Position numbers and translations under genes: made by a program
Shown here: piece after piece, positions 1 through 17,783 of the stretch
How positions within the stretch are numbered: position 1 is the first letter of the stretch
Layout of the letters: the number at the start of each line of letters is the position of its first letter
Source of the DNA: a virus
Lineage: Duplodnaviria > Heunggongvirae > Uroviricota > Caudoviricetes
IMG/VR virus record: IMGVR_UViG_2671180427_000010
Length of the DNA: 17,783 nucleotides
Direction: 5' to 3' (one strand)
The notes under the pieces: model-generated
What the model was told of the DNA's origin: nothing
The model's input: the letters and a program-made list of their open reading frames with translations, nothing else
Databases searched by the model: none

Positions 1-2314
1 CATCGCGATCGTTGTAGTAACGCCACGGGCAGGGGATCCCCTGCCGTTCGTATGAACGGCGCAAAATCGTGTTGTCGAAGTTGGCTCCATTTCCCCAGAC
101 CTGAACAAAAAATTCACCGGAGTTTTCGTCGATAAATTCCCGCAATTGTAACAGTGCATCATCTAACGGGATTTCATCGGTCATAATGGCAGACTGCGCT
201 TCACGTGATTGCTTCAGCCACCTTTTAATGACGTCACGATCAATGACTCCGCCAGCAGTTTCCAGATCGATAGTCTTACTAAATTCCGGTCCCATATCTC
301 CGGTTTGCGGATCGAAAAATATTGCACCTATTGAGATAATCGGGGCATCCGGATTTTTTCCCATGGTTTTAAGGTCGATCATTAGATGGTCACACGTCCT
401 GCTGGTGGATGTGATAACGTGATGACCGTTCACCGTAATTAAGGGATCTGCCGTCTCGCCAGTTTCACTATCGCTGGCGTGGTCCTGAGCGCTGCCAGCA
501 TTCTCCTTGTGTGGATGTTCAGCGCCTTCCATTTTCTCCGAATCGTCTTCCTGAACTTCAACCTGGTTCTTGTCATCGAATGTTTCCTGGTATGTTGCGT
601 CGCCCATCACCGCGCCACAATCAGGGCAGTTGCCGCCGCCGGTCTGACCGCAGGCGGTGCAGATTTTTTCCGGTTCCTGTTGCGCTACTGGTTCAGGTTG
701 TTTCGTTTCTGGCTCGTTTTGTAACGCATTTGGGCTGTTTTGTTCCGCTTTCTGGCCGTTCTGTTCCGTTTCTTGCTGGTTCTGATTCACTGAATCGCGG
801 GTTTCAATCCCCTTCACCCATTTCGGATCATTCGGGTCGCTAATCCCTGCAACAAATTCACCACGTGATACAGCAAGCAACTTATTGGCGTCAGGCTGGC
901 TGATATTGGCTGCCTGCATAATTTTGTTTACTTCGTCAGCGGTAACTTTTACCGGCTCTGGTTGTGCGATCGTGTCAGATGCACCAGTATTTTGTTGTGA
1001 ACCTGAGTACGTGCCGTTTTTACGTGCGAAGTATTCCTCTTTTGTGATTTCCGTAGCTCCCAGGGCCAGTGCTTTTTCCAGACCAGAAAGTTTGTTTGCG
1101 CGACCGTATTTTTCGCCGTCCTTATCAGTGAAAAGGAAGTAGAACGGTCCCTCACGCTCTACAGATGGTTCGTCTTCCACTTCGCATTCGGTTTTTTCGT
1201 TGTCCGGCATTGCCGTTTCCACTGCATCAGTTTCTGGTACTGGTGACGGGAGAGTACCAGCTGTGCCCTGATTTGTTCCTTCGTCATCTTCAAACACGCC
1301 CTTGGTAGTCAGGTATTCAGTGATGTATTTGTTCAGTGCTACGGGATCTTTGTGAATGTCGATCGGACGCTCACGGACAAGGCCAAAAATAGTCTGACGG
1401 TCGTAGCGAACGGCATCGGGTTGTTTGCGCATTGATGCGGAAATGTGCTTCCAGTCTTCGCGATCTTTGTCGATAACTTCATTTTTTGCCCAGCGATGGA
1501 TGCTGCCGTCAATGTTTCCGGTATCAATATCGCCAGGCCAGAGAGCGTAGGCCAGTTCTTCATCCAGCGTTTTCCATGTCTGCTTGTATTCGCGACAAAT
1601 GGCGGCAGTGACTGGGTTGATTTTTCCTGCTGAGTTTTCAGTGTTCTGTTGATTGACTCTGGCGCTGGCGAGATCAACAACAGACGTGTATTTTCCAGTC
1701 TCTTTGCGCTCTGCGTCCTGCCGTTTTTTCCAGTTACGTAATTCAGCCTGAATTTCGGGCCATTTGGCACCCGGATTACATTTGTGTTTAACCCATCCGA
1801 TAGCGAACAGTTTGCGTTCCGGATACATAGCGTTAATTTCAGGCGTTTTCATCAGTGCTTCAACGATATGCCCGTCAAAGGTAGCAACGTCTTCCTGCAG
1901 TAATTCCTGCGCGTCAATCGCCATATCAACGGTGATGTTTTCACATGTACCGAACTTAACCAGGACCGCGTTCTGTACTTCAAGGGACAGCTTGTCAAAA
2001 TTGACGTTCATCGGATCGGATTCTGGTTCGACCGGAATAAAGGAAGCGGATTCCTCATCCCAGCGGTTTTCCTGCATATATTCAGCATCCCAGGAATCGA
2101 GGGCAGGGCGGGGTATACCGGGTTTATCCTCGCAAACAAGAAATTTATAAGCGCAGTCCTGAGCAGCCGGATAATGTTCCAGGAATTGCCAGTGAAATTT
2201 TGCGCGGGCGCGACGTTCATCACCGGCTTCAATGGCAGTGGCTACAGCGACGGCACCTTCTTCCTTTATTGCCTGTTCATCAGGAATAGCAGCGCAAATA
2301 AAGACCTTACTCAT
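1..2314 (-). CDS. recE: RecE-like exodeoxyribonuclease VIII family protein; N-terminal 771 codons in window, C-terminus beyond position 1
   Basis: ATG at 2314-2312 (minus) with GAGG about 10 nt upstream. Frame hand-translated at 1-61, 311-400, 591-670, 841-900, 1382-1441 and 2161-2314 with no stop, N-terminus MSKVFICAAIPDEQ. Absent from ORF track, consistent with no stop in window. Contains CTACGQTGGGNCPDC Zn-ribbon motif (about 613-660) and a DnaQ-like exonuclease-fold segment (about 1-400). Family call is from recollection and position at the end of the leftward early operon. Confidence 0.6.
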   Translation of the reverse strand, partial: MSKVFICAAIPDEQAIKEEGAVAVATAIEAGDERRARAKFHWQFLEHYPAAQDCAYKFLVCEDKPGIPRPALDSWDAEYMQENRWDEESASFIPVEPESDPMNVNFDKLSLEVQNAVLVKFGTCENITVDMAIDAQELLQEDVATFDGHIVEALMKTPEINAMYPERKLFAIGWVKHKCNPGAKWPEIQAELRNWKKRQDAERKETGKYTSVVDLASARVNQQNTENSAGKINPVTAAICREYKQTWKTLDEELAYALWPGDIDTGNIDGSIHRWAKNEVIDKDREDWKHISASMRKQPDAVRYDRQTIFGLVRERPIDIHKDPVALNKYITEYLTTKGVFEDDEGTNQGTAGTLPSPVPETDAVETAMPDNEKTECEVEDEPSVEREGPFYFLFTDKDGEKYGRANKLSGLEKALALGATEITKEEYFARKNGTYSGSQQNTGASDTIAQPEPVKVTADEVNKIMQAANISQPDANKLLAVSRGEFVAGISDPNDPKWVKGIETRDSVNQNQQETEQNGQKAEQNSPNALQNEPETKQPEPVAQQEPEKICTACGQTGGGNCPDCGAVMGDATYQETFDDKNQVEVQEDDSEKMEGAEHPHKENAGSAQDHASDSETGETADPLITVNGHHVITSTSRTCDHLMIDLKTMGKNPDAPIISIGAIFFDPQTGDMGPEFSKTIDLETAGGVIDRDVIKRWLKQSREAQSAIMTDEIPLDDALLQLREFIDENSGEFFVQVWGNGANFDNTILRRSYERQGIPCPWRYYNDRD

Positions 2315-2409
2315 TTTGTTTTAACCTCATTACAGATTTCAGGGTGAACGAATCCCTGCCATTGCTGGCATTTTTAATCCGTTGGTATGGTGTTAATATG
2401 GCTGGAGGG

Positions 2410-2598
2410 TTATCCAGCCGGTGTTTCGTTATTCAGGTACAGCGATACTTTTTTTACCGGGAGGCATTCACCAGAAATTTTTTGCTCGTCTCTTGCCTGG
2501 AGGCAGGATTCTTTACTGGCATAAATTCTGGTAATCACATTCTGTGATTCACCCGTTATAAGAAAAACCGTCATCATCAGTGCAAATGCTGAAGTCAT
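2410..2598 (-). CDS. hypothetical small protein (62 aa) with hydrophobic N-terminus
   Basis: ORF track 62 aa. Start ATG at 2598 overlaps stop of upstream minus gene in an ATGA arrangement (2595-2598), suggesting translational coupling. N-terminus MTSAFALMMTVFLITG is hydrophobic. Confidence 0.45.
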   Translation of the reverse strand: MTSAFALMMTVFLITGESQNVITRIYASKESCLQARDEQKISGECLPVKKVSLYLNNETPAG

Positions 2599-2783
2599 TG
2601 ACGTTCTCCGAAAATACCAAGTTCAAGAAGAGCAATTCGGGAAAGTATGGAATTATCATTGAGCAGATAAGGCTCATATTTCCTCATATTAATGGCATCT
2701 TCAGTAAACTCCCGGTTACTGAGCAGAACACCAATATCAAAACAACCTTCAGACGTATTAACGTTTGGTAATAACGTTTCCAT
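2595..2783 (-). CDS. hypothetical small protein (62 aa; alternative longer start at 2888)
   Basis: Internal ATG at 2783 preceded by GAGGA with 7-nt spacer (revcomp of 2791-2795). Stop overlaps start of next gene. Same leftward operon as the RecE-like gene. Confidence 0.45.
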   Translation of the reverse strand: METLLPNVNTSEGCFDIGVLLSNREFTEDAINMRKYEPYLLNDNSILSRIALLELGIFGERQ

Positions 2784-3035
2784 TATCGCGTCCTCAACAA
2801 TGAATTTTGTGATGCGGTGCCTGGTGCCTCCAGGTGACGTTAACCAGTTAACAATTAACGCCGGATACAGAGAATCCACCCATAACACTGTTTTTGGTTT
2901 TAACTGTTCCGCGTGCGCTCAGCCGCATTCACCGCATCACAAAATTCACTTTAAAAACGGCGGCAGAGCAGTCACGGAGTAAAACTGATACCGCCAAACG
3001 TCACCAGAAAATTGATAACAGAGGGCGTTGCAGCG

Positions 3036-3072
3036 GGGTTGTCACTTAAGCGTATGGTCAACCTGACAACCC
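3036..3072. promoter_or_regulatory. perfect 9-bp inverted repeat GGGTTGTCA-N19-TGACAACCC in 400-bp non-coding region
   Basis: Arms 3036-3044 and 3064-3072 are exact reverse complements. Lies upstream of plus-strand gene at 3287. Candidate protein-binding site or RNA stem. Confidence 0.35.
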
Positions 3073-3286
3073 GGTGTCCTCAACGGGGGAAGGAATAACC
3101 CCGCCATACTTACCGCCGCGCCATTTCGCGGGTTGCCACAACCGGAAGCGCACGGTCGAATTAAATTTAACGACACCGTACAGTGAGACGAACTTCGCCG
3201 TGCGCTTTCGTGTTGTGTGCCTGCTTTTAACCACGTCAGGCGAGGTGGTATCCTTCTTATCCCGAATAACCAAGAAGGAAATCTAT

Positions 3287-3487
3287 ATGACTAAAGAAGA
3301 ATTTGTCTCTTATATTTTTGATAAAACGGTTGAAATGTATGCCGCTACTTACGGGTCCTGTAATCCTCTGAATAAACCAGAGGGGAAAGATGATTTCGAC
3401 AAAATTTACCGCTTCTTGGAGGACCGCTATATCAAAAGGTTAGAGGACGCAGGGATCAAATCCCCAGTGAAGTCACCATTGTCCTGA
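3287..3487 (+). CDS. hypothetical small soluble protein (66 aa), opposite strand to flanking early genes
   Basis: ATG 3287 preceded by AAGGAA (3275-3280) with 6-nt spacer. In-frame with ORF-track entry 3074..3487. Protein MTKEEFVSYIFDKTVEMYAATYG has no recognised domain. Confidence 0.55.
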   Translation: MTKEEFVSYIFDKTVEMYAATYGSCNPLNKPEGKDDFDKIYRFLEDRYIKRLEDAGIKSPVKSPLS

Positions 3488-3821
3488 GAACTTGCAGGAC
3501 GTCATGATCGTAACTTCCATCCAAACCGCGACGGCAAATTGCTTCTCGTATTACCGGAAGCAGTTCGCTGGAAATCTCGGTGCATATTTCACCTGATAAT
3601 ACGCTTGGCTCAAGTGAGAATATTGGTGAACTTACGGTCTTGGTCTCGACAGTTTCAGAGTCAGTGCCAACATTATAAAGCTCAACGAAAGCGGTCTTGA
3701 TTTTCCGGGCCAGATCTTTTGCTGGCTCGCTTGCAATATCTTTCCCGATTTCTCGCAGCACAGAATGCAATGTATGAGCTGCTGTTTTCTGTACATCAGA
3801 CGGTAAATCTTTAAATTCCAT
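3456..3821 (-). CDS. hypothetical protein (121 aa)
   Basis: ORF track 3456..3833. Preferred start is internal ATG at 3821, which has GAGG 6 nt upstream. Downstream of and same strand as the DicA-like repressor. Confidence 0.5.
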   Translation of the reverse strand: MEFKDLPSDVQKTAAHTLHSVLREIGKDIASEPAKDLARKIKTAFVELYNVGTDSETVETKTVSSPIFSLEPSVLSGEICTEISSELLPVIREAICRRGLDGSYDHDVLQVLRTMVTSLGI

Positions 3822-3832
3822 CGTCAGCCTCA

Positions 3833-3985
3833 TCAGTCAGTGTTTCTGGCTAACCAGCAACGCGCGCCAGATCCGGTTTTAAACGTTTTGCTTTTGGTAT
3901 ATGTCATCGCGGTGAACGTACCGCCCTGGTTGGGGAACACGCCGTACACCAGAGATTCGTTGTTGCCAAGATCGATAGTATCCAT
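3833..3985 (-). CDS. hypothetical small protein (50 aa; ORF-track version extends to 4078)
   Basis: Internal ATG at 3985 with TGAGGT 5 nt upstream. Stop TGA overlaps ATG of next gene (ATGA at 3831-3835). First gene downstream of the operator at 4102. Confidence 0.4.
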   Translation of the reverse strand: MDTIDLGNNESLVYGVFPNQGGTFTAMTYTKSKTFKTGSGARCWLARNTD

Positions 3986-4101
3986 GTTGACCTCATTTCC
4001 CCTTAACGCCGGGGTAGCGGAACTGTTTGCTGAGAACACCGTGCGGTGTCTTGATGGATCGTAATTTAGTTTTCTCATGAATATTGGTCAAGTACTTTTA
4101 A

Positions 4102-4113
4102 TGAGAAAACTCA
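4102..4113. promoter_or_regulatory. operator-like palindrome TGAGAAAACTCA (left copy)
   Basis: Exact 12-bp palindrome TGAG-AAAA-CTCA, identical to a second copy at 4636-4647. Lies between DicA-like gene end and the next leftward gene. Confidence 0.5.
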
Positions 4114-4176
4114 ATATTTAATGCAAAATAAAGCCAATACATTGAAATGTAAGGCTTTAAAATTTGTGAAGGGGGG

Positions 4177-4584
4177 TTATTGATGTTTGTTACGTTTGCG
4201 AGCTTCTAGTAGCTCGGTGAATAGGCGATTAAAATTCTCAACGCGGGCACGGAGTTCGCTGATTTGTGCTTGCTGCTCTGATTTTGGAAGTGCGCGATAC
4301 AATCGCAACATCTCCAACTCATCTTCCGATAAGTCTAAGGCGCTGTTGAGTGCAACTGGTGGATCTGGTGTTTTATCCTCGTCACCAAACAGTATCCAAG
4401 TTGGTGAACATTGCAATACCTCAGCCAGGCGATGCAAATTTTGCCCGCGCGGGGCTGTATGGTCGCTTTCCCATAGTGAAATTGATGAGCCAGATACGCC
4501 AGCAGCTTTGCTTAAATCGTTTTGACTTAAACCAACCTGTTTGCGTCTTTCTCTAATTCGTTGACCTAAAGTTTTCTCGTTCAT
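4177..4584 (-). CDS. dicA: DicA-like XRE-family HTH repressor (135 aa)
   Basis: ORF track 135 aa. N-terminal HTH (GQRIRERRKQVGLSQNDLSKAAGVSGSSISLWE) and the motif LQCSPTWILFGDEDK recalled from E. coli DicA. Divergent from a Cro-like gene, flanked by identical operators. Confidence 0.75.
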   Translation of the reverse strand: MNEKTLGQRIRERRKQVGLSQNDLSKAAGVSGSSISLWESDHTAPRGQNLHRLAEVLQCSPTWILFGDEDKTPDPPVALNSALDLSEDELEMLRLYRALPKSEQQAQISELRARVENFNRLFTELLEARKRNKHQ

Positions 4585-4635
4585 ATTTAGATATCTTAAT
4601 AACCCTTGACTTGAGATTCCTTGAGTGATTACTAT

Positions 4636-4647
4636 TGAGAAAACTCA
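4636..4647. promoter_or_regulatory. operator-like palindrome TGAGAAAACTCA (right copy) in divergent promoter region
   Basis: Same 12-bp palindrome as at 4102, in the 77-bp intergenic region between DicA-like start (4584) and Cro-like start (4662). TTGAG half-site-like repeats at 4611 and 4621. Confidence 0.5.
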
Positions 4648-4661
4648 ACTTTGGAGGGGTG

Positions 4662-4889
4662 ATGTTTAAATCAGACGTAATTAATTTTTATGGGACGAAA
4701 GCCAAAGTAGCGAAAGCTGCTGGTGTTGATCCATCTGCTGTTTCTCAATGGGGGGAACTGGTTCCTGAAGGTCGCGCGATGCGCCTGCAAGAGGCATCCG
4801 GCGGGGAACTTCAGTACGACCCCAAAGTTTATGACGAATATCGTAAGGCAAAGCGGGCGGGGCGGTTGAACAATGAAAATCACCCCTGA
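4662..4889 (+). CDS. Cro-like small HTH regulator (DicC/YdaS-like), 75 aa
   Basis: ATG 4662 preceded by GGAGG (4653-4657); ORF-track start at 4635 is TTG. Protein MFKSDVINFYGTKAKVAKAAGVDPSAVSQWG. Divergent from repressor. Confidence 0.7.
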   Translation: MFKSDVINFYGTKAKVAKAAGVDPSAVSQWGELVPEGRAMRLQEASGGELQYDPKVYDEYRKAKRAGRLNNENHP

Positions 4890-5424
4890 ACAGGTTTGTG
4901 AGGCTCTGGATGCCTGGGTATGCCGACCAGGAATGACACAGGAGCAGGCGACGATATTAATCACGGAAGCATTCTGGGCTCTGAAAGAACGCCCGAACAT
5001 CGATGTTCAACGCGTCACGTTTAATGATGGCGAGGTTGATCAACGGGCGCTGGGCGTTAACCGGGTGAAGATATTCGAACGCTGGAAAGCTATCGACACC
5101 AGGGATAAGCGGAAAAAATTCACGGCGCTGATTCCGGCAATTATGGAGGCTATCCGAATTAGTGATTTCAGGCTGTATCGTGAGATCAGTGATGGAAAAA
5201 GCATTACGTACATGATCGCCGGATTAAACAAAGAATATGGCGATGTGGTGGAGTCCGGGCTGCTTTTTGCGGATCCAGCTGTTGTGGAACGTGAGACTGA
5301 CGAGCTTATAGAAAAAGCTATTGCTTTCAAGCATGCGTATCGTCAGCAATATCAATATTACTTTGCAGATAAACAAATGTCTGCCAGGGGTTCGTATGAG
5401 TATCGATGCACTACGATGGGCTAA
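4873..5424 (+). CDS. YdaT-like protein (183 aa), positional CII equivalent
   Basis: ATG 4873 overlaps stop of Cro-like gene (coupled). Position matches ydaT of Rac-type immunity regions. Family assignment from context and recollection only. Confidence 0.5.
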   Translation: MKITPEQVCEALDAWVCRPGMTQEQATILITEAFWALKERPNIDVQRVTFNDGEVDQRALGVNRVKIFERWKAIDTRDKRKKFTALIPAIMEAIRISDFRLYREISDGKSITYMIAGLNKEYGDVVESGLLFADPAVVERETDELIEKAIAFKHAYRQQYQYYFADKQMSARGSYEYRCTTMG

Positions 5425-6427
5425 AAAGGTGAAAACCGGCAGTTCATCCAGTAAGTCAGTATTGACCTGGCTTGCTGATATGTGCGGTGCCGATTTGTGT
5501 GCATACCCGTCTGTATCTGCCCTGGCAGAAGTAACGGAACTGAACAAAAAGACAGTGCAGGACAGCTTACGACACCTGATGGAGATTGGGTTAATTGTTG
5601 ATACCGGTGAGAGAAAAGGCAGAACAAAGCAAATTGTGGTGTACCGACTTATCGGTGTAGAAGAAAGTGTTGCCGAACCTGAATACACCCAAAAACGGGA
5701 GTCTTTAAAGGTGGGTAAAATTGGTGCTGTTAATAAAAACAGTACCGAAAATGGTTATGTTTCAGCACAAAACAGACCCAAAAACGGAACTCTTAGCTGC
5801 ATGGAAAATAACCAAAGACACCCAAATTTTCCATCAAAGACACCCAAAAACGGATCACGGAACCCAAAGGAACCCAAAGTTCTAAACCCCACACATAACG
5901 CACGCGAGAGTGCTCTGACCAGTGAGCAGGAAGTTTTGTCGTTACAGGCAGTATTCCTGGATGGCCTGAGAGAACCCATCGGAAAATTTCTGATGACCGA
6001 TAGCTGGCATCCGTCGCGGGATTTTCGACGACGGGCTGCGTTGTGGGGGATGGCTTTGCCGGAGCCGGAATTTACACCTGCTGAACTTGCCGCATTCCGG
6101 GATTACTGGAGTGATGAGGGGAAAGTGTTTACGCAGATTCAGTGGGAGCAGAAATTCGCCCGTCACGTAAATCACGTCAGGGCGCAGGTTAAACCAGTCA
6201 GCAAGGGGGTGAACCATGCAGCAGCACCAGGGGGCACCGCATCACGGGCAGTTCAGGAAATTCGGGCAGCACGTGAGCAGTGGGAACGTGAAAACGGATT
6301 TATCCGCGACGGAAACGGCGTGGAAGCTGTGGGAACTCATGGGGGAGGTTTATTCGAACCGCTGGACCCAGAAGAACGGGGCCGCACCTTCGAAGCTCTG
6401 GATTGCACAGATTGGTGCGATGACTGA
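5396..6427 (+). CDS. phage replication initiator, lambda O-like (winged-helix N-terminus, repeat-rich linker), 343 aa
   Basis: ATG 5396 with AGGGG 5 nt upstream, 29-nt overlap with upstream gene. N-terminal wHTH (LTWLADMCGADLCAYPSVSALAEVTELNKKTVQDSLRHLMEIGLI). Low-complexity linker encoded by iteron-like DNA repeats. Upstream of P-like gene. Confidence 0.6.
   Translation: MSIDALRWAKKVKTGSSSSKSVLTWLADMCGADLCAYPSVSALAEVTELNKKTVQDSLRHLMEIGLIVDTGERKGRTKQIVVYRLIGVEESVAEPEYTQKRESLKVGKIGAVNKNSTENGYVSAQNRPKNGTLSCMENNQRHPNFPSKTPKNGSRNPKEPKVLNPTHNARESALTSEQEVLSLQAVFLDGLREPIGKFLMTDSWHPSRDFRRRAALWGMALPEPEFTPAELAAFRDYWSDEGKVFTQIQWEQKFARHVNHVRAQVKPVSKGVNHAAAPGGTASRAVQEIRAAREQWERENGFIRDGNGVEAVGTHGGGLFEPLDPEERGRTFEALDCTDWCDD
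5772..5880. repeat. iteron-like direct repeats (ACCCAAA-containing) inside O-like gene; candidate replication origin
   Basis: AGACCCAAAAACGGA at 5773, AGACACCCAAA at 5816 and 5839, tandem GAACCCAAAG x2 at 5860-5879. AT-rich stretch immediately to the left (about 5720-5770). Confidence 0.45.
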
Positions 6428-6881
6428 GCAGCAAATCCGACAGGTCTGCCGCCAGTGCATGGACCGCTGCCGGGAGGGTGAAACATGGCCTCCGGACCTG
6501 GCTGAGTTTGTGGCACTGATTTCGGAAAGCGGAGCCAATCCATTCGGTCTGACGGTGGATGCTGTGATGGAGGAGTACCGCCGCTGGCGCAATGAGTCCT
6601 GGCGATACGACGGAAGTGATAAGTACCCGTGGTCTCAGCCTGTGCTGTATCACATTTGCCTCGAGATGCGTTCAAAGGGGGTTGAGCGCCAGATGACCGA
6701 AGGGGAATTAAAACGGCTTGCAGAACGGCAGCTGACGAAATGGGCAAAGCATGTTAGTAACGGCCTGAGCGTTCCGCCAGTCCGGCGACAACTGGCGGCA
6801 CCCAAACGCCCGTCGGGGCCAACGCCAATTGAGTTGCTGAAACAGGAATATGAACGCCGGAAAGCGGCTGGGCTTGTTTGA
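6216..6881 (+). CDS. replication protein P-like (lambda P family helicase loader), 221 aa
   Basis: ATG 6216 preceded by AGGGGGTG. Motifs resemble recalled lambda P (MTEQQIRQ, YPWSQPVLYHICLEM, TEGELKRLAERQL). Alternative start ATG 6420 overlaps the O-like stop (ATGACTGA). Confidence 0.6.
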   Translation: MQQHQGAPHHGQFRKFGQHVSSGNVKTDLSATETAWKLWELMGEVYSNRWTQKNGAAPSKLWIAQIGAMTEQQIRQVCRQCMDRCREGETWPPDLAEFVALISESGANPFGLTVDAVMEEYRRWRNESWRYDGSDKYPWSQPVLYHICLEMRSKGVERQMTEGELKRLAERQLTKWAKHVSNGLSVPPVRRQLAAPKRPSGPTPIELLKQEYERRKAAGLV

Positions 6882-6913
6882 GTTGAGAAGTAATTTTTAC
6901 CGGGAGGAAATTT

Positions 6914-7188
6914 ATGGAGACTGTTTTTGACGCACTGAAAGCAATGGGAAAAGCCACATCCATAGAACTTGCTGCGCGCGTGAAGAAGTGCTGAACGAAC
7001 TATGGGAACTGAAAAAGGCTGGTTTTGTTGATAAAAGCGCGTACACCTGGCGTGTGGCTGATAACAACGTTCAGCAGGAACAGCCAGCGCAGGCAGAACT
7101 GCCGGAAGAAACCACCACAATGAGTGAAGTTATGCAGCGCATACTGGCATTTTATCAGGGAAATGTTCGATATTTTAGACGTTACTAG
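6914..7188 (+). pseudogene. small winged-helix protein gene apparently split by a 1-nt frameshift near 6988
   Basis: ATG 6914 with GGGAGGAAA upstream encodes [26 protein letters not shown] then stop at 6992. Continuation in another frame from 6988 ([23 protein letters not shown]) resembles the intact small gene at 16375. Confidence 0.35.
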
Positions 7189-7554
7189 ATTAAAGAGCAT
7201 TAGTTCAGATGTGAATTGACATTGTGTGGCACAGGGTTGGGCTAGCGTGGGGGTTTGCTTTGTGTAAGAAACGGATGCTCTGCAAATTACTACTAATGCT
7301 TAATGTTAGTCTGATCTGCTCCCCGATGATTAATACACCGCTATGTTAGTAATGTCTGTAGATCGCTGTGTGTTGCATCCATCGGTTGACCCCACAGTCC
7401 AAACCAGACTGTCAGCTTTGATTCGATTCTATCTACTCAACCTGTCAGGTAATGTCTGAGCTAATACACAGAGTACGGCTATCGCGAACTTTAAGCTAGG
7501 TATCTGATACGCACCGTTCACTTGTTTGTACTTCTTGCACTGACTAGCTATCGT

Positions 7555-7590
7555 GCGCAGTTATTTATAGGTAATCTCCAGTGTATAATT
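7555..7590 (+). promoter_or_regulatory. candidate promoter for the 281-aa gene (TATAAT -10 at 7584-7589)
   Basis: Consensus TATAAT at 7584-7589 with TG immediately upstream, about 40 nt before ATG 7628. The -35 is weak (TTATTT at 7561-7566). Confidence 0.35.
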
Positions 7591-7627
7591 TTCCAACTTA
7601 TGGGAGATTGTAAAACAGGAGGAATAT

Positions 7628-8473
7628 ATGAGGAAAAAATCGTTTGGACGTTGCCCGTTTGATTTCGACGAAGATGTAAAAAAAATAGCCGCGATAAATA
7701 AATATATCCATGCGAAATTTGAGAGGCATAAAAATAAAATAGATAACCTAAAGGGGGTGGAACAAAAATTGATGGTTTTACATTACTTTAATGTACTGAA
7801 TGAACTTAGTAATCAGGCTATATTTTCTTTGAGTACCGGAGCCTTTTCAGCATCGGAAGTATTAACTAGAGTTATAATGGAACAGGCTGCCAATCAATTT
7901 TATATAGCAATTGATGATGGAAAAAATGCACAAGCATTACTCAAGGGTAGTAAGAAATTAGTTCATAGTAATGGGAAACGGTGGCTGGAGTGTTTAAAAT
8001 CCAAAGAAATGACTAATCCAGCAGCAGATGAAAGGATTCGTATCGGAAAAGAGCTAACTGATATGTTTAATAGATTGTGGCCAAATACACCTGAATATCC
8101 TGGAACCAAAAAGCTTTTCGAAGTAATTGGCTGGGAAACACACTATCATGCCTATTACGTCCCTCTTTGTGATTCAATACATACATTCTCTGATGATATG
8201 GCAAATATAGTATCTCTATATAATGCAATCCAAAGCGATAAAACTACTGCTATCGAACTCACTCTTGCAGTTAAACAAGAAAATAAACGGCTGGCAATTT
8301 ATAATGTCGTAATTGCTATTGGCCTGCGGTGTGAGGCCTTAGTAAATGTATTTAACTCTTTAGGTTATCGAGATATTATAACTGAAATGGCGCCAACAAT
8401 AGATGCAGTCAACCAGATTATAATTCGATATGATGATTTCGAACATTCCAGAATTTTTATTGTCAATAATTAA
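7628..8473 (+). CDS. hypothetical protein (281 aa), AT-rich, no recognised domain; candidate accessory or defence gene
   Basis: ATG 7628 preceded by AGGAGG (7616-7621). ORF track 281 aa. No Walker, RT or nuclease motifs seen by eye; a C-terminal R-x5-H (RYDDFEH) is too weak to interpret. Confidence 0.75.
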   Translation: MRKKSFGRCPFDFDEDVKKIAAINKYIHAKFERHKNKIDNLKGVEQKLMVLHYFNVLNELSNQAIFSLSTGAFSASEVLTRVIMEQAANQFYIAIDDGKNAQALLKGSKKLVHSNGKRWLECLKSKEMTNPAADERIRIGKELTDMFNRLWPNTPEYPGTKKLFEVIGWETHYHAYYVPLCDSIHTFSDDMANIVSLYNAIQSDKTTAIELTLAVKQENKRLAIYNVVIAIGLRCEALVNVFNSLGYRDIITEMAPTIDAVNQIIIRYDDFEHSRIFIVNN

Positions 8474-8526
8474 TTGGCAGAATTCGTACATGCACAACAA
8501 CTAGTTATAGTTGACCTATTTCGCTC

Positions 8527-9095
8527 TTGAGAGACAACCATACTCAAATCTTCCACATTGCAGGAGATTTGAGTATGAATACGTCACCGAGGAACAAAGA
8601 CAGTATCATAGGCCCAAAAAGACCACTTCAGATATCTCATATCTGGGGGCTCCAAATCCGGCTTGAACTGGAAGGTAAAACGCGTGATTTAGCTCGGTTT
8701 CAAGCAGAGCTACGGTGCTGCAACTGAAAAACTGGCAGTCCTATCCAATTTGAGATAACCAAAGGGACAAGAGAAGCTGTTTCTGCATTGATAAAGCTTG
8801 GCAATTTACGCAGTAAAGACTACTTGTTCCGATCTCGGGTCGGTACTAACCAACACATATCAATCCTGCAATATAACCGAATCTTTCATAGGGGGGAGAA
8901 AAGCTTGGTCTCGAAGATTCGCTTTACAGCACACATTCCATGAGAAGAACAAAACCTTGCCTTGTCTGCAAGAAAACTAAGAATCTCCGGGTGATCCAAC
9001 TTCCGTTGGGCCATAAGAAAACGGAAAGCACAGTTCGTTATCTGGGTATAGAAGTTGATGATGCATTAGAGATCTCTGAATCGATCGAAGTCTAA
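8527..9095 (+). pseudogene. tyrosine recombinase (phage integrase) C-terminal fragment with in-frame stop and frameshifts
   Basis: Frame 1 reads GLQIRLELEGKTRDL, in-frame TGA at 8725-8727, then KTGSPIQFEITKGTREAV...DYLFRSRVG. A second frame has RRFALQHTFHEKNKT. A third frame (8940-9095) ends RVIQLPLGHKKTESTVRYLGIEV, matching the conserved integrase C-terminal LGH...T..Y motif. Confidence 0.55.
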
Positions 9096-9101
9096 AGCTG
9101 T

Positions 9102-9123
9102 CAGGGCTGCAGCAGCAGCCCTG
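9102..9123. other. perfect 9-bp stem hairpin (CAGGGCTGC-AGCA-GCAGCCCTG) just after the integrase fragment
   Basis: Exact inverted repeat with 4-nt loop; no U-tract on either strand, so not a typical intrinsic terminator. Confidence 0.4.
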
Positions 9124-9507
9124 TGCCAAGAGCGTACCAATATATGTCTCAAAAAATTGGGCACAGGTCAATATCAATACCAACAACTCTGATTGTGCTC
9201 ATGTGATTTACTCCTGTAGAAAACGCAGACAGTAAAAATATTTCACTGGCTGCTTCAGACAGGGCGTCCATCATATCATTACATAACAATAGCGGGGCAC
9301 GATATCTAGACATGCAGCAACGATGGACATAGAATGAGTACAATCAAAAGCATGTTTAACTACTTTAATTTAAAAATCTTAGAATCTTAGGTGTAGAGTT
9401 CAATACTTAGTTACATACCCTTTTGAAAGCATCACAAATCATAACTATGAGCCTGTTAAAGGCATAGGTATTCTTAATTAAGAGCATTTTAATGAGAGAA
9501 AAATAAA

Positions 9508-10881
9508 ATGAAAAGACTATATTATACCCATCATGATAGTCGAACCTTAAAACTTGCTATAGAAGGTGATGTTTCTGATAATGCGAATATTTTTACAGTA
9601 ATTGTAGGTAAAAATGGCGTTGGAAAAAGCAGATTGTTATCTCAGATTGCTAAAGACTGTATTCAAGATGTTCATTTCTTGAAAACTTTTAATCCATTAT
9701 TTGACAGAGAAATAACACCAAAGTTAATTGCCGTATCTACCAGCCCATTCGATAAATTCCCTCCAGGGCGTAGGTCATTAAATCACCAAAGGAAAGAAAA
9801 TAATTATCGCTATGTGGGTATGCGTGGAGAAGGCCCCTTCGGCGTATCAAATGCCGTATCCCTTTTATCTTCAGCAGCGAGAGGTTGGCTAGAGAAACTT
9901 GCTTATTCAGAAAATCCTGCAAATTTACTCGATGTTTTTCATTCTATTGATTTTGAGCCCCATATAGAGTTTGTATTTAAACCAACTTACAACGGACCGG
10001 ACACTCCTGACTATAACTTCATTGGTGTATATTCAGATGAGATATTAACGGAAGTTAAGGAGTTATATTTAAAATACAATATAAAAATTGACAGGAAGAA
10101 TATTGAGAGTCTCTTAAAGTTAAACTCCGAATCACGTCATGATATTTACGAAGCACTGGTTGAAATTAATCGATTTGAACCTGAACGTAGGGCTGTAACC
10201 TTGTCAGTCGATTTTACCAATGGTGAAACATTGGTTGGCTCGACTTATGCGAATAATTATTTTTCTAGATCAATTCTTAAACTTATGAACGCTGGCTTCA
10301 TGAGATTGATGGATATGCGACTCATAAAAAAAAGCTATGGTCCCATGTCACTTAAACGTGCGAGCTCGGGAGAACAATGTTTATTAGTGATGTTGCTTGG
10401 AATTGCAGGGCATATAACTGATGGTTCTATAATATTAATTGATGAACCGGAAATAAGCTTGCATCCTCGATGGCAGGAAGAGTTTATCATTATGTTAACA
10501 AAAGCATTTTTAACTTACTCAGGTTGTCAATTCATAATTGCAACTCATTCACCACAAATAATATCCAATTTGCCGAATAAAGGTTGTTATATAACATCTT
10601 TGTCGAAAAGTTATCTTTATAAAGCAAAATACTTTAGCAACCGGTCTGCAGACTATCAACTTGCGGAACTATTTGATGCCCCTGGCATTATGAATGAATA
10701 CATTGCCAGGTTAGCTTTCAATTTACTTTCAAAAGTTAAGACTGCTAAGTTAGTAACAGATGATAATTGGCGTGAATTAAAACAACTCCAACTTCTCCTT
10801 GAAAACGTTAATAGTAATGACCCTATTAATGAACTCGTAAATTCCGTATCTCAGGTGTGTGAAATTTATGCCAAAAATTAA
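9508..10881 (+). CDS. ptuA: ABC-type ATPase, Septu PtuA-like (457 aa)
   Basis: Walker A VGKNGVGKS, signature-like SSGEQ, Walker B IILIDEPE, H-loop IATHSP. AT-rich. Followed by an overlapping HNH nuclease gene, the Septu two-gene architecture. Confidence 0.7.
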   Translation: MKRLYYTHHDSRTLKLAIEGDVSDNANIFTVIVGKNGVGKSRLLSQIAKDCIQDVHFLKTFNPLFDREITPKLIAVSTSPFDKFPPGRRSLNHQRKENNYRYVGMRGEGPFGVSNAVSLLSSAARGWLEKLAYSENPANLLDVFHSIDFEPHIEFVFKPTYNGPDTPDYNFIGVYSDEILTEVKELYLKYNIKIDRKNIESLLKLNSESRHDIYEALVEINRFEPERRAVTLSVDFTNGETLVGSTYANNYFSRSILKLMNAGFMRLMDMRLIKKSYGPMSLKRASSGEQCLLVMLLGIAGHITDGSIILIDEPEISLHPRWQEEFIIMLTKAFLTYSGCQFIIATHSPQIISNLPNKGCYITSLSKSYLYKAKYFSNRSADYQLAELFDAPGIMNEYIARLAFNLLSKVKTAKLVTDDNWRELKQLQLLLENVNSNDPINELVNSVSQVCEIYAKN

Positions 10882-11503
10882 AAATCCAATTAGATTCAGC
10901 GCAGAGTCATTAGATATTATTGAGAAAAAATTGTCTTCTCCAGATTTTAAGCATACCAACTGGGGAGATGATGATTTGCAAGTTCTCCGTGCAGAAATTA
11001 GAAATCATTACAGAGAAGAACAAAAGCTAGAATGTGTATATTGTCATGAGCCTATTGGGGTAAGAGCTGCACAAGCTGCTCCTATAGAGCATATTGTGCC
11101 AAAATCTCAATATCTATGTTTTATTTTTGAACCTAAGAATCTATGTGTAGTATGTCCTGACTGCAATGAATTCAAAGGTAAAAATGAAGTGTTATTTGAA
11201 CCCGTAATAAATGGGGGGCGGCGCAAAAACTATCCAACTGCATCTGCATCATTTCGCATCGTTCATCCACATATAGATGATTATGAGATGCATATTATAA
11301 AAGCAAATCGTGTTTATGTGGACAAAACACCTAAAGGGCACTATACCATTGGAATATGTAAACTAAATAGATTTTTTCATTATTTTGGGATGTGTGATGA
11401 ATTTGTTAATGATGCAAAAATTGCTGAGGCAAATGAAAATTTTTTCAAAAAAGGTAGTATTACTACTAATGAATTATTGGATGATGACATTCATTTGATT
11501 TAA
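10868..11503 (+). CDS. ptuB: HNH endonuclease, Septu PtuB-like (211 aa)
   Basis: HNH motifs CVYCHEPIG, IEHIVPKS, CVVCPDCNEFKG. ATG 10868 overlaps ATPase gene end by 14 nt (ORF-track start 10859 is GTG). Confidence 0.7.
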   Translation: MPKIKNPIRFSAESLDIIEKKLSSPDFKHTNWGDDDLQVLRAEIRNHYREEQKLECVYCHEPIGVRAAQAAPIEHIVPKSQYLCFIFEPKNLCVVCPDCNEFKGKNEVLFEPVINGGRRKNYPTASASFRIVHPHIDDYEMHIIKANRVYVDKTPKGHYTIGICKLNRFFHYFGMCDEFVNDAKIAEANENFFKKGSITTNELLDDDIHLI

Positions 11504-11816
11504 CTATGAATTATTATATTGTAAAGTAATCAGGTAAGATATGTTAGACAGTGAGACTATTGCCTTACAGAATTCATTATTCTTATGGATCGCCTTTCTG
11601 ACTGATTTCATATTGGCGGGGTAACGGGAGTTAAGTAGAATGGCTGCGGGTGCTTGAGGCTATCTGTCTCAGGCATGAACACCAAAGGCAGATAGAGAAA
11701 AGCCCCAGTTAACATTACGCGTCCTGCAAGACGCTTAACATTAATCTGAGGCCAATTTCATGCTAGACACATGTAGGTTAGCCTCTTACGTGCCGGAAGG
11801 CAAGGAGAAGCAGGCT

Positions 11817-11972
11817 ATGAAGCAGCAAAAGGCGATGTTAATCGCCCTGATCGTCATCTGTTTAACCGTCATAGTGACGACACTGGTAACGAGGAAAGAC
11901 CTCTGCGAGGTACGAATCCGAACCGGCCAGACGGAGGTCGCTGTCTTCACAGCTTACGAACCTGAGGAGTAA
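11817..11972 (+). CDS. hokD: Hok/Gef-family type I toxin, HokD (RelF)-like, 51 aa
   Basis: Protein MKQQKAMLIALIVICLTVIVTTLVTRKDLCEVRIRTGQTEVAVFTAYEPEE matches the Hok family (TM helix, conserved C and Y). AAGGAG 8 nt upstream of ATG 11817. ORF-track start at 11760 is an in-frame extension. Confidence 0.8.
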   Translation: MKQQKAMLIALIVICLTVIVTTLVTRKDLCEVRIRTGQTEVAVFTAYEPEE

Positions 11973-12040
11973 GAGACCCGGCGAGGGAGAAATCCCTCGC
12001 CACCTCTGATGTGGCAGGCATCCTCAACGCACCCGCACTT

Positions 12041-12072
12041 AACCCGCTTCGGCGGGTTTTTGTTTTTATTTT
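12041..12072 (+). terminator. rho-independent terminator downstream of hokD-like gene
   Basis: Stem AACCCGC/GCGGGTT with TTCG loop followed by a T-run (12057-12072). Preceded by a 9-bp stem with GAAA tetraloop at 11980-12001. Confidence 0.6.
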
Positions 12073-12188
12073 CAACGCGTTTGAAGTTCTGGACGGCGCC
12101 GGAATAGAATCAAAAATACTTAAGTAGCGCGCAGGGATAAGAGGGATGGTCCCTTAAAGGGGAGAGCTAATTATCCGGAAGGATTCTG

Positions 12189-12440
12189 ATGATGAACATC
12201 GAAGAACTGCGTAAAATTTTTTGTGAAGATGGCCTCTATGCTGTGTGCGTTGAAAATGGAAATCTTGTTAGTCATTACCGCATTATGTGTTTGCGAAAGA
12301 ATGGGGCTGCGTTAATTAATTTTGTGGATGGTCGAGTGACAGACGGATTTATCTTGCGCGAAGGTGAGTTTGTCACTTCATTACAGGCACTGAAAGAGAT
12401 CGGAATAAAAGCAGGCTTTTCAGCTTTTGCAGAAGAATAA
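12189..12440 (+). CDS. rem: Rem-like small protein (83 aa)
   Basis: ORF track 83 aa MMNIEELRKIFCEDGLYAVCVENGN. Position immediately downstream of hokD, as in the Qin prophage. Identification from recollection. Confidence 0.55.
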   Translation: MMNIEELRKIFCEDGLYAVCVENGNLVSHYRIMCLRKNGAALINFVDGRVTDGFILREGEFVTSLQALKEIGIKAGFSAFAEE

Positions 12441-12506
12441 ACTCATCTACAATCTTGCGCGGGGCTGAACTCCCGCTGAGTAACACCGTGCCACCGGAGA
12501 AAACCG

Positions 12507-12785
12507 ATGGCACGCAACGTAAAATATTACAATTCTGATAATTCGCCCGTTCTTGCCTGCACGCACGAGCGGTATTCTCACGCATTCAAGTCTGAATGGT
12601 TCCAACACCCTCCATGTACTGAAGAGCAGGCTGAATGGATAATTCAGTGTTACCGCAGGCGCGGATACGAGGTTAAGAAAGCCCTTAGTCTCGACTACCG
12701 TCACTGGATAATCTCCGTCAGGCTTCCTTACTCTGAACGCCCACCGCGTCCGTCTCGCACATTCCAGCAACGCATCTGGAGGTAA
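12507..12785 (+). CDS. hypothetical protein (92 aa)
   Basis: ATG 12507 preceded by GGAGAAAA. Stop lies 2 nt before the next gene start. Confidence 0.55.
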   Translation: MARNVKYYNSDNSPVLACTHERYSHAFKSEWFQHPPCTEEQAEWIIQCYRRRGYEVKKALSLDYRHWIISVRLPYSERPPRPSRTFQQRIWR

Positions 12786-12786
12786 C

Positions 12787-13836
12787 GTGCGGGTATTACT
12801 TCGACCTGTTCTGGTACCGGAACTCGGGCTGGTGATCGTTAAGCCGGGCCGTGAATCCATGCCAGTATTCCACAATACCCGGGTATTGATGGAGCCGGAA
12901 CCGAAAAGCATGCGTAATCTGCCGTCCGGGGTCGTTCCTGCCGTTCGCCAGCCGCTGGAGGAAGACAAAACATTGCTGCCGTTTTTCAGTAACGCACGGG
13001 TGATTCGTGCTGCTGGTGGTGCTGGTGCATTGTCTGACTGGCTGTTGCGCCATATTAAATCCTGCCAGTGGCCACACGGCGATTATCATCACAGCGAAAC
13101 TGTCATTCACCGTTATGGTACCGGCGCAATGGTGTTGTGCTGGCACTGCGACAACCAGCTGCGTGACCAGACATCCGAATCACTCGAGCAACTTGCTCAT
13201 CAAAACCTGTCAGCATGGATGATTGACGTCATCGGTCACGCAATAAGCGGTACGCAGGAGCGTGAATTATCTTTGGCTGAATTATCCTGGTGGGCGGTCC
13301 GCAATCAGGTGGCGGACGCGCTACCGGAAGCGGTATTACGTCGTTCGCTGGGGGTGCGTGCGGAAAAAATCCGCTCAATGTACCGTGAAAGCGACATCGT
13401 GCCGGGAGAGCAGACCGCCACCAGCATACTGAAGCAGCGCACAAAAAATATTGCGTTACTGCCTGACGTCCACCAGCAACAGAACCCACCACAGGAAAAG
13501 ACGGTGGTCAGCATTGCCGTTGATCCTGAGTCTCCGGAATCTTTCATGAAACGACCTAAACGTCGCCGCTGGGTTAACGAGAAATACACACGCTGGGTGA
13601 AGACTCAGCCGTGTGCGTGTTGTGGTAAGCCAGCCGACGATCCCCATCACCTGATTGGTCATGGTCAGGGCGGAATGGGGACAAAATCTCACGATATTTT
13701 CACGCTACCGCTGTGTCGGGAGCATCACAACGAGCTTCATGCGGATCCGCTGGCGTTCGAAGAAAAGCATGGCTCTCAGGTTGATTTAATTTTTCGTTTT
13801 CTTGATCACGCCTTTGCAACTGGCGTGCTTGGGTAA
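12787..13836 (+). CDS. ydfU: YdfU-like DUF968 protein with HNH-like C-terminal motif (349 aa)
   Basis: GTG 12787 preceded by GGAGGT at optimal spacing. C-terminus has CACCGKPADDPHHLIGHGQGGMGTKSHDIFTLPLCREHHNELH. Length and position after rem match Qin ydfU (recollection). Confidence 0.55.
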   Translation: MRVLLRPVLVPELGLVIVKPGRESMPVFHNTRVLMEPEPKSMRNLPSGVVPAVRQPLEEDKTLLPFFSNARVIRAAGGAGALSDWLLRHIKSCQWPHGDYHHSETVIHRYGTGAMVLCWHCDNQLRDQTSESLEQLAHQNLSAWMIDVIGHAISGTQERELSLAELSWWAVRNQVADALPEAVLRRSLGVRAEKIRSMYRESDIVPGEQTATSILKQRTKNIALLPDVHQQQNPPQEKTVVSIAVDPESPESFMKRPKRRRWVNEKYTRWVKTQPCACCGKPADDPHHLIGHGQGGMGTKSHDIFTLPLCREHHNELHADPLAFEEKHGSQVDLIFRFLDHAFATGVLG

Positions 13837-13848
13837 AAGAGGTGACTG

Positions 13849-14220
13849 ATGCTCATAGATTTGGTTTTACCTTACCCGCCGACGGTGAACACTTACTGGC
13901 GACGCCGTGGCAGCACATATTTTATCTCGGAGGAGGGAAAGCGTTATCGCCGGGCTGTGGCGCTTATTGTTCGCCAGCAGCGGCTGAAATTAAGCCTGTC
14001 CGGAAGGCTGGCGATAAAGGTGATTGCAGAGCCACCGGATAAGCGCCGTCGTGACCTGGACAATATCCTGAAAGCACCACTGGATGCGCTGACGCATGCC
14101 GAACTTCTCATAGACGACGAGCAGTTTGATGAAATCAATATTGTGCGCGGTCAGCTCGTTCCTGGTGGGCGACTGGGCGTGAAGATTTACGAAATCACAG
14201 GTGATAACGATGGCGCGTGA
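13849..14220 (+). CDS. rusA: RusA-family Holliday junction resolvase (123 aa)
   Basis: AGAGGTGA upstream of ATG 13849. Motifs [10 protein letters not shown] and [18 protein letters not shown] match the RusA family. Located just upstream of Q, as in lambdoid nin regions. Confidence 0.75.
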
Positions 14221-14596
14221 TATTCAGCAGGTTATGGAACGGTGGGGGGCTTGGGCTGCAAACACTCATGAAGATGTATCCTGGGCGTCGATCGCTGCTG
14301 GTTTTAAAGGGTTAATTCCGTCGAAAGTGAAATCACGTCCTCAGTGTTCTGATGATGATGCAATGATAATTTGTGGCTGTATGGCCCGGTTAAACAAGAA
14401 AAATCAGGATTTGCACGATTTGCTGGTGGATTATTACGTATATGGAATGACTTTTATGAGTCTGGCACGGAAACTTGGATGTTCGGATACCTGTGTTGGT
14501 AAGCGCCTGCAGAAGGCGGAAGGGGTTATCGATGGCATGTTGATGATGCTTGATATCCGGCTGGAGATGGACAGATATGTAGAACGAATTATGTAG
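14210..14596 (+). CDS. quuD: late-gene antiterminator Q, QuuD-type (128 aa)
   Basis: [23 protein letters not shown]...[14 protein letters not shown]...[21 protein letters not shown] resembles recalled DLP12 QuuD. ATG 14210 overlaps rusA-like stop. Followed by PR'/tR'-like elements. Confidence 0.7.
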
Positions 14597-14601
14597 GTGC
14601 T

Positions 14602-14631
14602 TGACCATATACATTGTCCGGGGCTATATTC
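14602..14631 (+). promoter_or_regulatory. PR'-like late promoter (TTGACC, 18-bp spacer, TATATT)
   Basis: -35 TTGACC 14602-14607 and -10 TATATT 14626-14631, immediately downstream of the Q gene. Confidence 0.5.
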
Positions 14632-14692
14632 CTCGCGCGTCAGCAAAATCTGGCGTCGGGATTGGAACCCCGGATATTCAACCGCGACAGAC

Positions 14693-14717
14693 ACACGCCG
14701 CGAGCGTGTTTTTTATT
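14693..14717 (+). terminator. tR'-like intrinsic terminator (Q-antiterminated)
   Basis: Stem ACACGC/GCGTGT with CGCGA loop followed by TTTTTTATT, about 75 nt downstream of the PR'-like -10. Confidence 0.55.
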
Positions 14718-14878
14718 GTCGTAAGCACACGCACATCTGAATAATGGTGGGGCGTATGGGGGAGCTGAAAGGCTCGCCGGTTGGTTGATCCGGTAGTTCC
14801 AACCCTGTACGTCTCACCACCCAATGATTGGAACCTGACGGTGGTGATAGTTAAATCCATCAACCAGAGGGCGTTATC

Positions 14879-15439
14879 ATGACGACTCAAGTTTCTGTCG
14901 AAACTCTTTCCCCGATCACACACAACCAGCTCCCAGTTGTCACTACAGAGTTACTGGCCAAACTATATGGCTGTAGCGTCGAGTGTATTCATAGAAATCA
15001 CCACCGTAATAAAGAGCGATTTGCAGAAGGGAAGCACTACATAATTGCGAAAGGCGCAGACCTCCAAAATTTGAAAATCTCTTTAAGGGATTTTCAAACG
15101 ATCGCCCCAAATGTCCGAAAGCTCATACTCTGGACAGAACGCGGAGCAGCCCGTCACGCCAAAATGCTCGAAACCGATCAGGCGTGGGAAGTATTCGAAA
15201 AACTGGAAGACTGTTATTTCAACCAAAAACAACCACCAGCGGCACAAAACACATCTATCGAAAATGATGGATGCGCATTACTGATCCACTTCGATAAACA
15301 TGGTCAGGTTGAGTTCACGGAAAAGGTGCCCGCCGATGCGATGGTATGCACTCTGGAACGGTTTAAATTTTATCTGGAGCAACACGGGTGGATCGTTGCC
15401 CGTAAAGAGCAACTGGTGGAGCGGTTGATGCGGCTTTAA
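14879..15439 (+). CDS. ORF6N-domain protein (antirepressor-like), 186 aa
   Basis: AGAGGG upstream of ATG 14879. N-terminal region (LPVVTTELLAKLYGCSVECIHRNHHRNKERFAEGKHYII...RKLILWTERGAARHAKM) resembles the ORF6N/Rha-type domain by recollection. Confidence 0.55.
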   Translation: MTTQVSVETLSPITHNQLPVVTTELLAKLYGCSVECIHRNHHRNKERFAEGKHYIIAKGADLQNLKISLRDFQTIAPNVRKLILWTERGAARHAKMLETDQAWEVFEKLEDCYFNQKQPPAAQNTSIENDGCALLIHFDKHGQVEFTEKVPADAMVCTLERFKFYLEQHGWIVARKEQLVERLMRL

Positions 15440-15514
15440 AAATTTCCCCCGAACGCTTTACGATCGTAAAAAGTTGAATATACTGTTAAGAGTGGTTACT
15501 ACGCCGCACAGCTT

Positions 15515-15541
15515 AAACCCGCCGATGAGCGGGTTTTTTTG
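15515..15541 (+). terminator. rho-independent terminator
   Basis: Stem AAACCCGC/GCGGGTTT with CGATGA loop and T-run; may belong to the upstream gene or to the IS left end. Confidence 0.6.
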
Positions 15542-16262
15542 TGCACAGAAAACCCCCAGCTAGGCTGGGGGTTCCGGAAAGCTTTCAGCTTTGAGCCAGT
15601 TATTAAAACCCCTTTTGATTTGTTAAAACACCTTGCGGTCTGGCAACTGCAAGTGTCAAACAAGAAATCAAAAGGGGGTCCCAATGGGGAACGAAAAGAG
15701 CTTAGCGCACACCCGATGGAACTGTAAATATCACATAGTATTTGCGCCAAAATACCGAAGACAGGTGTTCTACAGAGAGAAGCGTAGAGCAATAGGCTGT
15801 ATTTTGAGAAAGCTGTGTGAGTGGAAAAGTGTACGGATTCTGGAAGCTGAATGCTGTGCAGATCATATCCATATGCTTGTGGAGATCCCGCCCAAAATGA
15901 GCGTATCCGGCTTTATGGGATATCTGAAAGGGAAAAGCAGTCTGATGCTTTACGAGCAGTTTGGTGATTTGAAATTCAAGTACAGGAACAGGGAGTTCTG
16001 GTGCAGAGGGTATTACGTCGATACGGTGGGTAAGAACACGGCGAAGATACAGGATTACATAAAGCACCAGCTTGAAGAGGATAAAATGGGAGAGCAGTTA
16101 TCGATTCCCTATCCGGGCAGCCCGTTTACGGGCCGTAAGTAACGAAGTTGGATGCAAATGTCAGATCGTGTGCGCCTGTTAGGGCGCGGCTGGTAAGAGA
16201 GCCTTATAGGCGCATTTGAAAAACCTCCGGCTATGCCGGAGGATATTTATTGTGCCCGAAAA
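15532..16262 (+). mobile_element. IS200/IS605-family insertion sequence (IS200-like); boundaries approximate
   Basis: Contains Y1 transposase gene. Subterminal hairpins with 8-bp stem and 3-nt loop on both sides: CCCCCAGC-TAG-GCTGGGGG (15552-15570) and CCTCCGGC-TAT-GCCGGAGG (16234-16252). Ends estimated, not determined. Confidence 0.5.
15684..16142 (+). CDS. tnpA: IS200-type Y1 transposase TnpA (152 aa)
   Basis: MGNEKSLAHTRWNCKYHIVFAPKYRR...HIHMLVEIPPKMSVSGFMGYLKGKSS...NREFWCRGYYVDTVG has the HUH motif (HIHML) and catalytic Y region of IS200 TnpA. AAGGGGG upstream of ATG 15684. Confidence 0.85.
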   Translation: MGNEKSLAHTRWNCKYHIVFAPKYRRQVFYREKRRAIGCILRKLCEWKSVRILEAECCADHIHMLVEIPPKMSVSGFMGYLKGKSSLMLYEQFGDLKFKYRNREFWCRGYYVDTVGKNTAKIQDYIKHQLEEDKMGEQLSIPYPGSPFTGRK

Positions 16263-16374
16263 GCGGTACAGAACATTAAACGCGCTGGTGGTTGCGAATA
16301 CCGGTCTTTCAACTTGCTGGCTTTTTCGACAAGAGTTATTGGTATGTTACGTTAACCAGAAAAGGGAAAAAGAC

Positions 16375-16572
16375 ATGCTAAAACAGCAGGATATGACCGA
16401 AACCGCCAGAGTGGTGTTTAATGAGTTAAGCGTCACCGAACCGGCGACAGTCGGGGAGATTGCGCAGAATATGTACCTTTCACGCGAACGCTGCCAGTTA
16501 ATACTGACCCAGCTGGTTATGGCGGGTCTGGCAGACTATCAGTTTGGTTGTTACAGAGTCCTTCAGTCCTGA
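16375..16572 (+). CDS. small winged-helix-like protein (65 aa)
   Basis: ATG 16375 with AAGGGAAAAAGAC upstream; ORF-track start at 16216 lies in the IS right-end region. Resembles the frameshifted small gene at 6914. Confidence 0.45.
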   Translation: MLKQQDMTETARVVFNELSVTEPATVGEIAQNMYLSRERCQLILTQLVMAGLADYQFGCYRVLQS

Positions 16573-16708
16573 AGGTTTTTTATTTGTGGTAAATGGGCGG
16601 CTGGTGGGTGTTAGCGGCACCTGTCAGTCATTTGCTTATGTGTTGATGAGAATTTACTTTTTGGGGCTATAATTAAGCTAACCGATTGCTAATTAAAGTA
16701 AAATTATA

Positions 16709-17422
16709 ATGACTGCTATCTGTTCAGTTATCATGGTTTGTTCCCCAATTAATATTTTTCTTGAAAAGGATACATTGTCACTTAAGCCCGGCTCAGTCGT
16801 TCTGGCCACCAAATGCATCAGGGAGCTTTTCCTTATGCATTATGGCAAAGTTAAAATTGTCGATATAAGCCATTCTATAGTAAGTCAATATCTGGAAAGC
16901 CAGCATAAGCTGACGAGAGGTCCTCTGACTGACATTCCGCTTTACTTGTTGCTGGAACCCAACAATCCTGCGTTGACTGTGGCTTTAATTACCAGTCAGA
17001 GACTTTCCGGAGAGACCACGGATATGTTTCTTATGATGGCCTGCCTGTCGCTGTTTGAATCAGATGAACGGATGTCATTATTTTTAAGTGGATGTGTATC
17101 CAGTATAAGTGCCAAAGTCAGAGCGATAATTCAAACAGATATATCAGCAAGCTGGACGCTTGGTGCGATTGCTCTACAGTTGCATATGAGTGAGAGCTTG
17201 TTAAAGAAAAAACTCAAGGATGAAGGTCTCAGGTTCAGTAATTTGTTACTTGAGGAACGGATGCGGGTTGCTGTAAATATGTTATGTTCCCGGCATGGAT
17301 ATGGACAGGCTGTAGCAGCAAAATGCGGTTATTCAAGTAGAGCCTACTTTATCTCTGTATTTCACCGCTATTATGGCTTCCCGCCAGACAGATATGTATC
17401 CAGGCAAGGGCTTGATTTTTGA
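16709..17422 (+). CDS. AraC/XylS-family transcriptional regulator (about 237 aa; start uncertain), AT-rich
   Basis: C-terminal AraC-type double HTH (WTLGAIALQLHMSESLLKKKLKDEGLRFSNLLLEERMRVAVNMLCSRHGYGQAVAAKCGYSSRAYFISVFHRYYGFPPDRY). No clear SD at 16709; alternative ATG at 16733. Confidence 0.65.
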   Translation: MTAICSVIMVCSPINIFLEKDTLSLKPGSVVLATKCIRELFLMHYGKVKIVDISHSIVSQYLESQHKLTRGPLTDIPLYLLLEPNNPALTVALITSQRLSGETTDMFLMMACLSLFESDERMSLFLSGCVSSISAKVRAIIQTDISASWTLGAIALQLHMSESLLKKKLKDEGLRFSNLLLEERMRVAVNMLCSRHGYGQAVAAKCGYSSRAYFISVFHRYYGFPPDRYVSRQGLDF

Positions 17423-17448
17423 TTTCATCTGATTATTATTTTCGGCCC

Positions 17449-17524
17449 GGCCTTTTAGCTCAGTGGTGAGAGCGAGCGACTCATAATCGCCAGGTCGCTG
17501 GTTCAAATCCAGCAAGGGCCACCA
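17449..17524 (+). tRNA. tRNA-Ile2-like, anticodon CAU (lysidine type; could be Met by anticodon alone)
   Basis: Hand-folded cloverleaf: acceptor GGCCTTT/AAGGGCC, D-arm GCTC-AGTGGTGA-GAGC, anticodon loop CTCATAA, T-arm GCTGG-TTCAAAT-CCAGC, discriminator A, CCA. Resembles recalled E. coli ileX. Confidence 0.75.
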
Positions 17525-17531
17525 TCACATA

Positions 17532-17608
17532 CCGCCATTAGCTCATCAGGAAAGAGCGCCAGCTTTCGAAGCTGGTTGCGCGGAGTTCGGGTCCCCGAAG
17601 GCGGTCCA
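17532..17608 (+). tRNA. tRNA-Arg-like, anticodon UCG, with non-canonical T-arm (possibly degenerate)
   Basis: Acceptor CCGCCAT/AAGGCGG (one mismatch), D-arm GCTC/GAGC, perfect anticodon stem CCAGC/GCTGG with loop TTTCGAA, T-arm CGGAG-TTCGGGT-CCCCG (one mismatch, G at position 58), CCA. Confidence 0.5.
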
Positions 17609-17621
17609 TTATCTGTATCCT

Positions 17622-17679
17622 GCGTTGTTAGCTCAGCCGGACAGAGCAATTGCCTTCTAAGCAATCGGTCACTGGTTCG
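17622..17679 (+). pseudogene. 3'-truncated tRNA-Arg (anticodon UCU) fragment
   Basis: Acceptor 5' GCGTTGT, D-arm GCTC-AGCCGGACA-GAGC, anticodon stem ATTGC/GCAAT with loop CTTCTAA, T-stem 5' ACTGG and TTCG, then no matching T-stem or acceptor 3' strand (ACAACGC absent downstream). Confidence 0.5.
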
Positions 17680-17783
17680 GTAAGCGACTCGTCAGAACCG
17701 TATTGATATTTACTGAGAGCTCAGATCAACTTTCCAGGGCAACAGATCGCGTACCCGGTTTGCCGGCCAGTCCTGGATATGTT

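Follow-up and report, generated by a model that had tools for sequence, protein, structure and literature searches.

Sequence analysis indicated, with a probability that we put at about 0.8, that positions 5685-5879 of the 17.8-kb stretch of DNA analysed (the window) form the replication origin of a lambdoid prophage and lie where the initiator gene of that prophage codes for a linker. It is very probably, as judged from sequence, an oriλ-type origin for an initiator with an HTH_36-like and a DnaT domain that is paired with a lambda-P-like loader. Origins of this kind are well known; in this protein family they are so far undescribed. Close full-length homologues of the initiator occur in Klebsiella, Enterobacter, and Salmonella, and no origin is annotated for its N-terminal domain and iteron segment. 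In the searchable literature, we found neither a description of iterons in phiV10/epsilon15-type initiators nor one of CCCAAAAACGG as an origin element, and no report of binding, unwinding, or replication by a member of this family; the papers on Rac oriJ/ydaU held nothing at the sequence level.

The initiator gene (5396..6427, plus strand) lies in a lambdoid-type operon. Upstream of it are a cI/DicA-like repressor gene on the minus strand (4177..4584; Pfam HTH_3, E 1e-16; annotated dicA in the PPompW prophage) and, on the plus strand, a sigma-70-like promoter identified by consensus match as the pR equivalent (4606..4635; TTGACT-18-TACTAT, upstream of the cro-like gene), a Cro-like gene (4635..4889; Pfam P22_Cro, E 1e-17), and a YdaT-like gene in the cII position (4873..5424; Pfam YdaT_toxin, E 2e-5). 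The promoter was the sole promoter-like site in 4100-7300 and would transcribe through the origin. A lambda-P-like helicase-loader gene follows on the same strand (6216..6881; Pfam Phage_lambda_P, E 7e-17, residues 56-188); its start is uncertain, and its longest open reading frame overlaps the 3' end of the initiator gene by 212 nt. The same gene order, including the P-like gene directly downstream, was found in the related loci L095-L098. This immunity/replication segment also makes up two deposited records of circular DNA, one of 8.46 kb that carries Septu and hok and one of 15.6 kb; neither has a typed replicon. These records hint at autonomous replication of the segment, which is suggestive only, as they are possibly assembly artefacts.

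The 343-aa initiator matched phrog_1032 ("replication initiation protein", E 2e-88, residues 1-295) and comprises a winged helix, a disordered linker, and a DnaT-like domain. The N-terminal winged-helix DNA-binding domain (aa 1-88; 5396..5659, plus strand), with the wing DTGERKGRT, was modelled by AlphaFold2 from a window-plus-database alignment as H-H-H-H-E-E with a pLDDT of 70-83, and Foldseek matched it weakly to MarR/ArsR/Rep winged helices (E 0.02-0.1). Pfam HTH_36 scored 20.8 bits, below the 25-bit cut-off, and PF13730 is precomputed for many homologues of 52-57% identity. The DnaT-like ssDNA-binding domain (aa 194-265; 5975..6190, plus strand) scored 61 bits with Pfam DnaT (cut-off 25) and matched PDB 6aep/4ou6 (E 1e-18 to 1e-20; 6aep, E 8e-20), with a Foldseek TM of 0.9 and 54-58% identity to the E. 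coli DnaT ssDNA-binding domain. Between the two domains, aa 89-192 were predicted to be disordered (AlphaFold2 pLDDT ~31); the preliminary description had the repeats encode a low-complexity linker. A linker predicted to be disordered would tolerate embedded DNA signals.

The protein had been called O-like. The link of its N-terminus to lambda O appears to be a distant one: when the two N-termini were compared directly, hhalign gave a weak match (probability 5%, E 0.008, 40 columns), which counts against the origin reading, and there was no match of the initiator to Pfam Phage_rep_O (PF04492) at E<=0.01, its type being instead winged-helix (HTH_36-like) plus DnaT-domain. Both the window N-terminus and lambda O matched PHROGs 678, 345, and 391. 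Lambda O matches phrog_678 and phrog_345 via its N-terminal part, so that these two profiles provide the sole and indirect link between the N-termini; it matches phrog_391 only via its C-terminal part (aa 140-292). Since the window N-terminus and the lambda O C-terminus fall on different halves of phrog_391, this match reflects module mixing, not N-terminal homology.

Within the initiator gene, the heptamer ACCCAAA occurs six times on the plus strand (5687, 5776, 5820, 5842, 5862, and 5872), whereas the whole window contains a single copy outside this cluster, at 6800. When the window was simulated 300 times with a first-order Markov model, no one-strand cluster exceeded two copies per 200 nt, versus six observed in 192 nt (5687-5878), and none of 5000 351-nt pieces from a model trained on the local A-rich composition held at least five copies. 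The five copies previously noted within 5772-5880 were thus confirmed as a non-random cluster, while the repeat unit and its extent were redefined. Three of the heptamers (5687, 5776, and 5842) extend to an identical 12-mer, ACCCAAAAACGG, that has no other copy in the window, and the unit is a 16-17-nt iteron, ACACCCAAAAACGG(G/A), spanning 5685-5856, all copies being in the same orientation with the core CCC-AAAAAC-GG. The copy at 5687, upstream of 5772-5880, is among the two best-conserved copies.

Three iterons are strong and three are weaker or decayed. A position weight matrix built from other phages only (EPP-1, phiV10, Vibrio H20, Acinetobacter AB1, and Bcep176) ranked iteron 2 (5774..5790, AGACCCAAAAACGGAAC), iteron 1 (5685..5701, ACACCCAAAAACGGGAG), and iteron 4, the last (5840..5856, ACACCCAAAAACGGATC), as the top three sites in the whole window on both strands. 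A weak iteron at 5741..5757 (AGTACCGAAAATGGTTA) ranked fifth, and in many E. coli alleles a T>C change at 5752 restores ACCGAAAACGG. The decayed copy at 5711..5727 (GTGGGTAAAATTGGTGC) varies among E. coli alleles; at the aligned position, Salmonella, Klebsiella, Yokenella, Enterobacter, and Edwardsiella have a full iteron, (C/A)CCAAAAACGG. The variant iteron 3 (5818..5834, ACACCCAAATTTTCCAT) is conserved in position, which is occupied by CCCGTTTTTTCC in other genera. All six lie on the plus strand, at irregular spacings of 56, 33, 44, and 22 when the 5711 copy is left aside. Both dyad arms (CCC...GGG) are present in iteron 1 alone, iterons 2 and 4 reading CCC...GGA, which counts against the origin reading. 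The iterons encode aa 97-154, between the winged helix and the DnaT domain, and the whole repeat set encodes residues ~97-162.

Loss of the repeats at the DNA level in homologous initiator genes had been set beforehand as the result that would refute an origin; the repeats were found to be conserved at that level. In an alignment of six enterobacterial genera, the cores of iterons 1 (5687-5698) and 4 (5842-5853) were invariant at 11 of 12 positions each, those of iterons 2 and 3 at 7/12 and 5/12, and the spacers at 22 of 111. Of the third-codon positions in the cores, 8 of 12 were invariant; of the synonymous sites in the adjacent N-terminal domain, which are saturated across the six genera, 2 of 52 were (Fisher P=4e-6). 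On this alignment, the iteron array is conserved at the DNA level beyond coding needs.

Within E. coli, the N-terminal domain and iteron segment was present in 908 of 5,426 complete genomes, EHEC prophages included. All loci retrieved from viral contigs were ~99% identical in the N-terminal and iteron regions, and matches in a protein search using the N-terminus alone were mostly fragments. Eighty IMG/VR loci (~99% identical to the window in the N-terminal/iteron regions and 90-100% in the C-terminal half) yielded 27 closely related alleles of 5684-5880, every one 197 nt long. Their iteron cores held 9 of the 31 polymorphic sites versus 10.9 expected. This absence of depletion was counted against the origin reading; it also means that the allele test has no discriminating power.

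A second, separate class of repeats follows the last iteron. Tandem Repeats Finder reported the 10-mer GGAACCCAAA in 2.1 copies at 5859-5879, within the GAAY tandem repeats CGGAACCCAAAG GAACCCAAAG (5858..5879, plus strand). The tandem 10-mer counted earlier among the iterons is thus real, and its iteron status was rejected: it is poorly conserved, with 3/7 and 1/7 invariant columns, and other genera align GGAATCTACCA..GGAACC there. The heptamer C[A/G]GAAYC was found at a fixed offset past the last iteron in 13 of 13 homologues examined (with small variants in two), and more GAAY units follow it. The element has 2-4 tandem units, each 9-13 nt long and built around GAAY, in a reading frame that differs among phages; it was found in phages of enterobacteria, Vibrio, Acinetobacter, and Burkholderia and in a wastewater-sludge (EBPR) podovirus. 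Its tandem periodicity was significant in 9 of the 13 homologues and not significant in those of Salmonella, Enterobacter, Yokenella, and EPP-1. We regard the repeats at 5858..5879 as a candidate unwinding or loading element.

The AT-rich stretch of the preliminary description corresponds to 5701-5773, which has a GC content of 34%, lower than that of the gene (50%) and of the window (45%); the 40-mer with the least GC in the initiator gene (30%) lies between iterons 1 and 2. The dip is modest and lies between iterons, not past the last one. An AT-rich DUE at this place was rejected: the nearest-neighbour stability minimum (z ~1.4) is ordinary for the window, ~10% of whose positions are less stable, and its position is not conserved among homologues. 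No strongly AT-rich tract lies right after the last iteron, where the next 100 nt have 50% GC. The missing strongly AT-rich unwinding element counts against the origin reading. The 11.0-bp AA periodicity peaks in the window at 5651-5890 (2.03 versus a mean of 0.13, sd 0.18; z ~10), and the sites are phased with R=0.81 at 10.9 bp (P=0.03), so that the A-tracts, phased at 11 bp, predict intrinsically bent DNA. The number of DnaA boxes in the window was at chance level, and none lay closer than 1 kb to the cluster.

An unlikely alternative is that the initiator binds the iterons for regulation (autoregulation, titration/handcuffing, or exclusion of related phages), with replication starting elsewhere in the prophage. 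Iterons in plasmids have a role in copy control, no clear AT-rich unwinding element adjoins the iterons, and the strong sites number only 3 of ~7 in the matrix scan. However, that scan detected no second motif cluster in the 17.8-kb window, and both the 11-bp phasing of the A-tracts and the conserved repeats past the last iteron are consistent with an origin. The "O" protein of phage GF-2 also argues against a purely regulatory role. It is a hybrid with an N-terminus of the window type and these iterons (E 7e-17), a C-terminus 62% identical to lambda O aa 156-299, and a lambda-P-type gene next to it, so that the module fills the exact slot of the lambda origin in an O/P-type operon.

Comparison across the family linked the motif to the winged helix. 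The CCC-A-tract-GG motif was present in 4-7 copies directly after the winged-helix domain in 12 of 14 homologous initiators examined, with a symmetric family consensus, GTCCC-N6-GGGAC, that becomes a perfect palindrome in AB1 and GF-2. The two motif-less homologues, Mcat8 and BS46, also deviate in the wing motif DTGE(R/K)xG, and together with Ab105-2phi they show that a change in the wing motif goes with a change in the iteron motif. This coupling makes it very unlikely that the sites are bound not by the initiator N-terminus but by another protein, such as the YdaT-like product, a host nucleoid protein, or the P-like protein. Nucleoid proteins are attracted to A-tract-rich bent DNA, yet the motif tracks the winged-helix domain in phages without YdaT, without a DnaT domain, or without a P-like gene; in AB1 and Ab105-2phi, a DnaB-like helicase is the neighbour instead. 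Least likely of all, and largely refuted, is a slippage-made low-complexity PKNG/QKR linker kept for flexibility with no DNA function: the region does code for a linker predicted to be disordered, and spacings in phiV10 and Vibrio H20 are multiples of 3 and give PKNG/PENG peptide repeats, but the same DNA core is read in two to three frames in the window (ACCCAAA copies in frames 0, 2, 1, 2, 1, and 2, coding for TQKR, RPKN, HPNF, TPKN, NPK, and EPK), EPP-1, Bcep176, and EBPR1 (all three frames in the last two), and third-codon positions of the cores are conserved despite the saturation of synonymous sites elsewhere.

Like oriλ, the origin proposed here has its direct repeats midway along the initiator gene, flanked by the code for an N-terminal domain that binds DNA and for a C-terminal part that contacts the loader (PMC7466680). 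In both, the repeats contain A-tracts and code for a flexible linker, the operon is that of pR, and a P-type gene comes next (PMC7466680); the N-terminus and iterons likewise constitute an exchangeable module. The annotated lambda iteron ATCCCTC-AAAAC-GAGGGAT resembles the family consensus GTCCC-AAAAAC-GGGAC, the family motif being like a shortened lambda iteron. In contrast, lambda iterons are 19 nt long versus 16-17 nt here, where the right dyad arm is mostly missing, and are spaced at 20-24 nt versus irregularly here. Lambda has a 40-bp AT-rich tract, with a 20%-GC 40-mer right after iteron 4, whereas GAAY tandem repeats occupy this place in the window, and the O C-terminus is replaced by a DnaT-like C-terminal domain. 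The lambda ori layout suggested earlier is supported for the intragenic repeats; it fails for the AT-rich tract past the last iteron.

In iteron plasmids (RepA, RepE, pi, and TrfA; oriV-type), a winged-helix initiator likewise binds direct repeats of the same orientation, and short tandem repeats lie nearby in the opening region. Their iterons lie outside the rep gene, usually with DnaA boxes and an AT-rich DUE, whereas the sites here are within coding sequence with no DnaA box near. E. coli DnaT differs in having no sequence-specific DNA-binding domain and in acting in PriA-dependent restart, not at an origin. The bacterial DopC/DopE genes have been proposed to be domesticated phage O/P genes (Brezellec et al. 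2017, PMC5509034). DopC combines an HTH_36 N-terminus with a DnaT C-terminal motif, the same architecture as in the initiator here with its HTH_36-like N-terminus, and is paired with a Replication-protein-P homologue; the authors of that study report no iteron-like sequences in dopC (PMC5509034). The prophage gene, in contrast, has retained a conserved iteron array, as one would expect of a phage form that was not domesticated.

Initiators of the Rac YdaU type (Rac-SA53) and other "replisome organizer" initiators share C-terminal halves that are ~85-90% identical and the order cro-ydaT-initiator-P-like, whereas their N-termini carry unrelated domains (DUF1376 and others); the CCCAAAAACGG motif is missing from them, its equivalent place being taken by different short repeats. 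The shared C-terminal module starts at a mosaic joint, AAACCCCACACATA (5884..5897, plus strand), which codes for LNPTHN and is conserved in the cross-genus alignment; past it, the module is common to initiators with unrelated N-termini. Megablast matches start at window positions ~5903 (Rac-SA53 YdaU) and ~5953 (pPE4), and both proteins have the joint-encoded peptide, NPTH(S/N)AR, upstream of the DNA matches, so that the mosaic joints with these initiators fall just past the iteron cluster. The joint core AAACCCCACAC also occurs at 2476-2486 in the related locus L004.

In the proposed mechanism, after pR-like transcription, the N-terminal winged helix of the initiator would bind the iterons, and the bound initiator would wrap the intrinsically bent DNA into an O-some-like complex. 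Flanking DNA would then open, with two candidate sites, the 34%-GC spacer (5701-5773) and the GAAY repeats to the right of iteron 4, and the DnaT-like domain would hold ssDNA and, with the P-like protein, deliver host DnaB. The N-terminal domain and the iterons would be one exchangeable specificity module, combined with C-terminal (loader-contacting) modules that vary from phage to phage. More tentatively, and with more doubt than confidence on our part, the origin may be bipartite in a way undescribed in lambdoid phages, with the GAAY element replacing the AT-rich tract as a sequence-specific site of unwinding or helicase loading; the initiator might then read this element as ssDNA, like plasmid DUE 13-mers or DnaA-trios. 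If this were true, the module would suffice for autonomous replication, and the 8.46-kb circle would be a natural λdv-like defence plasmid.

The location of the origin would give a testable handle on prophage induction and escape replication, and would provide defined sites for building mini-replicons or blocking replication. It would also explain the positions of mosaic exchange points in these initiator genes, and the iteron array would show what the domesticated bacterial DopC has lost. The TCCC-A-tract-GGGA logic in common with lambda suggests that the O-type origins of very different phages descend from one design.

The heptamer ACCCAAA occurred six times on the plus strand within 5687–5878 and once in the rest of the window; simulated sequences contained at most two copies per 200 nt, and at least five copies appeared in 0 of 5000 trials even when the model was fitted to the A-rich local composition. 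The preliminary description had counted five of these copies at 5772–5880 and proposed a lambda-ori-like candidate origin; all five are real, and the sixth lies upstream of that range, at 5687. An exact 12-mer, ACCCAAAAACGG, was present three times, each copy inside the cluster, which comprises iterons 1 (5685–5701), 2 (5774–5790), 3 (5818–5834, a variant), and 4 (5840–5856). The six heptamers are read in frames 0, 2, 1, 2, 1, and 2, encoding TQKR, RPKN, HPNF, TPKN, NPK, and EPK, respectively. Because a peptide repeat would hold one frame, the repeats represent a DNA signal and not a peptide repeat. At the weak iteron at 5741–5757, many E. coli alleles carry C in place of T at window position 5752, converting ACCGAAAATGG to the consensus iteron ACCGAAAACGG; the window allele therefore carries a weakened copy.

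AlphaFold2 modelling of the 343-aa initiator encoded at 5396–6427 predicted a winged helix (aa 1–88, pLDDT 70–83), a disordered linker (aa 89–192, pLDDT about 31), and a confident domain (aa 197–265) that matched the DnaT ssDNA-binding domain (PDB 6aep/4ou6) with a TM of 0.9 and 54–58% identity. This architecture, in a pair with a P homologue, has been described for the domesticated bacterial DopC/DopE, and no iterons were found there (PMC5509034).

tblastn analysis with the N-terminal 170 aa of the initiator identified relatives in phages of Edwardsiella, Escherichia (the phiV10 group), Vibrio, Acinetobacter, Burkholderia, and Moraxella and in an EBPR podovirus. The preliminary description had made its proposal depend on conservation of the repeats at the DNA level in homologous initiator genes, and such conservation was found: the same core lay directly 3' of the winged-helix domain, in 4–7 copies, in 12 of the 14 homologues examined. 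The cores were ACACCCAAAAACGGG in EPP-1, CC(A/G)AAAACGGGA in phiV10, GGCCCGAAAACGGTAC in Vibrio H20 (five tandem copies), CCCAAATTTGGG in AB1, GTCCCAAA.. in Bcep176, AGTCCCAAAAACGGGAC in EBPR1, GATCCCAAAATTGGGAT in GF-2, and GGTACCGAAATTGGTAC in Ab105-2phi, with ACCCAAAAACGG-type cores in the Salmonella, Klebsiella, Yokenella, and Enterobacter prophage homologues (six-genus alignment A3). Copies were read in differing frames both within one gene and between genes. A weight matrix trained on five foreign phages only and scored on both strands of the whole window ranked 5774, 5685, and 5840 as its three top sites and 5741 as the fifth. The motif was absent in two of the 14 relatives, Mcat8 (DTGDKYKK) and BS46 (DTKMRKGQ), both with a different wing motif. 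At the position of the CCCAAAA iterons, the Moraxella phage Mcat8 (L090, 1800–2050), a more distant N-terminal homologue, has three tandem repeats of 84 bp that code KGGTILHERGCKNDTPNNFVS; these are unrelated to the iterons of the other homologues and may be an origin with different specificity. Several database homologues of approximately 160 aa (P0004, P0006, and the 162-aa Klebsiella protein P0008) end within the linker. In P0008, translation of the iteron region follows the QKR(D/E) frame (TQKREHYQKRD...SQKRDPES), which looks like a frameshift inside the iteron array; such proteins may be inactivated initiators that retain the binding domain and its sites.

Conservation was counted in an alignment of the window, EPP-1, and full-length homologues (52–57% identity) with available DNA from Klebsiella, Enterobacter, Salmonella, and Yokenella. 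Invariant columns numbered 11/12 in the cores of both iteron 1 (5687–5698) and iteron 4 (5842–5853), 7/12 in iteron 2, 5/12 in iteron 3, 3/7 and 1/7 in the first and second 10-mer heptamers, and 22/111 in the spacers. In the N-terminal domain, where the protein is strongly conserved, synonymous third positions were saturated (2/52 invariant, pairwise identity 0.40), whereas the cores of iterons 1, 2, and 4 kept 8 of their 12 third positions invariant (Fisher P = 4e-6). A decayed iteron at 5711–5727 of the window was visible in the alignment too, and the window 10-mers lined up with GGAATCTACCA..GGAACC in the other genera.

The tandem 10-mer of the preliminary description was recovered by Tandem Repeats Finder (GGAACCCAAA × 2.1 at 5859–5879), although it belongs to a separate GAAY class and not to the iterons. 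A GAAY-containing heptamer followed the last iteron at a fixed offset in 13/13 homologues examined, reading C(A/G)GAA(C/T)C in most, GGGAATC in Salmonella, and ending in A in Bcep176 and EBPR1. Beyond it lay one to three more units of 9–13 nt with a GAAY core. Units comprised GGAACCCAAA × 2 in the window, AACCAGTCATAT × 3 in phiV10, GAACCAGTCAT in H20, AGAAACAACCAA in AB1, GAACAGTAG × 4 in Bcep176, and GGAACAG × 3 in EBPR1; they were read in at least three frames, and tandem periodicity was significant in 9 of the 13 homologues. The AT-rich stretch noted earlier does exist (5701–5773, 34% GC) but is unexceptional; it sits between iterons, and the window has no tract like the AT-rich one of lambda. 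Speculatively, the GAAY repeats could be the functional counterpart of that lambda region.

The starts of seven CC cores (iterons 1–4, the weak copy at 5741, and both heptamers of the 10-mers, with the decayed copy at 5711 excluded) were spaced by 57, 32, 44, 22, 20, and 10 nt, in phase at 10.9 bp (R = 0.81, P = 0.03). AA-dinucleotide periodicity of 11.0 bp reached its window maximum at 5651–5890 (z about 10). No DnaA box was found near the cluster.

The window DNA belongs to a lambdoid prophage of E. coli, and its initiator gene showed 96% identity to PPompW prophages of EHEC strains. The early-right operon comprises a cI/DicA-like repressor (4177–4584, minus strand), a Cro-like gene (4635–4889), a YdaT-like gene (4873–5424), the initiator (5396–6427), and a lambda-P-like gene (6216–6881); the sole sigma-70-like promoter within 4100–7300 lies directly 5' of cro (4606–4635). 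The longest P-like ORF overlaps the initiator 3' end by 212 nt in a different frame (6216–6427), and its Pfam P match starts at residue 56, still within the overlap; the gene call is also long in Klebsiella (L095) and Salmonella (L097) and short in Enterobacter and Yokenella. Elsewhere, a Septu anti-phage pair (PtuA, AAA ATPase, 9508–10881, PADLOC E 1e-165; PtuB, HNH, 10859–11503, E 1e-83) occupies 9508–11503, within the region of highest AT content and lowest stability in the window (roughly 9300–11550), and looks like a defence island in the nin-like region of the prophage. Rfam matches were DicF sRNA (2958–3009, minus strand), a sok/hok (gef) module (11648–11972), isrK and C4 antisense RNA with a1/b1 targets (14624–14824), STnc490 (15551–15674), and two tRNA genes (17449–17605). 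The isrK/C4 group, which is found upstream of a gene of the ORF6N antirepressor-like kind (14879–15439), resembles a P1/P7 immI-like module.

Two deposited circular "plasmids" without a typed replicon, both from one sequencing project, consist of nothing but the immunity/replication segment of the window prophage. pZ1323HEC0067-2 (NZ_CP148379.1, 8,461 bp) is colinear with 4023–12473 at 99.2% identity, also carries Septu and hokD, and joins 12473 to 4023 beside a 16-nt imperfect microhomology, GCTGAG(T)AACACCGTGC; pZ1322PEC0161-3 (NZ_CP148543.1, 15,643 bp) has different end points. These records are suggestive, indirect support for autonomous replication and may be λdv-like mini-replicons, escape-replication products, or assembly artefacts.

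We consider it probable, at roughly 80%, that the repeats serve the HTH_36/DnaT-domain initiator as the iterons of an oriλ-type origin; binding, unwinding, and loading would take place at this candidate origin. Origins of the oriλ type are well known, and no description of the origin of this initiator family, of its conserved consensus, or of the post-iteron repeats appears to exist in the searchable literature.

The four annotated lambda iterons, ATCCCTCAAAACGAGGGA, have the TCCC arm, A-tract, CG, and GGGA arm in common with the consensus found here, which is 2–3 nt shorter. The initiator N-terminal domain and lambda O both matched phrog_678, phrog_345, and phrog_391; lambda O matched the first two via its N-terminal part, and for phrog_391 the window N-terminus and the lambda O C-terminus aligned to different profile halves. 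Direct profile comparison of the N-terminal domain with lambda O was weak, and the initiator had no match to Pfam Phage_rep_O. The clearest link of the window module to lambda is the "O" protein of Edwardsiella phage GF-2, which has an N-terminus and iterons of the window type (E 7e-17), shows 62% identity from residue 137 to lambda O residues 156–299, and is followed by a P-type gene; the module therefore fills the lambda origin slot in an otherwise lambda-type replication operon. Rac-SA53 YdaU and pPE4 have only the C-terminal half in common with the window protein, and in protein sequence the shared part starts at NPTH(S/N)AR, coded at approximately 5885, just past the cluster. Both encode this matching peptide after N-termini unrelated to that of the window. 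The joint at 5884–5897, AAACCCCACACATA, encodes LNPTHN, and its core AAACCCCACAC also occurs in Rac-SA53 (L004, 2476–2486); this sequence may serve as a linker at which recombination exchanges modules. The N-terminal domain and the iterons thus behave like a single specificity module that can be exchanged as a unit.

What the first reader, a model, noticed from the sequence alone, without database searches (positions are those of the whole stretch)
7190..11600. AT-rich accessory islet between the replication module and hokD, where Qin-type prophages carry relBE
From about 7190 to 11600 the base composition turns visibly AT-rich and stop-codon-rich compared with the flanking replication genes and the hokD-rem block. 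The islet holds an orphan 281-aa gene with its own promoter, a decayed integrase fragment and a Septu-like ATPase/HNH pair. In Qin-type prophages hokD is preceded by relB-relE and an integrase remnant (intK), so a toxin-antitoxin module appears to have been swapped for anti-phage cargo at a conserved hotspot. The integrase fragment suggests the cargo arrived on a small integrative element that has since decayed.
Basis: partly seen in the sequence, partly recalled or inferred. Interest (0 to 1): 0.65.

Follow-up and report, generated by a model that had tools for sequence, protein, structure and literature searches.

The report
Septu defence islet in prophage hotspot
A 4.3-kb AT-rich insert in an E. 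coli lambda-like prophage carries an intact Septu anti-phage gene pair, a gene of unknown function and a dead mini-recombinase. It sits at a slot where related phages carry other defence or accessory genes, which is ordinary in kind, but the dead recombinase and nearby worn-out palindromes hint at how such cargo is exchanged.

Summary
Window 7265-11575 has 36.6% GC against 48% in the flanks. It contains a DUF5677 gene (7628-8473), a tyrosine-recombinase pseudogene (8575-9095) and an intact type I Septu pair: PtuA 9508-10881 (PADLOC E=1e-165) and PtuB 10868-11503 (E=1e-83). The identical islet occurs in only 19 of 5426 complete E. coli genomes, including EPEC E2348/69.

The slot between lygF and hokD is a real variable hotspot. 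Related phages carry PD-T7-1, QueH plus a methyltransferase, the Paa adhesin, or relBE there. Septu is the only component with a supported function. By family inference it is an ATPase-controlled HNH nuclease that aborts phage infection.

Qin's relBE is a derived insertion that truncates mokD, whereas the window keeps mokD/hokD/sok intact. The "integrase fragment" is not a remnant of a phage-type integrase. It is a dead copy of a 200-aa stand-alone recombinase found in about 15% of E. coli genomes.

That recombinase module, and the borders of cargo cassettes at this slot and at the P2 Z/fun hotspot, carry two lox-like palindromes (B|cargo|A). These match repeats annotated in 2004 P2 GenBank records. 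In the window the sites are degenerate.

The parts
6914..7098 (+). 5' fragment of a ydaW/DUF1627 gene. This is prophage backbone and is a pseudogene.
   Evidence: RefSeq marks it 'frameshifted; incomplete'. PPompW-type backbone homology ends at 7098, inside the 244-aa DUF1627 gene of that phage.
7120..7264 (+). 3' end of lygF plus its downstream region. This is the last backbone sequence before the cargo.
   Evidence: 84% identical to mEp460_ev081 L002 3001-3154 and 81% to WCHEC035148 L014 2704-2866.
7254..7278 (+). Degenerate copy of the 'B' palindrome (GTCCGCTY-TGTGCCAR-RAGCGGAC) that marks the left edge of the lygF-hok hotspot.
   Evidence: It lies at the position orthologous to the intact sites at L014 2835-2858 and L002 3143-3166. 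Within this 25-bp feature, the aligned 24-mer (GTTTGCTTTGTGTAAGAAACGGAT) matches the consensus at 16 of 24 positions, and the two arms are no longer complementary.
7311..8520 (+). DUF5677 cassette, with the gene at 7628-8473 (281 aa, function unknown).
   Evidence: 89.7% identical to cargo in the P2-like prophage of E. coli S88, where it starts immediately after that phage's B site (L004 7001). Pfam and PHROG hits, no PADLOC hit.
8504..8530 (+). Degenerate 'A'-type site (spacer TTCGCTCT) at the 5' boundary of the recombinase module.
   Evidence: It aligns with the A'-type boundary CCTCGCTCATAAGGGAC, where eight different genomic contexts converge. The corresponding site in L014 is at 5992.
8539..8577 (+). 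Inverted repeat (15-9-15) overlapping the recombinase start codon.
   Evidence: Arms of 13 nt are perfectly complementary in the window. The repeat is invariant across all eight recombinase modules aligned.
8575..9095 (+). Pseudogene of a 200-aa stand-alone tyrosine recombinase.
   Evidence: An 82-bp deletion removes the box-I arginine region, and there are also a +1 and a -1 indel relative to intact copies. Intact S88 copy: Pfam Phage_integrase E=4e-17. The R-K-HxxR-H-Y residues can be read in the CFT073 copy.
9100..9137 (+). 3' end of the recombinase module: a hairpin (CAGGGCTGC/GCAGCCCTG) followed by a B-type half-site TGTGCCAAGAGCGTAC, in which GCGGAC has mutated to GCGTAC.
9138..9507 (+). 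AT-rich leader upstream of ptuA, the presumed promoter region of the Septu operon.
   Evidence: Promoter-like hexamers at 9307-9335 (10 of 12 matches) and 9356-9385, but not more than chance gives. No Rfam family matches here, and in particular no retron ncRNA.
9508..10881 (+). ptuA, the Septu ABC-type ATPase (457 aa).
   Evidence: PADLOC PDLC00283 at 1e-165 over residues 2-455. Pfam AAA_21 and AAA_15. Walker A G34-S41 (K40), signature SSGE 286, Walker B IILIDEP 308-314, THSP 346.
10868..11503 (+). ptuB, the Septu HNH nuclease (211 aa). It overlaps ptuA by 14 nt.
   Evidence: PADLOC PDLC00325 at 1e-83. Pfam HNH. PHROG 36683 full length. CxxC at 56 and 93, E74-H75, N100.
11504..11575 (+). 3' tail of the islet, with the right junction at 11575/11576.
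   Evidence: Backbone homology to mEp460_ev081, HannyBb and WCHEC035148 starts at 11576. The junction lies inside a small backbone ORF. The A site and about 225 bp that those phages have upstream of this point are missing.
11648..11972 (+). Intact hokD/mokD/sok type I toxin-antitoxin module. This is flanking backbone, not cargo.
   Evidence: Rfam sok RF01794 at 117 bits, 11648-11822. Pfam HOK_GEF E=1e-23 for the 70-aa ORF 11760-11972. RefSeq places hokD at 11817-11972.

Best explanation
Window 7265-11575 is a mosaic cargo islet in the lygF-hokD variable slot of a Rac/Qin-type lambdoid prophage of E. coli. It has three parts.

1. A DUF5677 gene cassette. The same cassette also circulates in the Z/fun hotspot of P2-like prophages.
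2. A dead copy of a 200-aa tyrosine recombinase module.
3. A stand-alone type I Septu operon (ptuA-ptuB).

Septu is the only part with a supported function. By inference from characterised Septu systems, PtuA forms an ATP-bound oligomer that holds the PtuB HNH nuclease inactive. Phage infection, sensed as a phage protein and/or falling ATP, releases the nuclease. Depending on the homologue studied, the nuclease then nicks DNA or cleaves tRNA-Tyr, stopping phage production at the cost of the infected cell. The prophage thereby protects its lysogen from other phages.

Shown here: gene identities, intact motifs, junctions, the rarity and single origin of the islet, and the alternative cargos at the slot. 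Inferred: that Septu is expressed and active, its trigger and its target. DUF5677 is a candidate defence or accessory gene by location only.

The islet was probably assembled by the cassette system described under the novel case and then fixed by decay. The recombinase and all of its sites are mutated, and the right end is an illegitimate deletion junction.
For: - Septu identity and intact catalytic motifs. ptuA and ptuB overlap by 14 nt, consistent with an operon.
- No reverse transcriptase ORF and no retron RNA, so this is stand-alone Septu rather than a retron I-A system.
- ptuA and ptuB are intact in 18 of the 19 genomes, and in 8 IMG/VR contigs at 99.8% identity or more.
- Mechanism from the literature. 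Stand-alone PtuAB forms a hexameric assembly whose DNA nicking falls as ATP rises, and it is sensitised by phage tail fibre (PMC12819146). Septu EcB88 needs the Walker A/B and HNH residues, cleaves the tRNA-Tyr variable loop on T6 infection, and behaves as abortive infection (PMC13096335).
- Hotspot evidence. Junctions are shared with phages carrying PD-T7-1 (PADLOC 4e-157), QueH, Paa or relBE.
- Mosaic origin.
- Compositional discontinuity.
Against: - No experiment shows that this Septu variant defends against phage. Its PtuA matches solved PtuA structures only around the signature/Walker B region (E=3e-7 to 1e-9), and its PtuB has no sequence match in the PDB. Trigger and target may therefore differ from the studied systems.
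- No promoter is demonstrated.
- At 99.8% identity among copies, an intact ORF says little about selection. One strain already has a split ptuA.
- DUF5677 has no PADLOC hit. A DUF5677 gene from Bacillota gave no protection in the one published test.
Confidence: 0.8

Rival explanations
1. A small integrative element carrying its own integrase inserted here, replaced a relBE module and then decayed. The integrase fragment is its remnant.
For: A recombinase pseudogene does lie in the middle of the islet. Qin-type prophages carry relBE before hokD.
Against: No flanking direct repeats. The recombinase family is a complete 200-aa protein, not a fragment of a phage-type integrase. It is unrelated to anything in the Qin stretch fetched, including the ydfW region where intK is placed from memory. 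The relBE junction (11803) differs from the islet junction (11576) and truncates mokD, so relBE is a derived state. The DUF5677-recombinase and Septu halves have different distributions.
Confidence: 0.1
2. The islet is inert, decaying passenger DNA. Septu is silenced (for example by H-NS acting on AT-rich DNA) or non-functional, and the islet persists only because the prophage is young.
For: The recombinase, both palindromic sites and the backbone genes ydaW and lygF are already degraded. One strain has a split ptuA. IS elements have inserted in or next to the islet in several strains. All copies are 99.4% identical or more, so purifying selection cannot be measured.
Against: The two Septu ORFs (2 kb in total) are intact with every catalytic motif, while the neighbouring 0.6-kb recombinase gene has accumulated three disabling lesions. 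The homologous slot in other phages holds experimentally validated defence genes such as PD-T7-1.
Confidence: 0.15
3. The A and B palindromes are transcription terminators or insulators conserved as part of phage backbones and cassettes, not recombination sites. Cargo is exchanged by ordinary homologous or illegitimate recombination, and the small recombinase is just another passenger gene.
For: Each site is a GC-rich 8-bp stem with an 8-nt loop, placed directly after the last gene of an operon (P2 gene G, lambdoid lygF). Only about 6 of 120 site-bearing viral contigs also carry the recombinase. The window's right junction and the L012 deletion are clearly illegitimate events.
Against: No T-run follows the stems. 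The same 24-mer lies at the exact point where conserved sequence gives way to variable sequence, in unrelated backbones (P2-like, lambdoid, chromosomal islands, a plasmid). The polarity is strict: 57 of 102 B sites have an A site downstream in the same orientation, against 1 upstream and 1 inverted. The recombinase module itself ends in A-type and B-type sites in 8 of 8 contexts. The architecture of 8-12-bp inverted arms around an asymmetric 8-bp spacer is that of tyrosine-recombinase core sites (established knowledge: loxP, FRT, dif).
Confidence: 0.35

Closest known systems
Septu type I (PtuA/PtuB), stand-alone
   Same: Two overlapping genes on one strand. An ABC/AAA_15/21-type ATPase with Walker A, signature and Walker B motifs. 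An HNH nuclease with two CxxC pairs and an H-N catalytic core. Full-length hits to PADLOC PtuA1 and PtuB1 models. Carried on a mobile element.
   Different: A divergent clade. PDB PtuA chains (8EE4, the retron Ec78/Eco7 PtuA) match only about 60-100 residues, and PtuB has no PDB sequence match. NCBIfam PtuA and PtuB (retron Ec78 equivalogs) score far below cutoff. The nearest relatives in species-representative genomes are in Pseudomonas, at 66% identity or less. This variant is untested.
Retron type I-A (Retron-Eco7/Ec78) with PtuAB effectors
   Same: Homologous effector pair.
   Different: No reverse transcriptase ORF and no msr/msd RNA in or near the islet. The PtuA is 457 aa, against about 550 aa for the retron-type PtuA chains in the PDB.
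Phage-encoded defence hotspots (P2 tin/old and Z/fun loci, P4 hotspots; Rousset 2022, Vassallo 2022, PMC13586616)
   Same: A fixed slot between conserved phage genes. It holds AT-rich, rapidly swapped cargo, much of it defence systems. The DUF5677 cassette is literally shared with the P2 Z/fun hotspot.
   Different: This slot lies in Rac/Qin-type lambdoid prophages, between lygF (after the replication genes) and the hok/sok-rem block. It also holds non-defence cargo (Paa, QueH, relBE).
P2 Z-region inserts flanked by 'left/right inverted repeats' (GenBank AJ512676-AJ512683; Nilsson, Karlsson & Haggard-Ljungquist 2004, Mol Biol Evol 21:1)
   Same: An 85-bp query made of the S88 G-downstream flank plus its B site (L004 6917-7001) falls under the annotated 'left inverted repeat' of these records. 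An A-type site starts at the first base of the 'right inverted repeat' in AJ512680. The paper's title proposes site-specific recombination.
   Different: The paper is not held in the library, so I could not check what it says about a recombinase, about lambdoid phages or about arrays. In the window the sites are degenerate.
Integron cassettes, Acinetobacter pdif modules, and engineered recombinase-mediated cassette exchange with heterospecific lox sites
   Same: Gene cassettes bounded by short recombinase-type sites, arrays of such cassettes, and a tyrosine recombinase nearby. Two sites share arms but differ in spacer, as in heterospecific lox pairs.
   Different: The recombinase is 200 aa with no IntI-specific insert. 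NCBIfam integron-integrase, Xer and invertase models score 18-47 bits against cutoffs of 220-435. The sites are 24-bp double-stranded-type palindromes, not attC hairpins or 11-6-11 dif sites. No recombination has been demonstrated.

Membership tests
Septu type I | PtuA: ABC-type/AAA_15-AAA_21 ATPase with Walker A, signature and Walker B motifs | tested here: met
   PADLOC PDLC00283 at 1e-165 over residues 2-455 of 457. Pfam AAA_21 at 2e-20 and AAA_15 at 1e-16. GKNGVGKS 34-41, SSGE 286, IILIDEP 308-314, THSP 346.
Septu type I | PtuB: HNH nuclease encoded immediately downstream on the same strand | tested here: met
   PADLOC PDLC00325 at 1e-83. Pfam HNH at 5e-5, above the gathering score. 14-nt overlap with ptuA. 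CVYC 56, E74-H75, CVVCPDCN 93-100.
Septu type I | Stand-alone: no associated reverse transcriptase or msr-msd RNA | tested here: met
   No other ORF of 60 aa or more in 9096-11575 beyond noise. No Rfam family at gathering score inside 7265-11575.
Septu type I | Confers phage resistance that depends on the ATPase and HNH residues | not testable with these tools
   Shown only for homologues (PMC13096335; PMC12819146).
   Intact homologues are complete genes of about 200 aa, whose conserved module of about 700 bp ends sharply on both sides. The top 120 homologues are 170-256 aa, nearly all 194-203 aa.
   No direct repeat pairs the two junctions. The right junction is a deletion into a backbone ORF.
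IR-flanked cassettes of phage hotspots (B|cargo|A; P2 Z-region type) | B-type palindrome at the left cargo boundary, directly after the last backbone gene | tested here: inconclusive
   The orthologous position 7254-7278 is present, but only 16 of 24 positions match and the arms no longer pair. The DUF5677 cassette starts 32 bp further on.
IR-flanked cassettes of phage hotspots (B|cargo|A; P2 Z-region type) | A-type palindrome at the right cargo boundary | tested here: not met
   There is no A-type site within 5 mismatches anywhere in the window. Related phages have one about 225-265 bp before the point equivalent to 11576. The only trace is a degenerate A-like sequence at 8504-8530, at the end of the DUF5677 cassette.
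Active tyrosine recombinase | Intact ORF with the R-K-H-R-H/W-Y catalytic residues | tested here: not met
   The window copy has an 82-bp deletion that removes the box-I arginine region, plus two frameshifts. Intact copies elsewhere retain all six residues (read from the sequence).
FimB/FimE-type DNA invertases, Xer recombinases, integron integrases (for the 200-aa recombinase family) | Score at or above the curated family cutoff | tested here: not met
   NCBIfam scores: tyrosine-type DNA invertase 20.6 bits (cutoff 222), XerC 42.5 (335), XerA 46.5 (220), IntI 17.9 (265). No PDB sequence match at E<=1e-3.

The most novel reading that the evidence does not exclude
The dead recombinase and the worn palindromes in the window are fossils of a natural cassette-exchange system. 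It consists of a 200-aa tyrosine recombinase, 76-96% identical across Escherichia, Proteus, Providencia, Pantoea, Idiomarina and Pseudoalteromonas. It acts on two lox-like 24-bp sites that share arms but differ in spacer: B (GTCCGCTY-TGTGCCAR-RAGCGGAC) and A (GTCCRCTC-CTCGCTCW-MAGCGGAC).

Cargo is always arranged B|cargo|A. Adjacent cassettes are joined A~22 nt~B, and the recombinase gene itself sits inside such a junction. The B site defines the exact left border of two unrelated phage defence hotspots: after gene G in P2-like phages and after lygF in lambdoid phages. It also occurs in chromosomal islands and on a plasmid.

If the recombinase performs B x B and A x A exchanges, this would be the mobilisation mechanism for defence and other accessory genes that a 2026 study of P2/P4 hotspots describes as still needing to be elucidated. 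The P2 part (inverted repeats flanking Z-region inserts, with site-specific recombination proposed) dates from 2004. The dedicated recombinase, the two-site polarity, the arrays and the lambdoid hotspot may be new.
Probability: 0.35. Interest if true: 0.8.

Novelty: new member of a known kind. Interest (0 to 1): 0.5.

Why it matters
Taken at face value the islet is one more example of a prophage carrying a known defence system (Septu) in a variable slot. That is useful for annotating EPEC E2348/69 and 18 other strains, and it identifies the lygF-hokD interval of Rac/Qin-type prophages as a place to look for new defence genes. DUF5677 and the unnamed 314-aa and 326-aa proteins in WCHEC035148 are candidates.

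The wider value is the lead it gives on mechanism. The same pair of palindromic sites bounds cargo in two unrelated phage hotspots, in islands and on a plasmid. A small, highly conserved recombinase carries those sites at its own ends. If that recombinase moves the cassettes, it would explain how defence genes that encode no mobility functions of their own are swapped between phages. It would also give a sequence signature (B...A) for harvesting cassettes systematically.

Tried and rejected
- DUF5677 as an obligate partner of the recombinase: rejected. Another P2-like prophage keeps DUF5677 after a simple deletion (GTAAA microhomology) removed the recombinase. A 53%-identical relative sits next to an unrelated gene.
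- Small recombinase as a defence-specific marker: rejected. In marine Gammaproteobacteria it lies between arsenic and copper resistance modules.
- intK homology: none found in the Qin stretch fetched.
- Direct or inverted repeats bounding the whole islet: none convincing.
- The CAGACTGTCAG motif noticed early occurs once in the window. It turned out to be part of extended arms of the sites in some contexts.
- Promoter and terminator scans gave no more than chance.
- Donor of the Septu segment: not identified. The best relatives are 66% identical, in Pseudomonas. Among phage records there is one 39% match, in a Vibrio phage. IMG/VR holds only the same islet plus three distant relatives.
- Literature searches for a described small tyrosine recombinase/cassette system in E. 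coli hotspots found nothing beyond the 2004 P2 paper, which is not held.

Full report

**Observation.** The compositional drop is real. Sliding-window GC is 0.33-0.43 from 7250 to 11750, against 0.46-0.58 on both sides. Between the homology breakpoints (7265-11575) GC is 36.6%, against 48% in the flanks. GC3 of the three intact islet genes is 0.21-0.28, against 0.47-0.67 for neighbouring phage genes. The only unverified detail is the 'own promoter' of the 281-aa gene: it has a perfect -10 and a good ribosome-binding site but no -35, and promoter-like sites in the region are no more frequent than in shuffles.

**Septu.**
- ORF 9508-10881 matches PADLOC PtuA model PDLC00283 end to end (E=1e-165). 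ORF 10868-11503 matches PtuB model PDLC00325 (E=1e-83).
- Pfam gives AAA_21/AAA_15 and HNH.
- The Walker A (K40), signature (SSGE), Walker B (D312-E313) and H-loop motifs of PtuA are intact. So are the two CxxC pairs, H75 and N100 of PtuB.
- The genes overlap by 14 nt.
- There is no reverse transcriptase ORF and no Rfam hit inside the islet, so this is stand-alone Septu and not a type I-A retron.
- The variant is remote from solved PtuAB structures and from the NCBIfam retron-type equivalogs. Its nearest relatives in species-representative genomes are in Pseudomonas, at 66% or less.
- The mechanism is therefore inferred from the family. Stand-alone PtuAB forms a hexameric ATPase assembly holding the HNH subunit, and its DNA nicking falls as ATP rises (PMC12819146). 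An E. coli Septu (EcB88) requires the Walker and HNH residues, cleaves the tRNA-Tyr variable loop on T6 infection, and acts by abortive infection (PMC13096335).

**Distribution.** The full islet occurs in 19 of 5426 complete E. coli genomes at 98.5-100% identity (18 of them at 99.4% or more), including EPEC E2348/69, and in 8 IMG/VR contigs. In every copy inspected the recombinase is already a pseudogene, so the decay predates the spread. One strain has a split ptuA. Several strains have IS insertions in or beside the islet. The Septu DNA (9138-11575) is found in no other E. coli genome, even at blastn sensitivity.

**Junctions and the hotspot.**
- Left side: PPompW-type backbone homology stops at 7098, inside a truncated ydaW/DUF1627 gene. 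Positions 7120-7264 are the 3' end of lygF plus its downstream region.
- Right side: backbone resumes at 11576 in mEp460_ev081, HannyBb and WCHEC035148, and at 11613-11631 in others.
- Cargo carried by related phages between these points:
  - mEp460_ev081 has PD-T7-1 (PADLOC 4e-157).
  - WCHEC035148 has an unknown 314-aa gene, PD-T7-1, an intact small recombinase and an unknown 326-aa gene.
  - HannyBb has a methyltransferase and QueH.
  - PPompW has Paa.
  - PhiR42_1 and K-12 Qin have flxA-ydfV-relBE.
- The slot is therefore a true variable hotspot. It holds defence genes and also other accessory genes.

**relBE.** Qin does carry relB-relE directly before hokD. However, window-Qin homology resumes only at 11803, inside the mok reading frame. 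A review citing Ramisetty and Santhosh 2016 reports that the relBE insertion shortened the ancestral ~70-codon ORF to 51 codons (PMC6379469). The window has the 70-codon ORF (11760-11972) and a full sok match (11648-11822, 117 bits). So relBE is a derived alternative occupant, not the state that this islet replaced.

**The 'integrase fragment'.**
- Positions 7311-9059 are 86-90% identical to cargo lying between the tail-fibre-assembly gene and the tail-sheath gene of a P2-like prophage in E. coli S88, that is, at the Z/fun hotspot. Vassallo et al. describe that locus as a second P2 defence hotspot.
- In S88 the recombinase gene is an intact 194-aa ORF (Pfam Phage_integrase 4e-17).
- Searching E. 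coli genomes with 7311-9059 shows that the recombinase part alone (from 8521) is present at about 90% identity in 807 of 5426 genomes, as a complete 200-aa gene.
- Its contexts differ widely: a CFT073 island next to HEC-08; next to a dynamin-like Leo-type protein; next to an Mrr-like endonuclease; on a plasmid; and in the same lambdoid slot in WCHEC035148.
- An alignment of eight contexts shows a module of about 700 bp with sharp ends and unrelated DNA on both sides.
- The CFT073 protein retains R51, K79, H147-x-x-R150, H173 and Y183 (sequence).
- The family is very large and conserved: 7998 clusters at E<=1e-10, with 76-96% identity across many gammaproteobacterial genera. It fits none of the curated Xer, invertase or integron models.
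- In marine bacteria it separates arsenic and copper resistance modules, so it marks accessory cargo in general, not only defence.
- Nothing in the K-12 Qin stretch fetched, including the ydfW region, resembles it.
- In the window an 82-bp deletion removes the box-I arginine region, and two further indels break the frame.

**Palindromic sites.**
- The 3' end of the recombinase module carries TGTGCCARRAGCGGAC. The same 16-mer recurs, always in the same orientation, between cargo genes in every recombinase context. It also occurs just after lygF in mEp460_ev081 and WCHEC035148, and at the exact left edge of the DUF5677 cassette in S88.
- The full site ('B') is a palindrome with an asymmetric spacer: GTCCGCTY-TGTGCCAR-RAGCGGAC, sometimes with 12-bp arms. 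A second site ('A') has the same arms and the spacer CTCGCTCW.
- Cargo lies between a B on the left and an A on the right. Adjacent cassettes are joined A~22 nt~B. The recombinase gene sits inside such a junction. In WCHEC035148 the order is lygF-B|314-aa gene|A~B|PD-T7-1|A'-recombinase-B'|326-aa gene|A, followed by 263 bp and then the hok backbone.
At least 34 copies lie about 90 nt after lygF and at least 42 lie about 60 nt after P2 gene G.
- The lygF-type left flank (n=37) is essentially invariant up to the site and then splits into at least 8 unrelated right flanks. The P2-type left flank (n=33) splits into at least 16. One cargo start is found behind three different left contexts.
- Of 102 B sites with enough downstream sequence, 57 have an A site downstream in the same orientation (median distance 1.4 kb), against 1 upstream and 1 inverted.

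**Precedent.** An 85-bp query made of the S88 flank downstream of gene G plus its B site falls under features annotated 'left inverted repeat' in GenBank records AJ512676-AJ512683 (P2-EC30 to P2-EC58 Z-regions). An A-type site starts at the first base of the 'right inverted repeat' in AJ512680. [quoted passage not shown] That paper is cited in the library but not held. The idea of site-specific insertion at the P2 Z region is therefore 20 years old. I could not establish whether the dedicated recombinase, the A/B polarity, the arrays or the lambdoid slot were described. [quoted passage not shown]

**How the window fits.**
- The orthologous B site after lygF (7254-7278) matches only 16 of 24 positions.
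- The A-like boundary of the recombinase module (8504-8530) is degenerate.
- The B half-site after the pseudogene reads GCGTAC instead of GCGGAC (9122-9137).
- No A site follows Septu.
- The right junction (11576) falls inside a small hydrophobic ORF that related phages keep whole, about 225-265 bp after their A site. It is therefore an illegitimate deletion junction.

The islet reads as a fossilised cassette array: lygF'-B*|DUF5677|A*-pseudo-recombinase-B*|Septu|deletion-hok.

**DUF5677.** This is a small family (54 representatives at 50% clustering). It is all-helical in a low-confidence model, with no informative fold match. It occupies two different phage hotspots. According to a preprint, the domain is enriched next to serine recombinases in Bacillota, but it was not among the genes that protected in their assay. 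It remains a candidate only.

**Verdict.** The Septu and hotspot parts of the interpretation are supported. The relBE swap and the decayed integrative element are not. As stated, the finding is a new member of a known kind: a known defence system in a prophage hotspot. The most interesting result is the by-product, a recombinase-and-site architecture shared by two phage hotspots, which is partly anticipated by a 2004 paper and untested biochemically.

Noticed in passing
window 8521-9137; loci L004, L013-L018, L020-L027: A module of about 700 bp encodes a 200-aa tyrosine recombinase. It has sharp conserved ends, is present in about 15% of complete E. coli genomes, and is 76-96% identical across many gammaproteobacterial genera. 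It always sits between unrelated cargo genes: defence genes in E. coli, and arsenic/copper resistance genes in marine bacteria. It fits no curated recombinase family model.
   Followed up: yes
L002 3143 and 5084; L014 2835, 4009, 4051, 5992, 6676 and 8222; L013 4489, 7701, 8715 and 8757; L004 6978; more than 120 IMG/VR loci (L036-L155): Two lox-like 24-bp palindromes share arms but differ in spacer (B and A). They bound cargo cassettes with strict polarity (B|cargo|A). They mark the exact left border of the P2 G-FI (Z/fun) hotspot and of the lambdoid lygF-hok hotspot. They correspond to the 'left/right inverted repeat' features of GenBank AJ512676-AJ512683.
   Followed up: yes
L002 about 5245-5340; L014 about 8400-8490; truncated at window 11576: Related phages have a small ORF (about 29 aa, hydrophobic: VLVLKYALAIAAVMAIYCLAIVLMDRLSD) between their A site and the hok/sok module. 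The window keeps only its last few codons. It could be a small membrane peptide or toxin.
   Followed up: no
L014 2896-3840 (-) and 7017-7997 (+); L013 6884-7621 and 7739-8548; L017 3485-4915: Several cassette-borne proteins in the same slot or next to the recombinase have no Pfam or PADLOC match (314 aa, 326 aa, an ETEC_3214-family protein, 269 aa, 476 aa). By position they are candidates for new defence or accessory functions.
   Followed up: partly
window 14624-14824, and ORF 14879-15439: Rfam finds isrK, C4 antisense RNA and its a1/b1 target sites directly upstream of an ORF6N-domain (antirepressor-like) gene. This resembles a P1/P7-type C4-ant immunity module, or the Gifsy isrK-anrP arrangement, placed after the Q gene.
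   Followed up: no
window 15551-16142: An IS200C copy (tnpA about 15684-16142) with its 5' structured RNA (Rfam STnc490, 146 bits) is inserted between the ORF6N gene and the late region.
   Followed up: no
window 2958-3009 (-): DicF sRNA (Rfam 72.5 bits) lies next to dicB, confirming the Qin/Rac-type immunity and cell-division region.
   Followed up: no
window 17449-17698: A cluster of tRNA genes lies downstream of an HTH gene (tRNA-Ile, Arg, Arg in RefSeq; two found by Rfam), as in Stx-type lambdoid phages. Since some Septu systems act on tRNA-Tyr, it may be relevant that no tRNA-Tyr is among them.
   Followed up: no
[not shown]
   Followed up: partly
window 6914-7188: ydaW (DUF1627) and lygF are fused into a dead remnant: the 5' part of ydaW runs to 7098 and the 3' part of lygF starts at 7120. 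The backbone just upstream of the hotspot has therefore also suffered a deletion.
   Followed up: partly

Follow-up and report, generated by a model that had tools for sequence, protein, structure and literature searches.

What does a solitary, AT-rich gene of 281 codons do at the head of a low-GC islet in a lambdoid prophage, and does it act by itself or together with the genes that follow it? The stretch of DNA analysed here (17,783 nucleotides in all, hereafter the window) is an E. coli prophage of the lambdoid, Qin/Rac-like type. Prophage genes upstream of the islet include dicB/DicF, YdaT, a DnaT-like protein and replication protein P; those downstream include sok/hokD (sok at 11648-11822), rem, DUF968 and RusA. 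The low-GC islet itself extends from the replication-P/DUF1627 region to sok/hokD, at positions 7265-11575. These limits were set by comparison with a related prophage bearing other cargo (L005), to which the backbone homology of the window stops at 7264 and resumes at 11576. The islet is made up of three separable units, namely the cassette that carries the gene under study, a tyrosine recombinase unit and a Septu system. A defence-type module had been predicted downstream of the gene, and this is indeed what is found: ptuA (9508-10881, plus strand) encodes the Septu ATPase (PADLOC PtuA, E = 1e-165) and ptuB (10859-11503, plus strand) the Septu HNH nuclease (PADLOC PtuB, E = 1e-83; Pfam HNH). 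A 35-nt imperfect inverted repeat at 7541-7575 and 9278-9312 was also considered and discarded; its right arm lies in DNA specific to this islet, and it is probably due to chance.

The open reading frame at 7628-8473 (plus strand) is real, as proposed. It begins with ATG, and the ORF list with its translation gives a product of 281 amino acids. The ratio dN/dS between alleles is 0.2-0.4, which indicates purifying selection, and the frame is therefore more than a chance one. The window allele ends in ...IFIVNN, whereas that of EPEC E2348/69 ends in ...IFYCQ, owing to a 1-nt indel near the 3' end. The AT-richness ascribed to the gene, and its likeness in composition to the islet rather than to the prophage backbone, are borne out by a GC content of 0.348 (GC3 0.27), compared with 0.366 for the islet and 0.48 for the backbone on both sides. 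A Shine-Dalgarno sequence, AGGAGG, is read at 7617-7622 (plus strand), 5 nt upstream of the ATG, and a perfect TATAAT hexamer at 7584-7589 (plus strand), 38 nt upstream of it; both signals had been pointed out in the original prediction.

It had been concluded from these signals that the gene is probably expressed independently, and this stands in part. The TATAAT hexamer and some 200 nt of upstream sequence are near-identical across four differing genomic contexts, and an alignment of the 5' regions contains a block, TATTTATAGGTAATCTyCAGTGTATAAT, that is invariant in all four. The ribosome-binding site is kept as AGGAG(A/G) in the P2-like and Buttiauxella copies and as AGGGG in Bacterium BS0013 (see below). 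However, the promoter is weaker than claimed. A consensus sigma-70 scan is silent at 7584-7589 because the best -35 hexamer has under 4 of 6 matches, and the scan finds promoter-like sites in 7000-9600 at no higher rate than in shuffled sequence. The hexamer, which is without a good -35, is described here as a putative own promoter. A search of the cassette's 5' region for small conserved ORFs, RNAs of known families and stable RNA folds was negative.

The protein had been regarded as an orphan with no recognisable domain. This is wrong, since residues 49-195 match the Pfam family DUF5677 (PF18928, IPR043733) over profile positions 3-159 of 166, with E = 3.4e-9 and 37.4 bits against a gathering cut-off of 27.1. 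All 45 aligned relatives pass the same threshold too, the best with E = 3e-20. The protein also matches PHROG 4167 (function unknown) at 1e-175, and its membership of DUF5677 is already in the RefSeq annotation, where WP_001227887.1 of EPEC E2348/69 is labelled "DUF5677 domain-containing protein". Within DUF5677 the window protein groups with a small clade from enterobacteria. It shares the PF18928 core (residues 49-195), including the invariant R81, E85 and H185, but differs from it by added N- and C-terminal helices that lie outside the core. When 1.84 billion representative proteins were searched exhaustively with HMMER, only 54 clusters reached E < 1e-3, so that the clade around the window protein is small. 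The earlier statement that no Walker, reverse transcriptase or nuclease domain is present agrees with Pfam. The absence of a transmembrane segment is likewise upheld, the Kyte-Doolittle maximum being 1.58 over 19 residues, on a helix of the predicted bundle; a signal peptide and a metabolic domain are also absent.

Other collections add little to the family name. No family in PADLOC-DB v2.0.0 or NCBIfam matches the window protein, and the PADLOC defence models give scattered single weak matches to the 45 relatives. A profile search of PDB sequences with the family returned chance matches only, tblastn against the deposited phage genomes of INPHARED returned no match to the protein, and a literature search by protein accession found nothing.

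What sort of protein, then, does the gene encode? It is predicted to be soluble, with a mass of 32 kDa and a pI of 8.2. AlphaFold run on the single sequence reached a pLDDT of 39, and a confident model required the alignment of 45 sequences (pLDDT 95.1, pTM 0.91); it is built of ten helices, without strands. Internal duplication was not found when the N-terminal half was compared with the C-terminal half. A remote-homology search on a predicted structure had been proposed as a check, and Foldseek returned no whole-fold relative in the PDB or among the BFVD viral predicted structures (best E = 0.05, TM at most 0.25). Across the 45-sequence alignment R81, E85, F164, Y173 and H185 are invariant, and E77, L79, N89, W119, P158, S183, D190, N193 and Y225 are conserved in at least 90%. 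Owing to their four-residue spacing, E77, R81, E85 and N89 lie on a single face of helix 3, while S183-x-H185 and D190-x-x-N193 flank a kink between helices 7 and 8. This pattern of conserved polar residues is that of an enzyme or of a specific ligand site, and the residues probably cluster in three dimensions. Metal-independent ribonucleases usually work with a constellation of Glu, Arg and His, which offers a possible lead.

An assignment to the HEPN ribonucleases, which include abortive-infection RNases such as AbiV, AbiD/F Abi_C and RnlA, is not supported by sequence. The catalytic Rx4-6H motif, expected at the start of the last core helix, is missing, as there is no Arg 4-6 residues before the invariant H185. 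The surrounding sequence reads ...PLCDSIH in the window and SDSVH in the family consensus, and the invariant R81 sits in a different helix. None of the 45 members matches a HEPN family in Pfam, even with E values up to 1, and no Abi or HEPN model in PADLOC matches the family members. On these sequence grounds the protein is not filed as HEPN.

The boundaries of the DNA that travels with the gene come from comparison of its copies. By blastn, shared DNA spans 7469-8515 in the copy from Bacterium BS0013 (L015) and 7311-8703 in three others (L002, L003 and L016); by alignment, homology to the BS0013 copy starts near 7431. The minimal DUF5677 cassette thus occupies about 7431-8515 (plus strand), or roughly 1.1 kb, and consists of about 200 nt of 5' sequence, the coding sequence and 42 nt of 3' sequence. 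It is solitary in BS0013. The Buttiauxella MAG and P2-like prophages carry it with an extra 120 nt (7311-7430), which is common to these copies only; in the P2-like prophages the same module is about 90% identical.

A search of 5426 complete E. coli genomes finds the gene in 57 of them, as two alleles. In 19 of these the entire islet is found at 99% identity or more, and the other 38 carry an allele that is 92% identical (about 88% at the amino-acid level) and have no Septu. These figures bear directly on the earlier suggestion that the gene could be an unrecognised partner of the downstream module, for instance a third component, sensor or regulator of PtuA/PtuB. The two share an islet, a strand and a similar GC, and wherever this Septu allele occurs in E. 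coli (19 genomes) the DUF5677 gene is there as well. The 19 co-occurrences, however, amount to a single event, because they represent one islet at 99% identity or more, and against them stand the 38 genomes in which the gene does without Septu. Moreover, ptuA is about 1 kb from the DUF5677 gene, with the recombinase pseudogene and a separate promoter-like site (9307-9335, consensus scan) between them. Septu is also a complete pair here, PtuA and PtuB both matching full-length models of the two-gene system, and PADLOC gives the window protein no match as a Septu component. The suggested partnership is not supported, and a Septu function for the protein is scarcely credible.

The nearest neighbour is the tyrosine recombinase unit at 8521-9128 (plus strand). 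Its 200-amino-acid product is lost in the window, where the unit is a pseudogene, annotated in E2348/69 as frameshifted with an internal stop; the damage consists of a deletion of about 70 bp near 8703 and of stop codons. Intact copies elsewhere match PF00589. The DUF5677 protein might be an accessory factor of this recombinase, such as a directionality factor or a regulator: the two genes stand side by side and point the same way in the lambdoid and P2-like prophages and in Buttiauxella, and Bacillota DUF5677 genes are enriched beside serine recombinases (see below). The distribution of the two contradicts such a role. The recombinase occurs in about 801 of the 5426 E. coli genomes and the DUF5677 gene in 57. 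BS0013, Aeromonas, Pseudomonas and integron arrays have DUF5677 without any recombinase. The units have separate boundaries, one ending at 8515 and the other starting at 8521, and the 57 E. coli carriers have kept the DUF5677 frame intact, beside a recombinase that has decayed. We consider this role largely refuted and very improbable; the recombinase is a neighbour of the DUF5677 gene and not its partner.

The recombinase unit is nevertheless informative as to the company that the gene keeps. Its ends fall on identical bases in four unrelated contexts. The 7-bp inverted repeat that borders the window copy lacks conservation in other contexts, and the motif CAGACTGTCAG, which flanks the P2-like insert, was rejected as a recombination site, being missing from the other contexts of the recombinase. 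Three other arrangements were sampled (L004, L005 and L006). In E. coli Nissle (L004) HEC-08 lies directly upstream of the recombinase, in the slot held here by DUF5677; in L005, at the same lambdoid hotspot, PD-T7-1 is directly upstream; and in L006 PD-T7-5 is found two genes downstream. PD-T7-1, PD-T7-5 (Vassallo et al. 2022) and the hotspot candidate HEC-08 are, like the DUF5677 gene, solitary low-GC genes near the same recombinase, but they differ from it in having the opposite strand relative to the recombinase. The proteins are not related either, since hhalign comparison of the DUF5677 profile with the three gave probabilities below 1%. Experiment has validated PD-T7-1 as a single-gene defence (PMC9519451), whereas DUF5677 is a candidate by context.

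The other E. coli allele has a different location. In IHE3034 and 2021CK-01784, the two genomes inspected among the 38, it lies in a P2-like prophage, exactly between G (tail-fibre assembly) and FI (tail sheath). The Z/fun gene of P2 is a lysogenic-conversion moron at position 2 between G and FI. As tblastn gave no match in the deposited phage genomes, that collection contains no homologue of the DUF5677 protein, and Fun(Z) does not qualify as one either. The G/FI site is the "moron position 2" of P2 described by Wiles et al. (PMC3573123), and a 2026 survey counts the tail-gene region of P2 among the defence hotspots (PMC13586616). The sister allele shares with the P2 position-2 morons the G/FI site, AT-richness and an own regulatory region. 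In the window, the gene has the same moron character: the islet is absent or replaced in L005, GC is 0.35 as opposed to 0.48, the gene is present in only 57 of the 5426 genomes, and a ribosome-binding site and a conserved -10 box precede it, the promoter being putative.

A moron need not serve in defence. The DUF5677 gene could be a lysogenic-conversion moron that alters host physiology, the cell surface, stress tolerance or virulence. Position 2 of P2 also holds neaT, a non-defence gene of fitness and virulence (PMC3573123), although the neaT of CFT073 differs from the DUF5677 gene in encoding an acyltransferase and in lying on the opposite strand. The absence of a signal peptide, a transmembrane segment and a metabolic domain from the DUF5677 protein argues against such roles. 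Integron cassettes, in which distant relatives are found, encode diverse adaptive functions, and this again would suit a role outside defence.

The integron evidence is as follows. A homologue in V. parahaemolyticus (L007, 1290-2141) lies between two of 16 VCR-like attC repeats spread over 10 kb, the ends of which pair when the repeats are folded as single strands. Another, in Aliidiomarina soli (L026, 159-1004), is in an attC-like array in which one repeat begins at the end of the ORF. The Vibrio homologue is thus flanked on both sides as an integron cassette should be, and that of Aliidiomarina shows the downstream site. These distant homologues resemble the defence cassettes of Kieffer et al. 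(bioRxiv 10.1101/2024.07.02.601719) in being single ORFs with attC-like sites. The window copy differs from those cassettes: attC is absent from it and it has its own 5' region, so that it was rejected as an integron cassette. The gene moves as a discrete cassette among lambdoid and P2-like prophages, chromosomal islets and, in the case of its distant relatives, integron arrays. Further carriers are 20 viral contigs of IMG/VR with relatives and, among plasmids searched by tblastn, a single 8.4-kb record that bears the same islet.

If the gene travels on its own, does it settle near defence genes? A survey of genomic context had been proposed, with enrichment in defence islands as the expected outcome, and the result is mixed. 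Neighbours of defence type are found in unrelated elements. A gene for a PLD-family nuclease lies directly downstream of the homologue in BS0013, and the Morganella homologue has RhuM and an IS as neighbours. On a myovirus-like viral contig (L048), a low-GC islet that follows the tail tube gene encodes an abortive-infection protein, Abi_C; a second contig (L049) resembles it in gene order, the domain scan having covered the first. SLATT_4 and SMEK_N proteins are encoded near the homologue in L047. In contrast, the 91 neighbours at 13 distant genomic loci are mostly housekeeping or regulatory, with few matches to defence models. Because of these 13 loci, enrichment in defence islands is not general across DUF5677, and a recurrent location in such islands or hotspots, judged from plain lists of neighbours, is a possibility. 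The distant loci were found with a subset of 12 sequences, since the 45-sequence alignment was too diverse for the purpose. In Bacillota, DUF5677 ranks among the domains with the strongest enrichment beside serine recombinases that serve as markers of defence loci (n = 25, adjusted P = 2e-92). On the other hand, many distant homologues stand singly among metabolic and regulatory genes, and the one DUF5677 ORF put to experiment in a published study, from E. faecalis, is missing from the five ORFs, out of nine tried, that are reported to lower plaquing in a panel of Enterococcus phages. The last two observations would both fit a non-defence moron, while the repeated occurrence of defence-type genes next to DUF5677 in unrelated phages and islets, together with the enrichment in Bacillota, speaks against it. 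We judge a role outside conflict to be unlikely.

None of these neighbours recurs. When ORFs within 3 kb were compared all-against-all in 19 loci, no conserved neighbour emerged save the recombinase, at two closely related loci. The gene has no conserved partner. A reading as a type II toxin was rejected in turn, there being no conserved small ORF 5' of the gene and no conserved neighbour in the 19 loci. It is reasonable to say that genomic context strengthens the candidacy of the gene, already put forward in the original prediction, as a putative single-gene defence or exclusion factor.

An alternative that keeps the protein within phage conflict assumes that it serves the prophage against other parties, as an inhibitor of host or rival defences, as a factor in competition between elements or as a lytic-cycle factor. 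The gene has the same orientation as the early-right replication genes, and a phage early promoter could therefore also read it. Anti-defence genes are also found in defence hotspots, and inhibitor proteins are commonly helical bundles, as this protein is predicted to be. However, the invariant or highly conserved Arg, Glu, His, Ser, Asp and Asn suggest an enzyme over a stoichiometric inhibitor, and 281 residues would be large for a typical anti-defence protein. Furthermore, the gene is also found outside phages, in integrons as a cassette and singly on the chromosome. A counter-defence role seems to us distinctly improbable.

The account that we favour, and to which we give about an even chance of being correct, is that the DUF5677 gene is an autonomous, mobile, one-gene prophage moron with a role in conflict or defence, and that its product is probably an enzyme. 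Against it weigh, besides the E. faecalis result and the 13 distant loci, the lack of a match to defence models of PADLOC or NCBIfam and the absence of the gene from the phage genomes of INPHARED, its phage-type carriers being prophages and IMG/VR contigs. According to this account, the gene would be expressed from the lysogen, and the protein would act alone as a conflict or anti-phage factor, through either abortive infection or superinfection exclusion. It would work without Septu and without the adjacent recombinase, and prophage and host would both benefit from the putative activity. Judging from residue conservation, the site centred on the invariant Glu, Arg and His may be catalytic. 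The most likely activity would be hydrolysis of nucleic acid or of a nucleotide, which might be triggered by infection or be aimed at the invading phage.

A bolder version sees in DUF5677 the founder of a new family of one-protein anti-phage systems. Such a family would combine a helical fold that has no relative of solved structure with an active site of Glu, Arg and His, arranged otherwise than in the HEPN Rx4-6H motif. Its spread would have followed two routes, in integrons as a cassette and as cargo beside an undescribed 200-amino-acid recombinase, amid the single-gene defences (PD-T7-1, PD-T7-5, HEC-08 and DUF5677) of some 15% of E. coli genomes. We regard this version as possible but somewhat doubtful.

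An AT-rich moron in a prophage hotspot is of a familiar kind; the fold and the conserved site of this one match nothing characterised. If the gene were not defensive, it would be an ordinary moron. Were it protective, DUF5677 would gain its first function and enter the short list of single-protein defences. As its fold and conserved site match no characterised effector, protection would further imply a new biochemical activity, one that could be read from a single small and easily cloned gene. The recombinase that marks the slot is a by-product more unusual than the DUF5677 gene itself. It is present in about one in seven E. coli genomes, flanked by validated single-gene defences and by genes of unknown function, and it could be used to mine further defence candidates, as serine recombinases were in Bacillota.

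The tyrosine recombinase encoded next to the DUF5677 gene is a small protein of 200 aa, in which PF00589 is the sole domain match and no arm-binding domain is present. The unit occupies 8521-9128 in the window, where it is a pseudogene. Intact copies are found at 6016-6618 in three other recombinase contexts (L004, L005 and L006, carrying HEC-08, PD-T7-1 and PD-T7-5, respectively) and at 7950-8534 in L003, a P2-like prophage locus with a DUF5677 cassette between G and FI. The termini of the unit, TCGCTC ... CCCTGTGCCA, have identical end bases in four unrelated contexts. The recombinase is a discrete unit. It is carried by approximately 801 of 5426 E. coli genomes, and its neighbours change from one site to another, among them PD-T7-1, PD-T7-5, HEC-08, DUF5677, a CBS-domain protein and an ETEC_3214-family protein. 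The recombinase seems to mark sites where single-gene defences can be exchanged.

At its right end, the unit bears CCCTGTGCCA, an inverted copy of TGGCACAGGG; the latter sequence is found in the lambdoid backbone, some 30 bp to the left of the islet junction. The pair is located at 7227-7239 and 9116-9128 in the window and at 2770-2779 and 6642-6651 in the related prophage L005, the arrangement being present in both despite their different cargo. By sequence statistics alone the match is no better than chance (0.9 matches expected); the placing of the pair is suggestive. Within the unit, a 13-bp perfect inverted repeat, CATACTCAAATCT ... AGATTTGAGTATG (window 8539-8551 and 8565-8577), extends over the recombinase gene's RBS and start codon and is kept in the P2-like copy (L003 7914-7928 and 7938-7952). 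The repeat may act as an operator, as a translational hairpin or as a site of recombination.

The insert at the P2 G/FI site is bordered on either side by another motif, CAGACTGTCAG, which is present there in two direct copies (L003 6758-6768 and 9068-9078, + strand) and one inverted copy (6635-6645, - strand). The window has a single copy, at 7405-7415, 5' of the DUF5677 gene, and the motif is absent from the other recombinase contexts. CAGACTGTCAG may be left over from the mechanism that inserted the DNA at the P2 site.

The DUF5677 gene itself varies by a 1-nt indel near its 3' end (window 8455-8473), which is carried by the window allele and shared by two genomes of identical sequence. The protein ends in ...IFIVNN in the window, versus ...IFYCQ in the EPEC strain E2348/69 and ...DDCQ in other alleles, and the altered residues fall beyond the last conserved helix.

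The neighbouring Septu system (window 9508-11503) is complete, with matches to full-length PADLOC models; PtuA has 457 aa and PtuB 214 aa, and their genes overlap. Among complete E. coli genomes, this Septu allele is restricted to the present islet, which 19 of them carry. An IS481 element separates Septu from hokD in E2348/69. Rfam matches in the window comprise DicF (2958-3009, - strand), sok with hokD (11648-11822), the C4 antisense RNA with its a1/b1 targets and isrK (14624-14824), STnc490 (15551-15674) and two tRNAs (17449-17605), all of which are usual features of Qin/Rac-type lambdoid prophages.

DUF5677 homologues also occur in chromosomal integron cassette arrays of Vibrio parahaemolyticus (L007 1-10141) and Aliidiomarina soli (L026 1-8893). 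Both arrays are made up of small, co-oriented ORFs with an attC-like repeat after each one (16 copies of a VCR-like repeat in L007), and a DUF5677 cassette is present in both. The attC-like repeats of the two arrays are reported by no Rfam model.

Three IMG/VR viral contigs carry a DUF5677 homologue in a low-GC islet situated within the tail module of another phage (L047 5995-9497, L048 5743-8596 and L049 6043-8509). In domain scans of L047 and L048, the L048 islet encodes, along with the homologue, an Abi_C protein and an uncharacterised 290-aa protein. The gene order of L049 matches that of L048. In L047, the homologue is accompanied by SLATT_4, an uncharacterised 348-aa protein and a SMEK_N protein. 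These three look like further phage-borne defence islets.

Follow-up and report, generated by a model that had tools for sequence, protein, structure and literature searches.

The ptuA-ptuB gene pair at 9508-11503 of the window, a stretch of 17,783 nucleotides of tailed-phage DNA, is very probably a stand-alone type I Septu defense system: a 'moron' cassette, probably transcribed from its own promoter, that an Escherichia coli prophage of the Rac/Qin lambdoid type carries as cargo. The identities of both proteins (by sequence and by fold), their catalytic motifs, the conservation of the pair and purifying selection on it are directly supported, as are the lack of any retron component and the setting, a mobile cassette within a prophage. 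For the prophage PtuAB, that the two proteins form a complex, that ATP controls it, what triggers it, what it cuts and that it protects against phages are inferred by analogy with characterised relatives. Septu type I consists of PtuA plus PtuB (Doron 2018; septu_type_I in PADLOC). The features of the locus are as follows.

7099..11575, no strand assigned: variable cargo slot of low GC content (33-43%) between replication gene P and hokD/sok
9145..9507, plus strand: upstream non-coding leader that moves with the cassette
9307-9335, plus strand: sigma-70-like promoter candidate, TAGACA-17-TAGAAT, from a consensus scan
9508..10881, plus strand: ptuA, ATG start, 457 aa, ABC/SMC-type ATPase, predicted Septu sensor and regulator subunit
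10868..10881, plus strand: overlap of the ptuA stop and ptuB start, 14 nt, ATGCCAAAAATTAA
10868..11503, plus strand: ptuB, ATG start, 211 aa, HNH nuclease, predicted Septu effector subunit
11504..11574, plus strand: cassette 3' tail, ending at the junction with the prophage backbone

Protein families, motifs and folds

PtuA matches the PADLOC profile PDLC00283 almost from end to end (E=1.2e-165, 550 bits; residues 2-455 against positions 3-447 of 448), and PtuB matches PDLC00325 over residues 4-209 (E=1.1e-83). In Pfam, AAA_21 (74.3 bits) and AAA_15 (61.6 bits) both exceed their gathering cut-offs on PtuA, and HNH scores 24.0 bits on PtuB against a cut-off of 21.4. The profile searches suggested with the initial annotation, covering PtuA/PtuB, AAA_21/AAA_15 and HNH, were thus significant throughout. 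That annotation had described a 457-aa protein with four ATPase motifs and an overlapping 211-aa protein with a full HNH motif set, and all the motifs that it quoted are present. In PtuA these are Walker A (G34-S41, with lysine K40), the ABC signature SSGEQ (residues 286-290, the Gln being Q290), the Walker B/D-loop segment LIDEPE (310-315, including D312/E313) and the H-loop ATHSP (345-349, including H347). G34-S41 with K40, SSGEQ, D312/E313 and H347 are invariant in an alignment of 52 homologues.

PtuB contains CVYCH (56-60), IEHIVPKS (73-80, with H75), N91 and CPDCN (96-100). The CxxC...CxxC zinc-site cysteines C56, C59, C96 and C99 and the catalytic residues H75 and N91 are invariant in a 52-sequence alignment, in which N100 is at least 90% conserved. 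Overall, the motif residues of both proteins are fully or almost fully invariant in these alignments. Twelve further residues outside the HNH core are also invariant: W32, R41, R45, Y122, P123, F129, H133, P134, D137, C164, N167 and R168. The list of open reading frames offers an alternative start in the ptuB frame, a GTG at 10859 that would give 214 aa; the ATG at 10868 is the RefSeq start and corresponds to a start methionine, M1, that is invariant among 51 homologues.

The AlphaFold2 model of PtuA has a pLDDT of 82. In a Foldseek search its best 40 PDB matches were all PtuA chains, including 8eea and 8ee4, with E-values down to 9.9e-10 and a probability of 1.0, but with TM-scores of only about 0.3, which may reflect the orientation of the domains. 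The modelled PtuB fold, including its non-HNH parts, matches solved PtuB structures. Three C-terminal helices were modelled in each protein, at 392-413, 418-433 and 439-456 in PtuA and at 155-163, 168-173 and 182-195 in PtuB. Single sequences were insufficient to find these structural relatives, and profile and fold searches were needed: against the PDB, the PtuA sequence matched only in the Walker B/signature segment and the PtuB sequence gave no match at E<=0.001, while subfamily profiles recovered both PtuA and PtuB chains.

Organisation of the pair and its prophage setting

The 14-nt overlap, noted from the start, is read directly from the sequence, and AGGTG lies 10 nt upstream of the ptuB ATG. 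The initial annotation took the overlap to imply co-translation; the overlap itself stands, and the arrangement is better described as probable translational coupling of ptuA and ptuB. The same co-directional, overlapping ptuA-ptuB order recurs in loci L004-L013, which come from four other taxa and from unrelated genomic settings (K. variicola, Dickeya, Pseudomonas aeruginosa and one metagenome contig). The overlap is again 14 nt in L008, L010 and L012, and 17 nt in P. aeruginosa. Neighbours of these other pairs include integrases, Mrr or VspR genes, a GASH/DO-GTPase system and phage genes, and across the orthologous contexts compared no constant third gene lies beside ptuAB. Relative to three orthologous loci, dN/dS of ptuA and ptuB is 0.13-0.22, which indicates purifying selection. 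Chance open reading frames are excluded, since intact frames of 1.37 and 0.63 kb occur here in stop-rich DNA of 33-36% GC.

Nucleotide homology places the cassette borders at 9145-11574. At the closest orthologous locus (L012), homology of 89% begins at 9145 and stops at 11574; for the K. variicola locus (L010) the start is 9301, and homology to lambdoid phages lacking the cassette restarts at 11576. L012 and L010 both retain the promoter candidate of the window; as the consensus scan overall was not enriched over shuffled sequences, a promoter function is only inferred for it. A scan downstream of ptuB gave no convincing terminator, and a repeat search over 7000-11700 returned only short, chance-like matches.

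Around the cargo slot, homology to reference phages stops at 7098 and restarts at 11576 or 11621. In the RefSeq annotation of an identical locus, the slot contains, in addition to ptuAB, a DUF5677 gene, an integrase in decay and remnants of genes. The DUF5677 gene was considered as a third Septu component and rejected: it is absent from every other PtuAB context, it is separated from ptuA by the decayed integrase while cassette homology begins only at 9145, and it has no PADLOC match. In related phages the same slot is occupied by the virulence gene paa/adfO.

Of 5426 complete E. coli genomes, 19 contain the whole cargo block, among them the EPEC reference strain E2348/69, and in the 15 of these carriers that are listed both open reading frames are unbroken, with 99.8-100% conservation. 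The sole notable match to the cassette among the sequenced phages searched was a partial one (39%) in a Vibrio phage. One E. coli plasmid record carries the cassette, and distant full-length homologues occur on plasmids of Xanthomonas, Pseudomonas and Bacillus thuringiensis. Literature searches on the protein accession and on Septu together with lambdoid prophages found no description of this instance.

Relation to known systems and competing readings

The prophage PtuA and PtuB share about 12-18% identity with every PtuA and PtuB that has been solved or functionally tested. The stand-alone Septu of ATCC 25922, with structures 8EE4, 8EE7, 8EEA and 8SUX (Li et al. 2024, as cited in PMC12640716 and PMC12819146), is likewise a two-gene ptuA-ptuB system without a reverse transcriptase. 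Its PtuA has 465 aa compared with 457 here, with Walker A also near residue 40, and PtuA C-terminal helices and a helical PtuB C-terminal domain would suit the same interface in both. It differs in genomic context, ptuAB here being prophage cargo, and the two PtuA sequences match only at the Walker B region (E 3.2e-07). The ATCC 25922 PtuA is reported to carry Leu in place of the signature-motif Gln and to lack ATPase activity (PMC12819146), whereas the prophage protein has an invariant SSGEQ with Q290. Because of this invariant Gln, ATP handling in the prophage lineage may depart from the ATCC 25922 model.

A second stand-alone type I Septu of E. coli, that of EcB88 and Wu et al. [quoted passage not shown] Its PtuB catalytic residues are also numbered H75 and N91, and identity with the prophage system was suspected on that account and then rejected. 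The shared numbering is a coincidence: the PtuA of that system has 452 aa with K43 and D316, as against K40 and D312 here, and its PtuB has 219 aa and begins MREITKG rather than MPKIKNP. The initial annotation allowed for a distinct subtype. This is weakly right, in that the lineage differs from those of ATCC 25922, EcB88 and Wu et al., but the pair falls well inside the existing PADLOC Septu type I profiles (PDLC00283 and PDLC00325).

The closest structural relatives numerically are retron-associated PtuA and PtuB chains, and the NCBIfam models for retron Ec78 PtuA and PtuB rank top, though weakly. ptuAB could on these grounds belong to a type I-A retron ('type II Septu') as its effector half, the reverse transcriptase and ncRNA having been lost or lying elsewhere, which would leave the pair constitutively toxic or inactive. 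Retron I-A effectors (Retron-Eco7/Ec78 and Eco4/Ec83; PDB 9kjx, 9n69, 9e8z and others) do have homologous PtuA and PtuB folds and keep the signature-motif Gln, but their PtuAs are longer (540-552 aa), with an N-terminal extension, msDNA-binding inserts and control by RT-msDNA. In Eco7 PtuA this extension moves the end of the Walker A block to near residue 103 (supplementary alignment of PMC13096335); the prophage PtuA has no such extension and, like stand-alone PtuAs, has its Walker A lysine at residue 40. The NCBIfam retron equivalogs NF041760 and NF041761 score far below their cut-offs (65.8 bits against 500 for PtuA and 30.6 against 150 for PtuB), and only partial matches came from the PADLOC models for retron I-A (ATPase_I-A at 2.1e-20 over residues 307-364, HNH_I-A at 3.6e-08). 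A reverse transcriptase is neither annotated in the RefSeq record of the identical locus nor present in any of five orthologous ptuAB contexts. Rfam gave no retron match in the window at the gathering threshold, no relevant match at E<=1 over 8400-9560 and no family match in the leader at 9145..9507. A retron origin is accordingly highly improbable, and the initial annotation, which had reported neither a reverse transcriptase nor a structured RNA upstream and had favoured stand-alone Septu, is borne out by the full-length PADLOC profiles, the fold matches, the conserved pair, the missing retron parts and the position of K40.

Another ABC-ATPase/nuclease defense system, whether PARIS-like with AriA, OLD/Gabija-like or the PADLOC candidate PDC-M01, is a very unlikely identity for the pair. 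AriA is the best PDB sequence match of the ATPase core (1.6e-12 with the single sequence, 7.5e-17 with a profile), for which the PARIS protein AriA scores slightly above the solved PtuAs by sequence, and the PDC-M01A/B and AriA models give significant partial matches. PARIS AriA (PDB 8ux9, 8v45) is also an ABC ATPase controlling a nuclease effector, with a signature/Walker B/H-loop segment closely similar to that of PtuA. These matches are nevertheless confined to about 270-365, the signature-to-H-loop region common to such ATPases, where the PtuA profile spans 2-455. AriA PADLOC profiles reach only about 225-354 and PDB AriA only 279-354, the likeness covering about 75 residues. PtuA chains rank above AriA in the fold search, and the partner here is an HNH protein with a complete PtuB fold rather than the Toprim/DUF4435 protein AriB.

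Phage HNH proteins frequently have roles in homing or packaging, and ptuAB lies directly upstream of the post-segregational killer hokD/sok. PtuAB of Retron-Eco7, moreover, proves toxic if it is expressed in the absence of the antitoxin (PMC12640716). These observations would fit a selfish module that stabilises the prophage or the cassette by addiction, or else phage HNH machinery for homing or packaging, but either reading is very improbable. The pair also occurs in non-phage defense islands, beside Mrr, VspR and a helicase (L012) or beside a GASH/DO-GTPase system (L008). It occupies an early-region cargo slot away from the terminase, the PtuB fold is far larger than a bare homing HNH, and the stand-alone Septu systems already assayed give protection against phages. 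Decay of the cassette to a non-functional passenger of a degraded island is suggested by its rarity in complete genomes and by pseudogene neighbours (an integrase at 8575-9095, disrupted by a frameshift, and truncated remnants of DUF1627/DUF977 genes). Set against this are two intact open reading frames with all catalytic residues, the low dN/dS values and the conserved start overlap and promoter-like site, so that decay is likewise highly improbable.

Proposed action and significance

For the preferred reading, a stand-alone type I Septu, a mode of action can be proposed from its relatives. Activities reported for these are ATP-inhibited DNA cleavage by a 6:2 complex, ssDNA cleavage and tRNA-Tyr cleavage (PMC12640716); the DNA activity among relatives is nicking, and the tRNA-Tyr cut lies in the variable loop. 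By analogy, PtuA dimers would oligomerise, and the oligomer, in a 6:2 or 4:2 complex, would clamp PtuB through a helical bundle to which every PtuA contributes its three C-terminal helices and PtuB its own C-terminal helices. A nine-helix PtuA2:PtuB bundle has been described (PMC12819146), and the three C-terminal helices in each prophage monomer model fit that description. In an uninfected, ATP-replete cell the PtuB nuclease would be kept inactive. A phage cue, for which a phage structural protein and nucleotide depletion are candidates, would lift the inhibition, and the freed PtuB would then cleave nucleic acid. The outcome would be abortive infection, in which phage replication is halted at the expense of host growth and the lysogen population, and hence the prophage, is protected.

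A more specific proposal is put forward tentatively and is rather doubtful: the prophage lineage would be an ATP-hydrolysing Septu with a substrate or trigger other than those reported, set by the invariant non-HNH residues of PtuB, and might be adjusted so that the lambdoid phage carrying it is not harmed on induction. ATP hydrolysis is conceivable because the signature Gln, missing from the ATPase-dead PtuA of ATCC 25922, is kept.

The conceptual gain is small, as PADLOC-type tools already assign the pair to Septu type I. The pair is of modest practical use, as a rare E. coli Septu lineage whose carriage by E2348/69 allows study in a native host. The cargo slot illustrates the swapping of defense and virulence cargo at one phage locus. 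The kept signature Gln could help to decide whether ATP hydrolysis or binding alone controls stand-alone Septu, and which reported substrate came first in evolution.

The ptuAB gene pair and its products

The 457-aa and 211-aa reading frames described in the initial annotation, with an overlap of 14 nt, were found at their coordinates, and all motifs quoted for both proteins are present in the translated sequences.

Features of the ptuAB locus and its island
9508-10881 (+): ptuA, 457 codons in the ORF list
10868-11503 (+): ptuB, in another frame than ptuA, 211 aa from ATG 10868
7628-8473 (+): DUF5677 gene of the island, 281 aa
8575-9095 (+): frameshifted integrase (tyrosine recombinase remnant) of the island

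The mechanical ORF list placed the ptuB start at GTG 10859. The ATG at 10868 is the start used in RefSeq at the identical locus, lines up with a Met that is invariant across 51 homologues and is preceded by AGGTG 10 nt upstream; with this start the ptuA/ptuB overlap is therefore 14 nt (ATGCCAAAAATTAA). The motifs of PtuA are Walker A (G34-S41, including K40), SSGEQ (286-290), LIDEPE (310-315, with D312 and E313) and ATHSP (345-349, with H347), and those of PtuB are C56xxC59, H75, N91 and C96xxC99-N100. The G+C content of the ptuAB region is 33-36%, versus about 45-58% in the rest of the window, and long open frames in DNA this AT-rich would not be expected to arise by chance. Outside the HNH core, W32, R41, R45, Q52, Y122, P123, F129, H133, P134, D137, G157, C164, L166, N167 and R168 of PtuB are invariant among 52 homologues; these residues could provide another functional surface, to bind either the substrate or PtuA.

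The AAA15/AAA21, HNH and PtuA/PtuB profiles suggested for HMM searches were all matched, the last at full length. PtuA matched PADLOC model PDLC00283 (E=1.2e-165, residues 2-455) and PtuB matched PDLC00325 (E=1.1e-83, residues 4-209), both end to end, with dozens more PADLOC PtuA and PtuB models below them. Pfam gathering scores were exceeded by AAA_21 and AAA_15 in PtuA and by HNH in PtuB. The NCBIfam retron-type PtuA and PtuB equivalogs gave weak matches, far under their cut-offs. In single-sequence searches of PDB sequences PtuB had no match, and PtuA was matched only in its signature-to-H-loop stretch (AriA, the ATPase of PARIS, 1.6e-12; retron PtuAs, near 1e-9 to 1e-10; ATCC 25922 PtuA, 3.2e-07); the lineage is therefore distant from all solved structures. 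With subfamily profiles, in contrast, sequence searches of the PDB do recover chains of both PtuB and PtuA.

Homologues were collected for each protein, 52-sequence alignments were made, and structures of both were predicted (pLDDT 80.1 for PtuB and 82.2 for PtuA). The first 40 Foldseek matches of the PtuA model were PtuA chains (retron I-A, Ec83, Eco7, and E. coli Septu 8eea and 8ee4), followed by AriA; TM-scores were low, about 0.3. Three C-terminal helices are predicted in each protein, which would fit the interface of the nine-helix bundle in which pairs of PtuA C-terminal extensions clamp PtuB (PMC12819146).

Stand-alone organization and proposed mechanism

The gene order and the overlapping start are kept in orthologous pairs from several unrelated settings.

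Orthologous ptuAB pairs and their neighbours
Pseudomonas aeruginosa, L004-L007: integrases, kinase
Dickeya dadantii, L008: GASH/DO-GTPase/GAP1 system, DUF4238 gene
Klebsiella variicola, L010: phage tail and lysozyme genes
Metagenome contig, L012: Mrr; VspR plus helicase

Neither a reverse transcriptase nor a constant third gene adjoins the pair in these contexts. No reverse transcriptase is annotated in the window (RefSeq, identical locus), and in the Rfam search neither a retron msr nor another family matched 5' of ptuA, in agreement with the initial annotation. The Walker A lysine is residue 40, near which it typically lies in stand-alone PtuAs, whereas retron PtuAs carry an N-terminal extension. 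The conserved pair without a reverse transcriptase, the lack of an msr and the K40 position together support the earlier interpretation as stand-alone Septu. In D. dadantii (L008, 1-5895) the pair is 70% identical and lies directly 3' of a GASH, DO-GTPase2, DO-GTPase1 and GAP1-N1 set and the DUF4238 gene; this region is a dense conflict-system island.

Both ptuA and ptuB have dN/dS values of 0.13-0.22 (versus L012, L010 and L008). An orphaned retron effector, a PARIS-, OLD-like or PDC-M01 system, a selfish or phage-biology role and a decaying passenger are improbable even when taken together, each of the four being contradicted by specific results.

Among studied systems, Retron-Eco4 PtuAB cleaves ssDNA and Retron-Eco7 PtuAB depletes tRNA-Tyr (PMC12640716). 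Upon T6 infection, Septu EcB88 cleaves tRNA-Tyr in its variable loop, and the system requires its Walker A/B and HNH residues (PMC13096335). PMC12819146 describes the ATCC 25922 PtuA as ATPase-inactive, with Leu replacing the signature Gln; in contrast, the Gln is invariant here (Q290), which makes ATP hydrolysis plausible. As a stand-alone Septu, a PtuA oligomer under ATP control would restrain PtuB, a phage cue would release the nuclease activity of PtuB, and this activity would abort the infection; complex formation, trigger and substrate are inferred.

The prophage and its cargo slot

The window belongs to a Rac/Qin-type lambdoid phage with the gene order int, exo, dicB/DicF, cI-like, cro, ydaT, O-like, P, island, hokD/sok, rem, DUF968, rusA, Q, tRNAs and lysis genes. 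Homology to related phages ends at 7098 and returns at 11576. The slot between holds gene remnants, the DUF5677 gene, the frameshifted integrase and ptuAB here, paa/adfO in PPompW phages and other small genes in phage HannyBb, and is therefore a cargo hotspot. In the related lambdoid phages of the PPompW and Stx2a-associated kinds, the virulence gene paa/adfO (PPompW_132418, L002 9684-10430) takes this slot, between P and hok/gef, instead of Septu.

Of 5426 complete E. coli genomes, 19 contain the entire island block. L012, the closest locus outside E. coli, has nucleotide homology (89%) to the window over exactly 9145-11574; the mobile unit therefore comprises ptuAB, a leader of about 360 nt and a tail of about 70 nt, its right end falling on the junction with the backbone. 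The window, L012 and L010 share a conserved TAGACA-17-TAGAAT site (9307-9335), which would accord with autonomous expression from the prophage.

The DUF5677 protein of this low-GC island (Pfam 3.4e-09; phrog_4167 1.3e-175) matched nothing in PADLOC or NCBIfam. Its gene accompanies ptuAB in each of the 19 E. coli genomes, is absent from other PtuAB contexts and may be independent prophage cargo; a preprint (10.1101/2025.10.07.681051) reports DUF5677 as enriched near serine recombinases and does not include the DUF5677 ORF among those conferring defence. The integrase remnant lies just 5' of the cassette border at 9145 and shares about 90% identity with intact site-specific integrases (E. coli Nissle, clone D i14 and others), a hint that an integrative element brought in some of the island.

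Directly 3' of the cassette is the hokD/sok type I toxin-antitoxin (11648-11972, +; Rfam sok 11648-11822, 117 bits; hokD CDS 11817-11972). An 8,461-bp circular 'plasmid' record (L014, NZ_CP148379.1, 1-8461) holds the prophage segment alone (cI-like, cro, ydaT, O-like, P, DUF5677, pseudo-integrase, ptuAB, hokD, rem), and is either a lambda-dv-like autonomous replicon with Septu and hok/sok or an assembly artefact. In strain E2348/69 (L015, NC_011601.1 1258914-1301314) the lambdoid prophage that carries the island adjoins potC and has another integrase, and an IS481-family transposase is inserted between ptuB and hokD.

Elsewhere in the window, dicB and the DicF sRNA (Rfam 72.5 bits, 2958-3009) occupy 2595-3009 (-), as in the Qin prophage. 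Just 3' of Q, Rfam matches on the + strand to c4-a1b1 (14624-14676), isrK (14637-14714) and C4 antisense RNA (14740-14824) make up an antisense control element of the P1/P7 or Gifsy type beside an ORF6N gene (14879-15439). The late regulatory region carries an inserted IS200C element (15551-16142, +; tnpA 15684-16142) with an STnc490 Rfam match (15551-15674, 146 bits). The tRNA cluster (17449-17608, +) comprises a CAU anticodon (annotated Ile) followed by Arg-UCG, and the RefSeq locus has one more Arg tRNA as the third; tRNA-Tyr is absent, and thus no tRNA-based connection to the Septu relatives that cleave tRNA-Tyr is obvious.

Placement of the lineage

RefSeq names the pair only 'AAA family ATPase' and 'HNH endonuclease', and a literature search found no paper describing this ptuAB instance. 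Because Septu type I profiles already match it at full length, a routine screen of the PADLOC kind can be expected to flag it. The pair is a distinct, rare lineage, about 15% identical to studied ones, and lies at a phage locus where defence cargo and virulence cargo take turns.

Follow-up and report, generated by a model that had tools for sequence, protein, structure and literature searches.

What follows the antiterminator gene Q in this prophage, and why no lysis gene is found there, is the question raised by the 17,783-nucleotide stretch of viral DNA that we analyzed as a whole (the window). An earlier note had proposed that the lysis cassette was replaced by cargo genes transcribed upon Q-dependent induction, one of them an AraC-family regulator. 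All the features that it listed (Q, a promoter/terminator pair, and the ORF6N, IS200, wHTH, and AraC-type genes) were recovered at the positions given for them, on the plus strand (Table 1), and the stretch 3' of Q indeed corresponds to what is, in lambdoid prophages of the Stx type, the classical moron position. The best explanation that we can offer, and a probable one, is that the region is the portion of a late operon closest to the promoter, in a CP-933M-like lambdoid prophage of Escherichia coli, and that it is built from known modules.

Table 1. Features located between Q and the end of the window, with the evidence for each
Feature	Position	Strand	Evidence or remarks
Antiterminator Q gene, Q21/QuuD-like family	14210..14596 (alternative GTG start 14201)	+	Pfam Phage_antitermQ, E 2.8e-52
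Late-promoter-like sigma-70 site (-35 TTGACC, 18-nt spacer, -10 TATATT), PR'/isrK promoter equivalent	14601..14630	+	Consensus scan
Predicted upstream target copies (a1/b1-type) for C4-like RNA, overlapping the 5' half of IsrK	14624..14676	+	Rfam RF03163 c4-a1b1
IsrK-like short transcript, PR'-tR' "6S-like" sRNA, ending at intrinsic terminator	14637..14714	+	Rfam RF01394 isrK
Terminator-like hairpin and T-run (U-run in RNA)	14693-14709	+	Terminator scan
C4-type antisense RNA element, position of "orf45"/STnc1160 in Gifsy-1	14740..14824	+	Rfam RF01695 C4
Second target motif copies (a2/b2-type): GATTGGAAC at 14826, ATCAACCA at 14859	14826..14866	+	Motif search
ORF6N-domain, AnrP/Ant-like antirepressor gene, start in ATGA overlap	14879..15439	+	PF10543, E 2.8e-16
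Intrinsic terminator-like hairpin 3' of ORF6N gene	15515..15540	+	Scan; intact in IS-free relative SCU-125
IS200C insertion, ca. 711 bp	15545..16255	+	Alignment versus SCU-125, which lacks the insertion
STnc490 5'-UTR RNA in IS200C	15551-15674	+	Rfam STnc490, 146 bits
IS200C tnpA transposase	15684-16142	+	Y1_Tnp, E 1.7e-37; NCBIfam IS200 equivalog NF033573
IS200C right-end hairpin	16224-16242	+	
Winged-helix (wHTH) protein, 65 aa	16375..16572	+	phrog_331, E 1.2e-35; weak TrmB match, E 0.002
Terminator-like hairpin at end of wHTH gene	16560-16575	+	
Promoter-like element of regulator gene, ATGAGA-16-TATAAT	16646..16673	+	Scan, 10 of 12 matches
Putative Psr-family AraC/XylS-type regulator, 237 aa, intact	16709..17422	+	HTH_AraC, HTH_18
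tRNA with CAT anticodon, ileZ position	17449..17524	+	Met in ARAGORN, Ile in RefSeq
tRNA-Arg (TCG), argN position	17532..17608	+	
Third tRNA, tRNA-Arg, argO position, truncated (5' 58 nt)	17622..17679	+	
IS66-family element end (ISCro1-like, begins GTAAGCG), inside third tRNA; window ends within element	17680..17783	+	

Lysis genes beyond the end of the window

No lysis gene is present 3' of Q because the window stops short of them, within an IS66-type element that interrupts the third tRNA. Alignment of positions 1 to 17679 with a prophage of E. coli Z1322HEC0003 gave 99.98% identity, and the match stops at 17679. The gene order of this complete relative in RefSeq is Q, ORF6N, IS200C, hypothetical, HTH protein, three tRNAs, SASA esterase, holin, lysozyme, lysis protein (Rz), and terminase. 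There, the third tRNA is intact (19422-19498 of the Z1322HEC0003 stretch), the lysis and head genes follow on the same strand, and holin, lysozyme, and Rz are found ca. 2.5 to 4.5 kb 3' of the AraC-type regulator gene. It has no stx genes, and its tRNAs are followed by an STnc100 sRNA and nanS-p. Along similar lines, lysis genes were located downstream in the SCU-125, O157:H7, and EDL933 relatives. The tRNA cluster would mark the usual stx insertion site, empty here, with the lysis and morphogenesis genes lying past the end of the window. The proposed replacement of the lysis cassette is thus true only as a description of where the window ends.

A late operon that had exchanged its lysis cassette for cargo (ORF6N, IS200, wHTH, and AraC), expressed mainly upon Q-dependent induction, would account for the lack of lysis genes in the window and for the orientation of all the genes, which follow the direction of late transcription, with terminator-like hairpins in between that a Q-modified polymerase could pass. 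Given the downstream lysis genes of these relatives, the regulatory nature of ORF6N as a phage gene, and the conserved promoter-like element that belongs to the regulator itself (see below), we consider this scenario very improbable. Moreover, the content of the region turned out to be what the earlier note had named as fatal to its own proposal, that is, ordinary conserved late-region content of related phages: Psr-like DNA, in a block of wHTH, AraC-type gene, and tRNAs, was detected in 726 of the 5,426 complete E. coli genomes, O157:H7 and an Stx2k phage being among the carriers, and in the six loci inspected, the Psr-type gene was always 3' of Q and 5' of the tRNA cluster. The phrog_331 wHTH gene is also found upstream of tRNAs in Stx phages, phiP27, and EDL933. 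The stretch after Q is a common E. coli prophage module, real, ordinary, and already studied and explained.

The only locally unusual element of the region is the insertion of an IS200/IS605 family member, which we take to be IS200C, after the RefSeq annotation of the Z1322HEC0003 prophage. It has a Y1 transposase, a size of ca. 0.7 kb, structured ends, and an empty site in SCU-125, the junction being ambiguous by a 6-nt TTGTGC found at both ends. Only 2 of the 5,426 complete genomes contained the region with this insertion. It would have landed just 3' of the ORF6N terminator, in a recent and rare event that was probably neutral.

Late promoter and IsrK/C4 elements ahead of the ORF6N gene

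In addition to the Pfam family, the Q protein matched phrog_79 and the Q21 structures in PDB (6p18/6jnx; E 1.2e-7), is annotated as Q in the RefSeq record of the Z1322HEC0003 prophage, and shared 81% identity with its counterpart in the yccA prophage of EDL933. Consensus scans alone were no better than chance (6 promoter-like sites versus 5.1 expected and 7 terminator-like sites versus 3.6 expected). However, the promoter/terminator pair after Q was independently validated, because the 78 nt that begin at the predicted start and run through the tail of the terminator match the Rfam isrK family end to end (75.6 bits versus a gathering threshold of 50, model positions 1 to 77 of 77, E 6e-15). 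This full-length match supports the Q-associated late promoter and early terminator described before. The Q stop codon is 40 nt upstream of the IsrK start, and the whole has the layout of a lambdoid late unit (PR'-tR'), with Q, a sigma-70 promoter, an early intrinsic terminator, and then the late genes in the same orientation.

The C4 and c4-a1b1 families that overlap or follow IsrK (Table 1) come from the immI region of phages P1 and P7, an operon under the control of the C1 repressor and not of Q, and the work on Gifsy-1 treats PisrK as stress responsive (stationary phase, low Mg, and peroxide) (PMC4825925). Both facts would fit a site at 14601-14630 that is not PR' but the repressor-controlled promoter of an immI-like c4-ant operon, with the true Q-dependent promoter elsewhere or absent. 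This appears improbable, since the promoter sits directly 3' of Q in every relative examined, and the scan of the complete relative gave no plus-strand promoter-like site between the tRNAs and holin, nor any other before holin. Sy et al. place IsrK itself, along with StxS and lambda 6S RNA, among the RNAs made from antitermination-regulated promoters (PMC7547250). In addition, an O157:H7 prophage whose Q-type gene is a different one (DUF1133) keeps the -35 box, differs in ca. 12 nt of the spacer, and is near-identical from TCCGGGGCTATATTCC onward in the alignment. Sequence specific to the Q type gives way to shared sequence within the promoter spacer, which argues for PR'. Between prophages of different Q types, the spacer differs and the flanks are conserved, a comparison by which no QBE or promoter-proximal pause element could be defined. 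We infer that the promoter is Q dependent. From a PR' located right after Q, most transcription would stop at the terminator after ca. 77 nt, yielding an IsrK-type small RNA.

The C4 element matched its Rfam model over positions 1 to 87 of 87 (71.8 bits), and the c4-a1b1 match reached 49.3 bits, versus a gathering threshold of 46.7. The trio of isrK, c4-a1b1, and C4 is also present in the O157:H7 and SCU-125 relatives. Two stretches of complementarity were observed: GATTGGAAC (14660 and 14826) with GTTCCAA at 14796 and TCAACC (14678 and 14860) with GGTTGA at 14783. The MFE fold pairs 14659-14675 with 14788-14805, and the energy of the IsrK-C4 duplex was -56.9 kcal/mol, a value reached by only 1 of 300 shuffles (-40.9 ± 5.0). 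In contrast, the duplex between C4 and the ORF6N leader, which contains the second target copies alone, was not significant (reached by 35 of 300 shuffles). The statistical support for C4 targets is therefore good for the upstream set only, and the second set consists of exact motif repeats, of which ATCAACCA at 14859 is directly adjacent to the ORF6N Shine-Dalgarno sequence.

This gene begins 164 nt after the IsrK terminator. Its product matched phrog_2379 ("anti-repressor") over the full length (E 1e-83) and was 46 to 56% identical to the annotated Ant of Stx phages. Rather than cargo, as had been claimed, it is a phage antirepressor-like gene preceded by the elements of an IsrK/C4 RNA switch. 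Its regulation by this switch would follow that of the isrK-orf45-anrP region of Gifsy-1, which has the same gene order and in which the mechanism has been tested (PMC4825925), and would share its logic with c4-icd-ant of P1. By this analogy, transcripts produced by read-through or by Q-modified polymerase would contain the C4-type antisense element, and two exposed C4 segments would pair with the motifs in the IsrK part and with the second pair, located just 5' of the ribosome-binding site of ORF6N. The long RNA would hold the ORF6N gene translationally off, while free IsrK would compete for C4 and switch it on.

A Psr-like regulator with its own promoter-like element

Residues 155 to 230 of the AraC-type regulator matched HTH_AraC (E 2.8e-11) and HTH_18 (E 3.3e-10) in Pfam, corresponding to a C-terminal double HTH. 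The best PDB match was the DNA-binding domain of GadX (3mkl, E 5.7e-20), and the best NCBIfam matches were YdeO (full length) and GadX, which are the nearest chromosomal families. The search against prophage-encoded regulators advocated in the earlier note gave 90% identity to the copy in OI-57 of EDL933 and 88% to the copy in its yccA prophage. These two copies are 91% identical to each other, and the passages on PsrA and PsrB in PMC10877973 put their mutual identity at about 90%. The EDL933 copies were taken as PsrB (OI-57) and PsrA (yccA) by location, copy number, and mutual identity, not by named sequence; the literature places psrA in OI-50, but the second copy of the resequenced EDL933 sits in the yccA prophage. 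Together, these values point to a member of the Psr family.

The two IS insertions in the prophage (IS200 and IS66), its truncated tRNA, and the common silencing of AT-rich prophage genes by H-NS would all suit a gene that is decaying or silent and without function in the host. We find this hardly credible. The gene is not the pseudogene that the earlier note allowed for but an ORF of the full 237 aa that is free of frameshifts and aligns collinearly with all homologues from residue 1 to residue 237; the exact protein sequence was found on 263 contigs, a 99% identical one is present in SCU-125, and the promoter-like element is invariant. The description of the gene as AT rich holds only mildly, with a GC content of 42.3% (36.8% in the upstream leader) versus 45.5% for the whole window.

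This promoter-like element did not vary in the alignment of five loci whose coding sequences are only 90 to 95% identical. Because it is better conserved than the coding sequence, the regulator gene is probably Q independent, against the view that it is transcribed upon Q-dependent induction. The passages of PMC10877973 that deal with psrA deletion phenotypes report them with no mention of prophage induction.

The suggestion that the regulator could act on host genes agrees with what has been published for this family, in which PsrA and PsrB are summarized as activating gadE and hdeA and repressing type III secretion, acting indirectly on LEE (Tree et al. 2011 and Yang et al. 2015, in PMC10877973 and PMC8565820). 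By homology, a regulator made in the lysogen would bind AT-rich host promoters (gadE and hdeA) and raise glutamate-dependent acid resistance; in LEE-positive strains, it would also indirectly lower type III secretion. The 10 to 12% amino acid divergence from the EDL933 copies could change target specificity. A rather doubtful extension is that the Psr regulator forms one functionally linked unit with the IsrK/C4 switch and the AnrP-like antirepressor, in which partial PR' read-through or Q-dependent antitermination would tie prophage induction to host acid resistance and secretion; the IS200 insertion, with terminator-like hairpins at its ends, would uncouple them here. In a related and similarly doubtful reading, this third Psr allele, found in non-O157 human isolates, would have diverged in target range from PsrA and PsrB.

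The locus is a textbook example of the loading of regulatory cargo by lambdoid prophages in the interval from Q to the lysis genes, and characterized counterparts exist for every component. The discovery value is small, and the practical value is annotation. In RefSeq, the regulator has no label beyond "helix-turn-helix domain-containing protein," and the RNA elements are not annotated. The locus can be named as a putative Psr-family acid resistance/T3SS regulator preceded by a predicted IsrK/C4-controlled antirepressor. Such a regulator is present in ca. 13% of complete E. coli genomes, including isolates not labeled O157 or EHEC, and in an Stx2k phage in which the gene is right upstream of the toxin genes.

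Comparison with known systems

In P1, the C4 antisense RNA of the c4-icd-ant operon controls icd-ant. The locus shares with the immI regions of P1 and P7 the C4 RNA family, the upstream a1/b1-type target, and the second motif copies by the ribosome-binding site of a downstream antirepressor. The differences are its location, 3' of Q in a lambdoid late operon and not in a C1-controlled immunity operon, and the ORF6N type of the antirepressor; no icd-like ORF was detected in the window, which in this respect departs from a P1/P7 icd-ant operon.

The Gifsy-1 antQ-isrK-orf45-anrP region of Salmonella has the same order of Q, promoter, 77-nt IsrK with terminator, structured spacer, and antirepressor-like gene. 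Shared as well are two ATGs 12 nt apart ca. 107 nt from the start, as in orf45 (here in frame at 14744 and 14756), and the ATGA overlap at the antirepressor start. However, these ATGs open only a 14-codon ORF (ending at 14786-14788), after which the orf45 frame is broken, and the reading frame running into the ATGA overlap lacks an ATG start. [quoted passage not shown] Unlike in Gifsy-1, the Rfam scan of the window gave no isrJ match 3' of the ORF6N gene. With StxS and lambda 6S RNA, the similarities are a constitutive late promoter right after Q, early intrinsic termination, and a short RNA, of a family described as Hfq binding (PMC7547250). The sequence family is different (isrK), and the StxS targets rpoS and stx1 are not implied here.

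The regulator is of the same 237-aa AraC/XylS type as PsrA and PsrB of O157:H7, with the same upstream promoter-like element and in the same position (Q, a variable gene, the 65-aa wHTH, the regulator, tRNA-Ile/Arg/Arg, and late genes). The module between Q and wHTH is what varies, being ORF6N and IS200 here, a CPBP protease gene in the yccA prophage, and nothing in OI-57. The allele differs from the other two by 23 to 28 substitutions, and its targets are predicted from theirs. PatE (z0321 of OI-8/CP-933H), a prophage AraC-like activator of acid resistance presented as acting on hdeA and gadE in the passages of PMC10877973 devoted to it, has the same architecture and is collinear over the full length, but its gene is in a different prophage and position, and the regulator is only 36 to 37% identical to the OI-8 AraC-family protein of EDL933. 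Lastly, the moron region of Stx phages (Q, methylase/wHTH, ileZ-argN-argO, stxAB, nanS-p, and S-R-Rz) has the same backbone and the same tRNA cluster, although the complete relative lacks stx. In phage phiSTEC1575-Stx2k, the wHTH-Psr-tRNA block (95% protein identity) is located directly upstream of stx2k.

Content and extent of the late region

Rather than anything unusual, as the earlier note had proposed, the region downstream of Q is ordinary conserved late-region content of related phages, namely prophages of CP-933M-like and Stx-like type. Its parts are already known, having been characterised experimentally in O157:H7 and Salmonella. The elements that the note had named (Q, promoter/terminator, ORF6N, IS200, wHTH and AraC) were all present by Pfam and consensus scanning (see the table), and the cargo position it described was borne out.

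The window is a segment of a lambdoid prophage. Over their full extent, positions 1 to 17679 were 99.98% identical to an E. coli Z1322HEC0003 prophage (L001). Its genes are ordered integrase, exonuclease, dicB, repressor/cro, replication genes, low-GC island, hokD and rem, then DUF968, RusA, Q, ORF6N, IS200C, a hypothetical protein, an HTH protein, tRNA-Ile and two tRNA-Arg genes, and finally a SASA-family esterase, class II holin, lysozyme, lysis protein, terminase, and head and tail genes. Given this order, the lysis cassette, which had been thought replaced, is expected a few kilobases further downstream, and it is missing from the window solely because the window stops short of it. The last 104 bases belong to the end of an ISCro1-like element of the IS66 family, which interrupts the third tRNA of an ileZ-argN-argO-type cluster after 58 nt. 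Since the window stops inside this element, its right end looks like an assembly or contig break at a repeat. The tRNA/IS66 junction was found as one piece in no complete genome of the collection searched. A deletion of the late genes was rejected as the origin of this end, IS66-family ends being usual at contig breaks. In relatives, the empty stx site 3' of the tRNAs holds the STnc100 sRNA family (L001 19575-19765; 11186-11441 in L003, an O157:H7 prophage), and in O157:H7 the anti-GcvB sRNA AgvB is also found at that site, beyond the window.

The only locally unusual feature is the insertion of IS200C, absent from the SCU-125 prophage, which is otherwise 98-99% identical to the window. The copy lies directly 3' of the ORF6N terminator hairpin, with a junction left ambiguous by a shared TTGTGC, and contains the STnc490 5'-UTR RNA (Rfam, 146 bits). 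The region with this insertion occurred in only 2 of 5,426 complete genomes.

Elsewhere, the low-GC island of the early region holds a Septu-type anti-phage defence pair (9508-11503), which adjoins a DUF5677 gene and, by the L001 annotation, a degraded tyrosine recombinase. The hok/sok-type toxin-antitoxin locus and the DicF sRNA beside dicB are typical of Qin/CP-933M-like prophages.

Features of the window, with the evidence for each
Feature	Position	Strand	Evidence
DicF sRNA	2958-3009	-	
Low-GC island (36% GC)	7500-11503		
DUF5677 gene	7628-8473		
PtuA AAA ATPase	9508-10881		PADLOC PDLC00283, E 1e-165
PtuB HNH nuclease	10868-11503		PADLOC PDLC00325, E 1e-83
hok/sok-type locus	11648-11972		Rfam sok, 117 bits; hokD annotated in L001
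DUF968	12787-13836	+	Pfam
RusA	13849-14220	+	Pfam
Q (Phage_antitermQ)	14201/14210-14596	+	Pfam, E 2.8e-52
Promoter-like TTGACC-18-TATATT	14601-14630	+	Consensus scan
a1, b1 targets of C4 antisense RNA (RF03163)	14624-14676	+	Rfam
isrK (RF01394)	14637-14714	+	Rfam, 75.6 bits, E 6e-15
GC-rich hairpin and T-run	14693-14709	+	Consensus scan
C4 antisense RNA (RF01695)	14740-14824	+	Rfam, 71.8 bits
ORF6N protein	14879-15439	+	Pfam
IS200C copy (~711 bp)	15545-16255		Alignment with SCU-125
IS200 Y1 transposase	15684-16142	+	Pfam
65-aa protein, weak TrmB-type wHTH match	16375-16572	+	Pfam
Terminator-like hairpins	16560-16575, 16599-16629		
Promoter-like ATGAGA-16-TATAAT	16646-16673	+	Consensus scan
237-aa protein, AraC-type HTH domains	16709-17422	+	Pfam
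tRNA(CAT)	17449-17524	+	ARAGORN
tRNA-Arg(TCG)	17532-17608	+	ARAGORN
Third tRNA, interrupted	from 17622		
IS66-family element end	17680-17783		

Probable late promoter, IsrK-type RNA and the C4-like element

The Q protein is a distant relative of Q21 (PDB 6p18, E 1.2e-7). Given that the promoter consensus scan showed no excess of sites in the window (6, versus 5.1 in shuffles), the promoter/terminator call needed independent support. Rfam, run at gathering thresholds, gave three full-length matches between the promoter and ORF6N, and the isrK match spans exactly from ca. 7 nt past the -10 hexamer to the U-tail of the terminator. By this extent, the promoter/terminator pair is real and would yield an IsrK-type short RNA. 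Sy et al. (PMC7547250) describe IsrK, like StxS and lambda 6S RNA, as made from a promoter under antitermination control. The proposed identification of the promoter as PR' is supported by three observations. In every relative examined, this promoter directly follows Q. When the window, with its Phage_antitermQ gene, was aligned to the O157:H7 prophage L003, with a Q gene of the DUF1133 type, ca. 12 nt of the spacer differed (window 14607-14618 versus L003 7991-8010), while the -35 hexamer and all sequence from just before the -10 onward, including the transcript, were conserved. Either a Q-specific binding element or a mere recombination junction may account for the differing spacer. In the complete relative L001, the stretch from the tRNAs to the holin had no plus-strand promoter-like site.

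The C4-like element displays GGTTGA (14783) in a hairpin loop and GTTCCAA (14796) in a single-stranded segment. Their complements are present twice, first inside IsrK (TCAACC at 14678 and GATTGGAAC at 14660) and then in the interval from the C4 element to the start of ORF6N (TCAACC at 14860, adjoining the ORF6N Shine-Dalgarno sequence, and GATTGGAAC at 14826). The IsrK-C4 duplex had an energy of -56.9 kcal/mol, reached by 1 of 300 shuffles, and the minimum free energy fold of 14637-14900 paired mid-IsrK with the C4 element. Duplexes of the ORF6N leader with either the C4 element or IsrK were no better than shuffles, so the a2/b2 assignment was drawn solely from the exact repeated motifs.

A Psr-type regulator with a candidate promoter of its own

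The regulator gene is intact and collinear with all homologues, and the exact protein was recorded on 263 contigs; the protein-cluster source names gave it no functional name. Its nearest curated families were YdeO (full-length alignment) and GadX (NCBIfam), with scores far under the cut-offs and no NCBIfam equivalog, and the nearest solved structure was the GadX DNA-binding domain. At a nucleotide identity of at least 88%, homologues occurred in 726 of the 5,426 complete E. coli genomes, and the median copy number was two. Identity to the window regulator was 99% for the SCU-125 allele, 95% for the copy directly 5' of the tRNAs and stx2k in the Stx2k phage phiSTEC1575, 90% for the EDL933 OI-57 copy, 88% for the EDL933 yccA-prophage copy, and 36-37% for an AraC-family protein of OI-8, presumed to be PatE.

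Both EDL933 copies were located in the resequenced genome. One lies in the OI-57 region (L005 25275-25988), in the order Q-type gene, 65-aa hypothetical, HTH protein, tRNAs, TerB, esterase, lysis genes and PerC-family gene; the other is in the yccA-integrated prophage (L010 21009-21722), in the order Q, CPBP protease, frameshifted TrmB-like gene, HTH protein, three tRNAs and esterase. According to two reviews, PsrB (z2104, OI-57) is 90% identical to PsrA, is prophage borne and is found in association with effector loci and Pch regulators (PMC10877973; PMC8565820). We infer that the EDL933 copies are PsrA and PsrB, their mutual identity of 91% agreeing with the published value. Reviews place psrA (z1789) in OI-50 (PMC10877973). 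However, no AraC gene was found after Q in OI-50, the potC-adjacent prophage of resequenced EDL933 (L004, EDL933 1.62-1.67 Mb), and the second copy is in the yccA prophage at 1.245-1.294 Mb (L010) instead of the published location. The original genome may have contained a misassembled prophage, or the discrepancy may be one of naming. A literature search for locus tags z1789 and z2104 returned nothing beyond the same reviews.

As these reviews describe them, PsrA and PsrB increase gadE and yhiF expression, by which type III secretion is repressed, and PsrB, which binds at the promoters of gadE and hdeA, raises acid survival (PMC10877973; PMC8565820). The suggestion that the AraC-family regulator could act on host genes thus holds for its family.

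The leader of the regulator gene is 136 bp long (36.8% GC). Its promoter-like element did not vary among five loci with coding regions 5-10% divergent, and two terminator-like hairpins precede it. Together, these features make it most likely that the regulator has its own promoter and would be expressed in the lysogen. Upon induction, Q-dependent read-through would add to this expression. The Q-dependence claimed in the earlier note was probably overstated, given the regulator's own promoter-like element.

The neighboring 65-aa wHTH protein belongs to phrog_331. Many Stx phages, including ones without a Psr gene, conserve its gene immediately 5' of the tRNA cluster; the copy in the yccA prophage of EDL933 carries a frameshift. 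In phage phiSTEC1575-Stx2k, the wHTH-Psr-tRNA block (L002 6085-8766) lies directly 5' of stx2k A and B, so that an inducible toxin phage has a Psr-type host regulator in the leader of its toxin transcript.

ORF6N and comparison with Gifsy-1 and P1

The ORF6N protein matched phrog_2379 ("anti-repressor") over its full length (E 1e-83) and was 46-56% identical to annotated Ant proteins of Stx phages. It is therefore a phage regulatory gene and not the cargo it had been taken for. None of the ORF6N, wHTH and AraC proteins received a credible defence assignment from PADLOC, whose only hits were two weak PDC-S05 matches, both to ORF6N.

In Salmonella, Gifsy-1 carries antQ, isrK, a nucleotide-conserved "orf45" region that gives a processed stable RNA, and anrP, which is antirepressor-like. 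The short IsrK RNA works in trans to make the read-through transcript accessible to translation, and AnrP in turn increases antQ expression (PMC4825925). The window has the same arrangement of Q, isrK, structured RNA and antirepressor-like gene. As in orf45, two in-frame ATGs (14744 and 14756) lie 12 nt apart, ca. 107 nt from the start. In contrast to orf45, they open a frame of only 14 codons (14744-14788), so the published translational coupling may operate differently here. The frame whose end overlaps the start of ORF6N (ATGA) can begin only at TTG or GTG codons. The 14744-14788 region fits a role as a C4-like RNA rather than as a conserved peptide. Rfam family descriptions and established knowledge of P1 c4-icd-ant provide a second comparison, and by analogy the window would follow the same logic.

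Follow-up and report, generated by a model that had tools for sequence, protein, structure and literature searches.

Introduction

The tRNA cluster ileZ-argN-argO was reportedly first described by Plunkett et al. in 1999, in phage 933W, and Schmidt et al. are said to have noted an ileX-like gene near stx2 in 1997. When intact, the cluster lies between the Q antiterminator gene and the stx, nanS-p or lysis genes of lambdoid prophages of E. coli. In the Stx2 phages of O157, q is followed by pR′, a tRNA promoter, one tRNA-Ile gene, two tRNA-Arg genes, and finally stx2A (PMC2858043). The names ileZ, argN, and argO are given to the homologous genes in several GenBank records of Stx2 phages, while RefSeq labels the same trio tRNA-Ile, tRNA-Arg, and tRNA-Arg; the three gene names are scarce in the literature that we searched, in which the useful sources were PMC2858043, PMC7946995, and PMC1635315.

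The intact cluster would provide tRNAs that read codons seldom used by the host but common in phage genes. In such a role ileZ would decode AUA once its anticodon had been modified to lysidine by the host TilS, argN (UCG) would decode CGA and CGG, and argO (UCU) would decode AGA and AGG. The cluster is probably transcribed from a promoter just 5′ of ileZ as well as by Q-modified read-through from the late promoter, and in intact relatives it ends at an intrinsic terminator after argO.

Here we analyze a copy of the cluster at the end of IMG/VR virus record IMGVR_UViG_2671180427_000010, a stretch of 17,783 nucleotides that we refer to throughout as the window. Its order, anticodons, spacing, and position after Q are those of the Stx-type cluster, as found for example in Stx2a_WGPS8 (AP012540.1) and phage Lahn2 (AM072972.1). 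It differs from the clusters of Stx phages in several respects: a sister prophage has no stx genes after the tRNAs, Q is separated from the tRNAs by an AraC-type gene and a copy of IS200C, ISCro1 cuts argO short, argN is degraded, and ileZ carries U5. We hold with high confidence that positions 17449–17679 are a decaying copy of the ileZ-argN-argO cluster of a lambdoid prophage in which the third tRNA has been cut by ISCro1. The cluster itself is already known and a truncated tRNA of this kind is a routine IS insertion; the recurrent erosion of argN across clusters is the one mildly new point.

A tRNA cluster in the late region of a lambdoid prophage

Positions 17449–17679 contain three tandem tRNA genes with the anticodons CAU, UCG, and UCU in that order, the third of which is a 5′ fragment that includes the UCU anticodon arm. 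A first-pass annotation made from the letters alone had proposed three tRNA-like genes at this place, following an AraC-like gene within a prophage, and ARAGORN, Rfam, and alignment with known genes all locate them there. ARAGORN calls two tRNAs in the window, one with the anticodon CAU at 17449–17524 and a tRNA-Arg (UCG) at 17532–17608; for cmscan, the gathering score of Rfam family RF00005 (29 bits) served as the cutoff for tRNA hits. Neither program finds a complete third tRNA together with a fully canonical second one.

The cluster is far beyond what chance would produce, because a megablast search covering a phage collection and 5,426 complete E. coli genomes finds the same trio in thousands of the genomes and in about 300 phage records, mainly of Stx-converting phages. 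Aligned with the annotated genes of Stx2a_WGPS8 (L128, AP012540.1), the window matches ileZ at 75/76 nt, argN at 69/77 nt, and the retained part of argO at 58/58 nt. This homology, together with a Q gene upstream, bears out the earlier suggestion that the anticodons fit the rare-codon tRNA sets carried near Q in lambdoid phages.

The prophage setting is equally clear. The entire window matches a lambdoid prophage of E. coli Z1322HEC0003 at ~100% identity and is collinear with it up to position 17679. Two E. coli genomes have the same prophage (~100% identity over 17.7 kb) with the third tRNA intact, and the sister prophage L002 differs from window positions 13380–17679 by 2 mismatches and 0 gaps. 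The Q antiterminator gene occupies 14201–14596 on the plus strand (Pfam Phage_antitermQ, E = 2.8e-52), and the L002 homologue carries the annotation ‘antiterminator Q family protein’; the placement of Q puts the tRNA cluster in the late region, with Q upstream. Directly 5′ of the tRNAs is a gene for an AraC-type HTH protein (16709–17422, plus strand; Pfam HTH_AraC, E = 2.8e-11, and HTH_18, E = 3.3e-10), which is rich in rare codons, with AGA and ATA each at 21 per 1000 codons. The downstream side of the cluster falls outside the window itself and is represented by L002, in which a SASA/NanS-p esterase, a holin, and a lysozyme are encoded 3′ of the tRNAs. Two minus-strand ORFs, at 17333–17515 and 17503–17664, overlap the tRNAs and are regarded as spurious, and the minus-strand Rfam matches to Plastid-ycf2, SNORD103, and SAM_alpha are sub-threshold artefacts of the reverse-complemented tRNAs.

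Transcription signals and codon use

The cluster sits within the Q-dependent late transcription unit. Directly after Q is a promoter-like site (14601–14630), followed by an isrK-like short RNA (14637–14714) that contains a terminator (14693–14709). Nearer to the tRNAs, a consensus scan identifies a sigma-70 promoter-like site on the plus strand at 17412–17439 (TTGATT-16-TATTAT), which matches the consensus at 9/12 positions and ends 9 nt before ileZ, in a scanned region where promoter-like sites are no more frequent than expected by chance. Loci with unrelated upstream genes keep the TTATTA/TATTAT part of the site and the TTG in front of ileZ, and a ‘pS tRNA promoter’ has been placed at the corresponding position in Stx2 phages (PMC2858043). 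It is therefore possible that 17412–17439 is the cluster's own promoter. At the other end of the cluster, L002 has a strong terminator hairpin with a T-run after argO (4334–4351 in that sequence). The hairpin reads GGCTCGC-TTTT-GCGGGCC, and STnc100 and nanS-p come next.

Codon use was compared between eight Pfam-supported ORFs of the window and a sample of 36 K-12 genes. ATA occurs at 22.3 per 1000 codons in the window ORFs and 2.8 in the K-12 sample, AGA at 10.7 and 0.7, AGG at 6.6 and 0.5, and CGA at 6.6 and 2.7; the stx2 genes are more extreme in ATA, at 36.9 per 1000. In E. coli K-12 the tRNAs that decode AUA, AGA, and AGG are minor species, and we know of no tRNA-Arg with a UCG anticodon in that strain.

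The first tRNA: an ileZ allele with a rare acceptor pair

The first gene (17449–17524, plus strand; called by ARAGORN, Rfam 70.3 bits) is an ileZ-type tRNA with a CAU anticodon of the Ile2 type. It is identical to K-12 ileX at 67/76 positions and to K-12 metT at 54/78, which supports the Ile2 (lysidine) type over a tRNA-Met; the ‘Met’ label that ARAGORN attaches to it reflects the unmodified anticodon alone. It is certain that the gene descends from ileZ, and the canonically folding Ile2-type tRNA proposed in the first-pass annotation stands, with the refinement that it contains a rare U5·G68 pair.

A CAU anticodon without lysidine reads AUG, and the tRNA is then a substrate for MetRS. To be a substrate of E. 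coli TilS, a tRNA requires the pairs C4-G69 and C5-G68 (PMC1635315). The window gene has C4-G69 (C at 17452) and is without C5-G68, as a T at 17453 gives U5·G68. This T5 allele is present in 2/116 sampled clusters, and the common phage C5 allele in 79/116. The anticodon loop and C4-G69 are shared with K-12 ileX, from which the window gene differs in having U5·G68 for C5-G68, T6-A67 for C6-G67, and A27·C43, the last being common to all phage ileZ alleles. The U5·G68 wobble would keep positions 5 and 68 paired; the change may affect use by TilS, for which we make no claim of lost function, and the Ile2 function of this particular copy must be regarded as uncertain.

The second tRNA: a degraded allele of argN

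The second gene (17532–17608, plus strand; called by ARAGORN, Rfam 42.9 bits) is an argN-type tRNA-Arg with the anticodon UCG. Two of its pairs are non-standard according to cmscan, A6·A67 (17537/17599) and A52·C62 (17584/17594), and its T-loop, TTCGGGT (17586–17592), has a G where A58 is expected. The mismatches and the unusual T-loop had been noticed at first reading, and comparison with relatives now shows them to be derived from a canonical allele. Canonical argN genes in relatives score 54–58 bits and have no mismatches; that of L014 combines the acceptor stem CCGCCAT/ATGGCGG, the T stem CGGGG/CCCCG, and the T-loop TTCAAGT, scores 58.4 bits, and folds into a perfect cloverleaf at -35 kcal/mol. 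Relative to this form, the window gene has three uncompensated changes (T67→A, G52→A, and A58→G), each of which loses a conserved feature. Compensatory changes are found in the argN family at pairs 7-66, 27-43, and 31-39, which shows that its members evolved as genuine tRNAs.

When the window sequence is folded alone, five acceptor pairs form and a UUCGG/CCGAA hairpin replaces the T arm; minimum-free-energy folding is a poor test of a tRNA, giving no cloverleaf for ileZ or for intact argO, and it is used here only to contrast the two argN alleles. The Rfam scores of argN alleles form a series of 58.4, 56.0, 54.0, 45.3, 42.9 (the window), and 37.5 bits before falling below threshold. The lowest of these values belongs to the sister prophage L002 and to contig L004, in which argN has an additional break, G50→A (17582). 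In other lineages the anticodon arm has been replaced or deleted, leaving sub-threshold remnants of 66–81 nt.

Alignment of the alleles confirms that the window argN is a derived, degraded form of a canonical tRNA, and it is probably poorly folding and either weakly functional or non-functional, a loss of function that we infer from sequence. It could be argued instead that the gene is a fully functional tRNA-Arg (UCG) whose odd features are tolerated or even selected, given that it is still called by ARAGORN, exceeds the Rfam threshold, retains an intact anticodon arm, D arm, and encoded CCA, and belongs to an allele group that is widespread, comprising 11/83 IMG/VR clusters as well as many STEC genomes at no less than 98% identity. 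We consider this unlikely, if still deserving of some weight. None of the three differences is compensated, the free sequence favors a fold without a T arm, and the score falls from 58 to 43 bits, reaching 37.5 in the nearest relative; moreover, the second gene is altered by indels or uncalled in about one third of related clusters, indicating weak selection. The reading of argN as a degraded tRNA is thus the one that we adopt.

Loss of argN and argO among related clusters

The survey drew on 120 IMG/VR loci retrieved with the anticodon-arm pattern of ileZ, 83 of which have a phage-type ileZ, and its figures count contigs rather than independent events. The second gene is 77 nt long with all stem pairs standard in 35/83 clusters. 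It has the same length with both of the window mismatches in 11/83, one of these 11 having a third broken pair, and with other mismatched alleles in a further 11/83. Indels have changed its length in 25/83, only one of the 25 still being called as a tRNA, and in 1/83 the start of argN is unrecognisable. ARAGORN makes no second-gene call in 25/83 clusters (21 read ‘cat-tct’ and 4 read ‘cat’), a set whose overlap with the indel-bearing clusters is large and inexact. For argO, seven clusters of a different type, CAU-UUU-UGU-UCC, were set aside to leave 76, among which argO is called in 70 and lost in 6. The losses take two forms, a gene cut after the anticodon loop (L023, L095, and L097) or an argN/argO hybrid (L026, L064, and L119).

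This pattern of loss fits relaxed selection on argN. Taken together with the uncompensated changes in the window, it means that the word ‘degenerate’, applied to this gene in the first-pass annotation, was a correct reading and that the state is a derived one. The remnants of argN keep both ends and the T arm, with the anticodon arm broken, replaced, or deleted, and they might persist in the late transcript as tRNA-like processing or structural signals and not as decoders, a proposal to which we attach very little probability. Such signals might, for instance, be entry sites for RNase P or RNase E or a tRNA-derived small RNA, and the misfolding allele of the window might be one form of them. 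We continue to treat argN as a tRNA gene in decay.

The third tRNA: an argO fragment cut by ISCro1

The third gene is a 5′ fragment of an argO-type tRNA-Arg with the anticodon UCU (17622–17679, plus strand), comprising 58 of 77 nt and identical as far as position 17679 to intact argO in L002 and L128. Its acceptor 5′ strand, D arm, and UCU anticodon arm are normal, only the first half of the T arm is present, and the sequence ends ...CACTGGTTCG at 17679, after T54-T55-C56-G57, at which point the alignment with the intact gene diverges completely. The 19 missing nt would have completed the T arm and supplied the 3′ acceptor strand and the CCA. ARAGORN does not call the fragment and its Rfam score of 25.4 bits is below the cutoff of 29, while the intact argO of L002 is 77 nt long and scores 70.1 bits; the loss of cloverleaf complementarity seen after TTCG at about 17679 in the first-pass annotation is accordingly real. 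Intact argO shares the UCU anticodon and the G73 discriminator with K-12 argU; however, the two are just 56/77 identical, so that argO represents a phage lineage of its own rather than a copy of argU.

The truncation point had been suspected of being a recombination or insertion junction, and position 17680 is indeed the end of an insertion sequence. Positions 17680–17783 are the terminal 104 bp of ISCro1 (IS66 family) on the minus strand, starting GTAAGCGACTC... (GTAAGCG) and identical at 104/104 positions to the ends that the element has in L001 and L003. The transposase genes of the element are oriented towards the tRNAs, and 17710–17781 (minus strand) encodes the last 23 codons and the stop of the ISCro1 transposase TnpC, with the translation HIQDWPANRVRDLLPWKVDLSSQ* and the same C-terminus as in L003. 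The reference copies, in E. coli L001 and L003, are 2699 bp long, are labeled in RefSeq as IS66-like element ISCro1 family transposase, and contain tnpA, tnpB, and tnpC, of which the window spans the final 23 tnpC codons only. The ends of ISCro1 were set from the 8-bp target duplications that flank these copies, AGTAATAT and GTGCTTAT; a repeat search missed the terminal repeats of the element, which are short and imperfect. From these duplications, the expected target in the window is the 8-bp CTGGTTCG at 17672–17679 (no strand assigned), which would be repeated at the far end if the insertion were a simple one. The point of entry lies between tRNA positions 57 and 58, in the T-loop of argO. 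The copies in L001 and L003 lie ~330 and ~80 nt downstream of argO, and the window's insertion site inside a tRNA gene is not seen in any of the 5,426 complete E. coli genomes.

A simple insertion of ISCro1 is the likeliest reading of the junction. The 2.7-kb element would have entered the T-loop of argO after position 57, costing the gene its last 19 nt and inactivating it, and would have placed 2.7 kb of opposed IS genes between the tRNAs and the terminator, STnc100, and the late genes. Beyond the element, a simple insertion would leave ...GAGCCGGTTAC CTGGTTCG AATCCAGTACAACGCGCCA and then the arrangement of L002, with the terminator and the nanS-p region. This reading is not proven, because a search of the viral and genome contig collections recovered neither the distal IS end nor the 19 nt that argO has lost. 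The junction might alternatively have arisen by IS-mediated deletion or rearrangement, in which the end of argO, together with some of the late-region DNA beyond it, would have been lost or relocated. The predicted far junction sought in those viral and genome contigs (the IS left end, 8 unspecified bases, and AATCCAGTACAACG...) was not found, and the 3′ part of argO has been lost by deletion or recombination elsewhere, in the three cut genes and the three hybrids of the survey. However, the near junction itself is found in one short contig only, so that a missing far junction says little, and the L001 and L003 copies are simple insertions with 8-bp duplications. We therefore judge a deletion or rearrangement to be improbable and retain simple insertion as the working interpretation.

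It is more doubtful by far that the junction is an artefact, created in assembly by wrongly joining the unique end of a contig to a repeated IS. The window does stop 104 nt into a multi-copy IS, as is typical of draft contigs, and the junction has no single-piece match by megablast in the 5,426 complete E. coli genomes, nor was it found in a one-genome-per-species collection or in metagenome contigs. Against this, a second, independent IMG/VR contig, L004, shows exactly this junction; it has 1 SNP in 4488 nt relative to the window and, like the window, ends within ISCro1. Furthermore, the break falls precisely where the terminal repeat of the IS, GTAAGCG, begins, as it would for real transposition. 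Finally, we give practically no credence to a complete third tRNA of unusual structure, for which the sole support is a forced 25.4-bit alignment that uses IS bases as the 3′ half, as the gene is uncalled by ARAGORN and sub-threshold in Rfam, the bases after 17679 are 100% ISCro1, and the intact argO of relatives has a different 3′ part.

Implications

With argO interrupted, the host argU should still be able to decode AGA, and any consequences for the prophage are ones that we infer. The finding matters little beyond annotation. What it does show is a prophage copy that is eroding, in which the late region contains two IS elements and each of the three tRNAs has a damaged allele. Across the related clusters, loss or degradation affects argN much more frequently than ileZ or argO, which suggests that help with CGA is dispensable, whereas help with AUA and with AGA/AGG is kept.

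ISCro1 insertions and base changes in the argN–argO region

The argN T stem carries either a G or an A at one site, and each of the two bases occurs both with and without an insertion sequence in the neighboring argO. The window has G at position 17582 with ISCro1 present, while L004, the contig that shares its argO/ISCro1 junction, has A (position 188) with the element present. The sister prophage L002, with an intact argO, has A (position 4203) and no insertion, and the two E. coli loci L001 and L003 have G with an argO free of the element. All four combinations of base and insertion state are thus found, which implies either a recurrent G-to-A change in the T stem or recombination inside the small argN–argO region.

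ISCro1 has entered this neighborhood more than once. The copies in L001 (4652–7350), L003 (4347–7045) and the window (from 17680) represent three independent insertions in or 3' of argO, within about 450 bp of sequence; they lie in different prophages and share one orientation. It is possible that ISCro1 has a local preference for the surroundings of argO, three insertions being too few to judge.

Variants of argN and argO in related clusters

Other routes to the loss of argO are seen in relatives, in the form of hybrids and truncations. Hybrid argN/argO genes are present in L026, L064 and L119, joined at the CCTTC anticodon-loop motif that the two genes share, and in L023, L095 and L097 argO ends immediately 3' of the anticodon loop and is followed by unrelated sequence. 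A variant cluster (L009 7193–7502, with six alike in L053, L057, L059, L062, L079 and L118) contains a gene with a UUU (Lys) anticodon on an argN-like body, in which the stem changes are compensated; this gene looks like an anticodon switch on an argN scaffold, and after it tRNA-Thr (UGU) and tRNA-Gly (UCC) take the place of argO. Separately, a conserved argN remnant of 80–81 nt occurs in L017 (~2723–2802) and at least 16 other contigs. In the remnant the acceptor ends are preserved, as is the 3' strand of the T arm, but the anticodon region is replaced (…GAGCAGACGACACGATAACAGGGTTGTTGGTGCGGGGGCGGGT…). Although it goes unrecognized as a tRNA, it differs little from contig to contig.

Other elements of the prophage

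An inserted IS200C copy (~15515–16242, plus strand) separates the AraC-type gene from the ORF6N gene; it comprises flanking hairpins (15515–15536 and 16224–16242), the STnc490 RNA (15551–15674) and tnpA (15684–16142). As L002 also has this insertion, IS200C is older than the ISCro1 insertion.

Several RNA elements lie directly 3' of Q (14601–15439, plus strand): a promoter-like site (14601–14630), c4-a1b1 target sites (14624–14676), an isrK-like RNA with its own terminator (14637–14714) and a C4 antisense RNA (14740–14824), after which comes the ORF6N-domain gene (14879–15439). As a group they resemble a c4/antirepressor module of the P1 type, located in the late-operon leader.

The prophage also encodes a Septu-type anti-phage defence pair (9508–11503, plus), in which PtuA (9508–10881, plus; PADLOC PDLC00283, E=1e-165) overlaps the HNH nuclease PtuB (10859–11503, plus; PDLC00325, E=1e-83). 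Further small RNAs are DicF (2958–3009, minus; 72.5 bits) and a sok antitoxin RNA of the hok/sok type (11648–11822, plus; 117 bits), whose toxin partner may be the ORF at 11760–11972.

Sequence downstream of argO

In relatives with an intact cluster, the argO terminator is followed directly by the STnc100 sRNA in L002 (4396–4586; 138 bits) and by STnc100 (161 bits) and AgvB in L044 (2647–2901). In the genome from which the window derives, ISCro1 would lie between the tRNAs and STnc100.
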